Assembly: GCA_039588275.1 (NCBI GenBank)
Contig: JBDHAC010000003.1
Coordinates: forward strand, 17,707-81,706
Source of the DNA: Gemmatimonadota bacterium
GTDB lineage: Bacteria; Gemmatimonadota; Gemmatimonadetes; Palauibacterales; Palauibacteraceae
Direction: 5' to 3'
DNA length: 64,000 nt
The translations under genes and the position numbers were made by a program. The notes beneath the pieces are model-generated. The model did no database searches. It was given only the letters and a program-made list of their open reading frames with translations, and was not told the DNA's origin. Shown here one piece after another: positions 1 to 64,000 of this stretch. Within the stretch, counting starts at the first letter, position 1, and each line of letters starts with the position of its first letter.

Positions 1-515
1 TCAAGATCAACTGTGTGGTTCTGCGCGGGCTCAACGATGATGAACTGCTGGACTTCGCGGCCATCACCCGAGAGCGGCCGTGGCACGTGCGGTTCATCGA
101 GCTCATGCCCGTAGGTCGCAACCTGCACCTGACCGACCGGTTCGTCTCGGCTGACGAGATCCTGGAGCGGATCGCTTCCATCGACGCCATTGATCCGGTG
201 GCCGGCCCCATGGGGAACGGCCCGGCACGCTACTATCGTTTCCCGAATGCGAAGGGCACGGTCGGCGTGATCACGCCCCTCTCGCACAACTATTGTGAGC
301 GGTGCAACCGGATGCGGCTCACCGCGGACGGCAGACTTCGAACCTGCCTCTTCGGTGATCACGAAGTGGATCTCAAGACGCCGCTACGTGAGACCGGCCG
401 GATCGACGCGGCGGTCCGCGAAGCGCTGGCCGAAAAACCGGAGCGCCACTATCTGCAGCTGGGCAACGTGTCGGGGAGCGGCGGGTTGGCCGCCCTCAGC
501 GAAGTGGGCGGCTGA
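1..515 (+). CDS. moaA: GTP 3',8-cyclase MoaA, C-terminal part (5' end lies outside the window)
   Basis: The frame is open from the window edge. The translation (INCVVLRGLNDDEL, HNYCERCNRMRLTADGRLRTCLF) is typical of the MoaA C-terminal domain. Confidence 0.8.
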   Translation, partial: KINCVVLRGLNDDELLDFAAITRERPWHVRFIELMPVGRNLHLTDRFVSADEILERIASIDAIDPVAGPMGNGPARYYRFPNAKGTVGVITPLSHNYCERCNRMRLTADGRLRTCLFGDHEVDLKTPLRETGRIDAAVREALAEKPERHYLQLGNVSGSGGLAALSEVGG

Positions 516-546
516 GCCGCGTGGCCCGGCGCAACAGGAGTGAACG

Positions 547-783
547 ATGACCTACGAGGACAGAGAGCGGCACCGGGTGCTCGTGGACAAGCTGGCGGCC
601 CTGCGAGAGAGCCTGGAGTCCGGTGAATCGGACACCCCCGTCACGCGTGAAGAGGCCCTGGTGTTGGTGGCTCTCCTCGATGAGATCGCGGACAGGCTGA
701 GCCCCCAACGCATGGACCGTTTGATGGAGACCGTCGCCGACGAAGCTTCGCGTCGGGCGGGCGCTCTGGCGCCCTCGCGCTAG
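547..783 (+). CDS. small hypothetical protein (78 aa), acidic and helical
   Basis: ATG is preceded by caggag 8 nt upstream. Coding-like codon usage. No recognisable family. Confidence 0.4.
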   Translation: MTYEDRERHRVLVDKLAALRESLESGESDTPVTREEALVLVALLDEIADRLSPQRMDRLMETVADEASRRAGALAPSR

Positions 784-982
784 CGCCGGCCGCCTCGCGG
801 AAGACGGCTCGAAGCGGGCGACATTCTCTCACCGGGACCCGCCATTGCCGGGCCCACTGAACCCCCCTAGAGTGCTGCAGGAAGGTGTCGCGGGACTCCG
901 CCGGCACCGGATCAGCGGGCGGGTCGTCGCCTGAGGCGCGATCGCCCAACGCCTGCCCCTAAAACGATTTGAGGGACTCACC

Positions 983-1921
983 GTGGACAGGATAACAGTC
1001 GTAGGAGCCGGTCACGTGGGGGCCACTGCGGCTCAACGCATCGCGGAGCGCGAGCTGGCCCGCGAAGTCGTGGTGGTCGACATCATCGAAGGACTTCCGG
1101 AAGGGAAGGCGCTGGACCAGTGGGAATCCGCCCCCGTGGAGGGATTCGACACGCGCGTGGTCGGGGCGCAGACGTACGAAGAGACCGCAGGTTCCGGGAT
1201 CTACGTCGTCACGGCCGGACTGGCGCGGAAACCGGGTATGAGCCGGGACGACCTGGTCACGAAGAACGCCGCAATCATCCAGACGATCTCGGAGCAGATC
1301 CGGGCCCACAGTCCGGACGCGATCATCATCATGGTCACCAACCCGCTGGATGTGATGAGCTACGTGGCCAAGGAAGTGACGGGGTTCCCGCGCGAGCGTG
1401 TGGTCGGGATGGCGGGGATCCTCGATACGGCACGATTCCGCGCGTTCATCGCGACGGAATTGGATGTGAGCGTAGAGGACATCCAGGCGCTCGTGCTGGG
1501 CGGGCATGGCGACAGCATGGTCCCGATCGTCAGCACAGTGTCGGTGGGTGGCATCCCGTTGACCGAGTTGCTGCCGGCCGACCGCATAGAGGCGTTGGTC
1601 GAGCGGACTCGCAAAGGTGGGGGAGAGATCGTCGGGCTGCTCAAGACGGGCAGCGCGTATTACGCGCCCTCGGCCGCCTCGACCCAGATGGTGGAAGCGA
1701 TCGTGCGCGACAAGCGTCGCGTGCTTCCGTGCGCGGTGTGGCTGGAGGGCGAGTACGGTCTTGACGGCCTCTTCATCGGTGCGCCCTGCAAGCTCGGACG
1801 CGGCGGCATGGAGGGAGTCTTCGAGGTCTCGCTCACGGACGAGGAATTGGCGGCACTCCACCGATCCGCCGAGGATGTCCGGGAGACGATGGGCGTTGTC
1901 GAGCTCCAGCCGGTCGCCTAG
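983..1921 (+). CDS. mdh: malate dehydrogenase (LDH-like MDH family)
   Basis: N-terminal Rossmann motif ITVVGAGHVGAT, with IIMVTNPLD and LDTARFR motifs. GTG start with gaggga RBS. Confidence 0.85.
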   Translation: MDRITVVGAGHVGATAAQRIAERELAREVVVVDIIEGLPEGKALDQWESAPVEGFDTRVVGAQTYEETAGSGIYVVTAGLARKPGMSRDDLVTKNAAIIQTISEQIRAHSPDAIIIMVTNPLDVMSYVAKEVTGFPRERVVGMAGILDTARFRAFIATELDVSVEDIQALVLGGHGDSMVPIVSTVSVGGIPLTELLPADRIEALVERTRKGGGEIVGLLKTGSAYYAPSAASTQMVEAIVRDKRRVLPCAVWLEGEYGLDGLFIGAPCKLGRGGMEGVFEVSLTDEELAALHRSAEDVRETMGVVELQPVA

Positions 1922-3366
1922 GTGATCGGCACCTCGGACTCATGGAGGGGGCGCTCGACGGTAATCTCGGGCGCCTGCTCCAGTACTACGACCTCGGGAG
2001 CGGCCAGAGGTGCCCAGGCCGCGTCCCACAAGACCTCGACCGTGGGGCGCATCAGGTTGCCGGGATTCGTGGCAACGACACGGCCTATCGAGCCCGTGCT
2101 CAACTTCACGTAGCTATCGAGCGGGAATACGGAGATCTCGTTCGCGAGCGCGTCGACGATCCGCCGATCGAATTGCTCGTCCCGCATCGCGATCACCTTC
2201 TCGAGCGCCTCGAATGCGGTGAACGGCGAGCGGTACCCGCGCGCGTGCGAGCACGCCTCGAACACGTCGGCCACCCCCAAGATCTGCGCGATGTCGTCGA
2301 TCTGGTCGTCGGCCAGACCATCCGGATAGCCACCCCCGCGGATTCGCTCGTGCTCCTGCCGGATCGCCTTCTGTAGCCAGTCGAACCCGGGCCCGAGCTC
2401 CGCGACGACCTCGGCCCCGAGGACCGGGTGCTGCTGCATCTCTTCCCGCTCCTCGTCGGTGAGCGGTCCTTCTTTCTCGAGGATGCGGTCGGGCAGGCGA
2501 GCCATTCCTATGTCGTGCAAGAGTCCCGCCTGAATGACCTGCAGCGTTCGGTCGAGCGCGAAATCGAGACCGAGCGCGATCTTGGCGGCGAAGATCGCGA
2601 CGTTGGCGCAATGCGTGTCGATCTCGAACCGCTTGTAGGGCTCGAGAGCCCGGATCAAGAGCAGATTGCTCTGGAGCAGAGACGTATGAAGCCTCTCCGC
2701 GAGCATGCGCGCCTGGTTCATGTCCGGGTGCTCGCCTCGCCCCGCGCCCTCGAGCGCCTTTCGGGCGTAGGCGACCGCATCCGCGTACAGCGGACGGGCG
2801 CTGAACCGGGCTGGTCGACGCACCTGAAGCGAGGGGTCCGAAACGGTCTTCGAAGAGGCCGCTTCTGCGCTCTGATCGAGCAGCGTCAGGCAGAGGGCGA
2901 TGAGCGTCTCCGGCCGGAAGGGACGCGCCAGGAAGTGCTCCTGCCCCTGATCTTCGCCGTTTTCGACCGAAGCCTCGCCCCCTCGTGCGAGGAGCGCGAG
3001 GAGCGCGGGCGGCGTACCCTCGGCACAGGACCCGACCGCGACGCGGAAGTCGCGGGGGTCGGTCCCCGTGTTGGCGTGGTCGAAGACGACCAGCTCGACA
3101 CCACCTCCAGCGATCCACGCCAAAGCGGCATCCGGATCCTTGAAGACCGCCGCCTCAGGATCGACGCGGCGAAGCGCCTCGCGGACCGGCTCATCCAGGT
3201 CAGGTCGTCCCGCGAGCAACGCGACGACCCGGCTGCCTGTCGCGGTGGCTCCCATCTCCCCCATCACACCTCCGTTGGTGCAGCGGTCGCGAACTTCGCG
3301 CACGACAGTGGCGATACGCCATACGATAACCTGTGGCAGGTCGCTGAAAAACTCGGCGACCTGCAT
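1918..3366 (-). CDS. HD-GYP domain c-di-GMP phosphodiesterase with degenerate N-terminal receiver-like domain (start uncertain)
   Basis: LLHDIGMARLP (HD) and RIRGGGYPDGL (GYP) motifs. The N-terminal 150 aa are receiver-like. Convergent with mdh, with a 4-nt overlap. Confidence 0.65.
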   Translation of the reverse strand: MQVAEFFSDLPQVIVWRIATVVREVRDRCTNGGVMGEMGATATGSRVVALLAGRPDLDEPVREALRRVDPEAAVFKDPDAALAWIAGGGVELVVFDHANTGTDPRDFRVAVGSCAEGTPPALLALLARGGEASVENGEDQGQEHFLARPFRPETLIALCLTLLDQSAEAASSKTVSDPSLQVRRPARFSARPLYADAVAYARKALEGAGRGEHPDMNQARMLAERLHTSLLQSNLLLIRALEPYKRFEIDTHCANVAIFAAKIALGLDFALDRTLQVIQAGLLHDIGMARLPDRILEKEGPLTDEEREEMQQHPVLGAEVVAELGPGFDWLQKAIRQEHERIRGGGYPDGLADDQIDDIAQILGVADVFEACSHARGYRSPFTAFEALEKVIAMRDEQFDRRIVDALANEISVFPLDSYVKLSTGSIGRVVATNPGNLMRPTVEVLWDAAWAPLAAPEVVVLEQAPEITVERPLHESEVPIT

Positions 3367-3401
3367 GGTGCGCGGACACGCTCGCGTCCTAGGTTAAGAA
3401 G

Positions 3402-3794
3402 ATGCACAGATCGTTCCTCTCGATCGGCTTTATCCTGGGGTTTGCGGGTGTGGCCGCCGGCGCCTTTGGCGCGCATGCCTTGGGCGACGCGCTCGGCCCG
3501 GATCGGATCCGGACATTCGAGACCGCGGTTCGCTACCAACTATTCCACGCGCTCGCTCTCTTCGGGATCGGGCTCGCGTCGGCTCGCTGGCCCGTTCGCG
3601 GATGGAAGGGCACCGGGGCTCTCATGACCGCTGGCACGGTATTGTTCTCGGGTAGTCTGTACGCGCTCTCCCTCTTGGACGTCGCGATCTTCGGTGCCGT
3701 GGCTCCGATCGGTGGAGTGAGTCTTCTCGCCGGGTGGCTCCTGGGACTCGCGACCGCGTGGCGCCTCCCGCTGGAGAGCTTCGACGGTCGCTAG
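3402..3794 (+). CDS. DUF423 family small membrane protein
   Basis: Four TM helices with GAFGAHAL and [10 protein letters not shown] motifs. Confidence 0.6.
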
Positions 3795-4345
3795 AGCTTG
3801 GGCGGCGTGACTCCGACCTGTTTCTGGTACTTTCCTTTCTTGTCCGCGTAGCTGACCTCGCACGCTTCGTCCGACTCGAAGAAGAGCACCTGGGCGATCC
3901 CTTCGTTGGCGTAGATTCGGGCCGGAAGTGGGGTCGTGTTACTGATCTCCAGCGTCACGTACCCCTCCCACTCGGGCTCGAACGGGGTCACGTTCGTGAT
4001 GATCCCACACCGCGCGTAGGTGCTTTTCCCCACACAGATGGTGAGCACGTTTCTCGGGATCCTGAAGTACTCCACCGATCTGGCGAGTGCGAAGGAGTTG
4101 GGCGGGATGAGGCAGATATCCCCCTTGTACTCGACGAACGACCGATTGTCGAACGCCTTGGGGTCCACGACGGGAGCGAGGGCGTTGTGAAAGATCCTGA
4201 ACTCGTCCGCGACGCGCATGTCATACCCGTAGCTGCTGACACCGAACGAGATGACGCCCTCCCGGACCTGCCTGTCTTCGAACGGCTCGATCATGCCCTC
4301 GTTGAGTGCCTTGTCTCGGATCCATCGGTCGCTCTTGATCGTCAT
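3791..4345 (-). CDS. dcd: dCTP deaminase
   Basis: [22 protein letters not shown] and SSYGYDMRV motifs. Confidence 0.85.
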
Positions 4346-5253
4346 CGATTCTCGTCTCTACTCCGTATCGGTTCCACTTCGTCCCACACCGCGGCAATCG
4401 CTCCGGCGACCACCTCCGGCACTTGCTCGGGAAGCACGTGCCCGCCGTCGCGGATCAGCCGCAGCGGCGCCGCGAGGCGCTCCGCGAGCCTCTCGGCCAG
4501 TTCGAGCTCGATGCGGGGATCGTGCTCTCCGACGATGACCCGCATCGCGAGGGAGTGCTCCGGCAACCGGTGCTCGATCTCCGCCGGCTGCCAATCGGCC
4601 AGCAGGCGCATCAGCGCCAGAACGCGCGCGCTCTCCGCGTACGGCTCGCAGTAAGCGTTCAGCGTGCCGGCCGGGACCTGAGCCGCGGGGCCGAACGCGC
4701 GAGCGAGTATCAAACGGGCCAGGGGTCGCCGGAGCGGCCGAAAGATGCCGGCGCCGATTCGTCGCATCAAGCCCGACCGGAGCAGGGCGAGCGTCAAAGG
4801 TCGGCGAGTCCACGGGGTGACCGGGCTGCACAACACCAGTCCGCGAATCCGGGGTTCCTGCTGCGCGAGCCCAAGAGCGACCGCCGCACCCTGCGAATGC
4901 CCGGCGACCACCTGCGGGGCACCTCCGAGCCCGCGGATCAGCTCGCGGGCCCGCCGCAGCTCATCCTCCAGCCGGTAAGGCAAATCGGGGCGGGCCGTCG
5001 ACCGCCCCCTGCTGAGGAGGTCGGGGATCCAGAACGTCTGGCGGTGGGCCAGAAGACGGGCCACCGGGAGCCACGTGCCTCCGTGCGCGCTCAGGCCGTG
5101 AAGACACAAAACCGGGGCGCCCCGGCCCAGGACCCGTACTCGTATGCGCCCGTCCGTGATCTCAATGTCGCGCTGTTCCACGTCTATCCTCGGCCCCATC
5201 GCTCGGCCCCAAGCCTCGCCGCGGAAGCTCCCTCTGACCTGGTAACCTCGCAA
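4342..5253 (-). CDS. alpha/beta hydrolase fold protein
   Basis: [11 protein letters not shown], with the nucleophile elbow [12 protein letters not shown]. Confidence 0.65.
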
Positions 5254-5356
5254 CCGTGCGAGACCGTCAAAAGGAGGGGAAGGACCTTGCGGCGGCCCCC
5301 CTCGCTCCGTTTCTTGCCGGCTCGCAGACCCGACGATAACTTCGCTCTCCGAGCAA

Positions 5357-5370
5357 GTGAATTATTTCAC
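5357..5370. promoter_or_regulatory. perfect inverted repeat GTGAA-N4-TTCAC immediately upstream of the nuoA RBS
   Basis: The sequence gtgaattatttcac is followed by aaggag and GTG. Confidence 0.35.
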
Positions 5371-5385
5371 AAGGAGCGCCGACGC

Positions 5386-5742
5386 GTGCTCGACCCGTAT
5401 CTGGGCATCCTCATCCTCGGAGTGGTCGGCGTCCTCAACGCCGCTGTGATTCTGGGTCTCTCACATCTCATCGGTGCTCGGCGTCCGACCTCCATCAAGG
5501 CGAGTCCGTACGAGTCCGGGATCGATCCGCTCGGCAACACGAGGGAACGTTTCTCGGTGAATTTCTACATCGTGGCGATGTTGTTCATCGTCCTCGACAT
5601 CGAGACTCTCTTCCTGGTTCCGTGGGCATCCGTGTTCCGGCAGTTCGGTCTCGTCGGGTTCCTGGAGGTGACGGTCTTCCTGCTGGTACTCGGCGTCGGT
5701 CTCTTTTACGCGTGGCGAAAAGGGGCATTGGAGTGGGACTGA
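5386..5742 (+). CDS. nuoA: NADH-quinone oxidoreductase subunit A
   Basis: YESGIDPLG and FIVLDIETLFLVPWA motifs. GTG start with aaggag RBS 9 nt upstream. The alternative in-frame TTG at 5287 has a stronger SD (aaaaggagggga). Confidence 0.8.
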   Translation: MLDPYLGILILGVVGVLNAAVILGLSHLIGARRPTSIKASPYESGIDPLGNTRERFSVNFYIVAMLFIVLDIETLFLVPWASVFRQFGLVGFLEVTVFLLVLGVGLFYAWRKGALEWD

Positions 5743-5758
5743 GGGGCAGGAAGCGTAG

Positions 5759-6445
5759 ATGACGAAGCTCGACGTGCTGCCGACCGACGCCGGCGTGGAC
5801 ACGGGGATTCCACGGAGCTGGGTGACCACGCGGCTGGACTACGTCATCAACTGGGCACGGCGCAACTCGCTGTGGCCGATGCCGTTCGGCACCGCGTGTT
5901 GTGCGATCGAAATGATGGCGGCGGCCGCCTCCAAATACGACATCGGGCGGTTCGGCATGGAGCGCATGTCCTTCACGCCCCGTCAGGCGGATCTGATGAT
6001 CGTGGCCGGCCGCGTGACCTACAAGCTCGCTCCCGTGATGCGCAGAATCTGGGACCAGATGCCCCAACCGAAGTGGTGCGTTTCCATGGGGGCGTGTGCG
6101 AGTTCGGGTGGCATGTTCGACAACTACACCATCGTTCAGGGGATCGACACCATCATCCCGGTCGACGTGTACGTGCCGGGGTGTCCGCCGCGCCCCGAGG
6201 GCCTCATGTACGGCCTCCTGATGATCCAGGAGAAGATCAAAGGTGAGTCGCTGGCCCATCCGGTCGCACGAACGGAATCCCCGGACGCGGTGGGCCGTCC
6301 CAACCTGCCGCCCGATGCCATCGAGCTCGTTGCCCAACCCTTCGGGAACTCAACGAAGCAAAACCGCATCAGCGGGCTCTCGGCGACCTCGGCCGTCGCG
6401 CGGGAGCGCGACCGTATCGAGCGCCTCATGGAGCACCGAGAGTAG
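5759..6445 (+). CDS. nuoB: NADH-quinone oxidoreductase subunit B (with about 60-aa C-terminal tail)
   Basis: [22 protein letters not shown] and GCPPRPE (N2 cluster ligands) motifs. Confidence 0.9.
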
Positions 6446-6466
6446 ACGCCAGCGCGACCGGGACTC

Positions 6467-8317
6467 ATGCCGACGACCGTCGCACCCGAGCTGCGGAAGC
6501 TGATCCGGGCCGAGCCCCGGACAGAGGAGGATCTGTCCGAGCACCCTTCGATCCGGGCGCTGCAGGAAACGTTCGCCGGTGCGGTCCGCGACGTCACCCG
6601 GGATGCGCTCGGCTATCCCGTCGCGTGGATCGAGCCCGCTCGTAACCACGACGTCCTGCGCTTCCTGCGGGACGACCCGGAGCAGACCTTCGATCTTCTG
6701 GCCGACGTCACCGGAGTGGACGTCGGAGGCGGAGCCCCGATTCAGGTATGGTACCAGCTGTGGTCGATGCAGCATGGCCGCCAACTGCGAGTGGTCTGCG
6801 AGGTACCGCTATCGGATCTGACGCTCGCCACCGTGACGGATCTGTGGCGTACCGCAGATTGGCTGGAACGCGAGGCCTTCGACATGTTCGGCGTGACATT
6901 CGAAGGGCATCCCGACCTGCGGCGGATCTTGATGCCGGAGAACTACGAGGAGGGGTTCCCGCTCCGGAAGGACTTCCCGCTGCGCGGGCGGTTCAGCCGC
7001 TCGGAGCAGGTCCGTCGCTGCCTGAGTCGCAGCCTCGAGGATGTATACGCGACCGAAGAGCTGCAACTTGCGGGGTACGGCGATGAGTCGGTGTCGATGC
7101 GAGAGTTGAACGCCGACGAAGAGCCCGAGGATGCGCTGGAAGATCGGCTCGAGGGCGAGCCGATGCTCATCAACATGGGTCCCCAGCACCCGGCGACTCA
7201 CGGCGTGTTGAGACTCGTGCTGCAGCTCGACGGCGAGCGCGTGATGCGGTGCATCCCACACGTCGGATACCTGCACACGGGGTTCGAGAAGACGTGCGAG
7301 TTCCGCGAGTGGAATCAAGTGGTGCCGTACACGGACCGCATGGATTACCTCGCACCCATGCTCTACAACATCGCGTACGCCGGGGCCGTCGAAGCGCTGC
7401 TCGGGGTCGAGATCACCGAGCGGTGCCGGGTTGTCCGCGTCATCCTGTCCGAGCTGAACCGGATCCTGGGTCACCTCCTGTGGCTCGGGACGACGGCGAT
7501 CGACCTGGGGGCGTTCACCGTCTTCCTGTACTCGTTCAAGGAGCGGGAGCGGATCTACAACCTGCACGAGGCCTACACCGGCGGCCGGATCACGACATCG
7601 GTCACCAGAGTCGGCGGCATGCTGGCGGATCTCCCCGTGGGGTGGGCCGATGCTTGTCGTGAGTTCGCGGAGAACTTCCGGTCGGTCCTCGACGAATGCG
7701 AGCGGCTCCTGAGCCGCAACGCCATCTGGATGGCTCGCACCCAGGACATCGGGATCATCGGACCCGATGAAGCCGTGAGCTACGGTCTGACCGGACCGAA
7801 CCTGCGCGCGAGCGGCGTGCCCTACGATGTGCGTAAGGCTCGCCCCTATCTGGGCTACGATCAGTACGATTTCGACGTCCCCGTCGGCGTGCACGGGGAC
7901 GTGTACGACCGATACATGGTCCGTATCGAAGAGATGCGGCAGAGCATCCACATCGTGGAGCAGGCACTCGCTCAACTCGTGGATGGCCCGATCAACGTCG
8001 ATGACTACCGCGTCGTACTGCCGCCGAAGAGCGAGGCCATGGGGTCCATCGACACGATGATCTCGCACTTCAAGCTCGTGATGGAGGGCATCCGCGTGCC
8101 GGCGGGAGAGACCTGGTACTCGATCGAGGCCTCCAAAGGCGAATTGGGCATCGGGATCGTGTCGGACGGAGGGACCAAGCCGGTCCGCTGCCGATTTAGG
8201 GGACCGTCGTTCATCAACATCGCGGCGCTCCCCTACCTGGTGGAGGGCGAGCTGGTCGCGGACGTGATCGCGTGCAACGCGTCGCTGGACGTCGTGCTGG
8301 GCGAGATCGACCGGTGA
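6467..8317 (+). CDS. nuoCD: NADH-quinone oxidoreductase fused subunits C and D
   Basis: N-terminal NuoC (30 kDa subunit) region followed by NuoD (INMGPQHPATHGVLRL, 49 kDa subunit) in one 616-aa frame. Confidence 0.9.
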   Translation: MPTTVAPELRKLIRAEPRTEEDLSEHPSIRALQETFAGAVRDVTRDALGYPVAWIEPARNHDVLRFLRDDPEQTFDLLADVTGVDVGGGAPIQVWYQLWSMQHGRQLRVVCEVPLSDLTLATVTDLWRTADWLEREAFDMFGVTFEGHPDLRRILMPENYEEGFPLRKDFPLRGRFSRSEQVRRCLSRSLEDVYATEELQLAGYGDESVSMRELNADEEPEDALEDRLEGEPMLINMGPQHPATHGVLRLVLQLDGERVMRCIPHVGYLHTGFEKTCEFREWNQVVPYTDRMDYLAPMLYNIAYAGAVEALLGVEITERCRVVRVILSELNRILGHLLWLGTTAIDLGAFTVFLYSFKERERIYNLHEAYTGGRITTSVTRVGGMLADLPVGWADACREFAENFRSVLDECERLLSRNAIWMARTQDIGIIGPDEAVSYGLTGPNLRASGVPYDVRKARPYLGYDQYDFDVPVGVHGDVYDRYMVRIEEMRQSIHIVEQALAQLVDGPINVDDYRVVLPPKSEAMGSIDTMISHFKLVMEGIRVPAGETWYSIEASKGELGIGIVSDGGTKPVRCRFRGPSFINIAALPYLVEGELVADVIACNASLDVVLGEIDR

Positions 8318-8345
8318 ACGTCCCCCTGCGCGGAGAGACAGGCGC

Positions 8346-8897
8346 ATGAGCAGGGATCTGCATCCAGCGGTCGCAGGCGCGCAGCCGTTTCAGCGGGCCG
8401 AGCGCGAAGCCGTCGAAGGTCCGCTCTTCGAGACGGCGGAGGGGCGCGATCGTCTGCAGAAGATCCTCAGCCGCTATCCGGTGAAGAAGGCGGCGTTGCT
8501 GCCGCTGCTCAATCTCGTACAAGAGAAGAAGGGTTGGATCTCGGCCGACGACATGGTGGAGGTGGCCGCCGCGCTGGACCTCACGCCCGCGCACGTCCGC
8601 TCGGTCGCCACCTTCTATACCATGTACAACAAGCACCCCGTCGGCCGACACCTCGTGCAGGTATGCACCTGCATCAGCTGTCACCTGAACCGCGGTGATG
8701 CCGTCCTCGAACGCTTCCTGGAAGAGATCGGTGTGCGAGAGGGAGAGACATCGGAGGACGGGAAGTTCACCGTGATCGAAGCGGAGTGCCTCGGCGCGTG
8801 CGGCTTCGCCACCGTCGTCCAGGTGAACGACGAGTACTACGAGAACGTGATGCCCGAGACGGTCGCCGAGATCGTCGAAGAGCTTCGAGGCCGGTAG
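8346..8897 (+). CDS. nuoE: NADH-quinone oxidoreductase subunit E
   Basis: CTCISCHL and AECLGACG 2Fe-2S thioredoxin-like motifs. Confidence 0.85.
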   Translation: MSRDLHPAVAGAQPFQRAEREAVEGPLFETAEGRDRLQKILSRYPVKKAALLPLLNLVQEKKGWISADDMVEVAAALDLTPAHVRSVATFYTMYNKHPVGRHLVQVCTCISCHLNRGDAVLERFLEEIGVREGETSEDGKFTVIEAECLGACGFATVVQVNDEYYENVMPETVAEIVEELRGR

Positions 8898-8907
8898 GCG
8901 AACGACG

Positions 8908-10197
8908 ATGGGATATCCCCACAGCCACGACTCGGAGACGACGACGCTCCTCTCCCGATATGTCGGAGACCCTGAAGCGAAGTCGCTCGACGGGTGGTTG
9001 GAGCGGGGTGGCTACCGGACGCTCCGCGATTCACTCGAGATGTCGCCGGATGACATCACGACGATCGTCAAGGAATCCGGACTCCGGGGGCGGGGCGGGG
9101 CGGGATTCCCGACCGGGCTCAAGTGGACGTTCATGCCCAAGGATTCCGGTGACCCTCACTACCTATGCTGCAACGCCGATGAGAGCGAACCGGGTGCTTT
9201 CAAGGATCGGGAGATCATGCGCTGGACGCCTCATCTTCTGATCGAAGGTTGTATGATCTCGGCGAGGGCGATCGGGGCGGAGCACGTCTACATCTACGTG
9301 CGAGGGGAGTTCTTCCCGGTCAGCCGCGTGCTCAACGATGCCGTCGTCGAGGCGTACGAAGCCGGCTTCATCGGCGAGGACATTCAGGGGAGCGGCTGGT
9401 CCTGCGATCTCACCGTCCACCTGGGCGCCGGCGCGTACATCGCGGGTGAAGAGACCGGGCTCATGAACTCCATCCAGGGCAATCGGGCCGAACCGTGGAT
9501 GAAGCCCCCGTTCCCGGCCCAGTCCGGCGTGTTCGGGATGCCGACGACGGTGAACAACGTCGAGACGCTTGCCAACGTCCCGATGATCGTGGAGAACGGG
9601 AGCGATTGGTACCGGCAGTGGGGCACCGAGAGGTCACCGGGCACGAAGCTGTGGTGTTGCTCCGGCCACCTGAAGCGTCCCGGCAACTACGAGCTCGAGC
9701 TCGGCATGCCGCTGAAGGACATCATCTACGACGTGTGTGGGGGGATCCCTGACGACCGAGCCCTGCGCGCGGTGATTCCGGGCGGTTCGTCCACGGCGTT
9801 TCTGACCGTCGATGAGCTGGACTGCTCGACCACCTACGAGGGACTCGCGGAGGCCGGAAGCTCGCTGGGCACGGCCTCGCCGATCGTGATGGACGAGAGC
9901 ACGTGTATCCTGCGCGCCATGCGTCGAATCGCGCAGTTCTATGCCCACGAATCGTGTGGCCAGTGCGTGCAATGCCGGGAGGGGACCTCGTGGGTGACGA
10001 AGATCCTGCGGCGCATCGAGGAAGGGGAGGGGCGGATGCAGGATCTGGACACATTGTACGAGCTGTGCGAGCAGCTAACGGGGCGGACGATCTGCGTGCT
10101 CGCGGACAGCGTCGTTTTTCCGCTCCGCTCGTCGCTGGACAAGTTCCGCGACGAGTACGAAGCACACATCAACACGAACTCGTGCACCGCGTCATGA
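8908..10197 (+). CDS. nuoF: NADH-quinone oxidoreductase subunit F
   Basis: GLRGRGGAGFPTGLKW FMN/NADH site, with ESCGQCVQCREG. Confidence 0.9.
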   Translation: MGYPHSHDSETTTLLSRYVGDPEAKSLDGWLERGGYRTLRDSLEMSPDDITTIVKESGLRGRGGAGFPTGLKWTFMPKDSGDPHYLCCNADESEPGAFKDREIMRWTPHLLIEGCMISARAIGAEHVYIYVRGEFFPVSRVLNDAVVEAYEAGFIGEDIQGSGWSCDLTVHLGAGAYIAGEETGLMNSIQGNRAEPWMKPPFPAQSGVFGMPTTVNNVETLANVPMIVENGSDWYRQWGTERSPGTKLWCCSGHLKRPGNYELELGMPLKDIIYDVCGGIPDDRALRAVIPGGSSTAFLTVDELDCSTTYEGLAEAGSSLGTASPIVMDESTCILRAMRRIAQFYAHESCGQCVQCREGTSWVTKILRRIEEGEGRMQDLDTLYELCEQLTGRTICVLADSVVFPLRSSLDKFRDEYEAHINTNSCTAS

Positions 10198-10550
10198 CGA
10201 GGCCGATGATCCTAACTCACGACACGGATATCCCGATGGTCCCGAGCGCCGGGCGGAGCTCCAGGCCGTGGCCAGCCTCCGCCCTCCCTCGGGGCTCGGA
10301 GCTCTCGTCGGATGAACGGTCGTTCGCGAGGACCGCCGGCTCCCGTCTCGGGGAGGAACTGCTGCCCGACTCCCCCAACACGGGAGGGAGGGCGTGACCT
10401 CCGCGAGACGACACTCGGATCGACGAGTGAGCGGAAGCCGGCGTGCGACGGGTGCTTGCCCCCGGGCGGAAACCGGCCGGGCGAGAGCAGGCTTCGGATC
10501 TGCAAGTCCTCGAGCGGGGGTCGCGTCCTCCCTCCAGCACCAGGTGTGGC

Positions 10551-12137
10551 ATGGCTGACGGGAACGATACGGTCACGCTGACCATCGACGGCGTCGAAGT
10601 CACGGTGCCCTCCGGCACCCGTGTCATCGAGGCTGCCGAGCGCGTCGGAGTCGTCGTCCCCCGGTATTGCTATCACCCCGGGATCCCGAGCCGTCCGGCC
10701 CAATGCCGAGTGTGTCTGGTCGAGGTGGAGGGACAGCCGAAGCTGCACCCCTCCTGCGTGCTTGAGGCCCAGGACGGGATGGAGGTTCGCACCGCGAGCG
10801 ACGCCGCCGAGCTCGCCCGCAAGTCGGTGATCGAGTTCCTCCTCGTGAACCACCCGCTCGACTGTCCGATCTGCGACGCGGCCGGCCAGTGCATGCTCCA
10901 GGACTACGCCTACGAGACGCACCAGCTGCAGAGCCGCCTCGACGAAGAGAAGCAGGTGATGGGCCGCGATCGTATCGCGGAGGACATCCTGTATTTCGCG
11001 GACCGCTGCATCATCTGCACACGCTGCGTGCGTTTCATGAGGGACGTGGCCGACGACGACGCTCTGATCGTCGCGCAGCGCGGACACAAGGCGTACATCG
11101 ACACGTTCCCCGGGCGTGAGCTCGACAACCCGTTCCAGGGCAACGTCGTCGATGTGTGCCCGGTCGGCGCCCTCGTGCACGAGGACTTCATCTTCAAGGC
11201 GCGGTCCTGGGATCTCGACAAGACTCCCTCCATCTGCCCCGGCTGCTCGACGGGTTGCAACGTCACGATCGACACGAAGGAGAATCAGATCGTTCGGCTC
11301 AAGCCACGACACAACGCCGACGTGAACTCCTACTGGATGTGCGATCACGGCAGGAAGCACCTGGTGATGTCGAATCGGGGCATCCGCGCGGAAGTACCCC
11401 TGATCCGCACGAACGGACGCCTGGCTCCAGCTGACTGGAAGACCGCCCTGGGCTGGGTGACGGACAGGCTGGGTGAGCTCGACGACGGGACCGGCGGTCT
11501 GGCGGTCGTCTCCGCGGGGGCCAGCAACGAGAGCCTGTTCTACCTGTCCGCGCTCGCGCGCCACCTCGGGGTCGGACGGACCATGTATCGCGTGGCGCAG
11601 GGCGAGACGGCGACGCTGCCCGGCTTCCCGAAGCTGGAGCTCCGGGCGGATCGCGCACCGAACGCCGCAGGGGCCGAGCTACTGGGCGCCGAGCGCGCAC
11701 CGGAGCAGCCCGGATCGCCCTCGGGCGCGCCCCTCATCGTGCTCGAGGACTCGCTCTCGGATGCTCCCGATGACTTCGGGTCCGATGCCTCCTTCTTCCT
11801 CTATCTTGGGACCCGACTCCCGCGCGGTGCCCGTGAGGCGGACGCGGTCCTCCCCGTTACGTCGTTCACGGAGATGGAGGGCACCTTCACGAACTTCGAG
11901 GGCAGGGTTCAGCGCTTTCGACAGGCGCTGCAGCCGCCGGGGATCGCGAGACCGGCGTGGCTGGTGTTGAGCCGCTTGTTGGCAGGGCTGGGAGTCGGCG
12001 AGACCGCGATGGACGTGCGCAGCGCCTTCGGCGTGATGGTGGGTGAATTGCCCGCGCTCGGGGACCTGGATTGGGACCGCCTCGGGCTGAGGGGGGCACC
12101 TGTAAAGTCGGCCGCAACGGCAGCGGCGGAGGGCTAG
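10551..12137 (+). CDS. nuoG: NADH-quinone oxidoreductase subunit G (short, 528 aa)
   Basis: 2Fe-2S and HPLDCPICDAAGQC, CIICTRCVRF cluster motifs. ATG at 10551 chosen as the MADGN start, inside the longer 10443 ORF. Confidence 0.8.
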   Translation: MADGNDTVTLTIDGVEVTVPSGTRVIEAAERVGVVVPRYCYHPGIPSRPAQCRVCLVEVEGQPKLHPSCVLEAQDGMEVRTASDAAELARKSVIEFLLVNHPLDCPICDAAGQCMLQDYAYETHQLQSRLDEEKQVMGRDRIAEDILYFADRCIICTRCVRFMRDVADDDALIVAQRGHKAYIDTFPGRELDNPFQGNVVDVCPVGALVHEDFIFKARSWDLDKTPSICPGCSTGCNVTIDTKENQIVRLKPRHNADVNSYWMCDHGRKHLVMSNRGIRAEVPLIRTNGRLAPADWKTALGWVTDRLGELDDGTGGLAVVSAGASNESLFYLSALARHLGVGRTMYRVAQGETATLPGFPKLELRADRAPNAAGAELLGAERAPEQPGSPSGAPLIVLEDSLSDAPDDFGSDASFFLYLGTRLPRGAREADAVLPVTSFTEMEGTFTNFEGRVQRFRQALQPPGIARPAWLVLSRLLAGLGVGETAMDVRSAFGVMVGELPALGDLDWDRLGLRGAPVKSAATAAAEG

Positions 12138-13421
12138 GTGGATCCGGTCAGAGGGACCGCGTTCGTGTGGTTCACGGCCGGCAAGGCGGTCGTGTTCTTC
12201 ACGGTGCTGTTCTTGATCGTGGCCCTGGCGACGATGGCTGAACGCAAGGTGGCCGGGTTCATCCAGGACCGCAGCGGTCCGAATCGAGTGGGGCCGTGGG
12301 GACTGTTCCAGGTCGTCGCGGACGGCATCAAGAACCTCCTCAAAGAGGAGACGATGCCGGCGCAGGCGGTTCGGCCCTTCTTCCTGCTCGCTCCGGCGAT
12401 CGCGATGATCCCGGCCACGATCCTGTTTGCCGTACTCCCGTTCGCGTCTCCGCTCCCAACCCAATGGGGCTTGGTCGAGATGATCGTGGCGGATGTCCCG
12501 ATCGGATTCTTGTGGGTGCTGGCGATCGGCTCCCTCGGGGTGTACGGCGTCGTCATGGCGGGGTGGGCGTCGGGCAGCAAGTACGCGTTCCTCGGAGGAC
12601 TGCGCGGTTCCGCGCAGATGATCAGTTACGAGGTGGCGCTCGCGCTCAGCCTCGTTCCTCTCATCCTGCTCGCGGGCGAGGTGCGGGTTCCGGAGCTTGT
12701 CGCCATGCAACAGAGCTTCGGCGACGGACCGGCGACCCTGTCTGTGTGGATGATCCTGCCGCTGCTCATGGGGGCGTTCTTCTTCTTCATCTCCGCGCTG
12801 GCGGAGACCAACCGGCTCCCGTTCGACCTGCCGGAGGCGGAGGCCGAGCTCGTCACCGGGTACCACACGGAGTACTCGGCCATGAAGTTCGCCATGTTCA
12901 TGTTGGGCGAGTTCTTCCACATCATCACCGTGGCGGCCCTGGTGACGGTCTTCTTCCTGGGTGGGTGGGACATCCCGTTTTGGGCCGGGGACAACATCCG
13001 CGTGCTGTCGGACGGGACCGTGATCGGGGATCCGACCTGGTGGAAGACGCTGCTCACGGCGGGTGTGTTCGCGATCAAGATGAGCATCATCATCGTGCTG
13101 TTCATTTGGATCCGATGGACGCTCCCCCGGTTCCGGTACGATCAGTTGATGGACCTGGGCTGGAAGTTCCTGCTCGAGGCGGTAACGGTCTACATCCTCA
13201 TCATCGCGCTCGCAGTCCTGGTCATCGAAGGTGCGGGGATCCAGATGGGTCCCGTTTACGCCGCGATTCTATTCGGATTGAACGTCATACTCGCCGTGCT
13301 GGTCTTCTTCGTCCTGGATCGGGGGGTGCTCATTCGAGGTGGCAACTACCGCACCAAGCTCGAAGAGCGGAAACGAGCCGTCGAGGGGCAGCGAGCGGCG
13401 CAGGAAGGAGAGGTCGCTTGA
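12138..13421 (+). CDS. nuoH: NADH-quinone oxidoreductase subunit H
   Basis: AERKVAGFIQDRSGPNRVGPWGLFQ motif and multiple TM helices. Confidence 0.9.
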   Translation: MDPVRGTAFVWFTAGKAVVFFTVLFLIVALATMAERKVAGFIQDRSGPNRVGPWGLFQVVADGIKNLLKEETMPAQAVRPFFLLAPAIAMIPATILFAVLPFASPLPTQWGLVEMIVADVPIGFLWVLAIGSLGVYGVVMAGWASGSKYAFLGGLRGSAQMISYEVALALSLVPLILLAGEVRVPELVAMQQSFGDGPATLSVWMILPLLMGAFFFFISALAETNRLPFDLPEAEAELVTGYHTEYSAMKFAMFMLGEFFHIITVAALVTVFFLGGWDIPFWAGDNIRVLSDGTVIGDPTWWKTLLTAGVFAIKMSIIIVLFIWIRWTLPRFRYDQLMDLGWKFLLEAVTVYILIIALAVLVIEGAGIQMGPVYAAILFGLNVILAVLVFFVLDRGVLIRGGNYRTKLEERKRAVEGQRAAQEGEVA

Positions 13422-13436
13422 TTCGGGGAGGTCGTC

Positions 13437-13934
13437 GTGCCCGGTGACGTAAAGGTCGTTCAACGCCCCGAGGAGGGCGGCTCCTACGTGCGCGCGGCCA
13501 TGAAGGGAATGGGCGTGACGCTTCGGCACATGGTAAACCCACGCAAAGTCACGCAGCAGTACCCGGATGAGAAGTGGGAACTGGCGCCACGCGTTCGCGG
13601 GACCCACCGCATGGCCACGCACGAGGACGGCCGTGCCAAGTGTGTGGCCTGCGGCCTGTGTCCGACCGTCTGCCCGGTCAACTGCATTAAGCTCATTCCG
13701 GCGGAGGATGAGAACGGCGAGCGCTACGCCGCCGTCTACGAGATCGACGAGTTCCGCTGCATCTTCTGCGGATTCTGTCAGGAGGTTTGCCCGGTGGAGG
13801 CGATCCACCTGGGCGTGCACTACGAGAACGCCGAATACACGCGCGAGCGCTGGGTCTACGATCTGGAGCGACTCTGCGAGCAGGACCATCCGTACACCGG
13901 CCTTTGGGAGCCGTCGGATCCGGCCTCGGAATGA
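13437..13934 (+). CDS. nuoI: NADH-quinone oxidoreductase subunit I
   Basis: Two CxxCxxCxxxCP ferredoxin motifs. GTG start with ggggagg RBS. Confidence 0.9.
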   Translation: MPGDVKVVQRPEEGGSYVRAAMKGMGVTLRHMVNPRKVTQQYPDEKWELAPRVRGTHRMATHEDGRAKCVACGLCPTVCPVNCIKLIPAEDENGERYAAVYEIDEFRCIFCGFCQEVCPVEAIHLGVHYENAEYTRERWVYDLERLCEQDHPYTGLWEPSDPASE

Positions 13935-14458
13935 TTCAGGAATTCGTCTTCTTCCTGTTCGCGGCCGGCGCCGTCCTGGGCTCCATCCTGATGGTGACGC
14001 GTCGGAATCCGGTGGCCAGCGCGATCTTCTTGATTGCGGTCTTCTTCTGCGTCTCGGGCCTGTTCCTGCTCCTCGAGGCACACTTCATCGCGGTCCTCAA
14101 CGTCATCCTGTACGCGGGCGCGATCATGGTGCTGTTCCTCTTCGTGATCATGCTCCTGAACCTCGGTCATGCGACGTGGCGCGACCTGAGGGGCCCGTTC
14201 GGGGCGTTGGTCGTTGGCTCGGTCGCGGTCGCGTTTCTGGGAGTCCTGACCCGGTTCCTGTTCGGTGGCGGAGAGCCGGTGGTGGGGGGCACGCCAGCGG
14301 GTGAGGCCCTCCAAGCCGCGGCGGCCGAGGAAGGCGTCGTGCGTGTGGTGGCGGAGCCGCTGTTTCGCGACTACACGGTTCCGTTCGAGATCGCGGGCCT
14401 GCTGCTGCTCGTCGCCATCGTGGGAACGATCCTGCTGGCGCGGAGGGAGACACCGTGA
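13931..14458 (+). CDS. nuoJ: NADH-quinone oxidoreductase subunit J
   Basis: ATG overlaps the nuoI stop (ATGA). Typical NuoJ TM profile. Confidence 0.8.
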
Positions 14459-14766
14459 CCGGTCTGCCGCCGCTCGGTCCCGAAGCGCTCGTGCTGAGCG
14501 CGATCCTGTTCGTGATCGGCGTGGGCGGGGTACTCCTGCGCCGGAACGCGATCATCGTGTTCATGTGCATCGAGCTGATGCTCACCGCAGTCAATCTGAG
14601 CCTCGTCACCTTCTCCAGGGTCCACGGCGTACAGGGGCAGCTGCTCGTCTTCTTCGTGATGGCAGTGGCGGCGGCCGAGGCCGCCGTCGGGCTCGCGATC
14701 ATCATCGCGATCTTCCGGCACTACGAGGTCGTGGATCTCGACCGCTTCCACCTCCTGAAATGGTGA
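14455..14766 (+). CDS. nuoK: NADH-quinone oxidoreductase subunit K
   Basis: 103 aa with three TM helices, [14 protein letters not shown] overlap with nuoJ. Confidence 0.85.
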
Positions 14767-14773
14767 TGGGAAC

Positions 14774-16849
14774 GTGATCGGCTGGGCGGCGGTGTTGAAC
14801 GGGATGCTCGTTCAGGAGCACGTCCAGGAGGGCGCGGCGGCCGCGTTCGAGCCTGTCCTGCCCGCTCTGATCCTCGCGCTCCCGCTGCTCGGGGCGATCG
14901 TCAACGGAATCGGCGCTTTTCGGTGGCGGAAGAACGTGACGATTCCGAGCCTGGTCGGACCTCTCACGGTGCTCGCCGCGTTCGTCGTCGTGCTGGTCAA
15001 CTTCTTCGCGATGCGCGCGGCCGCCCCGCACGATCCGACGATCGCGCACCTGTGGACGTGGATGTCATCCGGCGACCTGCGGGTCGGCGTCGACCTGCAG
15101 TTCGACCAGCTGTCGCTCCTCATGTGTCTCGTCGTCACCGGCGTCGGCGGGATCATCCACGTCTACAGCGTCGGGTACATGCGCGACGATCCCGGCTACT
15201 CGCGCTACTTCTCGTACCTGAACCTGTTCGTCTTCTTCATGCTCGTGCTCGTCATGGGCGCCAGCCTCCCCGTGATGTTCATCGGCTGGGAGGGCGTGGG
15301 TCTGTGCTCGTACCTGCTGATCGGGTTCTGGTACGAGAACCGGGAGTTCTCGAACGCCGGGAAGAAGGCGTTCATCGTCAACCGGATCGGGGACGCGGGC
15401 TTCCTGGTCGCGATGTTCCTCTTGTTCGTGACCTTCGGCACGCTGGATTTGGTCCCCATCTTCGCCCAGGCGCCGGCGACGCTCGAGTACGGTGGGCTGC
15501 TGGTGACCGGGATCACGCTGCTCCTGTTCCTCGGGTGCGCCGGGAAGTCGGCCCAGATCCCGCTCTTCGTGTGGCTCCCCGACGCGATGGCGGGTCCGAC
15601 GCCCGTCTCCGCGCTTATTCATGCGGCCACGATGGTGACCGCGGGCGTGTACCTCGTGGCCCGCGCCGGCGTGTTGTTCGCGCTCGCGCCGGTCTCGCAG
15701 GCCGTCGTGGCGGCGGTGGGCATCGGCACGGCGCTGTTCGCCGCGACGATCGCCATCCAGCAGTACGACATCAAGAAGGTGCTGGCGTACAGCACCATCT
15801 CGCAGCTCGGGTACATGTTCCTCGCGGTCGGCGTCGGCGCCTTCACGGCGGGGATCTTCCACCTCATGACGCACGCCTTCTTCAAGGCGCTCCTCTTCCT
15901 CGGCGCGGGCGCGGTGATCCACTCGGTGCACCACGCGTGGGATCACGCGGATGTGCACGGCGACCCGAACGACATGCGCAACTACGGGGCGCTTCGCCGC
16001 TTCATGCCGATCACGTGGATCACCATGTGGATCGCGACGCTCGCGATCTCCGGCGTCTTCCCGTTCGCGGGCTTCTTCTCGAAGGACGAGATCATCTGGT
16101 CTGCCGGCGCCTACGGGTACCCGATCCTGTGGGTCGTCGCGATCGCCACCGCGATCCTCACCGCCACATACATGACCCGGCTGATGGTCATGACCTTTCA
16201 TGGGCAAAACCGGACGTTCGGGAGCCCCGGCGAGGTCTCCGGGCACGATTTGAAGGGTCGCCACCTGCACGAGGCGCCGGCGGTCATGTGGGTACCGCTC
16301 GTGATCCTGGCGGTCCTGTCGGTCGTGGGTGGCTGGGTCAACATCCCGGAGGCGCTTCCGCTCCCACACATCGAGGCACTGCACCACTGGCTCGAGCCGG
16401 TGTTCGAGCCGGCACGTGCGGTCGCGGCGGGGGTGGGGATCGAGGCCGCGCACGCGTCGCCGATCGGAGGAGGCGAGGCGATGTGGGCGGCCCTGTCGGT
16501 GCTCGCGGCGCTGGTCGCGATCGTCCTCACGCTACGGGCCCTGGCTCCTCGCGCCTACCGGCCGGCGGCGGAGTCTCCGGAGCCGGCCGGGTTCGCGCGG
16601 GTGCTGTATCGCAAGTGGTATGTGGATGAGCTCTACGACCGTCTCGTCGTTCGACCCCTGCTGGCGCTGTGGCGCGGTTGCTGGAAGATCGTCGACGATC
16701 GTCTGATCGACGGTACCATAAACGGGCTGGGTAATGCGGCGCGCATGTTCGGATGGATGGGCGGGCAGCTTCAGAGCGGCCGCGTGACAACGTATCTCGT
16801 CATTTTCATGCTGGGGACGCTACTCGTCCTCGGTGTCCTGGCGGGGTGA
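14774..16849 (+). CDS. nuoL: NADH-quinone oxidoreductase subunit L
   Basis: 691 aa antiporter-like subunit with a long C-terminal horizontal-helix region. Confidence 0.85.
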   Translation: MIGWAAVLNGMLVQEHVQEGAAAAFEPVLPALILALPLLGAIVNGIGAFRWRKNVTIPSLVGPLTVLAAFVVVLVNFFAMRAAAPHDPTIAHLWTWMSSGDLRVGVDLQFDQLSLLMCLVVTGVGGIIHVYSVGYMRDDPGYSRYFSYLNLFVFFMLVLVMGASLPVMFIGWEGVGLCSYLLIGFWYENREFSNAGKKAFIVNRIGDAGFLVAMFLLFVTFGTLDLVPIFAQAPATLEYGGLLVTGITLLLFLGCAGKSAQIPLFVWLPDAMAGPTPVSALIHAATMVTAGVYLVARAGVLFALAPVSQAVVAAVGIGTALFAATIAIQQYDIKKVLAYSTISQLGYMFLAVGVGAFTAGIFHLMTHAFFKALLFLGAGAVIHSVHHAWDHADVHGDPNDMRNYGALRRFMPITWITMWIATLAISGVFPFAGFFSKDEIIWSAGAYGYPILWVVAIATAILTATYMTRLMVMTFHGQNRTFGSPGEVSGHDLKGRHLHEAPAVMWVPLVILAVLSVVGGWVNIPEALPLPHIEALHHWLEPVFEPARAVAAGVGIEAAHASPIGGGEAMWAALSVLAALVAIVLTLRALAPRAYRPAAESPEPAGFARVLYRKWYVDELYDRLVVRPLLALWRGCWKIVDDRLIDGTINGLGNAARMFGWMGGQLQSGRVTTYLVIFMLGTLLVLGVLAG

Positions 16850-16853
16850 AGAC

Positions 16854-18512
16854 ATGAGCCTGTACGAGTCGCACTGGGCGCTCACGCTGCTGCTGCTGGT
16901 CCCGATGGTCGGGGCCGTGGCCTGCTTCCTCGGACCGGAGGCACGGGCAAAGGGAGTGGCGCTCGTAACCACGGTCGTGGCCTTCCTGCTATCGCTGCCC
17001 CTCTTCTGGAGCTTCGATACCGGGACGGCGGCGTTCCAGAACCACGTGTCTACCGCCTGGATCGAATCGTGGGGGATCCGCTACGCGGTGGGGGTGGACG
17101 GGATCTCGCTCCTGATGGTCCTGCTCACGACGTTCATCATGCCCATCTCGGTGGCGGGATCCTTCAGCTACATCAAGAAGCGCGAGCGCGCGTTCTACGG
17201 GATGATGCTGATCCTCATGACCGGCATGATCGGGACGTTCGTGGCGCTCGACCTGTTCTTGTTCTACGTGTTCTGGGAGCTGATGCTGATCCCGATGTAC
17301 TTCCTGATCGGGATCTGGGGCGGCGAACGGCGGATCTATTCGGCGGTCAAGTTCTTCCTGTATACGGCTGCCGGGTCGCTGCTCATGCTGGTTGCGATCG
17401 TGGTCCTCGTGTTCATGCACAACGAGGCGTTCGGCGTTCCCAGCTTCGGGTACGAGGACTTGCTCCGTCTGGAGATTCCCGGCACTCCGCAGCTGTGGCT
17501 GTTCGGGGCGTTCGGGTTGGCGTTCGCGGTCAAAGTGCCGATCTTCCCGCTCCACACCTGGCTCCCGGACGCCCACGTCGAGGCGCCGACCGCGGGGTCT
17601 GTGATCCTCGCCGGCATCCTCCTGAAGATGGGCATCTACGGCTTCCTTCGGTTCAGCGTGCCCCTCTTCCCGCTCGCCGCGACCGACCCGACGGTGTTGG
17701 GGGCGATGCTGACGCTGGGGCTGGTGGGTATCCTGTACGCGGCGTGGGTCGCCGCCGTACAGCCAGATGCGAAGAAGCTCATCGCGTACACGTCCGTCGC
17801 CCACCTCGGCTTCGTGGTGATCGGCGTCTTCGGCTTCACGGTGCAGGGTCTAGAGGGTGGAATCCTGCAGATGGTGAACCACGGCATCTCGACCGGCGCA
17901 CTGTTCCTGCTCGTCGGCATGCTCTACGAGCGCCGGCACACGCGGCTGATCTCCGAGTTCGGCGGGATCGCGCGCCGCATGCCGTTCTTCGCGTTCACCC
18001 TCGTCGTGGTCGCTCTCAGCTCGATCGGCCTTCCCGGCACGAACGGCTTCGTCGGTGAGTTCCTGATCCTGGTCGGGACGTTCCGCACGCACCCGGTGCT
18101 CGTCGCCGTCGCCACGACGGGCGTGATCTTCGCGGCCTGCTACATGCTTCCGATGGTTCAGCGGGTCCTGTTCAACCCGCTGGACCGCGACGAGAACAAG
18201 GAGCTCACCGATCTGTCCCCGCGCGAGCGGGCCATCCTCGTGCCCATGCTGGCGCTGATCCTGCTGATCGGGGTCCTGCCGGGGCCGTTCCTGGACCGGA
18301 CCAGCGCATCGGTCGAGGCACTCCTGGAGCGCGTCGAGGCGCGAGGGCGACCGGTCGCGGCGGCCGTGGCGGTGCCGATCCGCCCGGAGATCTCGCTGCT
18401 GCCCGCTCCATCAGTCCCGTCCGAGGTGACCGGCGTTCGGGAGCCGGGGTTACCGGCCCGGCGCTCGCCTTCGAGGCGGGACCCGGCACGGCCGGGCCGG
18501 GAAGGGGAGTGA
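16854..18512 (+). CDS. nuoM: NADH-quinone oxidoreductase subunit M
   Basis: Antiporter-like subunit. ATG at 16854 (MSLYES) chosen because it lies just after the nuoL stop. The ORF extends back to 16833. Confidence 0.85.
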   Translation: MSLYESHWALTLLLLVPMVGAVACFLGPEARAKGVALVTTVVAFLLSLPLFWSFDTGTAAFQNHVSTAWIESWGIRYAVGVDGISLLMVLLTTFIMPISVAGSFSYIKKRERAFYGMMLILMTGMIGTFVALDLFLFYVFWELMLIPMYFLIGIWGGERRIYSAVKFFLYTAAGSLLMLVAIVVLVFMHNEAFGVPSFGYEDLLRLEIPGTPQLWLFGAFGLAFAVKVPIFPLHTWLPDAHVEAPTAGSVILAGILLKMGIYGFLRFSVPLFPLAATDPTVLGAMLTLGLVGILYAAWVAAVQPDAKKLIAYTSVAHLGFVVIGVFGFTVQGLEGGILQMVNHGISTGALFLLVGMLYERRHTRLISEFGGIARRMPFFAFTLVVVALSSIGLPGTNGFVGEFLILVGTFRTHPVLVAVATTGVIFAACYMLPMVQRVLFNPLDRDENKELTDLSPRERAILVPMLALILLIGVLPGPFLDRTSASVEALLERVEARGRPVAAAVAVPIRPEISLLPAPSVPSEVTGVREPGLPARRSPSRRDPARPGREGE

Positions 18513-18513
18513 G

Positions 18514-20094
18514 ATGAGCCCGCTCGACTTCTCGTCGCACGGCGACTACCTGATCGCTCTCCTCCCGGAGATGATCGTGGCGCTTACGGCCATGATCATC
18601 CTCATGGTCGACGTGTCCCGCCGCGGCCACAGAGGAGGCCAGAGCGGCGCCTGGGTGGGGCACCTGACCGTGTTCGGGGTCGTCCTGGCGTTCGTGGCGA
18701 ATGCCTGGCTGCTCGGCGCGACCGCCGCCGGCGACGGCGCCCTCGTGGCCGTCGACGCGTACCGGGTGGTGGCGAACTTCATCGTATTGGCGGCGACGCT
18801 ACTGACCGCCGCTTACGCTCAGGATTACCTGGAGCGGGAGGGGCTTCGGGTCGGCGAGTTCTACGCGCTGCTACTCCTCGCTTCAGTCGGGATGATGATC
18901 CTGGTCGCCGCGCGCGACCTGATCGTGCTGTTCATGGGTCTGGAGCTGATGTCGATCTCCGTGTACGTGCTGACAGGCTTCGCACGGCAGGATCCACGCT
19001 CCTCCGAGGCCGCGCTCAAGTATTTCATCGTCGGGGCCTTCGCGAGCGCCTTTCTGCTGTTCGGGATCGCATTGGTGTATGGTGCCGCGGGAAGCACGCA
19101 CCTCGGTTCGGTTGCCGGTCAGATCGCGGAGGCGAGCGCGAGCGGCGATCTCATTCTGACCGCCGGGATCGGGCTCTTGCTCATCGGGTTCGGCTTCAAG
19201 ATCGCCGCCGTGCCGTTCCATATGTGGACGCCCGACGCCTATCAAGGTGCCCCGACGCCAGTCACGGGCTACATGGCCACCGGAGTGAAGGCGGCCGCAT
19301 TCGTGGCGCTGCTGCGACTGCTCACGGTCGACCTCGCGGCGGCTACCCAGATCTGGCAGACCGCCGTGTGGTGGCTGGCGTTTCTGACCATGATCGTGCC
19401 CAACCTGGTCGCGTTGGCGCAGGACGACGTGAAGCGGATGCTGGCCTACTCCTCCGTGGCCCACGCCGGCTACCTGCTGATCGGGGTGATGGCGAGCTCG
19501 AGTTCGGGACGAGCCGCGGCCTTGTTCTACCTCGCGGCGTACACGCTCATGACGGTCGGGGCGTTCGCGATCGTCTATCACGTGGCGGGACGGGGTGACC
19601 GCAGATCCGGCCTCGCCGATTTCCGCGGCCTCGGCTGGCGGCGGCCGTGGATGGGTGTGGCACTGGTCGTCTTCCTCCTGTCGTTGGCGGGCTTCCCTCC
19701 GACGGCCGGGTTCATCGGCAAGCTGTTCCTGCTTCGGGCGGCCGTCGACGTGGGGCAAACGACGCTCGCGGTCACGCTCGTGCTCACCAGTCTGGTCGCC
19801 TACTACTACTACCTGCGGGTCGTGTGGAAGATGTACTTCGAGACGACCCCGTCCGAAGCTACCGCGATCCCGGGTCCAGGCGTGGGCTTCCGCCTCGCGA
19901 CCGGGATATGCGCGATCGGTCTGTTGCTCTTCGGCCTGTTCCCTCAGATGGCGCTACGCGGGATGCGTCGGGCGGCCGAGGATCTGACGCCGTCCGCGAT
20001 CGTTGCCAGTCCGGTCGAGGGCGCAGCCGGGACCACGGGCTCCCTCCCACCACGGGCCCTCGCCCCCGACCGCGCCGAGTCCACGGACCCCTGA
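18514..20094 (+). CDS. nuoN: NADH-quinone oxidoreductase subunit N
   Basis: Antiporter-like subunit and the last gene of the operon. Confidence 0.85.
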   Translation: MSPLDFSSHGDYLIALLPEMIVALTAMIILMVDVSRRGHRGGQSGAWVGHLTVFGVVLAFVANAWLLGATAAGDGALVAVDAYRVVANFIVLAATLLTAAYAQDYLEREGLRVGEFYALLLLASVGMMILVAARDLIVLFMGLELMSISVYVLTGFARQDPRSSEAALKYFIVGAFASAFLLFGIALVYGAAGSTHLGSVAGQIAEASASGDLILTAGIGLLLIGFGFKIAAVPFHMWTPDAYQGAPTPVTGYMATGVKAAAFVALLRLLTVDLAAATQIWQTAVWWLAFLTMIVPNLVALAQDDVKRMLAYSSVAHAGYLLIGVMASSSSGRAAALFYLAAYTLMTVGAFAIVYHVAGRGDRRSGLADFRGLGWRRPWMGVALVVFLLSLAGFPPTAGFIGKLFLLRAAVDVGQTTLAVTLVLTSLVAYYYYLRVVWKMYFETTPSEATAIPGPGVGFRLATGICAIGLLLFGLFPQMALRGMRRAAEDLTPSAIVASPVEGAAGTTGSLPPRALAPDRAESTDP

Positions 20095-20140
20095 CATCGC
20101 CGTCGCCCTTTCTCGGCGGTGGTCATCCCAGAGAGACGGA

Positions 20141-21517
20141 ATGGAAATACACGAAGGCATCTTCCGGGAATACGACATTCGCGGGATCGTGGGCGATGAT
20201 CTGACGACGGAGGTCGCCGAGGCGGTCGCGCTCGCGTTCGGTAGCGATCTGGCGGACCGTGACGCCCCCCGAGTGGTGGTCGGACACGACAACCGGCCCA
20301 GCTCTCCGGAGCTGGGGGAGGCGGTGTGTCGCGGGTTGAACCGGGCAGGTGCCGATGCGATCCACGTCGGGACCGTCCCGACGCCGGCCCTGTACTTCGC
20401 CGGCATCGAGCTGGCCGCCGACGCCGGGATCCAGATCACGGGCTCGCACAACCCTCCCGAGTACAACGGCATCAAGATGGTACGCGACAATCGTCCCATC
20501 TACGGCGAGCAGATCCAGGCGCTGCACCAGCGGATCGAGGCGAGCGACTACGCGAGCGGGAGCGGGGACACCGAGCGCCTCGATATCCTGGACCGATACG
20601 TGGAAGAGATCGTCGCACGCGGGAGCGTCGAGCCCGAGATCCGTATGGTCCTGGACTGCGGGAACGGGGCCGGTAGCGTCGTGGCGACACGGGCGCTCCG
20701 CGCGGCGGGCGTTGACGTGGACCCCCTGTACTGCGAGTCGGATGGCACGTTTCCGAATCACCACCCGGACCCCACCGTAGATGAGAACATCGTCGACCTC
20801 ATAGCGCGCGTTCGATCGACGGAGGCGGCGTTCGGCGTCGGGCTGGACGGCGACGCGGACAGAATCGGCGCCGTCACCGAGGAGGGGAGTATCGTACGCG
20901 GTGACCACCTCCTGCTTCTGTTCGCGCGGGAGGTGCTGCAGGACCACCCCGGGTCCGAGGTGATCTTCGATGTGAAATGCTCGCAGGCGCTCCCCGAGGT
21001 GATCGAAAGGGATGGCGGCATCCCGGTCATGTGGAAGACCGGCCACTCCCTGATCAAAGAGCGGATGCGCGCAACAAATGCTCCCATAGCAGGCGAGATG
21101 AGCGGGCATATATGCTTTGGTGACAGGTACTTTGGTACGGACGATGCGATCTATGCTGCAGCTCGTCTGGCCGGCCTGCTGGCGCGCAGCGGCCGCCCGT
21201 TCTCAGAACTGGCGGGAGAGATCCCGTCCTATCCATCCACGCCCGAACTGCGACTGGACTGTTCAGAGGACCGGAAGTTCGACGTCGTCGCCGACGCCGT
21301 GCGACACTATAAGAGCACACACGAAGTGATCGACATCGACGGGGTCCGCGTGCTGTTCGACGGGGGTTGGGCCCTGATTCGCGCGAGCAACACACAGCCC
21401 GTGATCGTCGCCCGGATCGAGGCGGACTCCGATGAGCGACTACGGGAGATCGGGGCCGAGATCGGGGCCTACCTTGCCGAGCAGGGTGTGATACTGCCGC
21501 CGCTCGAACCGAGCTGA
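20141..21517 (+). CDS. phosphomannomutase/phosphoglucomutase (alpha-D-phosphohexomutase family)
   Basis: Active-site loop TGSHNPPEYNGIK and Mg site GLDGDADR. ATG at 20141 (MEIHEG) lies inside the longer ORF. Confidence 0.85.
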   Translation: MEIHEGIFREYDIRGIVGDDLTTEVAEAVALAFGSDLADRDAPRVVVGHDNRPSSPELGEAVCRGLNRAGADAIHVGTVPTPALYFAGIELAADAGIQITGSHNPPEYNGIKMVRDNRPIYGEQIQALHQRIEASDYASGSGDTERLDILDRYVEEIVARGSVEPEIRMVLDCGNGAGSVVATRALRAAGVDVDPLYCESDGTFPNHHPDPTVDENIVDLIARVRSTEAAFGVGLDGDADRIGAVTEEGSIVRGDHLLLLFAREVLQDHPGSEVIFDVKCSQALPEVIERDGGIPVMWKTGHSLIKERMRATNAPIAGEMSGHICFGDRYFGTDDAIYAAARLAGLLARSGRPFSELAGEIPSYPSTPELRLDCSEDRKFDVVADAVRHYKSTHEVIDIDGVRVLFDGGWALIRASNTQPVIVARIEADSDERLREIGAEIGAYLAEQGVILPPLEPS

Positions 21518-21529
21518 CTGGAGCCGCCG

Positions 21530-22477
21530 ATGACGCCCTCGCAACGCCCGACTGCCGTCGTAGCGGTTGGCGGCAACGCTCTCTCGCCGGCAGGCGAATC
21601 CGACACGATCACCAATCAGTTTCGGCACACGCGCGAGAGCCTGGAGCCGATCGTGGAGTTCGTATGCCGCGGCTGGAACGTGGCCGTCGTGCACGGGAAT
21701 GGGCCACAGGTGGGCGATGCGCTGCTCCGAAACGAGAGCGCCCGCGATCGGGTGTCGGAGCTCCCCCTGGGCGTGCTGGTCGCTTCGACGGCCGGGTGGA
21801 TCGGATACATGGTGCAGCAGTCCCTCCAGAACGCGCTCGAGGCCGCCGGAGCGGACCGGCGAGTCGTCACGGTGATCACCCAGGTGCTGGTCGATACGAA
21901 GGATCCGGAGGGCCGGAAGCCACGCAAGTTTATCGGACGCGAGGTGAGTCCCGAGATGGCCGAAGCACTGCGCGAAGAAGGTGTGCGGGTGGACCTGGAC
22001 GACAGGGGACGGTTGCGCCGGCGCGTCGCCAGCCCGCAGCCCCTGCGGATCGTGGAGTCGCCGATGATCTCCGAGCTCGTCGAACAGGGGCACGTGGTCA
22101 TCGCCGCCGGGGGAGGCGGCACCCCCGTGTACCGCGAGCCTCGCGGGTTCGAGGGGCTGGATGTCGTGATCGACAAGGATCTGGCCGCCTACATCCTGGC
22201 GCACGAGATTCGCGCGTCGCTGCTCCTCATCCTGACCGACGTGGACGGCGTCTACACGGGTTACGGGACCCCCCGGGCAGAGCGCCTCCAGCGACTCCGG
22301 CTCGCAGAAGCCAGGGAGCTGCTGGAAGGCGATGAGCTCGGGGCCGGATCGATGCGGCCGAAGGTGACGGCGGGGGTCCGATTCGTGGAACAGGGAGGAG
22401 AACGAGCCATCATCGCGGCGTTGGAAGACGCGCCGCAGGCGATTCAGGGCACGGCCGGAACGTGGATCGTCCCCTAG
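21530..22477 (+). CDS. arcC: carbamate kinase
   Basis: VVAVGGNAL and VVHGNGPQVG motifs. Confidence 0.75.
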   Translation: MTPSQRPTAVVAVGGNALSPAGESDTITNQFRHTRESLEPIVEFVCRGWNVAVVHGNGPQVGDALLRNESARDRVSELPLGVLVASTAGWIGYMVQQSLQNALEAAGADRRVVTVITQVLVDTKDPEGRKPRKFIGREVSPEMAEALREEGVRVDLDDRGRLRRRVASPQPLRIVESPMISELVEQGHVVIAAGGGGTPVYREPRGFEGLDVVIDKDLAAYILAHEIRASLLLILTDVDGVYTGYGTPRAERLQRLRLAEARELLEGDELGAGSMRPKVTAGVRFVEQGGERAIIAALEDAPQAIQGTAGTWIVP

Positions 22478-22574
22478 GGGCAGGCCGTGGAGAAACTCCA
22501 GCGCGGTCGACCTGCCGCGAGGCCGCCCGACCACTCGAGTCCCGGAGAGGGTCGACAGACACGACGGTGAACGC

Positions 22575-23711
22575 ATGAACATACACGAATATCAAGCCAG
22601 GGAGATCTTCCGGAATCACGGGCTCCCGGTTCCACCCGGCGAGGTGGCGAGAAGCGCGGATGAGGCGGCCGAGATCGCGGAGCGTCTCGGGGGAGGCGTC
22701 GTTGTCAAAGCGCAGGTCCACGCAGGAGGGCGGGGCAAGGCCGGCGGTGTGAAGCTCGCAGCGAGCGCGGCGGAAGCCCGCGAGGTCGCCGACCGCATCC
22801 TGGGTATGGAGATCAAAGGGATAGAGGTCCGCGCGGTGCTCGTTGCCCCCGTCGAGGACATCGCCTCCGAGGCGTACGTCGGGATCGTGATGGACCGGGG
22901 ACGTCAGGCGGATGTCGTGATGGTTTCGGCGGAAGGTGGCGTGGACATCGAAGAGGTCGCCGCCACGATGCCCGAGGCGATTCACACCGCGACGGTGGAC
23001 CCCCGCTACGGCCTCCTCCCGCACCAGTCGGTGCGGCTCGGCTACGACCTGTACGTCGATCCGGCGCTCGCACGGCAGGCCTCGCAGGTCATCGGTCGGC
23101 TGTACGCGGCCTATCGGGCCTCCGGAGCCACGCTCGCCGAGATCAACCCACTGATCGTCAACTCGTCGGGCGAGGTGAAGGCCATCGATGCCAAGATGAA
23201 CATCGACGACAACGCGCTCTTTCGGCTACCGGACGTCGCCGAGCTGCGCGATGTAGACGCCGAGGATCCTGCCGAGCGTCGCGCGCGCGCGGCAGGCTTG
23301 AGCTACGTCAAGCTGGATGGCAACGTCGGTTGTTGCGTGAACGGGGCCGGCCTCGCGATGGCGACCATGGACCTCGTGAAGTACTACGGGGGGGACCCGG
23401 CCAACTTCCTCGACATCGGAGGGTCGTCGAACCCCGAGAAGGTCGTGACGGCGCTGGAGCTGATCACGGAGGATCCGAGCGTCCACTCCATCCTGTTCAA
23501 CATCTTCGGCGGGATCACCCGTTGCGACGACGTGGCGAACGGGATCGTCGAGGCTACGAAGCGGATGGACCTCGACGTGCCACTGACGATCCGACTCACC
23601 GGCACGAACGAGGACGAGGCCGTCGAGATCTTGGAGGTGAACGGTTTCGAGGCGATGGTGGACATGGACCGGGCCGTCCAAACGGCCGTCGAGCGCGCCG
23701 GCGTGGCCTGA
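22575..23711 (+). CDS. sucC: succinyl-CoA synthetase beta subunit
   Basis: MNIHEYQAREIF, ATP-grasp and CoA-ligase domains. Confidence 0.9.
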   Translation: MNIHEYQAREIFRNHGLPVPPGEVARSADEAAEIAERLGGGVVVKAQVHAGGRGKAGGVKLAASAAEAREVADRILGMEIKGIEVRAVLVAPVEDIASEAYVGIVMDRGRQADVVMVSAEGGVDIEEVAATMPEAIHTATVDPRYGLLPHQSVRLGYDLYVDPALARQASQVIGRLYAAYRASGATLAEINPLIVNSSGEVKAIDAKMNIDDNALFRLPDVAELRDVDAEDPAERRARAAGLSYVKLDGNVGCCVNGAGLAMATMDLVKYYGGDPANFLDIGGSSNPEKVVTALELITEDPSVHSILFNIFGGITRCDDVANGIVEATKRMDLDVPLTIRLTGTNEDEAVEILEVNGFEAMVDMDRAVQTAVERAGVA

Positions 23712-23769
23712 CCGCCCACCGGTCGCGCTCGAGTTGGGCCGGAAGGAAAGACACGGGGACTGACCAGCC

Positions 23770-24639
23770 ATGAGCATATTCATCGGAGAAGACACCCGGC
23801 TCGTCGTACAGGGCATCACGGGCCGTGACGGGTCGTTTCACACACGTCAGATGATGGACTACGGTACGCGCGTCGTGGCCGGTGTGACGCCGGGCAAGGG
23901 CGGACAGCGCTTCGAGGAGAGCGTGCCGGTGTACAACACGGTGGCCGAGGCCGTGCAGGGGACCGGAGCGAACGCGAGCGTAATCTACGTGCCGGCCCGG
24001 TTCGCCGCGGACGCGATCTTCGAAGCGGCGGACGCGGGCATCTCGCTGATTGTGTGCATCACCGAAGGCGTCCCGGTCGCGGACATGATGCGCGCGCTTC
24101 CGTACGTTCGGGAGAAGGGGGCGCGTCTGATCGGACCCAATTGTCCGGGCCTCATCGTGCCCGGTGTAGCGAAGGTCGGGATCCTACCCGGGCAGATCGT
24201 TCGGGAGGGACCGATAGGGATCGTGAGTCGATCGGGAACACTCACATACGAGGTAATCTTCCAACTCACGCGGCAGGAGCTGGGCCAGTCGACCTGCATC
24301 GGGATCGGTGGAGACCCGCTGATCGGAACCGATTTCGTCGATTGCCTGACCGCGTTCGAGGAGGATGAGAAGACCACCGCGGCAGTCCTGATCGGCGAGA
24401 TCGGCGGCACCGATGAGCAGGTGGCGGCCGAGTACGTGTCCCAGCACATGACCAAGCCCGTGGTCGGCTTCATAGCCGGGCAGACCGCGCCACCCGGACG
24501 GCGCATGGGACACGCGGGCGCCATCATCTCGGGCTCGGAGGGAACGGCGGACGAGAAGATGCGAGCGTTTCGAGAGCACGGAATCGACGTCGCCGAGCGA
24601 CCAGCCGACATCGTAGGGCTGCTTCGCGAGCGACTATAG
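23770..24639 (+). CDS. sucD: succinyl-CoA synthetase alpha subunit
   Basis: Phospho-His loop GHAGAII, with SRSGTLTYE. Confidence 0.9.
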
Positions 24640-24654
24640 TCAAGGACGGCGCGA

Positions 24655-25143
24655 ATGTCGGAGGAATCCGAGGGCTACATTAGCGTACACGACGTCATGA
24701 CGACGCCGGTCATCACCGCTACGCCCGAGACGCCGCTGCTACGCGTCGCCGAGACGATGATGGAGCGACACGTACGGGCTGTCCCCGTGATCGATGAGAG
24801 CGGTCATGTCCTCGGGATCGTTACGGACCGGAGCGTGATGAGCCAGTTCCTTCCGCGGCTGGAGACCGATGAGCGGACGGTCGGCGAGCTCGACCTCGCC
24901 GGACCCCAGGGCGTCGCGGTGCGCGACGTCATGGACCGAAGCGTGATGTGCGTGAACGACGACCAGCCTCTAGCCGACGTCGCGACCCTGATGCTGGACA
25001 AGGAGATGGAACGGCTCCCGGTCGTGGCGGAAGGCCTGTTGGTAGGCTTCCTCACCCGCGGGGACATCATTCGAAGACTACTCGCTCGACTGACTGGGGA
25101 TGCGGTCGAGCGAACCGCTGCGGAAGAGGACGAGGGCGAATGA
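24655..25143 (+). CDS. CBS-domain pair protein
   Basis: Two CBS motifs (HDVMTTPVIT..., VRDVMDRSVMCV...). Confidence 0.7.
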   Translation: MSEESEGYISVHDVMTTPVITATPETPLLRVAETMMERHVRAVPVIDESGHVLGIVTDRSVMSQFLPRLETDERTVGELDLAGPQGVAVRDVMDRSVMCVNDDQPLADVATLMLDKEMERLPVVAEGLLVGFLTRGDIIRRLLARLTGDAVERTAAEEDEGE

Positions 25144-25571
25144 CACCTGACACCCGGGACTTGACCCTGGCCATCATCAAGCCGGACGCGTTCTCGGCGC
25201 GCAAGGCTGGTCGGATCTTGCACGAGTTGGAGGCCGCCGGGTTCGAGATCCGCGCGCTCCGCGTGCTCAGGCTCGAGCGGCCGGTGGCCGAGGCATTCTA
25301 CGAAGTCCACCGAGAACGACCCTTCTTCAGCTCGCTCGTCGAGTTCATGACCTCGGGCCCCTGCGTGGCGATGGCGCTGTGTCGCGAGCGGGCCGTGCCA
25401 CACCTGCGCGAGGTGATCGGGGCGACCGATCCTGCGGAGGCGGCCCCGGGTACGGTCCGGGCGCTGTACGCGGAGAGTAAGGAGAGGAATGCGATCCACG
25501 CGTCCGACTCGCCCGAGAACGCGCGCCGAGAGCTCTCGTTCTTCTTCAGCGAGTTGGAGCTGACCGGGTAG
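25140..25571 (+). CDS. ndk: nucleoside diphosphate kinase
   Basis: LTLAIIKPDA and NAIHASDS (active His) motifs. ATGA overlap with the CBS gene. Confidence 0.9.
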   Translation: MTPDTRDLTLAIIKPDAFSARKAGRILHELEAAGFEIRALRVLRLERPVAEAFYEVHRERPFFSSLVEFMTSGPCVAMALCRERAVPHLREVIGATDPAEAAPGTVRALYAESKERNAIHASDSPENARRELSFFFSELELTG

Positions 25572-25575
25572 CGAA

Positions 25576-26136
25576 ATGCTCGAGGGTCCGGCGAGCCTGC
25601 ACCTCTCGCTTTCGGAGTTGCGAAGCGGCCCCGTCGATTGGAAGCGGACCCTGGAGTCTCCGCACGTCGCGATGCCCGGGCTGCCGAAACAGCTACAGGG
25701 TCCGCTCACGGTGCGGGTGCGGGCCACCCTCGGCGAGGATGGGGGCATACGCGTGACCGGAGAAGTCAGCGGCAGCGCGGTTCTCGAGTGCCGGCGTTGC
25801 CTGACCCCAGTTCGCTGCGAGATCGAGTCGACCCTCGAGGCGTGGTTCCGCCGCGACGACCTGGCCGGGCCGGAAGAGAGAGGCGTGTGGGCCTTCGATC
25901 CGGACGCGTCGGAGATCGACCTGCGCGAGGCCCTACGCGAGGAACTGTGGCTCGCCGTTCCCGAGTTCGCGCTGTGCAGATCCGATTGCCCGGGGTTATG
26001 CGCGCGGTGCGGTGCACAGCTGGAATCCGAGGAGTGCCGCTGTCCGCCGCAGGCCCCGGACCCGAGATGGGGCGCGTTGGAGGCGGCACGCGGCTCGCTC
26101 GCGAGCCGGGCAGGGAAGGCACCCGACTCGGACTGA
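25576..26136 (+). CDS. yceD: YceD/DUF177 family protein (large-subunit rRNA accumulation)
   Basis: CRRCLTPV ... CRSDCPGLCARCG cysteine motifs. Conserved position upstream of rpmF. Confidence 0.7.
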   Translation: MLEGPASLHLSLSELRSGPVDWKRTLESPHVAMPGLPKQLQGPLTVRVRATLGEDGGIRVTGEVSGSAVLECRRCLTPVRCEIESTLEAWFRRDDLAGPEERGVWAFDPDASEIDLREALREELWLAVPEFALCRSDCPGLCARCGAQLESEECRCPPQAPDPRWGALEAARGSLASRAGKAPDSD

Positions 26137-26280
26137 AGCGGCCCGTTAGGTCCGATCCCCTTGACACGAGGCGGGTTTCTTCGCCAGTTACCCGGCTCAA
26201 ATCCGCGCCCCGAGCGCCGCGTCCCGGGCGCCGCCGCGGTATATTGAATAATCGGAAGTTGAGAGCAGGAGAGTCCCCAT

Positions 26281-26463
26281 ATGGCGGTCCCGAAGCGACG
26301 GACTTCGAAACAGCGGAAGCGGAAGCGTCGGACGCACGACAAGGCCGAGGCGACGGCCAATCAGGCGTGCCCGCGTTGCGGTGATCCCCGCCGCCCGCAC
26401 CGCGTGTGCCCGAATTGCGGCTACTACCGTGATCGCGAGGTCATCCGAATCGACGAGTTCTGA
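26281..26463 (+). CDS. rpmF: 50S ribosomal protein L32
   Basis: MAVPKRRTSKQRKRKRRTHD, with a CPxCG...CPNCG zinc ribbon. Confidence 0.9.
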   Translation: MAVPKRRTSKQRKRKRRTHDKAEATANQACPRCGDPRRPHRVCPNCGYYRDREVIRIDEF

Positions 26464-26529
26464 GCCGCCCGCGTTCGGTGGCAGCCTGCTGACGCGCGTA
26501 ACCCTCTGCTGCCGTAGCCGGCGACTGTC

Positions 26530-27516
26530 GTGATACGGGTCGCACTCGACGTCCTGGGAGGTGACTCGGCTCCCGAGGCCCCGATCGCGGGGGCCCGGGC
26601 GGCGGTCGAGGCGTGGCCGGATGAGGTCGAGTTCCTCCTCGTGGGTCCCCCCGATCTGGTCCAGGAGGTCCTGGGCGACGCCCCCCCCGCCGGGTTGCTG
26701 CACGTACTGCCCGCGACGGAGCGCATCGAGCCGCACGACCCACCTGCCCTCGCCGTGCGTCGTAAGCCTGACAGCTCCATTGTCGTCGGGTTGGAGGCGC
26801 TTCGGTCCGGCGAGGCCGACGCGTTCATCTCCGCGGGCTCCACAGGTGCGGTAATGGCCGCTTCGGTGCTCAAGCTGGGAGTGCTCCCGGGCGTCGACCG
26901 CCCACCGGTCAGTGCGCTGTTCCCGACGGCCTCGGGACGGGTGCTCGTGCTGGATGTAGGTGCCAACTTGAACTGCCGGTCCAGCCACCTTCATCAGTTC
27001 GCACACCTCGGCACGATCTACATGCGCGATCTGCTCGGGATCGAAAGACCCCGGGTCGGCCTCCTGAACGTGGGAGAGGAGGCGCAGAAGGGTGGCGACC
27101 TCGCGCTCGCTGCGCACCGGCTCTTCTCGGAAGACTCCACGCTTCACTTCGTGGGTAACGTGGAGGGACACCAGATCATCGAAGGTCCTTGCGACGTCTT
27201 GGTGTGCGACGGCTTTGTCGGAAACGTGCTTCTCAAGTTCTACGAATCGATGGCAGGGTTCATCCTCGGGATCGTCAAACGCGGGGCCCCGACCGGCGAG
27301 ACGGAGCTCGAGGGACTCCTCCGATTCCTCGACTACACGGAGTATGGGGGCGCACCCCTGCTGGGGGTGGAAGGCGTGTCGATCCTGTGTCACGGCTCAT
27401 CCCCCGCGCGTGCGATCAAGAACGCGGTACGAGCCGCGATCGATTCCGTTCGAGCGGGTATGGTCGGCGACATGCGACGCGATCTGGAGCGGATGGCGGG
27501 TGGAGGCACCGCATGA
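26530..27516 (+). CDS. plsX: phosphate acyltransferase PlsX
   Basis: Typical PlsX length, N-terminal GGD motif, and the conserved rpmF-plsX order. Confidence 0.85.
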   Translation: MIRVALDVLGGDSAPEAPIAGARAAVEAWPDEVEFLLVGPPDLVQEVLGDAPPAGLLHVLPATERIEPHDPPALAVRRKPDSSIVVGLEALRSGEADAFISAGSTGAVMAASVLKLGVLPGVDRPPVSALFPTASGRVLVLDVGANLNCRSSHLHQFAHLGTIYMRDLLGIERPRVGLLNVGEEAQKGGDLALAAHRLFSEDSTLHFVGNVEGHQIIEGPCDVLVCDGFVGNVLLKFYESMAGFILGIVKRGAPTGETELEGLLRFLDYTEYGGAPLLGVEGVSILCHGSSPARAIKNAVRAAIDSVRAGMVGDMRRDLERMAGGGTA

Positions 27517-28439
27517 CACGAATCGCGCTTCTTCTGCCCGGGCAGGGTTCTCAGTTCGTCGGGATGGGGAGTGATCTGGTGCAGGCCTTTCCTGCCGCAC
27601 GCGAGCTGTACGAGGAGGCGGATGACATCCTCGAGACTCGTCTCAGCACGCTCTGCTGGCAGGGTCCGGGCGAACAGCTCACGGCCACGGAGAACGCTCA
27701 ACCCGCCATCCTCCTCCACAGTTATGCCGTGTGGGTGCTCGCTCGGGAGATGTTGGCGGATTCGGTGGTCGTGGCCGCCGGTCACTCCCTGGGGGAGTTC
27801 TCAGCTCACCTCCTGGCGGGGACGTTCACCTTCGCCGACGCGCTGCGACTCGTACGCCGGCGCGGCGAGCTGATGGCGCGGGCCGGTGCGGAACGACCGG
27901 GCACGATGGCGGCAGTGCTTGGATTGACCCTCGAGGAGATCGAGAAGGTCTGCGAATCCGCGTCGGTCGGGACGGTGGTACCCGCCAACATCAATGCCCC
28001 CGGGCAGATCGTGATCAGTGGCGAGGTCGATGCGGTATCGGCTGCCTGCGATCTCGCGACGGAGGCGGGAGCTCGTCGGGTCATGCCCCTCAACGTGAGC
28101 GGAGCGTTCCACTCACCGTTGATGGATGTAGCCGCGGTCGGACTTGAGGAGGGGCTCGCCGCCGTCGATGCCAGAGATCCGCGGTTCCCCGTGATCGCCA
28201 ACGCGACGGCGGAGGCGGTGCGCGACGGGGGCGCGGTGCGGACGACGCTACGGGCGCAGCTCACGTCACCGGTCCGTTGGGTCGAGGGCGTCGCGCGCAT
28301 GCGCGAGGAGGAGCCGACTCGCTGGCTCGAGCTCGGACCGGGGAACGTGCTGGCGGGGCTGTTGCGCCGGATTGACCGATCGCTGGCGGCCACCTCGGTG
28401 GGCGATGCGGAGACGTTGGATGCCCTGGCCGCCGGTTAA
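27513..28439 (+). CDS. fabD: malonyl-CoA:ACP transacylase
   Basis: LLPGQGSQFVGMG, with the GHSLGEFSA active-site serine. ATGA overlap with plsX. Confidence 0.9.
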   Translation: MTRIALLLPGQGSQFVGMGSDLVQAFPAARELYEEADDILETRLSTLCWQGPGEQLTATENAQPAILLHSYAVWVLAREMLADSVVVAAGHSLGEFSAHLLAGTFTFADALRLVRRRGELMARAGAERPGTMAAVLGLTLEEIEKVCESASVGTVVPANINAPGQIVISGEVDAVSAACDLATEAGARRVMPLNVSGAFHSPLMDVAAVGLEEGLAAVDARDPRFPVIANATAEAVRDGGAVRTTLRAQLTSPVRWVEGVARMREEEPTRWLELGPGNVLAGLLRRIDRSLAATSVGDAETLDALAAG

Positions 28440-28487
28440 CCAGGCCCTGCGCGCGTTAACCTTCGTTGACAGAGCAGAGGAGGATTC

Positions 28488-29225
28488 ATGGGTGAGCTGA
28501 TGGGCAAGGTCGCGATCGTGACGGGCGGCGCTCGCGGCATCGGTCTTGTCATATGCCGCGAGTTGGCGGAAGCGGGGGCGAGCGTGGCTCTCGTCGACCT
28601 CGACGCCACGCTTGCCGGCGCGGCCGCAGCGGAATTGGGTGACGGCGGGCATGGCGGGTTCGAGTGCGACGTCGCGCGGCCGGAGGTGTGCGCCCAGCTC
28701 ATCGCTCGGGTCGAGAACGAGATGGGACCCCCCGCGATCCTGGTGAACAACGCCGGGATCACGCGCGACAACCTCCTCGTCCGGATGAAGGACGAGGAAT
28801 GGTCCAGGGTGATCGAGACGAACCTGTTCGGGGCGTTCTGTATGATACGGAGCGTGGCTCGCGGTATGATGAAACGGCGCGATGGCCGTATCGTGAATAT
28901 CGCCAGCATCGTGGCCTTGACGGGAAACCGCGGCCAGTCCAACTATGCGGCGTCCAAAGCGGGACTGATCGCGCTCACGAAGTCCGTCGCGCAGGAATTG
29001 GCGAGCCGGGGTGTGCTCGCGAACGCCGTTGCACCCGGGTTCATCGAGACGGACATGACCGCGTCGTTGCCCGCGGATGTACGGGAATCGATGCTTGCGA
29101 GCGTTCCGGTCGGCAGGATCGGGACCCCGGAGGATGTCGCCCGGGTAGTCCGCTTCCTGGTTGGACCCGCCGCCTCGTATATGACGGGTCAGGTCGTGGT
29201 AGTGGATGGCGGTATGGTGATGTGA
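28488..29225 (+). CDS. fabG: 3-oxoacyl-ACP reductase
   Basis: SDR fold TGGARGIG, NAG, YAASKAG. Confidence 0.9.
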   Translation: MGELMGKVAIVTGGARGIGLVICRELAEAGASVALVDLDATLAGAAAAELGDGGHGGFECDVARPEVCAQLIARVENEMGPPAILVNNAGITRDNLLVRMKDEEWSRVIETNLFGAFCMIRSVARGMMKRRDGRIVNIASIVALTGNRGQSNYAASKAGLIALTKSVAQELASRGVLANAVAPGFIETDMTASLPADVRESMLASVPVGRIGTPEDVARVVRFLVGPAASYMTGQVVVVDGGMVM

Positions 29226-29326
29226 AGAGGAAAGTGGGATTCGGCGTGCGGACGCCGGGTCCCTCGGTGACGTAGGATCGCGGGATCGTAGAGACCCCGG
29301 AATCCCGAATCGGGAAGGGAGCAGGC

Positions 29327-29560
29327 ATGTCCGAGACTGCAGCACGCGTGAGAGAGATCATCTCCCAGGAATTGGGTGTCGAGCAGGAAAAGGTGACCGA
29401 TGATGCCTCGTTCGTCGAGGATCTTGGCGCCGATTCGCTCGACACGGTCGAACTCGTAATGGCGTTCGAGGAAGAGTTCGGGATCGAGATCCCGGACGAG
29501 GATGCCGAACAGATGCAGACCGTGGGACAGGCCATCGGTTACCTTGCGCAGAAGCAGTAA
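29327..29560 (+). CDS. acpP: acyl carrier protein
   Basis: [20 protein letters not shown] phosphopantetheine site. Confidence 0.9.
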
Positions 29561-29595
29561 CCGGATCTCGCACGGCTGAATCCGACGTTTCTTCC

Positions 29596-30852
29596 ATGAC
29601 AAGTCGTCGTGTCGTCATCACCGGGGTCGGTCTGGTCACACCGATCGGACTCGACCCCGAATCTACATGGTCCGCGCTCGTTGCCGGCGAGAGCGGGGCG
29701 GGCCCGATCACGCAGTTCGACCCCGCGGAGCAGGACGTCCACTTCGCGTGCGAGGTGACCGGGTTCGATCCAGAGCTTCATATGGACCGGAAGGAGGCCC
29801 GGAGGGCGGACCGCTTCGTGCAGTTCGCGCTCGCCACTGCGAAGCAGGCCGTTGAAAGCGCCGGGTTGGAGGATTGGCTCCCGGGACCGACGCCACATCG
29901 CGTGGGCGTAATCGTGGGCTCCGGGATCGGAGGGCTACCGCTGCTCGAAGAGCAGCACATCAAGTTGTTGGAGAAGGGGCCCGGCCGCGTATCTCCTTTC
30001 TTTATCCCCATGTTCATCGCTGACATGGCGCCCGGGTTGATCTCGATGCGCTACGGGGTCCAGGGTCCGAACTACGCGACCGTATCGGCCTGTGCCTCCA
30101 GCGCTCACGCTCTGGGACTCGCGTATCGATCGGTCCGCATCGGCGAGACCGACGCGATGATCACGGGTGGCACGGAATCCACCATCACCCCGCTATGCGT
30201 CGGCGGCTTCGCGTCGATGAAAGCGCTGTCGACGCGCAACGACGATCCGGCCACCGCTTCGCGGCCGTTCGACCGGCACAGAGACGGGTTCGTGCTCGGA
30301 GAGGGAGCGGCGATGATGATCCTCGAGGAGCTGGAGCACGCACGCGCGCGCGGAGCACCTATCGTCGCCGAGATGATCGGGTTCGCTCAGAGCGCGGACG
30401 CGTACCATCTGACCGCCCCCGCACCTGATGGAGCAGGTGCGCAGACGGCGATGGCGTTGGCGCTCGAAGATGCCGGTATCCGACCTGAGCAAGTCGACTA
30501 CATCAACGCCCACGGGACCTCTACGCCGGCCAACGACTCCGCCGAGACCGCGGCCGTGAAGGGCGTGTTCGGTGATCACGCCTACGATCTCGTGCTGGGC
30601 TCCTCCAAATCCATGACCGGTCACACGCTCGGTGCGTCGGGGGCCATCGAAGGCACCATCGCCGCGCTCGTGTGCCAACGAAGCGTGATCCCGCCCACGA
30701 TCAACTTCGAGGAGGCTGATCCTGAATGTGACCTGGAGTACGCGCACGGTGGCCCCATCGAGCGTGAGGTGAAGTACGCGATTTCCAACTCGTTCGGCTT
30801 CGGGGGGCACAACGTGTGTCTCGCGGTAAAGCGGTGGAACGGGGACGAGTGA
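29596..30852 (+). CDS. fabF: 3-oxoacyl-ACP synthase II
   Basis: KAS II catalytic Cys/His/His context (SACASSAH, HGTSTPAND, GHTLGASG). Confidence 0.9.
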   Translation: MTSRRVVITGVGLVTPIGLDPESTWSALVAGESGAGPITQFDPAEQDVHFACEVTGFDPELHMDRKEARRADRFVQFALATAKQAVESAGLEDWLPGPTPHRVGVIVGSGIGGLPLLEEQHIKLLEKGPGRVSPFFIPMFIADMAPGLISMRYGVQGPNYATVSACASSAHALGLAYRSVRIGETDAMITGGTESTITPLCVGGFASMKALSTRNDDPATASRPFDRHRDGFVLGEGAAMMILEELEHARARGAPIVAEMIGFAQSADAYHLTAPAPDGAGAQTAMALALEDAGIRPEQVDYINAHGTSTPANDSAETAAVKGVFGDHAYDLVLGSSKSMTGHTLGASGAIEGTIAALVCQRSVIPPTINFEEADPECDLEYAHGGPIEREVKYAISNSFGFGGHNVCLAVKRWNGDE

Positions 30853-30886
30853 CGCCGCTGTTCGCTCCGCACGGGGGAGTCAAGCC

Positions 30887-31315
30887 GTGAGTCGACCCCG
30901 CGTCTTGGCGCTCATCGGCTCAGAGTCGGATCGCCCGGTGATGGATAAGGCGGTCGAGATCCTGACCGACCGTGGTGTCGACGTGCACCTCGAGGTGAGC
31001 AGCGCGCACCGGGATCCCGAACGGACGGTCGCTCTCGCCTCCGGCGCGCGCGATGCCGGGTTCAGCGTCGTGATCTGCGGGGCGGGGCTCGCCGCCGCGC
31101 TCCCGGGCGTCGTCGCAGCACACACCACGCTACCGGTCATCGGCGTCCCGATCTCTGCCGGAACCCTCGGCGGGCTGGACTCTCTGCTCTCGATCGTCCA
31201 GATGCCGCCTGGCGTGCCGGTGGCGACCGTGGCGATCGATGGCGCCAAGAACGCCGCACATCTCGCGCTTCGCATCCTGGAACTATCGTCAGCGGGGAGC
31301 GACGCGCCCGGCTGA
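30887..31315 (+). CDS. purE: N5-carboxyaminoimidazole ribonucleotide mutase
   Basis: GSESD, AGLAAALPG and SLLSIVQMPPGVPVATVAI motifs. Confidence 0.8.
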   Translation: MSRPRVLALIGSESDRPVMDKAVEILTDRGVDVHLEVSSAHRDPERTVALASGARDAGFSVVICGAGLAAALPGVVAAHTTLPVIGVPISAGTLGGLDSLLSIVQMPPGVPVATVAIDGAKNAAHLALRILELSSAGSDAPG

Positions 31316-31347
31316 CCGACCGTCCTCGCGGATAAGCAGGTGTCCTC

Positions 31348-31866
31348 ATGCGAGTCGGCATCGGTTACGACTCCCACCGCTTCGATGAAGCTCGCCCACT
31401 GATCCTCGGGGGCGTCCGGATTCCGGATGCGCCCGGTCTGGCCGCCTACTCGGATGGCGACGCGGTCGCCCACGCCGTGATCGATGCGTTGCTCGGCGCG
31501 GCGGGGCTCGGTCATATCGGAGCCCTCTTCCCGGACGACGATCCCGAGTACGAGGGGGCGGATTCCCTCTCTCTCCTGGCCGAAGCCGTGCGCCGAGTGG
31601 AGATGGAGAACTACCAGGTCGTGAACGTGGACGTGTCGATCATCGCGGAACGCCCGCGCATCGCTCCCTTCGGCCATGAGATGGCCGAGCGGTTGGCCAC
31701 GACGCTTCACACCGCGCCGACGTGCGTGTCGATCAAGGGCAAGTCCAACGAGGCCATGGGTTGGATCGGGCGAGGGGAAGGGATTGCGGTGATCGCGGTG
31801 GCGGCCCTCGACCAGATCGGCGACATCGACGCCCTCCTCGCCAGCATGCGCTCCGGCGGTGGCTGA
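31348..31866 (+). CDS. ispF: 2-C-methyl-D-erythritol 2,4-cyclodiphosphate synthase
   Basis: RVGIGYDSHRF and SDGDAVAHA motifs. Confidence 0.9.
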   Translation: MRVGIGYDSHRFDEARPLILGGVRIPDAPGLAAYSDGDAVAHAVIDALLGAAGLGHIGALFPDDDPEYEGADSLSLLAEAVRRVEMENYQVVNVDVSIIAERPRIAPFGHEMAERLATTLHTAPTCVSIKGKSNEAMGWIGRGEGIAVIAVAALDQIGDIDALLASMRSGGG

Positions 31867-32482
31867 GTTCGAAGCGCTTCTCGCGCTCCTGCTTGGAATC
31901 CCCACGTGGCTCGCGTACGTGCTACTCGGTGCGGGGGCGGCGGTCGAGAACGTGTTTCCCCCCGTGCCCTCCGACACGGTCGTGGTACTCGGTGGCATCT
32001 TGTCGGATCGTGGGGGGCTGCACGTGTGGACGGTCCTTGCGGTCGCGTGGGTCTCGAACGTGAGCGCGGCGCTGCTCATTTACGCGCTCGCGCGACGTCA
32101 CGGTCGGGGTATCTTCCGGACACGCTGGGGACGGCGGCTCCTCCGCCCCCATCAGTTGAACCAGCTGTCGGACTTTTATGAGCGGTACGGACTCGTGGCG
32201 ATCTTCGGAAGTCGCTTTCTACCCGTGCTGCGGGTCCTGATTCCGGCGTTTGCCGGCATCACGAAGCTGGGCTTCGTGCGCACGGCGATTCCGCTTGCTA
32301 CCGCGTCACTCGGCTGGTATACCGTGATGGTCTTCGCCGGCGTGTTCGCGTCACGGAATATCGAGCGGCTGTTCGAGACGCTCGGGGCCGCCAACAACTG
32401 GCTCCTGGGTGTCGCGTTGGCCCTGATCGTGGGCATCACGTTCTGGTGGATTCGGAGCCGACGTGATCGAGAAGACACCTAG
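31859..32482 (+). CDS. DedA/SNARE-associated family membrane protein (UptA-like)
   Basis: ENVFPPVPSDTVVVLGG, with the pattern of re-entrant and TM helices. Confidence 0.7.
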   Translation: MAEFEALLALLLGIPTWLAYVLLGAGAAVENVFPPVPSDTVVVLGGILSDRGGLHVWTVLAVAWVSNVSAALLIYALARRHGRGIFRTRWGRRLLRPHQLNQLSDFYERYGLVAIFGSRFLPVLRVLIPAFAGITKLGFVRTAIPLATASLGWYTVMVFAGVFASRNIERLFETLGAANNWLLGVALALIVGITFWWIRSRRDREDT

Positions 32483-32500
32483 CAGGTTCCCGAGCCGCCG

Positions 32501-33421
32501 ATGGAGGTAGAGACCGGCCAGCTCGCAGCCGAGCGCGCCTTCCGTCTGGAGCTCTTCCGCGACTACCTGAGCTTCGAGCGTGGGCTCTCCCCACGCACGC
32601 TGGATGCATACGAAGCCGATGCCCGCCGACTGATCGCCTATGCCGAAGGCCGCGGCGTTACGCAACCCTCGGCGGTGACCTACGATCTGCTGCGCGACTT
32701 CGTCGCCGCACTCACCGAGTCGGGGTTGGCGGCCGCCTCGGTGGCTCGAAAGTTGTCGGCGGTGCGGGCTCTGTTCCGGTTTCTCGTCGAGGAAGGAGTC
32801 CTCTCGACCGACCCCTGCGAGCGCCTCGAGTCTCCACGGCCGTCCCGGCGGCTCCCCCAGGTGCTCTCGTACCCGGAGATCGAGCGATTGTTGTCCGCCG
32901 TGACGCCGGATCTGGAGTTGGCGTACCGCGACAGGGCAATCATCGAAGTGTTGTACGGGTGTGGGCTTAGGGTATCGGAGCTCATCGATCTTCGATTGCT
33001 CGGTCTGCATCTGGATGCGGGTCTGGTTCAGGTCCTGGGGAAGGGCCGAAAGGAGCGTCTGGTACCGGTGGGAGCGGATGCGCGGGGCGCGTTGCGGCGC
33101 TACCTTCGTGAATCGAGACCCCGCTTGGACAGGGGAGCGTCGGACGGCAGGGTATTCCTCAATCGCCACGGGCGCCCGTTGAGCCGAATGGGCGTGTGGA
33201 AGATTCTGCGTCGCTACGTGGAGAGGGCCGGGCTACAGGTGCGGGTGACGCCCCACACCCTGCGGCACAGCTTCGCCACGCACCTTCTCGAGGGCGGTGC
33301 GGACCTCGCGTCCGTGCAAGAGATGCTGGGCCATGTCGACATTTCCACGACCGAGATATACACGCACGTCGACCGGAGCCACCTGCGAGAGGTCCATCGA
33401 GCCTGCCACCCGCGGGGGTGA
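32501..33421 (+). CDS. tyrosine site-specific recombinase XerC/XerD
   Basis: RHSFATHLLEGGADLASVQEMLGHVDISTTEIYTHV with catalytic Tyr. Confidence 0.8.
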   Translation: MEVETGQLAAERAFRLELFRDYLSFERGLSPRTLDAYEADARRLIAYAEGRGVTQPSAVTYDLLRDFVAALTESGLAAASVARKLSAVRALFRFLVEEGVLSTDPCERLESPRPSRRLPQVLSYPEIERLLSAVTPDLELAYRDRAIIEVLYGCGLRVSELIDLRLLGLHLDAGLVQVLGKGRKERLVPVGADARGALRRYLRESRPRLDRGASDGRVFLNRHGRPLSRMGVWKILRRYVERAGLQVRVTPHTLRHSFATHLLEGGADLASVQEMLGHVDISTTEIYTHVDRSHLREVHRACHPRG

Positions 33422-33460
33422 CTTGAACCGCTGTGGCGACTCGGGACCATCGGGGTCCTC

Positions 33461-34012
33461 GTGATCCGCGTCTCGCGCGTCGTCAGCCTGGTACGCAACC
33501 GGCGCCCCGTACACCGATTCGCCGATCGGCCGGTTCCCGCCGATGTGCTGGAGACGGTACTCGAGTCCGGGCGTTACGCTCCCTCCGCGGGTGAGGCGCA
33601 GCCGTGGCGATTCGTCGTCGTTCAGGAGGCGCTGACGCGCCTTCGAATCGCGACCGCGGCCTTCAACCATCCCCACTTGCAGACGGCTCCCGTCCTCATC
33701 GCCTGCTGCGCGCGCATTCACTCCCACGTCAGCGGGTCCGGCCGCCCAAGTCACCCGATCGATCTGGCGGCCGCGACCCAGACCATGTTGATCGTGGCCG
33801 CAGACCTCGGCCTGCACACGAGTTGGATCACAGGCTATCGCGAGCCTCACGTCCGGGCGGCCCTCGGGATCCCCGCCGATGTGCCCGTCGTGGCCATCCT
33901 GGCGCTCGGATACCCGGACGGTCTGAGCCCGTTGCCTGAGCGGCGTTCCCGTCCGGAGGTGATCGCCTGGGATCGCTGGCAATCGGATGACGCGGGGGGA
34001 TCGCCGCTGTGA
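33461..34012 (+). CDS. nitroreductase family protein
   Basis: HRFADRPVP...RYAPSAGEAQPWRFVVV motif. Confidence 0.6.
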   Translation: MIRVSRVVSLVRNRRPVHRFADRPVPADVLETVLESGRYAPSAGEAQPWRFVVVQEALTRLRIATAAFNHPHLQTAPVLIACCARIHSHVSGSGRPSHPIDLAAATQTMLIVAADLGLHTSWITGYREPHVRAALGIPADVPVVAILALGYPDGLSPLPERRSRPEVIAWDRWQSDDAGGSPL

Positions 34013-35541
34013 GGCGGTTCGGCAGGCTCGCGCGGCCGGCGGCCCTCCTTTGTCTGTTTGTCGGACCGCTGGCGGCGCAGGAAGTGCGGCTCTCCGATGA
34101 ACCACGCGGGGCCGCCCAGGAGGCGCTCGCCGCGTTCCTCGCCCGTGGCGGATACGAAGTGTGGACGAGTGACACCATCCTGGCGCGTGGGGACACCGTC
34201 GAAGGGCACGTGCTCCTCCTGGAAGGTGCGGGCCGGATCGCGGGCCGCGTGGAGGGGGACGTCTATGTCGTGGATGGCGACCTGATCCTACGCGTCGGGG
34301 GCAGCATCGGAGGGGATGTCGTCGTCTTGGCCGGACTCCTGCTGGACTCTGATCTGGCAACAGTGGAAGGAGCGATCACTTACCGGCCAAACGAGCGCTT
34401 GCGGGTCATCCCGGAAGCCGGCGGTTACACGATCTTTGCGGTCCAGCGGCCGCTCCCCGCGGTCGAGCTCGACGGCCAGTACGGGTTTCATCTTCCCACG
34501 TACCAGCGCGTCGATGCGCTTACCTTCGCGTGGGGTGCAACGGTGCGCGCCGCTCATGCGGCAGGCCAGCCGGAGCTCGGCGGGGTGGTTCGGTACAAGA
34601 CCGGACCCGATGACGTGGAAGGCTCCGTGCGTGCCGCATGGAACGCGAGCGAACGAGTCCGCCTGTTCGCTGCGGCGAGCCGCGCCACTCGCTCGAACGA
34701 CGAGTGGATCCGGCCGACGTGGGTGAACACGCTGATGTTCGCGTTCGCGGGTGATGATTACCGCGACTACTACCGGGCCGATCGGGCAGGCGCCGGGGTC
34801 GAGTGGGGGATTCGTCGCGCGCCTGATTGGCGTGGCGGGACCGATGTGACGCTGACGGTCGGGGCCGCGTGGGAGGAAGCCCGCAGCGTCGAGGCTCGCG
34901 ACGTCACGATACTGTTCGCGGCCGACGACGCGCGCTTCAATCCAGCGATCGATCCCGGTGACATCTACAGCGCCTGGGTTGGGTTGGCGGTCGAGGACCG
35001 CCGCGAGGATTCTCGAACGCGGCTGGGTCTCACGCTCGAAGGTTCGACCGAGGACATCGGCGGCGACTTCTCTTTTCTGCGAGCGGAGGCGCGCCTCGCG
35101 CTCAAGCGGCCGATCCTCTCGACCCATTCGTTGGATGTGTTCGCCATCGGTCGCGGCGATCTCGCGGGGACCTTGCCGGGCCAGCGGTGGTCCGGACTGG
35201 GCCGGATCGGAACGCTGCCTACTTTTCCGGTTCTCTCCCTGCGCGGTGAGCGGCTGCTGTACGGCGAGGCCACCTACGCGCTACCGCTCTACTCGGCAGG
35301 TACGCTTGGGGCGCTGGAGGCCTTCCTCCGGGGGAGCGCCGGCACCGCATGGAGTGAGGGCGAGAGTTTCCGCCTGAGGGAGAACGCGACGCTGGGGCTC
35401 CGTGCACGCGTTTGGGGCGTGGGGTTGGAGGTGGGCGTCGCGTCCGGGTTCGGCGGAGATAACGACGAATCGGATGTCCAGGTATACGTGGACCTGCGGC
35501 TCGACCGCCCGACCGGGGGACGTGGTCTGCCACTCTTTTGA
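34009..35541 (+). CDS. secreted protein with an N-terminal bactofilin-like beta-helix and a probable C-terminal outer-membrane beta-barrel
   Basis: Signal peptide. G-x-V repeats (GDVYVVDGDLILRVGGSIGGDVVVLAG). C-terminal alternating aromatics ending in ...LPLF. Confidence 0.45.
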   Translation: MRRFGRLARPAALLCLFVGPLAAQEVRLSDEPRGAAQEALAAFLARGGYEVWTSDTILARGDTVEGHVLLLEGAGRIAGRVEGDVYVVDGDLILRVGGSIGGDVVVLAGLLLDSDLATVEGAITYRPNERLRVIPEAGGYTIFAVQRPLPAVELDGQYGFHLPTYQRVDALTFAWGATVRAAHAAGQPELGGVVRYKTGPDDVEGSVRAAWNASERVRLFAAASRATRSNDEWIRPTWVNTLMFAFAGDDYRDYYRADRAGAGVEWGIRRAPDWRGGTDVTLTVGAAWEEARSVEARDVTILFAADDARFNPAIDPGDIYSAWVGLAVEDRREDSRTRLGLTLEGSTEDIGGDFSFLRAEARLALKRPILSTHSLDVFAIGRGDLAGTLPGQRWSGLGRIGTLPTFPVLSLRGERLLYGEATYALPLYSAGTLGALEAFLRGSAGTAWSEGESFRLRENATLGLRARVWGVGLEVGVASGFGGDNDESDVQVYVDLRLDRPTGGRGLPLF

Positions 35542-35607
35542 CTTCGTTCGTTGGGCCGCCTAGCTTGCCCCGATGCGGATTCAATCCACGACCGCTCCGG
35601 ATCGGTG

Positions 35608-36375
35608 ATGGGCGTCCTGTGCGTCCTTCCTGCCCGTCTCGCCAGCCGCCGTATCCCCCGAAAGCCCCTTCAGCCCCTCGCCGGAAAGCCCCTCATCGAG
35701 TGGACTTGGCGCGCGGCGTCTGGTGTCGCGGAGTTCGACCGGGTGGTCGTCGCGACCGACTCGAACGACATCGTGTCGTGCGTCTCCGCCTTCGGGGGGG
35801 AGGCGATCCTCACCGATCGAAGCCACCCATCCGGAACGGATCGCGTGTGCGAGGCCGCGCGCTCGCTCGGAGTCGGGGATGCCGACATCGTCGTGAACTT
35901 CCAGGCGGACGAGCCGTTCGTGGACGCACCGACGGTCGGACGCGCGGTGGCGGCAGTGCGAGCCGGTGCGGCCGAGATCGCGACCCTCGCGGCGCCGATC
36001 CGCAGCCTGGAGGAATGGCATTCCGCTGGCGTCGTCAAGGTGGTGGTGGGAAGCGACGGGCGCGCGTTTTATTTCAGCCGTGCGCCGATCCCGCACACTC
36101 GGGGAGGATCGCCGGAGCTCGCCTCGAGAGAACCGAGCCTCCTGCGACACATAGGCATCTACGTGCACCAGCTGAAGACGCTGAACAGGTGGGCCAACGC
36201 GCCCGAGTCGAGACTCGAACGACTCGAGCGGTTGGAGCAGCTCCGCGCGCTCGAGGCGGGAATCGGGATCCACGTGCAGGTCGGGCCGCCGACACCACCC
36301 GGTGTGGACCTGCCCGAAGACCTGGAACGCGCGGCGAAACATCTCGAGCGCGGTGTATCGATTACGGTAGATTGA
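35608..36375 (+). CDS. kdsB: 3-deoxy-manno-octulosonate cytidylyltransferase (CMP-Kdo synthetase)
   Basis: LPARLASRRIPRKPL, with the Kdo-cluster context. ATG at 35608 lies inside the longer ORF. Confidence 0.8.
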   Translation: MGVLCVLPARLASRRIPRKPLQPLAGKPLIEWTWRAASGVAEFDRVVVATDSNDIVSCVSAFGGEAILTDRSHPSGTDRVCEAARSLGVGDADIVVNFQADEPFVDAPTVGRAVAAVRAGAAEIATLAAPIRSLEEWHSAGVVKVVVGSDGRAFYFSRAPIPHTRGGSPELASREPSLLRHIGIYVHQLKTLNRWANAPESRLERLERLEQLRALEAGIGIHVQVGPPTPPGVDLPEDLERAAKHLERGVSITVD

Positions 36376-38088
<1,713 letters not shown>

Positions 38089-38123
38089 ACGGAGCGAGGG
38101 GTCCCACGGCCCGGCGTTGAGCC

Positions 38124-38960
38124 ATGTCTGATGCAACGGGATCGCCGTTTCGGCCAGCGGCCGGATTGTTCCTCATCGCAGGCCCGTGTGTCCTGGAATC
38201 GGAGGAGCTCAACCTTCGGATCGCGGCACATCTCGCCGAGCTATCGGAGCGGCACGGAGTGCCGGTCATCTTCAAGGCCTCGTTCGACAAAGCCAACCGC
38301 ACGAGCCGAAGCTCTCACCGCGGCCCCGGACTGGAGCTCGGCCTGGAGCTTCTGGCCAGCGTACGAGCGGAGACAGGTCTTCCTCTTCTGACAGACGTGC
38401 ACCTGCCCGATCAAGTGCCTGTCGCAGCGCGGGTCGTGGACGTGCTCCAGGTCCCGGCCTTCCTTTCGCGTCAGACCGATCTTCTCGAGGCCGTGGGCGG
38501 TAGCGGGTTGCCGGTCAACATCAAGAAAGGGCAGTGGATGGCGCCCGAGCAAATGGCGCACGCCGTGGACAAAGTGCGCGCGGCCGGCGCCGCTGATGTC
38601 GCCGTGACCGAACGGGGAACCGCGTTCGGGTACGGTCGGTGGATCGTAGACATGCGCAGCTTCGAGCTCATGCGCGGCGCGGCTTCGTGTCCGACCATCT
38701 TCGATGGGACGCACTCCGTGCAGCTCCCGGGTGGGGCCGGGCCGGCGAGTGGCGGCGAGCCGCAGTTCATCGAGCCCCTGTGCCAGGCGGCGGTGGCGGC
38801 CGGTGCGGATGGGTTGTTCCTGGAGGTGCACCCGGAGCCCGAGACGGCCCCCTCCGACCCGTCCAGCATGTTGCCGCTGATCCGGTTGGAACCGCTCGTA
38901 AAGCGGCTCGTGCGACTGCGTCTCGCGTTGAAACACGAACCGTCCCCCATCGGCCGCTGA
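38124..38960 (+). CDS. kdsA: 2-dehydro-3-deoxyphosphooctonate aldolase (Kdo8P synthase)
   Basis: LIAGPCVLES and FKASFDKANRTS motifs. Confidence 0.85.
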   Translation: MSDATGSPFRPAAGLFLIAGPCVLESEELNLRIAAHLAELSERHGVPVIFKASFDKANRTSRSSHRGPGLELGLELLASVRAETGLPLLTDVHLPDQVPVAARVVDVLQVPAFLSRQTDLLEAVGGSGLPVNIKKGQWMAPEQMAHAVDKVRAAGAADVAVTERGTAFGYGRWIVDMRSFELMRGAASCPTIFDGTHSVQLPGGAGPASGGEPQFIEPLCQAAVAAGADGLFLEVHPEPETAPSDPSSMLPLIRLEPLVKRLVRLRLALKHEPSPIGR

Positions 38961-38964
38961 GCCG

Positions 38965-39525
38965 ATGACGATCCCGGCGGAGGTCGCACGAGCGATCCGA
39001 CTCGTCGTGTTGGACGCGGATGGCGTGCTCACGGACGGGGGGATTTATGTGGACGGGGGCGCCGGCGCGCGCGAGCTGCGGCGCTTCCACGCCCTGGACG
39101 GCCTGGGAATCCGCATGCTCGCGGAAGCGGGGCTCACGGTCGCGATCGTCTCCGGCAAGCGTTCGGAGGCCGTGACGCGGCGGGCGACCGAGCTTGGCAT
39201 CGTCGAGGTGCATCAGGGGGCGCCGTTCGGAAAGGTCGCGGCCGTCGAGGGTATCCTGTCGAGGCACGGATGGTCCTGGTCGGCCGTGGCGCACCTCGGA
39301 GATGATCTGGCGGACGCCGCGCTCATGGAGCGAGTGCGGCTCCCCGCAGCCGTCTCCAACGCCGTGCCGGAAGTGAAAGCACGCGCCTCGTGGTGTGGGA
39401 CTGTGCCCGGAGGGAGCGGGGCCGTGCGCGAATTCGTGGAGGCGCTGTTGCGCGCACGCGGAGAGTGGGAGGAGCTCGTGGAGGCGTATGTCGAGCGGAG
39501 TCGTGGAACAGCTGCGGGAGACTGA
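38965..39525 (+). CDS. kdsC: Kdo 8-phosphate phosphatase
   Basis: HAD motif VLDADGVLTDG. Confidence 0.8.
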   Translation: MTIPAEVARAIRLVVLDADGVLTDGGIYVDGGAGARELRRFHALDGLGIRMLAEAGLTVAIVSGKRSEAVTRRATELGIVEVHQGAPFGKVAAVEGILSRHGWSWSAVAHLGDDLADAALMERVRLPAAVSNAVPEVKARASWCGTVPGGSGAVREFVEALLRARGEWEELVEAYVERSRGTAAGD

Positions 39526-40501
39526 GACGGTTCGGCACGACGCCGAGCTTCTGGCGCTCGCCCGCAACGTCGTGCGGATCGAGTCCGAAGGCGTCGCCTC
39601 GCTGATCGAGCGGCTGGATGAGCGGTTTATCGAGGCGGTGCGGCTGATTCTCGGGGCGACCGGGCGCGTCGTGGTGACCGGGGTGGGCAAGTCTGGCCTC
39701 GTGGCGCGCAAGATCGCCTCGACGCTCGCTTCTACAGGTACTCCCGCGCTCTTTCTGCACCCGGTCGAGGGCGCGCACGGCGACGTGGGTGTGCTGCTGC
39801 GCGGTGACGTCCTGGTCATCGTTTCGCGAAGCGGGACCTCCGAGGAGCTCATCGCCCTGTTGCCTTCGGTACGTCGACTCGAGATCCCCATCGTAGCGAT
39901 CACGGGCGTCTCGCAATCGCCCCTGGGTCGCGCGGCGAAGGCGGTCCTCGACGTCGGAGTGTCTGAAGAGGCATGCCCGCATGATCTGACTCCCACCTCG
40001 AGCAGTACAGCCGCGCTCGTGATGGGCGATGCCGTCGCGATGGCCCTGTTGCACAGCCGTGGGTTCGAGGCCGAGGACTTCGCCCGGCTGCACCCGGGCG
40101 GGGTACTCGGGCGGCGACTTCTTTGGCGCGTGGAGGACGTGATGCTGTCGGGGGACGAGGTCCCGGTGGTTGGACCCGACGTCCCGCTCGCGGAGGCGAT
40201 GCACGAGATCGCACACCGTCGCGGAACCGTGCCTGTCGTGGACGCCGACCGTAGGGTGGTCGGCGTGATGACCGCCGGTGATCTGACGCGCTTCGCGGAG
40301 GAGCACGCGGACTTCCTGACCCGCCCCGCCGCAGAGGCGATGAACGCGGACCCCAAGGTGGTGGGGCCGACAGCGCTGGCTATGGAAGCACTGGGTCGAA
40401 TGGAGGAGCATGGCGTGATGGCGATGCCGGTCGTCGACGCGACGCACAGGCTCGTGGGCATCGTACACCTGCACGACGTGCTACGCGCGGGGGTGCGTTG
40501 A
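39488..40501 (+). CDS. kdsD: arabinose-5-phosphate isomerase (SIS domain plus CBS pair)
   Basis: SIS motif VVTGVGKSG, with C-terminal CBS pair. ATG at 39488 overlaps kdsC by 38 nt. Confidence 0.8.
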   Translation: MSSGVVEQLRETETVRHDAELLALARNVVRIESEGVASLIERLDERFIEAVRLILGATGRVVVTGVGKSGLVARKIASTLASTGTPALFLHPVEGAHGDVGVLLRGDVLVIVSRSGTSEELIALLPSVRRLEIPIVAITGVSQSPLGRAAKAVLDVGVSEEACPHDLTPTSSSTAALVMGDAVAMALLHSRGFEAEDFARLHPGGVLGRRLLWRVEDVMLSGDEVPVVGPDVPLAEAMHEIAHRRGTVPVVDADRRVVGVMTAGDLTRFAEEHADFLTRPAAEAMNADPKVVGPTALAMEALGRMEEHGVMAMPVVDATHRLVGIVHLHDVLRAGVR

Positions 40502-41421
40502 GTATCCTCGGGCGCGTCACGGCGACCCGGATTCGGGAACGCGTCGCGACCGGTCTGGTACTGGGCGGCCTGACCGGGAGCGCCGGGTGCGCCCCGGATG
40601 AAGCGACGCCCACCGCCGGGCCCGAGGTCCTGCGCGAGGGCGTCGACATGGTGATCGTGGACATGGATCACTACCTGTCGCGGCTCGGTATCCGACGTGC
40701 GCGCCTGCTGGCCGACACGGCCGAGTACGTCAGTGAGAACGAGATCCACCTCAAGCCCGTCGAACTCGTCTTCTTCGACGACGAGGGCCGCGAGATCTCG
40801 GTCTTGATCGCGGACTACGGCGTGTTCGACGAGGTATCCGAGGACATGGAAGCGAACGGCAATGTCGTGGTTCTGGATCGGCGGGACGACCGGAAGCTCG
40901 AGACCGAGCAGATTCGCTACACCAAGGAGGAAGATCGCCTGTACGGCGACAGCCCCTTCGTGATGGAGAGCAACGGAGGGCGTACCATCCACCAGGGAGA
41001 CTCGTTCGAGGCGGATCCGGGGCTCGACGACGTCATCATGTGGGGCCCGGGCGGGCGTTCGGAGCCTCGCATCGACACGCTGACGGTGGAACCGTTGGAT
41101 TCGGGCGCGGACGCGACGCCGGATTCGCTGCTCGAAGTGGACCCGGATTCTCCGGCTGCGGAGGCGCCGGACTCTCTGGCTGCGGAGGCGCCGGACTCTC
41201 TGGCAGCAGAGACGCCGGATTCTCTGGCTGCCCGAGATTCTACGTCCGCGGACTCGACCGCGACCGCTCGGGACACGGCAGCCCGCGACACCACCTCTCG
41301 GGACACGACCACCGTCGCACCGGACTCCACGGCGAGGGACATGGCGGGCCGCGACACCACCGCCCACCGCTCGACGACCTCGGTAAGACGCCGGGAGCAA
41401 GCCGGCCGCGACGCCGGCTGA
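40498..41421 (+). CDS. lptC: LPS export protein LptC homologue with repetitive C-terminal tail
   Basis: N-terminal anchor. OstA/LptC-like fold region (HLKPVELVFFDDEGREISV...). Positioned between kdsD and lptA. Confidence 0.6.
   Translation: MSILGRVTATRIRERVATGLVLGGLTGSAGCAPDEATPTAGPEVLREGVDMVIVDMDHYLSRLGIRRARLLADTAEYVSENEIHLKPVELVFFDDEGREISVLIADYGVFDEVSEDMEANGNVVVLDRRDDRKLETEQIRYTKEEDRLYGDSPFVMESNGGRTIHQGDSFEADPGLDDVIMWGPGGRSEPRIDTLTVEPLDSGADATPDSLLEVDPDSPAAEAPDSLAAEAPDSLAAETPDSLAARDSTSADSTATARDTAARDTTSRDTTTVAPDSTARDMAGRDTTAHRSTTSVRRREQAGRDAG
41143..41238 (+). repeat. four 24-nt tandem repeats (ccggaYtctctggctgcggaggcg) encoding PDSLAAEA units in the lptC tail
   Basis: Direct reading of units at 41143, 41167, 41191 and 41215. 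Confidence 0.8.
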
Positions 41422-41429
41422 GATGCGCG

Positions 41430-43622
41430 ATGCCGGCGCTTGAATCCGCGACGCTAACGGTCCGCGCACGAGCCACGGCCGCATGTGGCGGATTTGCGCT
41501 CGCGGCGCTGCTCATCCCCACTTCGCTCGCGGGGCAAGGCACGCAGCGTGGTAGCTGCACCCTGATCTGGGAACCGACCACCGCGGACACGCGCAGCGTC
41601 AGCACCCGCGAGGGGCAGGACGCGTACGTGACGCATGTGAGCGGCGGGATGCTGTGGACGTGCGGTACGGCCACGATGCGCGCGGACAGCGCAGTCAAGT
41701 ACGACCTGGCCCGCCGCGTGGACCTGATCGGGAACGTGCGCTATCGGGATACGATCCGCACCCTGGAGTCGGTATACCTCACCTATTTCGAGCTCGATGA
41801 CCGAGTCATCGCTACCGACAGCGTCCACTTGACGCGGCTTGTCGACGGCTCGACGCTGACGGGGCCCCGAGTGGAGTTTCTGCGGGCGGTGACGGGCGTG
41901 GATGAAGAGACGATCGCGACCGGCCGGCCCCACATGGTGCTTTACCCGGAAGGAGATGACCCTGGCCCGCCGTTCGACGTCGACGCGGACCGGGCCATCT
42001 TCGCCGGGGAGGAAGAGGCGCGCGCGTTCGGGGATGTGATCATCACCCGACCTGACCTTCGCGCCGAGGCTGACTCCACCACCTTTCGCATCCCCGAGGG
42101 GACGGGGGTCTTGTACGGATCCCCTCGGGTGGAAGCCGAGACTATCACTCTGCGCGGCGACACCATCCGGACCGGCTTCGAGGACAACGTGTTGCGGGAC
42201 GTGCATGCGCTCGGCCGAGCGCATGCGCAGGGCGAGTCGTTCGAGGTCCGGTCGGAGCGCATCGACGTCGCGGTAGAGGACGACGAGGTGGAGGCAGTGT
42301 GGGCCCACGGTGCGGGCATGGCGGAAGCCATATCCGGGGACCAGCACCTGTACGGCGATTCGCTGCGCTTCGCGATGTTCGAGGGTCGGCTCGACACCAT
42401 CAACGCGGTCGGCCGAACTGCGGCTGTCCAGGGCACCGGGCCGGCTCGCTTCGAATTGGAGACGGCGACCGTTCCCGAGACCGAGTCGGGCGATGAGGCT
42501 GCCGTCCCGCCCGCCGCGGACTCGATCGGCGTCGCGGAGCCGGTGGCCGAAGACTCGGTGCGCGCCCCGGACCCGGTCGTGGAGGATTCGGTCCGCCTGC
42601 CGGAGCCGATGGCCGAAGACTCGATCGGCGTCGTAGAGCCGGTGGCCGAAGACTCGGTGCGCGCCCCGGAGCCGGTCGTGGAGGATTCGGTCCGCACACC
42701 GGTCCAGCAACCCTTCGAGGCGGCCGAGGCGGTTCCGCTGGAGGAGGACCCGGGCGAAGGTGCCACACCCACCGTGGCCCGCGGCGTGGCCGACGAGAGC
42801 GTGGCAGGCGAGGCGAATGCCGACACGACCTCCCGGGCGGAGCCCGACCGATCCGACGAGGTATCGAGGTTGCGTCTGCCCACCGAAGAGGACTCCAATT
42901 GGGTGAGCGGAGATACCCTGTACGCGATCTTCGAGCGCACCCCGCGAGCGGCCGGGCCGAGTCCGCCGGAGAGCACGCGGGCAGCCCCGATTCTCCCGGA
43001 CAGCGCAGGGGCAGCCCGGATTCTCCCGGACAGCGTCATCGCCATCCCGGTTCCGACCGACAGCGCGGTCGCCGTGCCGGCCGAGCCGGACTCCACGGCC
43101 GACCCCGTCTTGGAGCGACTCACGGTTATCGGTCACGCGCGCTCCCTGTACGCGCAGGTCCGTGACACGGCCGCAGCCAATCGACCCTCCCGCAATTACA
43201 TGATCGGATCGCGGATAGACATCTTCTTCCGCGACGGGGAGCCTGAACGGGTGGAAGGTACGGACGCCATCGGTCTATACCTGGAGCCGCTCGAGACGCC
43301 GGAGAGCCAGGCCCCCGAGACCGGCGCGGTCCCGGCGCCGCAAGACACGACGGGCACCGGCGCCCGCGAAGACACGACGAGTGTCCGTGTTCGCGAAGAC
43401 ACGACCCAGGTCTCGCAACCACCGGACTCGAGCGGAGGTGTGCCGACGCGTCCTCGGGAGAGCGGTGCGCGCTCCACCGCGAGCGTGACGAACTCGGCCG
43501 CTCGAGACGGCCGTCGGGATCCACCCGCGAGAGATTCGGTGCAGGGCAAGAGGTCTGGAACCGCTGCATCCCGAGCGTCTCGCATGCGGTCGGGGCCACC
43601 ACTGTCGAGGATCTTTCCATGA
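41430..43622 (+). CDS. lptA: LptA/OstA-N domain protein with very long low-complexity repeat extension (about 730 aa)
   Basis: Signal peptide. OstA-like N-terminal 170 aa. Positioned between lptC and lptB. Confidence 0.6.
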   Translation: MPALESATLTVRARATAACGGFALAALLIPTSLAGQGTQRGSCTLIWEPTTADTRSVSTREGQDAYVTHVSGGMLWTCGTATMRADSAVKYDLARRVDLIGNVRYRDTIRTLESVYLTYFELDDRVIATDSVHLTRLVDGSTLTGPRVEFLRAVTGVDEETIATGRPHMVLYPEGDDPGPPFDVDADRAIFAGEEEARAFGDVIITRPDLRAEADSTTFRIPEGTGVLYGSPRVEAETITLRGDTIRTGFEDNVLRDVHALGRAHAQGESFEVRSERIDVAVEDDEVEAVWAHGAGMAEAISGDQHLYGDSLRFAMFEGRLDTINAVGRTAAVQGTGPARFELETATVPETESGDEAAVPPAADSIGVAEPVAEDSVRAPDPVVEDSVRLPEPMAEDSIGVVEPVAEDSVRAPEPVVEDSVRTPVQQPFEAAEAVPLEEDPGEGATPTVARGVADESVAGEANADTTSRAEPDRSDEVSRLRLPTEEDSNWVSGDTLYAIFERTPRAAGPSPPESTRAAPILPDSAGAARILPDSVIAIPVPTDSAVAVPAEPDSTADPVLERLTVIGHARSLYAQVRDTAAANRPSRNYMIGSRIDIFFRDGEPERVEGTDAIGLYLEPLETPESQAPETGAVPAPQDTTGTGAREDTTSVRVREDTTQVSQPPDSSGGVPTRPRESGARSTASVTNSAARDGRRDPPARDSVQGKRSGTAASRASRMRSGPPLSRIFP
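42519..42716 (+). repeat. two 99-nt tandem copies, each made of three 33-nt sub-repeats (11-aa DS[VI]RxPEPVAE units), in lptA
   Basis: Copies start at 42519 and 42618. Identity is near-perfect over about 78 nt. Confidence 0.8.
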
Positions 43623-44437
43623 CCGATTCGGGCTCGACCGCGCAGGATCGCACGCACGAGACGTCGGCCCAGGCCATGGACCCGGAGCCGCTGGCGCGCG
43701 AGGTCAACGCCTCGCCGAGCACGCTGCGCGCCGATGGACTCGTGAAGTCTTTCAAGCGACGGCGGGTCGTGGATGAGGTCGATTTGAGCCTGGTGCAGGG
43801 AGAGATCGTCGGGCTGCTCGGACCCAACGGGGCAGGGAAGACGACGACGTTCTATATGATGGTCGGACTCCTCAAAGCCGATCAAGGCCGCGTGTATCTG
43901 GACGACCAGGAGCTCACCACGTGGCCGATGTACAAGAGAGCGCGGGCCGGGATCGGCTATCTGCCCCAGGAACCCTCCGTGTTCCTGAAGCTGAGCGTGG
44001 AGGACAACGTGATGGCGATTCTGGAGACGCTTCCGCTGTCTCGCGAAGAGCGTCATGCGAGACTCGAGAGCCTCCTCGATGAACTGTCGATCAAGCACCT
44101 GCGGAAGAACAAGGCCTATTCACTGTCCGGGGGCGAGCGCCGGCGGCTGGAAATCACCAGGGCGCTGGTGACGCGACCCAAGTTCCTGTTACTCGATGAG
44201 CCCTTCACGGGAGTCGACCCGATCGCGATCGACGACATTCAACGCATAGTGCAAGGACTCCGGAACAAGGGTCTGGGGGTGCTCGTCACCGACCACAACG
44301 TGCGCGAGACTTTGTCCATAACCGACCGCGCGTATCTCCTGTTCAACGGCGAAATCCTCGTCGAAGGACCGGCTGATCGGCTCGTGAAAGACCCCGAGGC
44401 GCGCGCACTCTACCTGGGACAAGACTTCCGGCTTTAG
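43619..44437 (+). CDS. lptB: LPS export ABC transporter ATP-binding protein
   Basis: Walker A GPNGAGKTT, signature LSGGERRR, Walker B LLLDEP. Confidence 0.9.
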   Translation: MTDSGSTAQDRTHETSAQAMDPEPLAREVNASPSTLRADGLVKSFKRRRVVDEVDLSLVQGEIVGLLGPNGAGKTTTFYMMVGLLKADQGRVYLDDQELTTWPMYKRARAGIGYLPQEPSVFLKLSVEDNVMAILETLPLSREERHARLESLLDELSIKHLRKNKAYSLSGGERRRLEITRALVTRPKFLLLDEPFTGVDPIAIDDIQRIVQGLRNKGLGVLVTDHNVRETLSITDRAYLLFNGEILVEGPADRLVKDPEARALYLGQDFRL

Positions 44438-44582
44438 GGCGCGTCAGCGGGGGTGCCATCCATCCCAGCACCGTGTATCTTTAGCTTCTGGTACGATTCT
44501 TGTGACACATGGGTGTGGGGATGAACGTGCGGAAGCCAGCCTGCCCGAAGGCCCTATCCAGGGGTGAGCAAGGAGGAACGAG

Positions 44583-46052
44583 GTGAGCGGAATGCGACCC
44601 GGCCTCCACACGGGCCTTCGAATGAAACAAGAGTTGAAGGTGAATCCTCGCCTGTATCAGGCGATGGACCTTCTCTATATGCCCCTCCTCGATCTTCAAC
44701 AGCACCTCAAGCAAGAGCTCGTCAACAACCCGTTCCTCGACCTCGTCGAGCCGGGCGAGGACGAGTTGAAGGAAGAAGCCGAGGAAAAGGAAGACCCCGA
44801 AGAGGAGGAAGTCGATTGGGAGGAGATCCTGCTCAACGGCTTCGATGCGGGGGGACGGCGCGCGGAGTACGAGGAGAAGGAGTACTTCCGACCCACCCCG
44901 GCCGCGACGCGGGATCTGTGGGACCACCTGTTCGATCAGCTCACGTTGATGAAGCTGGTTCCGCGCGAGGTGCTGATCGGCGAGGAGATCATCGGCAACA
45001 TCGACCGGGAAGGCTTTCTGACCTGTTCGCTGGGGCAGATCGTAGAGTCGGTGAACAACTATCTCGCGGACCCGGAAAACCCGCTCGTCCGTGAGGCGGA
45101 GGAGGCCGAAGAGGAGATCAATCTCGAGTCGGTCACCACGGAGGAAGTGGAGCGGATGCTCGGCATGATACAGGGCTTCGATCCCAGCGGGATCGCGGCT
45201 CGCGATCTGCGCGAGACGTTGCTCTTGCAGCTCCGAGACCGAGGCGAGGAGGACACGCTGGCGTTCCGGATCGTCCGCGATCACTTCGACGAGTTGGTGA
45301 ATCATCGTTGGAGCGAGCTCTCGAAGGAGCACGGCATCTCGCCGCAGGAAGTCCAGAGCGCTGCGGATGAGATTTCGAAGTTGGACCCGAAGCCGGGGCT
45401 CAAGTACTCGGACCTGTCCGACGCCTACGTGATTCCCGATCTCGTCGTCGAGAAGATCGACGGCCAGTATTACGTCTTCCACAACGACACCTCGCTGCCT
45501 CGCCTCAAGCTCTCGCGCTCCTATCGCGAGGTCGCGCAGGACCGAGGCAAGTTCCAGGGCGAGAACAAGACCTTCATCTCGAAGAAGCTCAACAGCGCCC
45601 AGTGGATGATCCAGGCGATCGAGCAGCGCCGGCAGACCATGCTGAAAGTGATGAACTTCATCGTCGACCGGCAGCGGGACTTCTTCGAGAAGGGCGTCGA
45701 GCACCTGCGCCCGCTCACTCTCCGCGAGGTCGCCGAGCACATCGACATGCATGAGTCGACGGTGTCGCGGGTCACGAACGAGAAGTACGTGCAGACACCT
45801 CGTGGCGTATTCCCACTCAAGTTCTTCTTCTCGAGCGGGCTGTCCACCGACTACGGGGAGGATGTGTCGGCCCGCGGCGTGCGGGCGCAGATCAAGAAGC
45901 TCGTGGGAGAGGAGGATTCCACGAGCCCGCTCACGGACCAGGCCATCGTCGACATCCTGAAACGAGACGGCGTACAGATCGCGCGCCGAACGGTGGCAAA
46001 ATACCGCGACCAGCTCGGGATCCTCTCCGCTCGCATGCGCAAGCGCGTATGA
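44583..46052 (+). CDS. rpoN: RNA polymerase sigma-54 factor
   Basis: N-terminal LKQELKVNPRLYQAM. C-terminal RpoN box ARRTVAKYRDQLGI. aggagg RBS 6 nt before GTG. Confidence 0.9.
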   Translation: MSGMRPGLHTGLRMKQELKVNPRLYQAMDLLYMPLLDLQQHLKQELVNNPFLDLVEPGEDELKEEAEEKEDPEEEEVDWEEILLNGFDAGGRRAEYEEKEYFRPTPAATRDLWDHLFDQLTLMKLVPREVLIGEEIIGNIDREGFLTCSLGQIVESVNNYLADPENPLVREAEEAEEEINLESVTTEEVERMLGMIQGFDPSGIAARDLRETLLLQLRDRGEEDTLAFRIVRDHFDELVNHRWSELSKEHGISPQEVQSAADEISKLDPKPGLKYSDLSDAYVIPDLVVEKIDGQYYVFHNDTSLPRLKLSRSYREVAQDRGKFQGENKTFISKKLNSAQWMIQAIEQRRQTMLKVMNFIVDRQRDFFEKGVEHLRPLTLREVAEHIDMHESTVSRVTNEKYVQTPRGVFPLKFFFSSGLSTDYGEDVSARGVRAQIKKLVGEEDSTSPLTDQAIVDILKRDGVQIARRTVAKYRDQLGILSARMRKRV

Positions 46053-47134
46053 CCGAAGCGGCCGCGGACGAACGATCCGTACCAGCGGCTCCCCCTTCCC
46101 ACCCGGTCTCGGCTCCAGATGTCTCGCGCTCCGAGACCCCGCCTGCGAAGGCACCGCAGGTGACCGCGGCCTCCTCGCCGGCCCCCAGGGTCTCGATCGT
46201 GATCCCGGCGTTCAACGAAGCCGAGAACATGCCCGAGCTCTTCGACGAGCTCGCCGGAACCATCCGTGAGCACGACCTTCACGCCGAGATCATCCTCGTG
46301 GACGATGGTTCGACCGACGGCACGCTGACCGCGGCTCGCCAGGCGACCGAGGCAGCAGACTTGCGGGACGTCACGCTGCTCCAGCACCGGCGCAACCGAG
46401 GCAAGACGGAGGCGCTGATCACGGCCGCACGCGAGGCACGGGGCGAGTATCTGGTGCTGTTCGACGCCGACCTGCAGCATTCGCCGCAGGAGATCCCACG
46501 CTTCGTCGAGCGCCTGGACTCGGGCGTGGATGTCGTCGCCGGTCGTAAGGTAGGACCGTACGAAAAGCGACTCGTATCGGGCCTCTACAATTGGCTCGCG
46601 CGGAAGATCTTCCGAGTCCCGGCTCGAGACCTGAACGCCATGAAGGCGTTTCGCGCCGAGGTCCTGGATCGCATCCACCTACGCCATGATTGGCACCGGT
46701 ATCTCGTGATCCTGGCGCATGCCGAAGGATACGAGATCGGGGAGATGGACATCCGGCTATACCCGCGCCGACACGGGGAGCCCAAGTACTCCGGCCGTCG
46801 GCGAATCCTCGTGGGAATCCTGGACCTGCTGGCCGTGTGGTTCCAGCTCGTGTTCAGTCGCAAGCCCATGCTGTTCTTCGGCGTGACCGGACTGGGGCTG
46901 TTGGTGGCGGGCGGGATCACGGGCGCGGTAGCGCTTGTCCTCCGCTTTGCCTTCCAGCTCGGCTTTCGACCCCTGCTCACGCTGGTCCTGCTGCTCGTGA
47001 TGTCCGGGCTAGTTCTTTTCGTGCTGGGCTTCCTGGCGGAGTTGATCGCGGGGCTGCGGGGGGAGATCGAGGAGCTAAGACGAGAGCGTCGTGAGGGGCG
47101 CTGGCGGGTGGGGACCGGCGACCGCCAGGACTGA
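46049..47134 (+). CDS. GT2 polyprenol-phosphate sugar synthase (GtrB/ArnC/Dpm1-like) with C-terminal TM helices
   Basis: VSIVIPAFNEAENM...LVDDGSTDGT motifs. Confidence 0.75.
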   Translation: MTEAAADERSVPAAPPSHPVSAPDVSRSETPPAKAPQVTAASSPAPRVSIVIPAFNEAENMPELFDELAGTIREHDLHAEIILVDDGSTDGTLTAARQATEAADLRDVTLLQHRRNRGKTEALITAAREARGEYLVLFDADLQHSPQEIPRFVERLDSGVDVVAGRKVGPYEKRLVSGLYNWLARKIFRVPARDLNAMKAFRAEVLDRIHLRHDWHRYLVILAHAEGYEIGEMDIRLYPRRHGEPKYSGRRRILVGILDLLAVWFQLVFSRKPMLFFGVTGLGLLVAGGITGAVALVLRFAFQLGFRPLLTLVLLLVMSGLVLFVLGFLAELIAGLRGEIEELRRERREGRWRVGTGDRQD

Positions 47135-48676
47135 GTGAGCGACGATCCGAAGGCGGACCCGGGGAGTTCCCGCCGCTCGCGCTTCGGGTGGACGGCGGCG
47201 GGTCTCGCCACCCTGCACGCGGTGGTCGGGTTGCTCCTCTTCGAGCCCACGCTCTTTCCGGGCGGCGACAACGCAGGCTATCTGATCCTCGGCGATTCAC
47301 TGAGAACGGGTAGCGGATACCGAGACCTCTACCTGCCAGGGTCCCCGCTCCACGCCAGGTATCCCCCGCTGCTGCCGTCGCTTCTAGCGCTCCTCGGCAC
47401 GCTCGGCGGCACCCATCTCGCCAAGATCGCCATGCTAGCCTGCACGTCGCTCGCGGTCTGGGTCACGGCGATCCTGGGCCGCCGACTCGTTGGAGATGGC
47501 CCCGCTCTATTCGCAGCGGCGCTACTGGCCATCAACCCGACGTTGCTCGAGTACGGGCACTACATCCTGTCCGAGGCCCCCTTCGTGTTGCTGGTCGTAC
47601 TGGCGTTGTGGGCGTCGCAGCGCGACGACCGTCAGGGGGCGGTACTGGCCACCGTCGCTGCGGTCGGTGCGTTCGCCACGCGTACGGCGGGACTTACCGT
47701 GCTACTGGCGCTCCCGCTGAGCTGGGTGGCCCGAAAGTCCTGGCGTCGCGCCGCCTGGGGAGGCATCGTGGCGATCTCCACGCTCGCGATCTGGGGACTC
47801 TACCAGCGCTGGGCCGCGCCGGAGCAGCCGGGCTACTTACAGGAACTCGTGCTCATCGACCCCTACACCCCCGAGGCGGGCTCGGTGGGCCTTACCGGAC
47901 TTGCCTTGCGCGCGGCGGAGAACCTCTGGGCGTACGCGAGCCGCGTCATCCCGCAGACTGCGATCGGCACGGAAGGAGCGGCCACACCTCTGGTCGCGAT
48001 CTTCGGGCTCACGCTGGCGGGGCTCGCGCTCGCTGGCTGGGCGATGCGCACCCGCAAGCCGCTGGACCCCCCGGAGATCTTCGTACTGCTCTATGTGGGG
48101 CTGATCGCGATCTGGCCTCAGGTCTGGACCGATCGGCGTTTCCTGCTCCCGCTCCTTCCGATGCTCACGCTGTTGGCCCTCGGCTTCGTCGCCAGCCGGG
48201 GCGACCGCGCGCGGCGCTGGGCGCCGGCCTTACTGGCGTGCGCAATCGCGCTCCCCTGTCTCGTGTGGGTTGTCAAACGGGTGCCCGCGCGCGTTGAATG
48301 CGTCGCGATGTATCGTGCGGGCCAACCGTGCGATATTCCGGCGTTCGCCAGCCTATACGAAGCCGCCCGCTGGGCCCGTGACAGCACGCCCCCCGATGCA
48401 ATCATCGCCAACCGGAAGCCGCGGCTGTTTTACTGGTACTCCCGCCGGCAGGGTGACCTGTACCCGTTCTCGACCGACGAAGATATCGTGCTCGGCGGGC
48501 TCGAGCGCATGGGTGCGGACTTCGTTGTCGTCGACCAGGTGAGTGGCACCACGGGACGTTATCTGGTCCCGGCCATCCAGGCCCGGCAGCACCGTTTCGA
48601 GCCTGTATACCAGGGAGGGTCCCCACCGACCTTCGTGTTTCGGATGCTGCCGTCGTCTCCCGTGGCCGTAAAATGA
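47135..48676 (+). CDS. polytopic membrane protein, putative GT-C fold glycosyltransferase (ArnT/PMT-like)
   Basis: About 11 TM helices. First periplasmic loop with an acidic/aromatic motif. Stop-start coupled to the upstream GT2 gene. Confidence 0.4.
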   Translation: MSDDPKADPGSSRRSRFGWTAAGLATLHAVVGLLLFEPTLFPGGDNAGYLILGDSLRTGSGYRDLYLPGSPLHARYPPLLPSLLALLGTLGGTHLAKIAMLACTSLAVWVTAILGRRLVGDGPALFAAALLAINPTLLEYGHYILSEAPFVLLVVLALWASQRDDRQGAVLATVAAVGAFATRTAGLTVLLALPLSWVARKSWRRAAWGGIVAISTLAIWGLYQRWAAPEQPGYLQELVLIDPYTPEAGSVGLTGLALRAAENLWAYASRVIPQTAIGTEGAATPLVAIFGLTLAGLALAGWAMRTRKPLDPPEIFVLLYVGLIAIWPQVWTDRRFLLPLLPMLTLLALGFVASRGDRARRWAPALLACAIALPCLVWVVKRVPARVECVAMYRAGQPCDIPAFASLYEAARWARDSTPPDAIIANRKPRLFYWYSRRQGDLYPFSTDEDIVLGGLERMGADFVVVDQVSGTTGRYLVPAIQARQHRFEPVYQGGSPPTFVFRMLPSSPVAVK

Positions 48677-49920
48677 GAGCTCTCCACATCGTGACAGCGT
48701 TTCCTCGCCACGAGGATGACGTGATCACGCCCTGGCTCGGGAACGTATTGCTCGGTCTTCGAGACGCGGGAGTGGACGCAGAGGTGCTCGCGCCGGCGTA
48801 CCGGGGGGGCGGAGCGCGCGAATGGCGTGGGATTACCGTTCGACGGTTTCGATACGCTCCCGCCGCCCTCGAGACGCTGACCCACGACGAAACTACCCCG
48901 GACCGACTGAAGCACCGTCCGTGGTACGTCGGCCTTCTGCCTGGTTACGTTGTGGGAGGAGCCATGGCGGCCTACCGCGCGGGCCAGACGGTACCGGACG
49001 TCATCCACGTCCATTGGCCGGTCCCGCACGGACTGTTCGGAGCGATCGGTCAAGTGGCGTCGGGCGGCCGATCGGCGCTCGTCGCAAGCTACTACTCGGT
49101 GGAGCTCAAGTGGATCGAGCGACGGCTCCCTAGCCTCGTCCCCTTCTTGCGTTGGACGATCGACTGTGCCGACGAAGTGACCGCGATCTCGACAGCGACG
49201 GCCCGGGAAGTCCGTCGGCACGTGGAGCGTCCGGTCCGGGTCATCCCGTTCGCGACCGGACTCTCGGGGGAGGTCGTCGATATCGGGCGGGGAGCGCGCC
49301 CTGCGGAGCAAGCGCCCGAGATCCTGTTTGTGGGTCGACTGGTGGAGCGAAAAGGCGTCGAGGTGCTGGTTCGCGCGCTGGCCCGTTTGCGCGAGCGGCG
49401 GGACGTGCGGGTTACGATCGTCGGAGAGGGGACCTGGGAGCCGCGGATTCGCGCGGCTGTAAGCGCCGCCGGGGTGGAGGACGCCGTGACCTTCACCGGG
49501 CGCGTCGATGAGTCGGCACTCGTCGAGGCCTATGGACGCGCGAGTGTGTTCGCGCTTCCCGCCGTGGAGGACGTGAAGGGAGACACCGAAGGACTCGGCG
49601 TCGTTCTGCTCGAGGCAATACGGCTTGGGGTGCCGGTCGTCGCTTCCTCTGCGGGCGGCATACCCGATATCGTGGTCGACGGCGAAACGGGGTGGCTCGT
49701 ACCGCCGCGTGATGACCGAGCGCTCGCCCGCGCGTTGCAGGAGGTTATCGATGATCCGGAGGAGGCGCGTCGACGTGTGGCGCGCGGCCGCGAACGGGTG
49801 GAACGGCGGTTTTCGCCCGAGGGGGTCGTGGCCTCGCTCGTCGAGTGCTACGAAGCCGCCATCACTCGGCGCCGAGGGTTCCAGACCGGTGGCGATCAAA
49901 GTGCGCCGACGGCGTCCTAA
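48673..49920 (+). CDS. GT4 family glycosyltransferase (GT-B fold)
   Basis: EGLGVVLLEAIRLGVPVVASSAGGIPDIV motif. Confidence 0.75.
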   Translation: MRALHIVTAFPRHEDDVITPWLGNVLLGLRDAGVDAEVLAPAYRGGGAREWRGITVRRFRYAPAALETLTHDETTPDRLKHRPWYVGLLPGYVVGGAMAAYRAGQTVPDVIHVHWPVPHGLFGAIGQVASGGRSALVASYYSVELKWIERRLPSLVPFLRWTIDCADEVTAISTATAREVRRHVERPVRVIPFATGLSGEVVDIGRGARPAEQAPEILFVGRLVERKGVEVLVRALARLRERRDVRVTIVGEGTWEPRIRAAVSAAGVEDAVTFTGRVDESALVEAYGRASVFALPAVEDVKGDTEGLGVVLLEAIRLGVPVVASSAGGIPDIVVDGETGWLVPPRDDRALARALQEVIDDPEEARRRVARGRERVERRFSPEGVVASLVECYEAAITRRRGFQTGGDQSAPTAS

Positions 49921-49939
49921 CCCGGGGAGTCATTGATCC

Positions 49940-50848
49940 ATGGTCAAGCTCGCGGTCGTCCGATGGTACCTCAACGCGCTGTACCTGCGTGCGCTCCGGC
50001 TGCGAGACCGCTGGCTGCGTCCCCGCGCCTTGAACGCCATCGACGCCAACCTGGCGAGCTCGCTGTTCACGGAGTACGAGTCGATCGCGGAGGAGCTCTC
50101 GCACGTGGAGCGGCTGCAAAACCGCGAGTTCAAGGTCTTCTCGCAGAATGGGGAAGATGGCCTGCTTGCCTACATCTTCTCCGAGATCGGCACGACGAAT
50201 CGGCGGTTCGTAGAATTCGGAGTCGAGGACGGACGGGAGTGCAATTGCGCCAATCTCGCGATCCACTTCGGCTGGAGCGGCCTGATGCTCGAGGCCAACC
50301 CGGCCGATGTGCACCGGGCCCGGGTCTTCTACGGCAGGCTGCGAGGGGAGGATGGCCCGAGGGTGGCCGTGGAGGAGTGCCTCGTGACGATCGAGAACAT
50401 CAACGAAGCGATCGCGGCGGGCCGGGTGACGGGTGAGATAGACCTGCTCTCCATCGACATCGACGGGAACGACTACTGGATCTGGGAGGCGATCGATGTC
50501 GTCAGCGCGAGAGTGGTGGTCATCGAATACAACGCGTCCTTCGGCAGACGCTCCATCAGCATCGCGTACGATCCGGGGTTCGTTCGCTTCAAGGCGCACC
50601 GCAGCGGCTGGTACCACGGCGCGTCGCTCGCAGCCTTGACGAAGCTCAGCGACCGTAAGGGATACGACCTGATCGGCACGGACAGCTTTGGCGTGAATGC
50701 TTTCTTCGTTCGGCGGGATGTGCCGAAGGGGAGACTGGAGGCATTGGAGGCGGACGAGGCGTACCGACCGCAGCGCAAGCGTATGAAGGTCGCGACGCTG
50801 GAGCAGCAGTTCGCGGCGATCGAGCACTTGGCCTACGTTGACGTCTAG
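49940..50848 (+). CDS. FkbM-family methyltransferase-like protein
   Basis: FVEFGVEDG...LEANP and IDLLSIDIDGNDYWIWEAI blocks resemble FkbM domain motifs. Confidence 0.4.
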   Translation: MVKLAVVRWYLNALYLRALRLRDRWLRPRALNAIDANLASSLFTEYESIAEELSHVERLQNREFKVFSQNGEDGLLAYIFSEIGTTNRRFVEFGVEDGRECNCANLAIHFGWSGLMLEANPADVHRARVFYGRLRGEDGPRVAVEECLVTIENINEAIAAGRVTGEIDLLSIDIDGNDYWIWEAIDVVSARVVVIEYNASFGRRSISIAYDPGFVRFKAHRSGWYHGASLAALTKLSDRKGYDLIGTDSFGVNAFFVRRDVPKGRLEALEADEAYRPQRKRMKVATLEQQFAAIEHLAYVDV

Positions 50849-50869
50849 GCGACACGATCGCCGTGTCCG

Positions 50870-53293
50870 GTGACAGATGAAGGAGACGTCGATCGAAATG
50901 CTCACGTGGGTGAGTCGGGGGAGGTGAAGGGGGGGGCACGCGGGCACGGGAAGGCCATCCTGTGGGTGTTCCTGGGTGGCGCCGCCCTGGCGAGCGTGTG
51001 GTTCTACCGCGAGTTCGTCTTCTTCGCGGAGCGGCTCATCTATGGCTCGGACATGCTGTTCGAGGGGATTTCCCTTCGGCGGTTCTACGTAGATGAGATC
51101 CGAGCCGGTCGCGGTGTTCCGCTGTGGATCCCGCACGTATACGGCGGAATGCCCTTCGTCGCGCTGCTTCCCGGACCGATCTTCTACCCGACGACTCTCC
51201 TGTACCTCCTCATGCCGCTCCATCGAGCCATTGGCTGGACCTTCGTCCTGCACACGTTCCTGAGCGGCGCCTTCGCGTATTTCATGGCCCGATCCTTCCG
51301 CCTGCGGCCGAGCTCGGCGGTAGTCTGCGGCGTCTCGTTCATGTTCACCGGGTACGTCACGTCACACCTGTTCGGAGGGCATGACGGACGGATGTTCGCC
51401 ATGACCCTGATCCCCCTGGCCATCGGCTCGCTCCAGCGAGGACTCGATACCGGCGAAGCGCACTGGTTCGGAGCGCTCGCCCTCGTCGTGGCAATGCAGA
51501 TCTTCACGCCGCACATGCAAGTGATGTATTTTTCATGTCTTGCACTGTCCCTATTCCTCCTGTTCCATCTCCTGGTCCGGGTACCTCGCGCTCCGGAGGG
51601 GGGGCGGAGGGGGGCGTACGCGCGACCGCTGGCCGGCTTCGCACTCGCATTGCTGGCGGCGATCGCGATCGGTGGGTTACAGCTGTTTCCGACGCTGGCA
51701 CTCCTTGACGACGCGACGCGCGCCGCGACCGAGCGGGGGTACGAGTTCGCCGCCTCTTACGCGTTGCCTCCCCAGGAGCTTACGGCACTCTTTCTCCCGG
51801 ACCTGGTCAGCTCGCTGCCGGGGCGGTACTGGGGCCAGAACCCACTCAAGCTCCACACGGAGTATCTGGGTGCGGTGCCGTTGGCGCTGGCGCTCTTCGC
51901 CATTGCGTCAGCATTTCGCCCCGGACTGAGCCGCGAGCACCGCCGCGTCATTGGCTTCCTGGTGGTGGCGAGTCTCCTGGGGGTCCTCTTCGCACTCGGG
52001 GCGGCGACGCCCGTCCACCGACTCGCGTACGTCGTATTGCCTATGATCCGGAGCCTGCGGGCGCCGGCGATGATGCTCGGGCCGGTCTCGGTCTTCATCG
52101 CGCTATTGGCGGGCTTCGGGTGGGAGGCCGCGGCGGCGCGGCGGGAGACTCCAGGGGATGAGGGCCCGTCGGTGTCGTGGGTCGCCCTCGCCCTCCTCGC
52201 GGGTCCCGTCTTGCTGCTCGGCGTTGTGGCGGCCGTCAATCCGCGCGGACTGCTTCGCTTCGTCCTCCTCGAGTGGTATCCGACCGGGTGGCCGCGCGAA
52301 CCTGACCCGGCGCTCGTGCCGGCCCTGCGCGCCAACGGAATGCTGCTCCTGGGAGGGTTTGGCCTTGCCTGGGGAGTCGCCCTCGCGGTGTCCCGTCGTA
52401 AGGTCAGCGAGCTGGCGCTCGTGCTCGTCGTCCTGTTTGCCGTCGCGGACCTGTGGCGGGTCGATTCACGGTACCTGGAGGTGCGCGACGCCGGGGAGCT
52501 CGAAGCCGATTCCGTTCTCACGGCGCTCACGAGTGAGACCAGCCCCGGGGAACGAGTGTGGGCGCCCGCCCTCGCCGGCTCAGTGCCCAACTATCGACCG
52601 AACCGCCTCATCTACCACGGCGTCTCGTCGGCGACGGGTCGTCAGAAGTTCCTTCTTCGCCCTTTCGCGAGGCTCGTGGGAGGCATCCAGCCGGACGAGG
52701 GACTGCTCCGGTATCCTGCGCTTCTCGGACTACTCGACGTTCGGTACCTGATCACGCCGGGGGTCCAGAATGGCCTCGACCTCGTCGCGGAGGCGGGCGG
52801 CCGCTACCTGTATCGCCTTCCGGACCCACCCCACGCCTTCTTTCCGGTGGACATCGCCGTGGTCGACGATACGGCGGAGGCCCTCGCGCGCACCCGCTCG
52901 AACCCGGACCCCATGACCCTCACAGTCGTAGAGGCCAGCTCGGGTAGGGAGCCGCCGGCGCCGGGGCGTGGACGCGCGTCGATCGTGGGTTACGAGCCCG
53001 ATAGGATCGAACTCGGTGCGGAGGTCGAGCTCCCCGGACTGCTGGCGGTGAGCGAGATCTTCCACCCGGGCTGGCGCGCGTACGTGGACGACGAGGAGGT
53101 CCCGGTATGGCGGGTCAACGTGGCGTTTCGGGGCGTCGAGGTGCCCGCCGGGACGCATCGAATCACCTTCGAGTACGATAGCCGTTCCTACCGCCTGGGG
53201 TTCTGGTTGAGCATGCTGACGATGATCGGGGTCGGTGTCGTGATGTGGCTTTCGTGGCGCAGGTCTCGCCTCGCGTCGAAGAGCGCGATTTGA
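50870..53293 (+). CDS. YfhO-family polytopic membrane protein (GT-C type glycosyltransferase)
   Basis: 807 aa with about 13 TM helices and a C-terminal periplasmic domain. The N-terminal region is typical of YfhO. Confidence 0.6.
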   Translation: MTDEGDVDRNAHVGESGEVKGGARGHGKAILWVFLGGAALASVWFYREFVFFAERLIYGSDMLFEGISLRRFYVDEIRAGRGVPLWIPHVYGGMPFVALLPGPIFYPTTLLYLLMPLHRAIGWTFVLHTFLSGAFAYFMARSFRLRPSSAVVCGVSFMFTGYVTSHLFGGHDGRMFAMTLIPLAIGSLQRGLDTGEAHWFGALALVVAMQIFTPHMQVMYFSCLALSLFLLFHLLVRVPRAPEGGRRGAYARPLAGFALALLAAIAIGGLQLFPTLALLDDATRAATERGYEFAASYALPPQELTALFLPDLVSSLPGRYWGQNPLKLHTEYLGAVPLALALFAIASAFRPGLSREHRRVIGFLVVASLLGVLFALGAATPVHRLAYVVLPMIRSLRAPAMMLGPVSVFIALLAGFGWEAAAARRETPGDEGPSVSWVALALLAGPVLLLGVVAAVNPRGLLRFVLLEWYPTGWPREPDPALVPALRANGMLLLGGFGLAWGVALAVSRRKVSELALVLVVLFAVADLWRVDSRYLEVRDAGELEADSVLTALTSETSPGERVWAPALAGSVPNYRPNRLIYHGVSSATGRQKFLLRPFARLVGGIQPDEGLLRYPALLGLLDVRYLITPGVQNGLDLVAEAGGRYLYRLPDPPHAFFPVDIAVVDDTAEALARTRSNPDPMTLTVVEASSGREPPAPGRGRASIVGYEPDRIELGAEVELPGLLAVSEIFHPGWRAYVDDEEVPVWRVNVAFRGVEVPAGTHRITFEYDSRSYRLGFWLSMLTMIGVGVVMWLSWRRSRLASKSAI

Positions 53294-53330
53294 TCGGACC
53301 AGCGAGGGGGTTTCCACCCATGAAGCGCCG

Positions 53331-54323
53331 GTGACCGAGCTCGGGCACAGCGAGAGGGAGACCGCGGGGTCCCGGCTCCGTGACCGGAGGCGGGTACGGT
53401 TGGCTACGGGGCTCTTCCTCCTGCTCGCGCTGGTCGCCGTAGCGGTTGCCATACGAGGCGAATGGGCCGCGTGGACCACACTCGAGGACGACACGCGCAC
53501 CTATGGGTGGAGAGTGTCCGTTCCATTCCTCGCGGTGGCACTCGGGTGCGGAGTCTCGGCCCTGTTGGCGTCAGGCGCGCTGTGGGCCGCCCTGTTTCGG
53601 TCGGCCGGAGGACGTACCGGATGGCGTGAGGCGATCGCGGCCTGGTTGGGCTCCAACCTCGGAAGGTACCTGCCGGGCAAGTTCTGGCAGCTCGCCAGTC
53701 TCGCGGCGTACGTGCGAGCTCGTGGCGACTCCGGAGCCCGTGCGCTCACGGTGTCCTTGGCCCTTCAGGCCGTGGTCCTCGCAGCGGGCGCAGCCGTCGC
53801 GGTGATCTTTCTTGGCGGCCAAGCGTTTGGCGCCGCGAGCCCCTGGACGATCGCCATCGCGGTCGCGGCCATCGCCTTGGCGCTCAACCCGGCGGTACTT
53901 CGGCGGTCTATCGTCTGGGCAGGGTACCTCCTTCGCGAGGAGCCGACCCCCGAGGTGTCGGGACTCGGCTATGGCGTGCTGCTCCGCGCGGCAGCATGTG
54001 CCTTTGTGCTGTGGGGCTTGTATGGAGTGGGCTTCTGGGCCCTATGCAAGGGTCTGGTCGGAGGGAGCCCGGTGTCCGTCTCGATCGCAGCGGCCGTGTT
54101 CGCAGCCGGATACATCGTCGGTTACGTCGTACTCCTCGCGCCCGGGGGCATCGTGGTTCGCGAAGGTGCGATCGCCGGCCTCCTCGGTGCGGTGGCCGGT
54201 GTCCCGCTGGGACCAGCGACGGCGATCGCGCTCGCGGCGCGGCTGTGGACCACCGTGGCCGAGCTTCTCGCGTTCGCGCTCGCCGCTGGTGCCGGGCTGC
54301 GGCGACACTCCGGATCGCGCTAG
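53331..54323 (+). CDS. flippase-like lysylphosphatidylglycerol-synthase-TM (UPF0104) domain membrane protein
   Basis: About 8 TM helices. The family is frequently paired with Dpm1-like GT2 genes. Confidence 0.55.
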   Translation: MTELGHSERETAGSRLRDRRRVRLATGLFLLLALVAVAVAIRGEWAAWTTLEDDTRTYGWRVSVPFLAVALGCGVSALLASGALWAALFRSAGGRTGWREAIAAWLGSNLGRYLPGKFWQLASLAAYVRARGDSGARALTVSLALQAVVLAAGAAVAVIFLGGQAFGAASPWTIAIAVAAIALALNPAVLRRSIVWAGYLLREEPTPEVSGLGYGVLLRAAACAFVLWGLYGVGFWALCKGLVGGSPVSVSIAAAVFAAGYIVGYVVLLAPGGIVVREGAIAGLLGAVAGVPLGPATAIALAARLWTTVAELLAFALAAGAGLRRHSGSR

Positions 54324-54333
54324 CTTCCGGTCC

Positions 54334-55134
54334 ATGGAGGCAGAAGGGGGTGGGCGCGAGAGAGTGCCGGGAACCGACGGAGAACGATCGACCGTGAGCG
54401 GCACGATCCGGGAGAGCGCGGGTCGAGGGCTCGTGATCCTGCCTACGTACGAGGAGGTGGAGAGTCTCGGTCAGATCGTACCGCGCATCCTGGCGCTGGA
54501 TCCCCGCCTCGATATTCTGGTGATCGACGATGCGTCGCCTGACGGCACGGGAGAGCTGGCGGACCGTTTGGCTTCGGAGGAGCCCAGGGTCTCCGTTATG
54601 CACCGCGAGGGGAAACTAGGACTCGGGTCGGCTTACATCGCCGGCTTTCGGACCGGGCTGGAACGCGGGTACGACCTCCTGTTCGAGATGGATGCGGATG
54701 GTTCGCACGACCCTGAGCACCTCGTTCCGATGATCGCGGCGACGGAAGAGTTCGACGTCGTCGTCGGATCGCGCTACCTGCGCGGCGTGAACGTGATCAA
54801 CTGGCCGATGTCCCGTCTGCTGCTCAGCTACTACGCCAACAAATACGCCCGGGTGGTCACGGGCCTGGCTCTGGCGGACCTGACGAGCGGCTTCAAATGC
54901 TTCAAGCGCGAAGTGCTGGAGGCGATCCGCCTCGAGAAGGTCGGCTCCACCGGATACGCGTTTCAGATCGAGATGAACGTTCGAGCCTGGAAGCGGGGTT
55001 TCCGCGTGGGCGAGATCCCGATCGTGTTCGTGGATCGGGAAGCGGGGCAGAGCAAGATGTCGGGGGCCATCGTCCGCGAAGCGATATGGCGGGTGTGGGC
55101 GCTGCGCTTCAAGTCGATGTTCGGGAGGCTATAG
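54334..55134 (+). CDS. GT2 polyprenol-phosphate hexose synthase (Dpm1/Ppm1-like, soluble)
   Basis: VILPTYEEVESL...VIDDASPDGT...DADGSHDP motifs. ATG at 54334 lies inside the longer ORF. Confidence 0.75.
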   Translation: MEAEGGGRERVPGTDGERSTVSGTIRESAGRGLVILPTYEEVESLGQIVPRILALDPRLDILVIDDASPDGTGELADRLASEEPRVSVMHREGKLGLGSAYIAGFRTGLERGYDLLFEMDADGSHDPEHLVPMIAATEEFDVVVGSRYLRGVNVINWPMSRLLLSYYANKYARVVTGLALADLTSGFKCFKREVLEAIRLEKVGSTGYAFQIEMNVRAWKRGFRVGEIPIVFVDREAGQSKMSGAIVREAIWRVWALRFKSMFGRL

Positions 55135-55141
55135 GAGGCCG

Positions 55142-56074
55142 GTGAAGGAGCTCGCTGACGTTCTGCATCCGGCCCGGCGGAGGGTCCGGCCGGCGATCGA
55201 CTACAAGAGCCATCCGGTGTTCGCCACGCGGCCGGAATGGCGATGCGAGGTGCACCGGATCATCTTCGGGCACCTGACGCCGGGCGGGAAGCTGTTCGAC
55301 ATCATCCTGATCGCGGTGATCCTGGTCAGCGTCGCCGTCGTAATGATCGAGAGCGTCGCATCCGTGCGACTGCGACACGGCACTGCCCTGAGGACCGCAG
55401 AGTGGGTGTTCACCCTGCTGTTCACGCTCGAGTACGCGATGCGTCTCGTTGCGGCGGAGAACGCGGGCCGATACGCGCGCAGCCCCCTGGGGTTGATCGA
55501 CTTCCTCGCGGTCCTGCCCACCTACGTGAGCCTCCTCATCCCTGGAGGGCAGGCGTTCACCGTGATTCGGATCCTGCGCGTGATGCGCGTGTTTCGCGTG
55601 CTCAAGCTCGCGCAGTTCGTCGGGGGCGAGCAGCTGCTCATCCGGGCCCTGCGCGCGAGCTCATACAAGATCGTCGTGTTTCTCATCGCGGTGCTGACCG
55701 TCGTCGTGATCATGGGGTCGATCATGTACTTCATCGAGGGGCCCGAACACGGCTTCACGAGCATCCCGGTTGGCGTGTACTGGGCGATAGTGACGCTCAC
55801 CACGGTGGGTTTCGGAGACATCACCCCACAAACGCCGATTGGTCAGGTTCTGGCGGCGATGCTCATGATCCTCGGTTACGCCGTCATCGCCGTGCCCACG
55901 GGCATCGTGACCGTCGAGATGGCAGCCGCCGGGCAGCGTCGCATACTCCCCCGCGACAAGCCGGGAAAAGCGCGGCAATCGGGCCAGCGGCGCGTGTGCC
56001 TCGGGTGCGGCGCCGAGGGGCACGATGAGGACGCCACCCACTGCAAGTTCTGCGGGGTCCATCTGCCGACATGA
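55142..56074 (+). CDS. voltage-gated K+ channel (6TM, S4 sensor) with C-terminal zinc ribbon
   Basis: S4 segment IRILRVMRVFRVLKL. Pore TLTTVGFGD. C-terminal CLGCG...CKFCG. Confidence 0.75.
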   Translation: MKELADVLHPARRRVRPAIDYKSHPVFATRPEWRCEVHRIIFGHLTPGGKLFDIILIAVILVSVAVVMIESVASVRLRHGTALRTAEWVFTLLFTLEYAMRLVAAENAGRYARSPLGLIDFLAVLPTYVSLLIPGGQAFTVIRILRVMRVFRVLKLAQFVGGEQLLIRALRASSYKIVVFLIAVLTVVVIMGSIMYFIEGPEHGFTSIPVGVYWAIVTLTTVGFGDITPQTPIGQVLAAMLMILGYAVIAVPTGIVTVEMAAAGQRRILPRDKPGKARQSGQRRVCLGCGAEGHDEDATHCKFCGVHLPT

Positions 56075-56115
56075 GGCGGATCCCGAAGGAGCACGCCGCC
56101 GCCGAGCCGCGGCCC

Positions 56116-56159
56116 GGTGCACGTGTGAGAAGCGCCCGGGCGCGGCATCGACGTGCACC
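56116..56159 (+). other. nested GC-rich hairpin: outer 9-bp stem ggtgcacgt/acgtgcacc enclosing the 12-bp palindrome gcgcccgggcgc
   Basis: Read directly in the channel-antiporter intergenic region. Confidence 0.6.
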
Positions 56160-56180
56160 CAGGAGCCGTAGGGAGACAAG

Positions 56181-57896
56181 GTGAGCGGCGAGCCGATCTT
56201 TCTCTTCCTGATCCAGGTGGTCGTCGTCCTCAGCCTCGCCAGATTGTTGGGGGAGGTGTTCCGGTGGTTCAGGCAGCCGCCCCTGGCGGGCGAGATCCTC
56301 GCCGGCGTCCTTCTCGGGCAGACCGTGCTCGGCCACCTCGCGCCCGATCTGTTCGTGGCGCTGTTTCCGCCGGACGAGCTACAGGAAGCGATGTTCGGCG
56401 TGACCGCCGAGATCGGGATCCTCTTCCTCCTGCTCGTCGTGGGTCTCGAGGTCAACGTGGCCTCGGCCTGGAAGATGCGGAACCAGACGTTCACGGTCGC
56501 CGTCACTGGCGTACTGGTGCCGTTGGCGCTCGGGACCGCGGTCGCCTGGCTCCTCTACGACCAATGGGTCGAGGTCCCGACGCCTCGCCTGGCGTTCGCC
56601 CTCCTCGTCGGAGCAGGTGTCGCGATCACGGCGATAACCGTGGTCGCACGGCTCCTCTTCGACCTCAAGATCATGAAGTCCGACCTCGGGCTCTTCCTCA
56701 TCTCGGCGATGGCGCTCAACGAGCTGCTCGGGTGGGCGGTTCTCGCGGTGGTGCTCGGTCTCGTTGGAGCGGGAGCCGCGGGAGAGGGGATGGATGGCCA
56801 CGGACTCGCGTGGACCATGGTCGGGGTCGTGCTCTTCGCCGCGTTCGCTCTCACCGTGGGCCGCTGGCTCGCCACACGGGCGCTTCTGTGGATGGATCGG
56901 GCGGAGCTACCCAGCCCAGCCGCCCCGCTCTCGTTGGTCGTTTGCTTCGGTCTCATAGGTGGCATCGTGACGGGCGCGCTCGGGATTCACCCCGTCTTCG
57001 GATTCCTGATCGCCGGGATCATGGCCAGCGACCCCAGAGCTCTTTCCGAGCATACGCGCGCGATCATCGAACAGATGGTGGAGGCCATCTTCGTGCCGCT
57101 CTTCTTCGCGGGGATCTGCCTGCGGATCGATTTCGTGAGCGATTTCGACACCGTCACCGTGTTGTCGGTGACCGCGCTCTCCATCGTGGGCAAGTTTGTG
57201 GGAGCGGGTTTGGGAACGCTCATGGTTCGGATGCCCGCGGCGGACCGGCTCCCGGTCGCGATTGCCCATATCCCTGGCGGTCCGATGGGTGTGCTCCTCG
57301 CCAGCGTGGCGCTGGAAGCCGGGGTGATCGGGCCCCAGATGTTCGTCGCCCTGGTGATCGCCTCGATCGTCTCCGCACTTCTGGTGGGGCCCGCGTTCAC
57401 CCGGCAACTCCGGCAGGCCGAGACCCAGGACGTGTCGGCCTACATTGCGAAGGATCGCGTCGTGAGGCTGAGGGCGGCCTCGCGCGACGAGGCGATCGAG
57501 ACGCTCGCGGGCGTGGCCGCCGGGGCGCCCGGAGCGCCGGGATCGGACGTGATCCGCCGCGCCGTCGCGGCACGTGAAGCGACGATGGGAACGGGAGTGG
57601 GGAAGGGGATCGCGATCCCGCACGCGCGCATCCCGAACCTGAAGACGCCGATCATAGCGATCGGGATCTGCAGGGAGGGCATCGAGTGGGACGAGGTCGA
57701 CGGGAAGCCCGCGCACCTCATCTTCCTCGTGTTGACCTCGAGCAGGGACGAACGCGACACGCAGCTGAGGATTCTGGCCCAGATCGCGCGGTGCTTCTCC
57801 GATCCCCAACGGATGCGCGACGTGGTCGACGCCGTCGACACGGAAGGTGTGTGGGGGTGTCTGCAGGCCTCGCTGCAACCGGCGGCGCTAGGCTGA
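56181..57896 (+). CDS. CPA2 cation/proton antiporter fused to C-terminal PTS EIIA type-2 (PtsN-like) domain
   Basis: Na+/H+ exchanger TM domain (about 400 aa), followed by ...GTGVGKGIAIPHARIP... (EIIA-Ntr active-site His motif). Confidence 0.75.
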   Translation: MSGEPIFLFLIQVVVVLSLARLLGEVFRWFRQPPLAGEILAGVLLGQTVLGHLAPDLFVALFPPDELQEAMFGVTAEIGILFLLLVVGLEVNVASAWKMRNQTFTVAVTGVLVPLALGTAVAWLLYDQWVEVPTPRLAFALLVGAGVAITAITVVARLLFDLKIMKSDLGLFLISAMALNELLGWAVLAVVLGLVGAGAAGEGMDGHGLAWTMVGVVLFAAFALTVGRWLATRALLWMDRAELPSPAAPLSLVVCFGLIGGIVTGALGIHPVFGFLIAGIMASDPRALSEHTRAIIEQMVEAIFVPLFFAGICLRIDFVSDFDTVTVLSVTALSIVGKFVGAGLGTLMVRMPAADRLPVAIAHIPGGPMGVLLASVALEAGVIGPQMFVALVIASIVSALLVGPAFTRQLRQAETQDVSAYIAKDRVVRLRAASRDEAIETLAGVAAGAPGAPGSDVIRRAVAAREATMGTGVGKGIAIPHARIPNLKTPIIAIGICREGIEWDEVDGKPAHLIFLVLTSSRDERDTQLRILAQIARCFSDPQRMRDVVDAVDTEGVWGCLQASLQPAALG

Positions 57897-57953
57897 GGTG
57901 ATCGGAGACGGGCAAACGGCGTTCGAGGCGAGCTTACGCCCTGTGGCGGGGCG

Positions 57954-58739
57954 CTAACATTTCCCGGCCTTTCCGGCATTGTAGATCGCCCGGACCTCAG
58001 CACCCGTGAGCGCTCGGCCCCAGTAGCCGACCTCATCAACAAGACCGTTGAACTCGAAGTCGCTCGCCGGCGGGCCGAGGCTCTCGTCACGTCGTCCGAT
58101 TCCGAGCCAGGTGTCAGCCACGCGGATCGAGGTGGCGACCAGGGAGCCCGCTTCCGCACCGTTCACATAAAACCGCACCGTGAAGCCGTCCCACGTGAGC
58201 GCGAGGTGCGTCCACACGTCGATGCTCGCCGGGGCTGCGATTACGGCCGCCTGGTTGTTGTCGGCTTGGCGGATAAAACCGCGCCACACAGAACCGTTGT
58301 GGTCAATGACGTACGCCTCGGCATAGGCGGCCCCCTTGCCGACGACGGCTCCGTTGTTTGGCTGGAAGAAGTCGTGCAGCTTGGCCCAGGCATCGACCGT
58401 GAACCCCGGTGGTCCCGATGGGTTGAGATCGGGAGTGTCATCGACCCGGGCCATCGACCCGGACGACCCGTCGAAGCTGAAGGCCTGTCCCCCACGCGAG
58501 GTGACGTAGCCTGAGCTGAAGCCCGCGTTGCCGACCATCACGGCATCGCTATGGCCTACGAGGTCGTGTCCACTACCGTCGCCCGTCCACCAATGAAGGA
58601 GGCCGCTCGGAGGCGCCACGCAGTCAGTTGTTGATGTGGTCGTGATCGGGAGCGGGAGAAAGTCAGAGCAGGCGTCGAGAGCGAGGATGCAAGCGTCGAA
58701 CAAGAGCACGCCCAGCGCGAGAACCGTTAACCGCCGCAT
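57954..58739 (-). CDS. secreted LamG/concanavalin-A-like lectin domain protein
   Basis: Signal peptide. Laminin-G-like motifs (LVDEVGYWGRALTGAEV). Confidence 0.55.
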   Translation of the reverse strand: MRRLTVLALGVLLFDACILALDACSDFLPLPITTTSTTDCVAPPSGLLHWWTGDGSGHDLVGHSDAVMVGNAGFSSGYVTSRGGQAFSFDGSSGSMARVDDTPDLNPSGPPGFTVDAWAKLHDFFQPNNGAVVGKGAAYAEAYVIDHNGSVWRGFIRQADNNQAAVIAAPASIDVWTHLALTWDGFTVRFYVNGAEAGSLVATSIRVADTWLGIGRRDESLGPPASDFEFNGLVDEVGYWGRALTGAEVRAIYNAGKAGKC

Positions 58740-59109
58740 CGCGTTCCTCCGCAGCTAACGAGTGAACGAGCGCGCGACCTGAGATCAAGGCGGTACCGCC
58801 GCGCCCGTCATCCACCTGTACCTCTTAGATGCCGCGAGCCGACCAGATCTTACACATCCCAAGAGCGCTTGGTGCCCTCGAGCGGTCGCGGTCGAAGGTC
58901 GGGAATGAGCTATCACACACGTCAGCCGGCACTTACACCACGACGCGACGATGGGGAGCGGGAAAGGGGACCGCGATCCCCCTGACAGCCGGTCGAGTGA
59001 GGCGATCGGGTCCCTGAAGAGGGGAACCGGCGGGAGCGCTAGTTTACAGAATGTGTGTTATGCGCCATTAGGCCCAGTGACGAAGGTTGGCCGGGCCAAG
59101 AGGGGGTTC

Positions 59110-59808
59110 CTAGCTGCCAGAGTCCGTGAGCCGTCCGCGCAACTCGCCGAGTCGGATCCTGTACAGCCCTGCCTCGGACGGATCGTCGGCCTCCTCCGCG
59201 ATTCTCGCGTAGATGGCCACCGCCTCCTCCAGTCGCCCGAGGTCCGTGAGGATCCGCGCGGCATTTGCCGAAGCCTGCCGGCGCTGGAACGGATATCGGG
59301 CCGAGGATCCTATGTCCTGCGAGAGCTGAAGCGCTCGTTCGGGCTCTCCATTCTGTTCGTACGCGTTCGTGAGCAGCGTGCGCGCCCCGTAGCCGAGCGG
59401 AACATCGACCGGGAGGCCCACGGCCTCGAGGACGCGTATGGCGTCCTGTGAGCGGCCCCCATCGATGTAGAGCCGCGCCAGAACCAGCCGAGCCTCCGCT
59501 TCGGAGGGCGTGCCACCGAAGCGCTCGATGAACGCTTCGAGCTGGGATGTCAGCGCCGCGGGCTCCGTCCCGCCCGCCATCGCCCGGATCTGGCTCAGCT
59601 CGGCGGCTGCCCGCTCGCGCACCGTCGCCACGTACCCGCGATAGTACGTGATTCCGCCGGCCAGAAGCGCGGCCGCCCCGGTGATCAGGATCGCGCTGCG
59701 CAGGTTGTTCTTAAGCCATCGCCACAAACGCAACGTGCCGGCGACGAACGCGTCTTCCTGGGACTGTGTCGCGTCGGGCTTGCGACCGTGCGCCAACCGT
59801 TCGGGCAT
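59110..59808 (-). CDS. membrane-anchored tetratricopeptide repeat protein
   Basis: N-terminal TM helix, followed by TPR-like helical repeats. Confidence 0.55.
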   Translation of the reverse strand: MPERLAHGRKPDATQSQEDAFVAGTLRLWRWLKNNLRSAILITGAAALLAGGITYYRGYVATVRERAAAELSQIRAMAGGTEPAALTSQLEAFIERFGGTPSEAEARLVLARLYIDGGRSQDAIRVLEAVGLPVDVPLGYGARTLLTNAYEQNGEPERALQLSQDIGSSARYPFQRRQASANAARILTDLGRLEEAVAIYARIAEEADDPSEAGLYRIRLGELRGRLTDSGS

Positions 59809-59825
59809 CTATCTAACGTCCTATC

Positions 59826-60389
59826 TCAACTAGATGCGTCTAAGAGTAATAAAGTATTATAGTTATATGAATTCAGCATGTGCCTGCCCGGCAGCCCGTC
59901 CAACTCGATCAGGAACCCCAATCCGCAGACGTTGCCCCCGAGCGTCTCGACGAGATTCGCCGTCGCCCGCGCGGTGCCGCCGGTCGCAAGCAGGTCATCG
60001 ATCACGAAGATCTGCTCCCCTTCCCGGATGCCTCCGCTCTGCATCTCGATCTGTGCGCTCCCGTATTCCAGCGCATAGTCGATCAGGGCCGTGTCGCCCG
60101 GAAGCTTGCCCGCTTTACGCGCGAGGACGAACGGGAGCCCGGCCTCCAACGCGACCGGCACGCCAAGCAGGAAGCCGCGTGACTCGATCCCGACGATCTT
60201 CTCAGCTCCCGCGCCCAACGCCCGTTCCGTCAGCCACCCCACGATCCGTCTCAGCAAGTGCGGGTCCTCGAAGAGAGGCGTGATGTCGCGGAACAGGACC
60301 CCGGGCTCGGGGAAGTCGGGATAGACGTGAAGCGCCTCGGCGACCTCGTCGACAAGGCTCGATGCATCGCTCATATCGTCGCCAACCAC
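59826..60389 (-). CDS. apt: adenine phosphoribosyltransferase
   Basis: PRPP motif VIDDLLATGGTA, with GIESRGF. Confidence 0.85.
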   Translation of the reverse strand: MVGDDMSDASSLVDEVAEALHVYPDFPEPGVLFRDITPLFEDPHLLRRIVGWLTERALGAGAEKIVGIESRGFLLGVPVALEAGLPFVLARKAGKLPGDTALIDYALEYGSAQIEMQSGGIREGEQIFVIDDLLATGGTARATANLVETLGGNVCGLGFLIELDGLPGRHMLNSYNYNTLLLLDASS

Positions 60390-60518
60390 CTCCGTACCGA
60401 CTCGACCGCACCGCGTTGCGGATGCGGGGTCAGCCCCCTGGAATTCTGGCGCACAAAGCTACCGGCGAAGAGGTCATGCCGCCACTCGCGAAGCCGTTCA
60501 CGCGGGTGCACGCCTCCG

Positions 60519-61415
60519 TCAGGTACCCGCCTCGGCTCGATGCCTGCGATGACTCCACCAGGTCAGCAGCGAGACGGCCACGAACCCGCCGATGGCGAGG
60601 AGGATCACGGGGGCGACGGAGTCCGCGGTGCTCGGCAAGCGCAGCGTGGTGTCGGCATTCGCCCAGGGCCACAGGGCTCGCAACGAACCGGCCATCAGGC
60701 CGATGAGGGCGGCCATGGTGGGATCGTGGTGACGGGCGAGCAGCCAGCTGAGGAACTTCGCGAACATGCCGAGGCCGAGCCCCGCCCCCAGCGCGAATAC
60801 GACCAGGAAGAGGAGATCTCGCTCGTCGATGGCTCGAAACGTCGGGGTGTACATGCCGACCACGAGCAGCAGGTGGGCGCCGCTCACGCCGGGGAGGATC
60901 ATCGCCGTGATGGCCACGACGGCCGTCAGGAAGATGGCGATGACGCCGGGGCTACCCGCGTCACGAGGCGGAAGTCCGACCAGCACGAAAGCGGTGACCC
61001 CCGCAGCGAGCGCGATCAGCACGTGATGGGCTCTCAATCCAGACATGCGTAACCAGGGGATCGCGAGCGAGCCGACGATCAGCCCGAAGAACAGCCCACG
61101 GCTTTGTTGCGGGTAGGTGTCGAGTAGATACGGAACGATCTTTCCGCCGACCACGAGGATCGCCACGACGCCGATGGCCAGCCCACCGATCAGCACCCAG
61201 TTGATGTCTGCCAGCTTCGTCCTCGCGCCCGCCACATCCAGCCTGGCCGCCTTCAGGAAGGCGGTGAAGCCCGCCGAGAGCGACGCTATGAGGTCCTCGT
61301 AGATGCCGAAGATGAGGGCCATGGTGCCGCCGCTGACGCCGGGAATGACGTTGGCGGAGCCGATCACGGCCCCGTGCACTACATGGGTCAGGAATCGCTT
61401 GATGGGTGCAGGCAT
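60519..61415 (-). CDS. DUF368 family membrane protein (PopT-like polyprenyl-phosphate transporter family)
   Basis: Duplicated PGVSGxxxL motif (PGVSGGTMALIFG, PGVSGAHLLLVVG). ATG at 61415 (MPAPIKRF) chosen because the upstream TTG-initiated extension is made of tandem repeats. Confidence 0.65.
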   Translation of the reverse strand: MPAPIKRFLTHVVHGAVIGSANVIPGVSGGTMALIFGIYEDLIASLSAGFTAFLKAARLDVAGARTKLADINWVLIGGLAIGVVAILVVGGKIVPYLLDTYPQQSRGLFFGLIVGSLAIPWLRMSGLRAHHVLIALAAGVTAFVLVGLPPRDAGSPGVIAIFLTAVVAITAMILPGVSGAHLLLVVGMYTPTFRAIDERDLLFLVVFALGAGLGLGMFAKFLSWLLARHHDPTMAALIGLMAGSLRALWPWANADTTLRLPSTADSVAPVILLAIGGFVAVSLLTWWSHRRHRAEAGT

Positions 61416-61433
61416 CGAGCTCGCTTCCAGCAG

Positions 61434-61505
61434 ATCGAAGTCAGTCAGCAGGCCGAAGTCAGTTAGCAGGCCGAAATCGGTTACCGGGCCGAAGTCAGTC
61501 TTGCT
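61434..61505. repeat. four 18-nt tandem repeats (gccgaagtcagtYagcag-like) between the pcm stop and the DUF368 start
   Basis: Units at 61434, 61452, 61470 and 61488. Confidence 0.8.
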
Positions 61506-62139
61506 CAACCAACGGGACGAAGCGGGCCCGGTCTACGGTCTCCCGCGCGAACTCGCTCCCGTTCCGCGTGATGCGGAGCAGGGTCTGTTCGCCCTCGTCG
61601 CCGATGGGTACGAGGAGACGCCCGCCCTCCCCGAGCTGGGCAAGTAACGCGCCAGGTAGGCTCGGCGCGGCCGCGCCGACCAGGATGACGTCGTATGGGG
61701 CTCGCTCGGGCCAGCCTCGGCTTCCATCGCCGACGCGGATGTGGGCGGACAGACCGATCGCCTCGAGCCGATTACGAGCCACCTCGGCGAGCGGTTCGAC
61801 GCGCTCCACCGAGTACACCTCCACCCCGAGCGAGACCAGGAGCGCGGTCTGGAAACCGGATCCCGTTCCCACCTCCAGGGCCCGCTCGCCTCCCACCAGC
61901 GCGGCGAGCTGCAGGTGGTACGCGTGGACCGAGGGTCGCGAGATCGTCTGACCGTGTCCGATCGGAAGCGCGGCGTCGTCGTACGCCTGGTGCTGGAGGG
62001 CCTCAGGGACGAAGTGGTGTCGCGGAACGCTGTCGAAGGCGTGCAGGATGGCAAGATCCTCGATTCCCGCTGCACGCAGCCGCTCGACCAGTCTGCGCCG
62101 GTCGCGCTTGAACTCGCTCAACCCGTCGTGAGCGGCCAC
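61495..62139 (-). CDS. pcm: protein-L-isoaspartate O-methyltransferase
   Basis: SAM motif LEVGTGSGFQTALL, with ALPIGHGQTISRP. GTG at 62139 is inferred and overlaps the surE 3' end. Confidence 0.8.
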   Translation of the reverse strand: MAAHDGLSEFKRDRRRLVERLRAAGIEDLAILHAFDSVPRHHFVPEALQHQAYDDAALPIGHGQTISRPSVHAYHLQLAALVGGERALEVGTGSGFQTALLVSLGVEVYSVERVEPLAEVARNRLEAIGLSAHIRVGDGSRGWPERAPYDVILVGAAAPSLPGALLAQLGEGGRLLVPIGDEGEQTLLRITRNGSEFARETVDRARFVPLVEQD

Positions 62140-62903
62140 GCGCGTACCTCTTCGATGAGTCGGAAGTTGGTGAGGTCGAGGTGGAGCGGCGTGATAGACA
62201 CGTACCCGGCCTCGATGGCTCGGAAGTCCGAATCCTCTCGGCCCCGCCAGTGGCTCTTCCCTCCCCCGATCCACACGTGTTCTCCTCGGTGCGGATCGGC
62301 GCTTCGAGTGACGGAGTCCGAATAGACGCGACGCCCGAGGGCCGTTATCCGGATCCCCTCGATGCGGTCTGCCGGGAGGTCGGGCAGATTGATGTTGAAG
62401 AAGGTCTCCTCGGGAAAGTCCGGCCGCTCCACGAGCCGCCCGAGCACTTCGGTGAGCAGGGTGCCGTACGATTCGAGCACGTCGATCGAGTCCCCGACAT
62501 ACGAGACCGCGACCGAAGGGATCCCGAGAATCGTTCCCTCCATCGCGGCGGCCACGGTCCCGGAGTAGAGGACGTCTTCACCCATGTTGGATCCGTGGTT
62601 CACTCCGGACAGCACGAAGTCGGGTCGATCTTCGAGCAGGTCGCTCACCGCGATCAACACGCAGTCGGTCGGAGTGCCATCCACGGTGTGATGCGTGGGG
62701 TCCAGTCGAGTGACGCGCAACGGCCGGTGCAGCGAGAGCGAGTGGCTGCTGCCGCTCTGCTCTCGATCTGGCGCTACGGTGTGGACCTCACCCAGCGTCG
62801 CCGCGGCTTCGGCCAGGACCTGCAGCCCCCGGGCGTCGATTCCGTCGTCGTTTGTGCAGAGAAGCCGCGGCGGCTCGGTCGTGCTCCTCTCGCTAGCCGG
62901 CAT
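62118..62903 (-). CDS. surE: 5'/3'-nucleotidase SurE
   Basis: LLCTNDDGIDARGL, with the conserved surE-pcm arrangement. Confidence 0.85.
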   Translation of the reverse strand: MPASERSTTEPPRLLCTNDDGIDARGLQVLAEAAATLGEVHTVAPDREQSGSSHSLSLHRPLRVTRLDPTHHTVDGTPTDCVLIAVSDLLEDRPDFVLSGVNHGSNMGEDVLYSGTVAAAMEGTILGIPSVAVSYVGDSIDVLESYGTLLTEVLGRLVERPDFPEETFFNINLPDLPADRIEGIRITALGRRVYSDSVTRSADPHRGEHVWIGGGKSHWRGREDSDFRAIEAGYVSITPLHLDLTNFRLIEEVRAWPLTTG

Positions 62904-63267
62904 CGGCTTGCGAGAGGAGTTCCACCAGCTCGTCCGCCTCGCGTCGCAGGTCGCTGATCGTCTCGGAGTCCCACGCGACCCGGGCGACCTTGTTCAGCTG
63001 CCCCTCTCGGCGTAGCTGCTCGAGCTTGAGACGAGCGCCTTCGATAGTATATCGCTCGGTGTACAGCAGGTGACGGAGGAGCTGGATGAGCTTGATCTCC
63101 TTCCGCCTGTAGACGCGGTTCCCGGCCTGGTTCTTGGAGGGGCGCAGAACGGAGAACTGACCCTCCCAATAGCGCAGGACGTGTGGCTTCAGGTCTGCGA
63201 TCTCGCAGACTTCACCGATCGAGTAGTATTCCTTCTCGGCGATCCGGTCGGACAACTCTAGCTCCAA
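62893..63267 (-). CDS. MerR-family transcriptional regulator
   Basis: HTH YYSIGEVCEIADLKPHVLRYWE, with a C-terminal coiled coil. Confidence 0.65.
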   Translation of the reverse strand: MELELSDRIAEKEYYSIGEVCEIADLKPHVLRYWEGQFSVLRPSKNQAGNRVYRRKEIKLIQLLRHLLYTERYTIEGARLKLEQLRREGQLNKVARVAWDSETISDLRREADELVELLSQADAG

Positions 63268-64000
63268 CGTTCGGGTTTCGGCTCGCGGGCCATCAGACGC
63301 GCCAACGCCTCGCGTGGCTCCACGCCCTCGTACAGGATCGAATATACGCCCTCGACGAGCGGCATCTCCACGCCTAGCCGCCCCGCGAGCTCATGTGCCG
63401 CTTTCGTGGTTCGGACCCCCTCCACCACTTGCTCCATCTCCGCGAGCACGTCATCGAGCGAGCGTCCACCGCCGATCGCCACGCCGACCGTGCGGTTTCG
63501 ACTCAGGTCACCGGTGCACGTGAGCACGAGATCTCCGAGTCCGGCCAGACCGGCCAGCGTAGTCTCTTCCGCGCCGAAGCGCCCGGCTAACCGCGTGATC
63601 TCGGCCAACCCACGGGTGATGAGGGCCGCCCGCGCGTTGCTTCCGAGTTGAAGGCCATCCGAGATCCCCGCGGCGAGCGCGATGATGTTCTTCAGCGAGC
63701 CCCCGAACTCGACACCGACGACATCCGACTGCGTGTACACCCGCAGATACGGGTTCTGGAACAGTCGTTGTACCTCCCCGGCGCTCTCCGCGCTACTGGC
63801 CGCGGCGACGACGGCCGTCGGCAATCGGCGCAGAAGCTCGTTCGCGAAGCTGGGTCCCGAGAACACGACGATCTTGTTCTCAATCGCCGGCCCGAGCACC
63901 TCGGCGATCACCTCGGACATCCGCATGTCCGTACCGATCTCGATTCCTTTGGCCGCGCTGATCAGGATCGGGTTGTCGAGGTGAGGCGACGCCGCTTCCG
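63258..64000 (-). CDS. gpsA: glycerol-3-phosphate dehydrogenase [NAD(P)+], C-terminal two-thirds (5' end beyond window)
   Basis: GSLKNIIALAAGISDGL, LITRGLAEI and GDLVLTCTGDLSRNR motifs. Confidence 0.8.
   Translation of the reverse strand, partial: EAASPHLDNPILISAAKGIEIGTDMRMSEVIAEVLGPAIENKIVVFSGPSFANELLRRLPTAVVAAASSAESAGEVQRLFQNPYLRVYTQSDVVGVEFGGSLKNIIALAAGISDGLQLGSNARAALITRGLAEITRLAGRFGAEETTLAGLAGLGDLVLTCTGDLSRNRTVGVAIGGGRSLDDVLAEMEQVVEGVRTTKAAHELAGRLGVEMPLVEGVYSILYEGVEPREALARLMAREPKPERWS

Follow-up and report, generated by a model that had tools for sequence, protein, structure and literature searches.

Among the described systems closest to the locus analysed here is the PtsN–YcgO (CvrA) pair of Escherichia coli, in which the K+/H+ antiporter YcgO is bound via its C-terminal region, and inhibited, by PtsN in the unphosphorylated form, the phosphorylation state of the histidine deciding the interaction (PMC11808508; PMC13445646). 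The two proteins are separate, and YcgO is a CPA1 carrier with RCK and CorC domains. PtsN proper is a stand-alone protein of about 150–160 aa, encoded in an rpoN-hpf-ptsN-yhbJ-ptsO cluster (PMC3162934). In the CPA2 superfamily, the C-terminal RCK domains of KefC inhibit by docking onto the transporter module (PMC11150392). Streptococcus thermophilus LacS is a non-PTS secondary carrier that ends in a C-terminal IIA domain; HPr~P phosphorylates this domain, which regulates transport in cis or within the dimer (PMC8154325). Unlike the fusion described below, LacS transports sugar in symport with H+, and the attached IIA domain, being of the glucose class, belongs to another fold family than EIIA type 2. 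To our knowledge, control of ion transporters by the regulatory (nitrogen) PTS is known only for separate proteins and in a few Proteobacteria; what this PTS senses is debated.

In the window, that is, the whole 64-kb stretch of DNA that was analysed, a single ORF encodes a CPA2 antiporter with a C-terminal EIIA type-2 domain (Table 1). The pairing of a PtsN-type EIIA with a cation/proton antiporter is shared with PtsN–YcgO, the functional coupling through the carrier's cytoplasmic C-terminal side being that of YcgO (PMC11808508; PMC13445646). Unlike in that pair, the EIIA domain is covalently attached to a CPA2 carrier devoid of RCK or CorC domains, the position of PtsN His120 is occupied by Gln, and the gene is not beside rpoN. 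A literature search, which was not exhaustive, found no published description of a CPA2–EIIA fusion; the architecture is uncharacterised, but visible in databases.

Table 1. Features of the locus, in coordinates of the 64-kb window
Feature	Position	Strand	Remarks
rpoN (sigma-54)	44583..46052	+	Pfam Sigma54_AID, Sigma54_CBD, Sigma54_DBD
Cell-envelope/glycosyltransferase cluster: GT2, PMT_2-like, GT4, unknown, YfhO, LPG_synthase_TM, GT2	46049..55134	+	Pfam
Kv-type six-TM potassium channel gene (predicted)	55142..56074	+	310 aa; GTG start
S4 voltage-sensor helix RILRVMRVFRVLK, aa 143-155	55568..55606	+	read off sequence
K+ selectivity filter TVGFGD, aa 221-226	55802..55819	+	read off sequence
C-terminal zinc ribbon CxxC-x4-HDxDAxHCKxC, CLGCGAEGHDEDATHCKFC, aa 286-304	55997..56053	+	
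Channel–antiporter spacer, 106 nt	56075..56180	+	AGGGAGA Shine-Dalgarno-like site before GTG
CPA2 antiporter with C-terminal EIIA type-2 domain, single 571-aa ORF	56181..57896	+	Pfam PF00999 + PF00359
Na_H_Exchanger (CPA2) membrane domain, aa 16-407	56226..57401	+	Pfam PF00999, 2.5e-40
Ion-site residues N180-E181	56718-56723	+	aligned to NapA D156-D157 (phmmer)
K338 (conserved TM10/11 Lys)	57192-57194	+	aligned to NapA K305
PTS EIIA type-2 (PtsN-like) domain, aa 424-561	57450..57863	+	Pfam PF00359, 1.2e-25
R465-E466 codons, partners of His481	57573-57578	+	
His481 codon, predicted phosphorylation site in GIAIPH	57621..57623	+	aligned to PtsN active site
Gln528 codon, at the second active-site His position of PtsN	57762..57764	+	TQL aligned with THL, AHL, EHL

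One reading frame for carrier and EIIA domain

The initial annotation had proposed that an EIIA type-2 domain is fused to the C-terminus of a CPA2 antiporter, and the domain search bore this out, with PF00999 (139 bits, cut-off 26.2, aa 16-407) and PF00359 (90.7 bits, cut-off 27) matching in one ORF. Both domains are present in nearly all of the 120 best database homologues. Full-length relatives of the fusion are encoded in 359 GTDB species genomes from about 10 phyla. Among the best 80 of these 359 relatives, nearly all align over almost the whole protein, typically from residue 1 to about 565, and the phyla represented are Gemmatimonadota, Myxococcota, Omnitrophota, Planctomycetota, Spirochaetota, WOR-3, Stahlbacteria, Nitrospinia and Verrucomicrobia. 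Related architectures, in which the CPA2 domain is followed by two EIIA domains or by two EIIA domains and TrkA_C, make this a recurrent design.

As the source is a metagenome-assembled contig, it was necessary to check whether a sequencing frameshift or a misassembly had run two genes together. This explanation, in favour of which nothing was found, is extremely improbable: a continuous ORF of about 570 aa recurs in hundreds of independent assemblies and in the 359 species genomes, the domain linker is conserved (Trp408 in 100/115 proteins, followed by an Arg-rich stretch), and the AlphaFold2 model of the 571-aa fusion (mean pLDDT 87.7, pTM 0.83) is confident across the domain junction. We therefore regard a frameshift artefact as ruled out by the homologue and species-genome searches together with the conserved linker. 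The two objections that the initial annotation had raised against itself, a corrected frameshift and a tail lacking the EIIA fold or the catalytic His on alignment, have both been survived, because the ORF is single and conserved, the EIIA fold was found and the phosphorylatable His is invariant.

Membrane domain and transported cation

Going by the AlphaFold2 model, the membrane part is predicted to have an NhaA/NapA-type fold with 13 TM helices. The best PDB match of this domain by phmmer was NapA (5bz2, 1.9e-19), and KefC chains were not reached by the same search at E<=0.001. Foldseek on the model gave NapA 5bz2 (E 4.5e-15, TMt 0.84) and KefC (1.6e-10), and also NHA2 and NhaP. The Na+/H+ antiporter NapA of Thermus thermophilus, a member of CPA2, is thus the best solved relative of the membrane domain, and the Lys equivalent to its K305 is present in the fusion; NapA carries a DD motif and lacks a regulatory tail, whereas the fusion has an N-E/D motif and an appended EIIA domain of 150 aa.

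The carrier had been called Kef-type, a term which stands at the level of CPA2 and fails for Kef orthology. With the glutathione-gated K+/H+ antiporters KefC/KefB the fusion shares the superfamily, the overall fold and the position of the C-terminal cytoplasmic regulatory domain, and the Lys equivalent to KefC K307 is conserved in the fusion family. Unlike KefC/KefB, it carries an N-E and not a Q-D motif, its sequence is nearer to NapA, and no TrkA_N or TrkA_C (RCK/KTN) match was found in it by Pfam, the tail matching PTS_EIIA_2. KefB/KefC orthology was rejected on the ion motif, the phmmer result and the equivalog scores (NF002973, 37.6 vs 804 bits; NF002924, 32 vs 752), and the CPA2 subfamily model TIGR00932 scored 119.5 bits, under its 238.3 cut-off. 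Caution is needed with the annotation of such fusions as 'KefB', since their ion motif differs from that of Kef.

At the ion site, all 115 family proteins have N180 and 112 of them have K338, and position 181 is divided between E (69 proteins) and D (46). The essential carboxylate (NapA D157, KefC D156) is present as E181, Glu for Asp being a variant, and the resulting "NE" motif is neither the Kef QD nor the classic DD/ND. The K+-selective ion-binding motif of KefC and KEA is 'QD' (PMC11150392). K+/H+ exchange, on which the initial annotation had built, is therefore an assumption, and K+ is not established as the substrate, because the fusion has "NE" in place of "QD", lacks an RCK domain and misses the KefB/C cut-offs. 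As part of the explanation that we favour overall, if by a modest degree, the carrier is probably a NapA-like CPA2 monovalent cation/proton antiporter; judged from a motif that does not decide, the transported cation may be K+ or Na+.

Exchange of Na+ (or Li+), instead of K+, for H+ would tie a PTS-type domain to sodium and pH homeostasis, and we consider it a substantial possibility, if not quite an even one. The closest solved relative by both sequence and fold is a Na+/H+ antiporter, the KefB/C equivalog scores are far under their cut-offs, and the motif begins with Asn, like that of 'ND' Na+/H+ exchangers, and not with the Gln of the KefC/KEA 'QD' (PMC11150392). However, 'ND'-type CPA1 carriers include the K+/H+ antiporters YcgO and Vc-NhaP (PMC11808508; PMC6567090). 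In 60% of the family the motif ends in Glu, the N-E combination being uncharacterised in the sources consulted, and a K+ channel gene neighbours the fusion in two clades.

The EIIA domain and its proposed action in cis

The tail is most like PtsN structures, both by sequence and by fold. Its best sequence matches in the PDB were the PtsN structures 3urr, 4gqx, 1a6j and 2a0j (3e-12 to 2.5e-10), and Foldseek superposed it on the same four IIANtr structures with TMt 0.87-0.89 and rmsd of about 1.8-2.0 (for 1a6j, 0.88 and 2.0), TMt to IIANtr structures overall being 0.84-0.89. The GIAIPH active-site motif reported initially is present and contains His481, which aligns with His73 of E. coli PtsN. 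His481, Glu466 and Ala478 are kept in 115/115 proteins and Arg465 in 114/115. The Arg, Glu and His are likewise kept in 79/79 species loci at 36-95% overall identity, within a constellation R-E ... G-x-G-[IV]-A-[IV]-P-H-A-R that is invariant over about 10 phyla.

The second conserved active-site His (PtsN His120, IIAMtl His111) is replaced by Gln528. This position is Gln in 114/115 proteins and 77/79 loci, and among the nearest EIIA domains its equivalent is Q, H or Y. In addition, the PtsN equivalog models were missed (TIGR01419, 52.4 vs 138.7 bits; NF008145, 44 vs 221), and the fruA-IIA model scored above them, at 75.6, still under its cut-off of 103.5. Of the proposed EIIA(Ntr)/PtsN identity, the EIIA type-2 fold, the profile match and the His are upheld, while the PtsN equivalog cut-off and the His120 position speak against it.

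Beyond the direct observations, namely the one-ORF architecture, the two folds, the conserved Arg465/Glu466/His481 and the spread over hundreds of genomes, the fusion suggests a built-in metabolic control of ion exchange. We lean, with limited confidence, towards a PtsN-like EIIA type-2 domain that takes the place of the usual cytoplasmic regulatory tail (RCK/KTN in KefC), PTS phosphorylation of His481 controlling cation/H+ exchange in cis. Specifically, an HPr/NPr-type carrier charged from PEP would phosphorylate His481, and its phosphorylation state would switch the tethered EIIA domain between a state docked on the transporter core and a detached one. In this way, cation/H+ exchange would be coupled to the PEP/pyruvate (carbon/nitrogen) state of the cell. 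Such cis regulation, which is supported by analogy with PtsN–YcgO and LacS, would be the counterpart in one chain of unphosphorylated PtsN acting in trans on YcgO, and of the IIA domain in LacS. The 'Rosetta stone' reading of the fusion put forward initially is reasonable in its logic, since direct control of a K+/H+ antiporter by PtsN is known in trans from E. coli YcgO (PMC11808508).

PTS partner genes were sought by tblastn with E. coli HPr, NPr, PtsN, Hpf and EI and with B. subtilis HPr, plus a small HPr HMM, in the window and 83 loci; apart from the fused domains, the one match was a free PtsN-like gene, some 4 kb downstream of the fusion, in two loci of Spirochaetota. In agreement with the initial annotation, neither tblastn over the 64-kb window nor Pfam on the genes downstream of rpoN found a free ptsN or hpf, and tblastn with the E. 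coli queries and the fusion's own EIIA domain also found no HPr, NPr or EI in the window. No gene for EI, HPr, NPr or HprK was found in the window or in the approximately 1.3 Mb that flank the fusion across 80 genomes, which amount to a small fraction of each genome. No PTS gene recurs beside the fusion when neighbours are clustered (about 75 loci). As no EI, HPr or NPr was shown, we still only infer the phosphorylation of His481.

These results bear on a different reading of the tail, as a module for regulation or oligomerisation that does not depend on phosphorylation and could, for instance, bind a small anionic ligand in the old phosphate pocket, in hosts that may have no PTS phosphorelay. 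It would account for the absence of PTS partner genes from the window and 80 loci, for Gln at the His120 position across the family and for the missed curated PtsN and FruA-IIA cut-offs, and many hosts belong to uncultured phyla. We nevertheless judge it unlikely, as the phospho-acceptor constellation does not vary across about 10 phyla and overall identities of 36-95%, the pattern expected from purifying selection on a phosphorylation site, and the fold superposes on genuine IIANtr at about 2 Å.

The one-chain fusion is an independent argument of the 'Rosetta stone' kind for EIIA-type domains acting directly on CPA antiporters, and evidence of EIIA–antiporter wiring in Gemmatimonadota, Myxococcota, Planctomycetota, Omnitrophota and others. 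It is also a minimal object for structural work, with carrier and regulator in one polypeptide and both phospho states. A far wider proposal, which we put forward as speculation of low probability, takes the CPA2–EIIA fusions as a widespread family (10 or more phyla, 359 or more species) whose cation/proton exchange would be gated in cis by a PTS-type phosphorelay. If this were true, the link between regulatory PTS and ion homeostasis known from Proteobacteria would be both ancient and general, and the invariant His/Gln form of the active site would be the hallmark of an EIIA dedicated to a terminal 'switch' role. In Gemmatimonadota and some Myxococcota, the fusion would act together with a zinc-ribbon Kv channel, the two releasing and recapturing K+.

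Genomic context and the neighbouring channel gene

Unlike PtsN proper, the EIIA domain described here is fused to a carrier and lies about 9 kb from rpoN, with genes of a glycosyltransferase cluster between. From the end of rpoN to the channel there are 9,089 bp and seven genes. No match to TGGCAC-N5-TTGCW with <=2 mismatches was found in 53-58 kb, the sigma-54 scan giving 11 matches vs about 16 expected, and contexts in other phyla are unrelated. The association with the rpoN locus made in the initial annotation is therefore loose. The same glycosyltransferase cluster precedes the channel in the relatives L002/L007, L004 and L005.

The channel and the antiporter had been described as one K+ homeostasis module. 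Such a dedicated, co-transcribed pair appears doubtful to us, although several observations are consistent with it: the two genes lie on the same strand, 106 nt apart and with no terminator-like site between, and a scan of 54.8-58.3 kb found no sigma-70-like promoter or terminator-like site on the + strand. Channel and fusion are also neighbours in L004 and L005, the two nearest relatives. Four more Gemmatimonadota (L007, L008, L010 and L030) have the channel 2.5-4.8 kb upstream, and in two Myxococcota a distant Kv gene (27-29% identity, no zinc ribbon) immediately precedes the fusion (by 43 nt in L015; in L018, placed from a tblastn match).

The shared orientation means little, since the genes from 5.7 to 57.9 kb are nearly all on the + strand. 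In about 70 of some 80 species loci, no channel gene lies within 10 kb, and no recurrent partner emerged when the four genes on each side of the fusion were clustered all against all (about 75 loci), the commonest neighbour family occurring in 7 loci. In 70%-identity relatives one or two unrelated genes separate the pair (in L002, CBM9/DUF5916 and an aldo-keto reductase), and the gene to which the channel is tied is the GT2 gene before it, with an 8-nt gap here and direct abutment in L002. The K+ specificity of the antiporter is an assumption. The claim stands insofar as the fusion follows the channel, while the pairing is limited to close Gemmatimonadota relatives and two Myxococcota. In conclusion, the channel is a separate gene that may be co-transcribed with the antiporter, and their functional pairing is weakly indicated.

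As for the channel itself, Pfam and motifs agree with the Kv-type assignment made at first for this ORF, including S4, TVGFGD and the zinc ribbon. Its product is a predicted voltage-gated K+ channel, with Ion_trans profile (8.4e-38; Ion_trans_2, 9.6e-14), S4 and T-V-G-[YF]-G-D filter all present. It has more than 7,900 homologues, and the nearest solved structures by sequence are the eukaryotic Kv2.1, Kv4.2, Kv1.3 and Shaker (about 1e-28, PDB). With channels of the KvAP and Shaker/Kv1-4 type it shares an Ion_trans architecture of six TM helices, an S4 in which five basic residues recur at intervals of three, and the TVG[FY]GD filter; among the 120 best homologues, the S4 pattern RxxRxxRxxRxxK is found in all 120, and the filter reads TVGFGD in 84 and TVGYGD in 35. 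Unlike those channels, it has a conserved C-terminal CxxC...CxxC zinc ribbon, for which we know of no functional description. The ribbon is conserved in 119/120 of the best homologues, some of which carry precomputed Pfam matches to zf-ribbon_8 or DZR.

Antiporter and EIIA domain in a single gene

Two open reading frames had been proposed in the initial annotation, a Kv-type channel gene and, following it, a gene fusing a CPA2 antiporter to an EIIA domain (the tail). Both are present exactly where it had placed them, and the domain search recovered Na_H_Exchanger and PTS_EIIA_2 in one frame, as proposed.

Coordinates of the features discussed (positions in the window or residues of the protein)
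Feature	Position	Strand	Remarks
307-aa ORF	40498-41421		low-complexity PDSLAAEA-type repeat tail; overlaps the 860-aa ORF
860-aa ORF	41040-43622		no Pfam match; between kdsD and the lptB-like ABC ATPase gene
rpoN	44583-46052
Seven-gene envelope/glycosylation cluster after rpoN	46049-55134		GT2, PMT_2-like, GT4, 302-aa ORF without Pfam match, YfhO, LPG_synthase_TM, GT2
Channel gene	55142-56074	+	310 aa; Pfam Ion_trans (8.4e-38) and Ion_trans_2
Zinc ribbon, channel C-terminus	55997-56053 (aa 286-304)	+	CLGCGAEGHDEDATHCKFC; sequence reading
Antiporter-EIIA fusion gene	56181-57896	+	571 aa, single ORF; Pfam
Na_H_Exchanger domain of fusion	aa 16-407	+	Pfam 2.5e-40
PTS_EIIA_2 domain of fusion	aa 424-561	+	Pfam 1.2e-25

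The window derives from a metagenome-assembled, Gemmatimonadota-like contig of 120,854 bp. Nearly all of the best 120 matches to the fusion in a collection of 5.8 billion proteins are ~570 aa long and contain both Pfam domains. In addition, a survey of other genomes, as initially suggested, with one genome per GTDB species, revealed relatives in 359 species genomes; nearly all of the best 80 align along almost the entire fusion, typically from residue 1 to ~565. The fusion is therefore no product of a frameshift or of faulty assembly. Identity to the fusion is 95%, 94% and ~70% in Gemmatimonadota, 51-58% in Myxococcota and 36-44% in Omnitrophota, Planctomycetota, Spirochaetota, WOR-3, Stahlbacteria, Nitrospinia and Verrucomicrobia. 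Both domains are already visible in automatic annotation, the existing JGI label being 'KefB/mannitol/fructose-specific phosphotransferase system IIA domain'.

A PtsN-like regulatory tail

The best PDB sequence matches of the tail are four PtsN (IIANtr) structures (3urr and 4gqx, ~3e-12; 1a6j, 5e-11; 2a0j, 2.5e-10), in whose alignments the GIAIPH motif, correctly noted at the outset, coincides with the PtsN active site. Specifically, His481, the counterpart of E. coli PtsN His73, lies downstream of Arg465, a member of the conserved Arg-Glu pair of the PtsN alignments. An AlphaFold2 model of the fusion, built on an alignment of 115 sequences, is confident (mean pLDDT 87.7, pTM 0.83), and its predicted tail superposes on IIANtr structures with TM values of 0.84-0.89 at ~2 Å (Foldseek). 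Given the fold, the aligned histidine and the single gene, the two objections foreseen in the initial annotation, a tail devoid of EIIA fold or catalytic His and a pair of separate genes, therefore do not hold. The subfamily of the tail is ambiguous, no curated NCBIfam model assigning one (fruA-IIA, 75.6 against a cut-off of 103.5; PtsN, 52.4 against 138.7).

Alignment of 115 full-length relatives with MAFFT showed no variation at His481, Glu466 or Ala478 and very little at Arg465, Pro480, Ala482 and Arg483; all 79 distinct species loci retain the active-site Arg, Glu and His. The place of the second active-site His of PtsN (His120, 'THL') is occupied in the fusion by Gln528 ('TQL'), and Gln is found at this position in 114 of the 115 proteins and 77 of the 79 loci. 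This substitution favours the main alternative, namely that the tail functions without phosphorylation. The lack of a detected PTS partner points in the same direction: free PtsN, HPr, NPr, Hpf and EI are all undetectable in the window, in agreement with the reported absence of ptsN and hpf from the neighbourhood, and neighbour clustering across the loci yielded no recurrent neighbour, whether a PTS gene or any other. What speaks against a phosphorylation-free tail, however, is that the acceptor site is invariant. All together, these data show a CPA2 carrier with a PtsN-like EIIA domain as its regulatory tail, and strong purifying selection across phyla on its predicted phospho-acceptor site.

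We infer a phosphorylation-gated tail because of three precedents. In its unphosphorylated form PtsN attaches to the C-terminal part of YcgO, a K+/H+ antiporter, and inhibits this carrier (PMC11808508, with a later study of the physiology in PMC13445646); KefC is inhibited when its C-terminal RCK domains dock onto the transporter module (PMC11150392); and LacS is regulated via a fused IIAGlc domain phosphorylated by HPr~P (PMC8154325). While PtsN acts on YcgO from outside, here a PtsN-like domain is the carrier's own tail, and this tail differs from the IIAGlc domain of LacS in being a PtsN-like EIIA. By analogy, an HPr/NPr-type protein would phosphorylate His481, and the tail would dock on the carrier or let go depending on phosphorylation. 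Set against PtsN-YcgO and LacS, the fusion does not come as a surprise in kind; its use lies in the Rosetta-stone argument it offers and in the compact system it provides for experiments. A literature search with incomplete coverage of reviews found no paper describing the CPA2-EIIA architecture.

With only the tail as query, a search over 1.8 billion representative proteins gave 10,103 matches (E<=0.001), the closest being CPA2 fusions of ~570 aa, fragments, free proteins of ~150 aa and longer multi-domain proteins. Four of the latter (P0246, P0252, P0254, P0283) combine Na_H_Exchanger with two tandem EIIA_2 domains (Pfam), and one of the longer proteins ends in a further TrkA_C (RCK_C) domain; thus, judging from domain content, EIIA tails on CPA2 carriers are a recurrent design. 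In two Spirochaetota loci (L066, 9314-9709; L079, 15763-16068) the fusion is followed ~4 kb downstream by a second, free-standing EIIA/PtsN-like coding region, which has His where the fusions have Gln.

The carrier and its ion

Searched by sequence at E<=0.001, the membrane domain has no solved relatives other than Thermus NapA entries (1.9e-19), KefC being reached by fold alone. D156-D157 of NapA aligns with N180-E181 of the fusion, so that the DD motif of the former corresponds to N-E in the latter, whereas the lysine is shared (NapA K305, KefC K307, here K338, kept in 112 of 115 relatives). Asn is found at position 180 in 115/115 proteins, and position 181 holds Glu in 69 of them and Asp in the other 46. 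The K+ selectivity of KefC has been ascribed to a 'QD' motif, in place of the 'ND/DD' of Na+/H+ exchangers (PMC11150392). The carrier, in contrast to KefC with its QD motif and RCK tail, shows N-E and an EIIA tail. Since no RCK domain is found in the protein, the KefB and KefC equivalog models score far below their cut-offs (38 and 32 bits against 804 and 752) and the motif is not QD, the 'Kef-type' assignment stands as regards CPA2 but not as regards Kef. As read from the sequence, the ion motif gives no indication of K+, and the proposed K+/H+ exchange is therefore an assumption.

The channel and its genomic context

Pfam and sequence reading confirmed the Kv-type channel, with its S4 helix (RILRVMRVFRVLK), TVGFGD selectivity filter and C-terminal zinc ribbon. 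Its best solved relatives are the eukaryotic Kv2.1, Kv4.2, Kv1.3 and Shaker (~1e-28, sequence search of structures). Homologues number over 7,900; of the best 120, 119 retain the ribbon, 'Candidatus Palauibacter' ion transporters among them, and the ribbon's signature is very regular, C-x2-C-x4-H-D-x-D-A-x-[HFY]-C-[KR]-x-C (homologues P0121-P0240). These channels appear to form a large Kv subfamily, seemingly unstudied, of which we know no characterisation.

The channel and fusion genes are separated by 106 nt, with no terminator-like site on the + strand of this spacer, and adjoin also in the two closest relatives (L004 and L005). Four Gemmatimonadota at ~70% identity have one or two other genes between the two, with the channel 2.5-4.8 kb upstream of the fusion, and in each of them the channel comes after the same GT2 gene. 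Two Myxococcota carry a distant Kv channel (27-29% identity to that of the window) directly upstream of the fusion on the same strand, in an apparently independent arrangement: that of L015 (8969-9958, 43 nt upstream) has an S4 helix and a TVGYGD filter without zinc ribbon, while that of L018 (~9062-9937) is placed by a tblastn match alone. No channel occurs within 10 kb of the fusion in the remaining ~70 loci. With adjacency limited to few loci and no recurrent partner, the arrangement proposed as a 'module' is therefore clade-restricted, with some sign of having recurred; adjacency is borne out here and in the closest relatives, a conserved operon is not.

Upstream of rpoN lie kdsA-like, kdsC and kdsD genes, two Pfam-less ORFs and an lptB-like ABC ATPase gene (Pfam and, in part, translations). 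The interval from kdsD to the lptB-like gene is the expected place of lptC and lptA, and the two ORFs are taken to be putative LPS-transport (Lpt) genes. The diderm rpoN cluster normally goes on with hpf, ptsN, yhbJ and ptsO (PMC3162934); here their position is taken by seven envelope/glycosyltransferase genes, which put 9,089 bp between the end of rpoN and the start of the channel. The placement 'after the rpoN locus' is right in order but not in closeness. No sigma-54-type promoter was found close to the channel or antiporter gene. The last GT2 gene ends 8 nt before the channel, which may belong to the transcription unit of this cluster.

Between ~5.7 and 57.9 kb almost all genes lie on the + strand, a run of ~52 kb holding the nuo operon, sucCD, fatty-acid synthesis, kds/lpt, rpoN, the glycosyltransferase cluster, channel and antiporter; cumulative GC skew climbs steadily to ~58 kb, the point at which the genes change strand. 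The translation of 1918-3366(-) reads as a 482-aa protein in which a receiver-like N-terminus seems to be followed by an HD-GYP-type domain.
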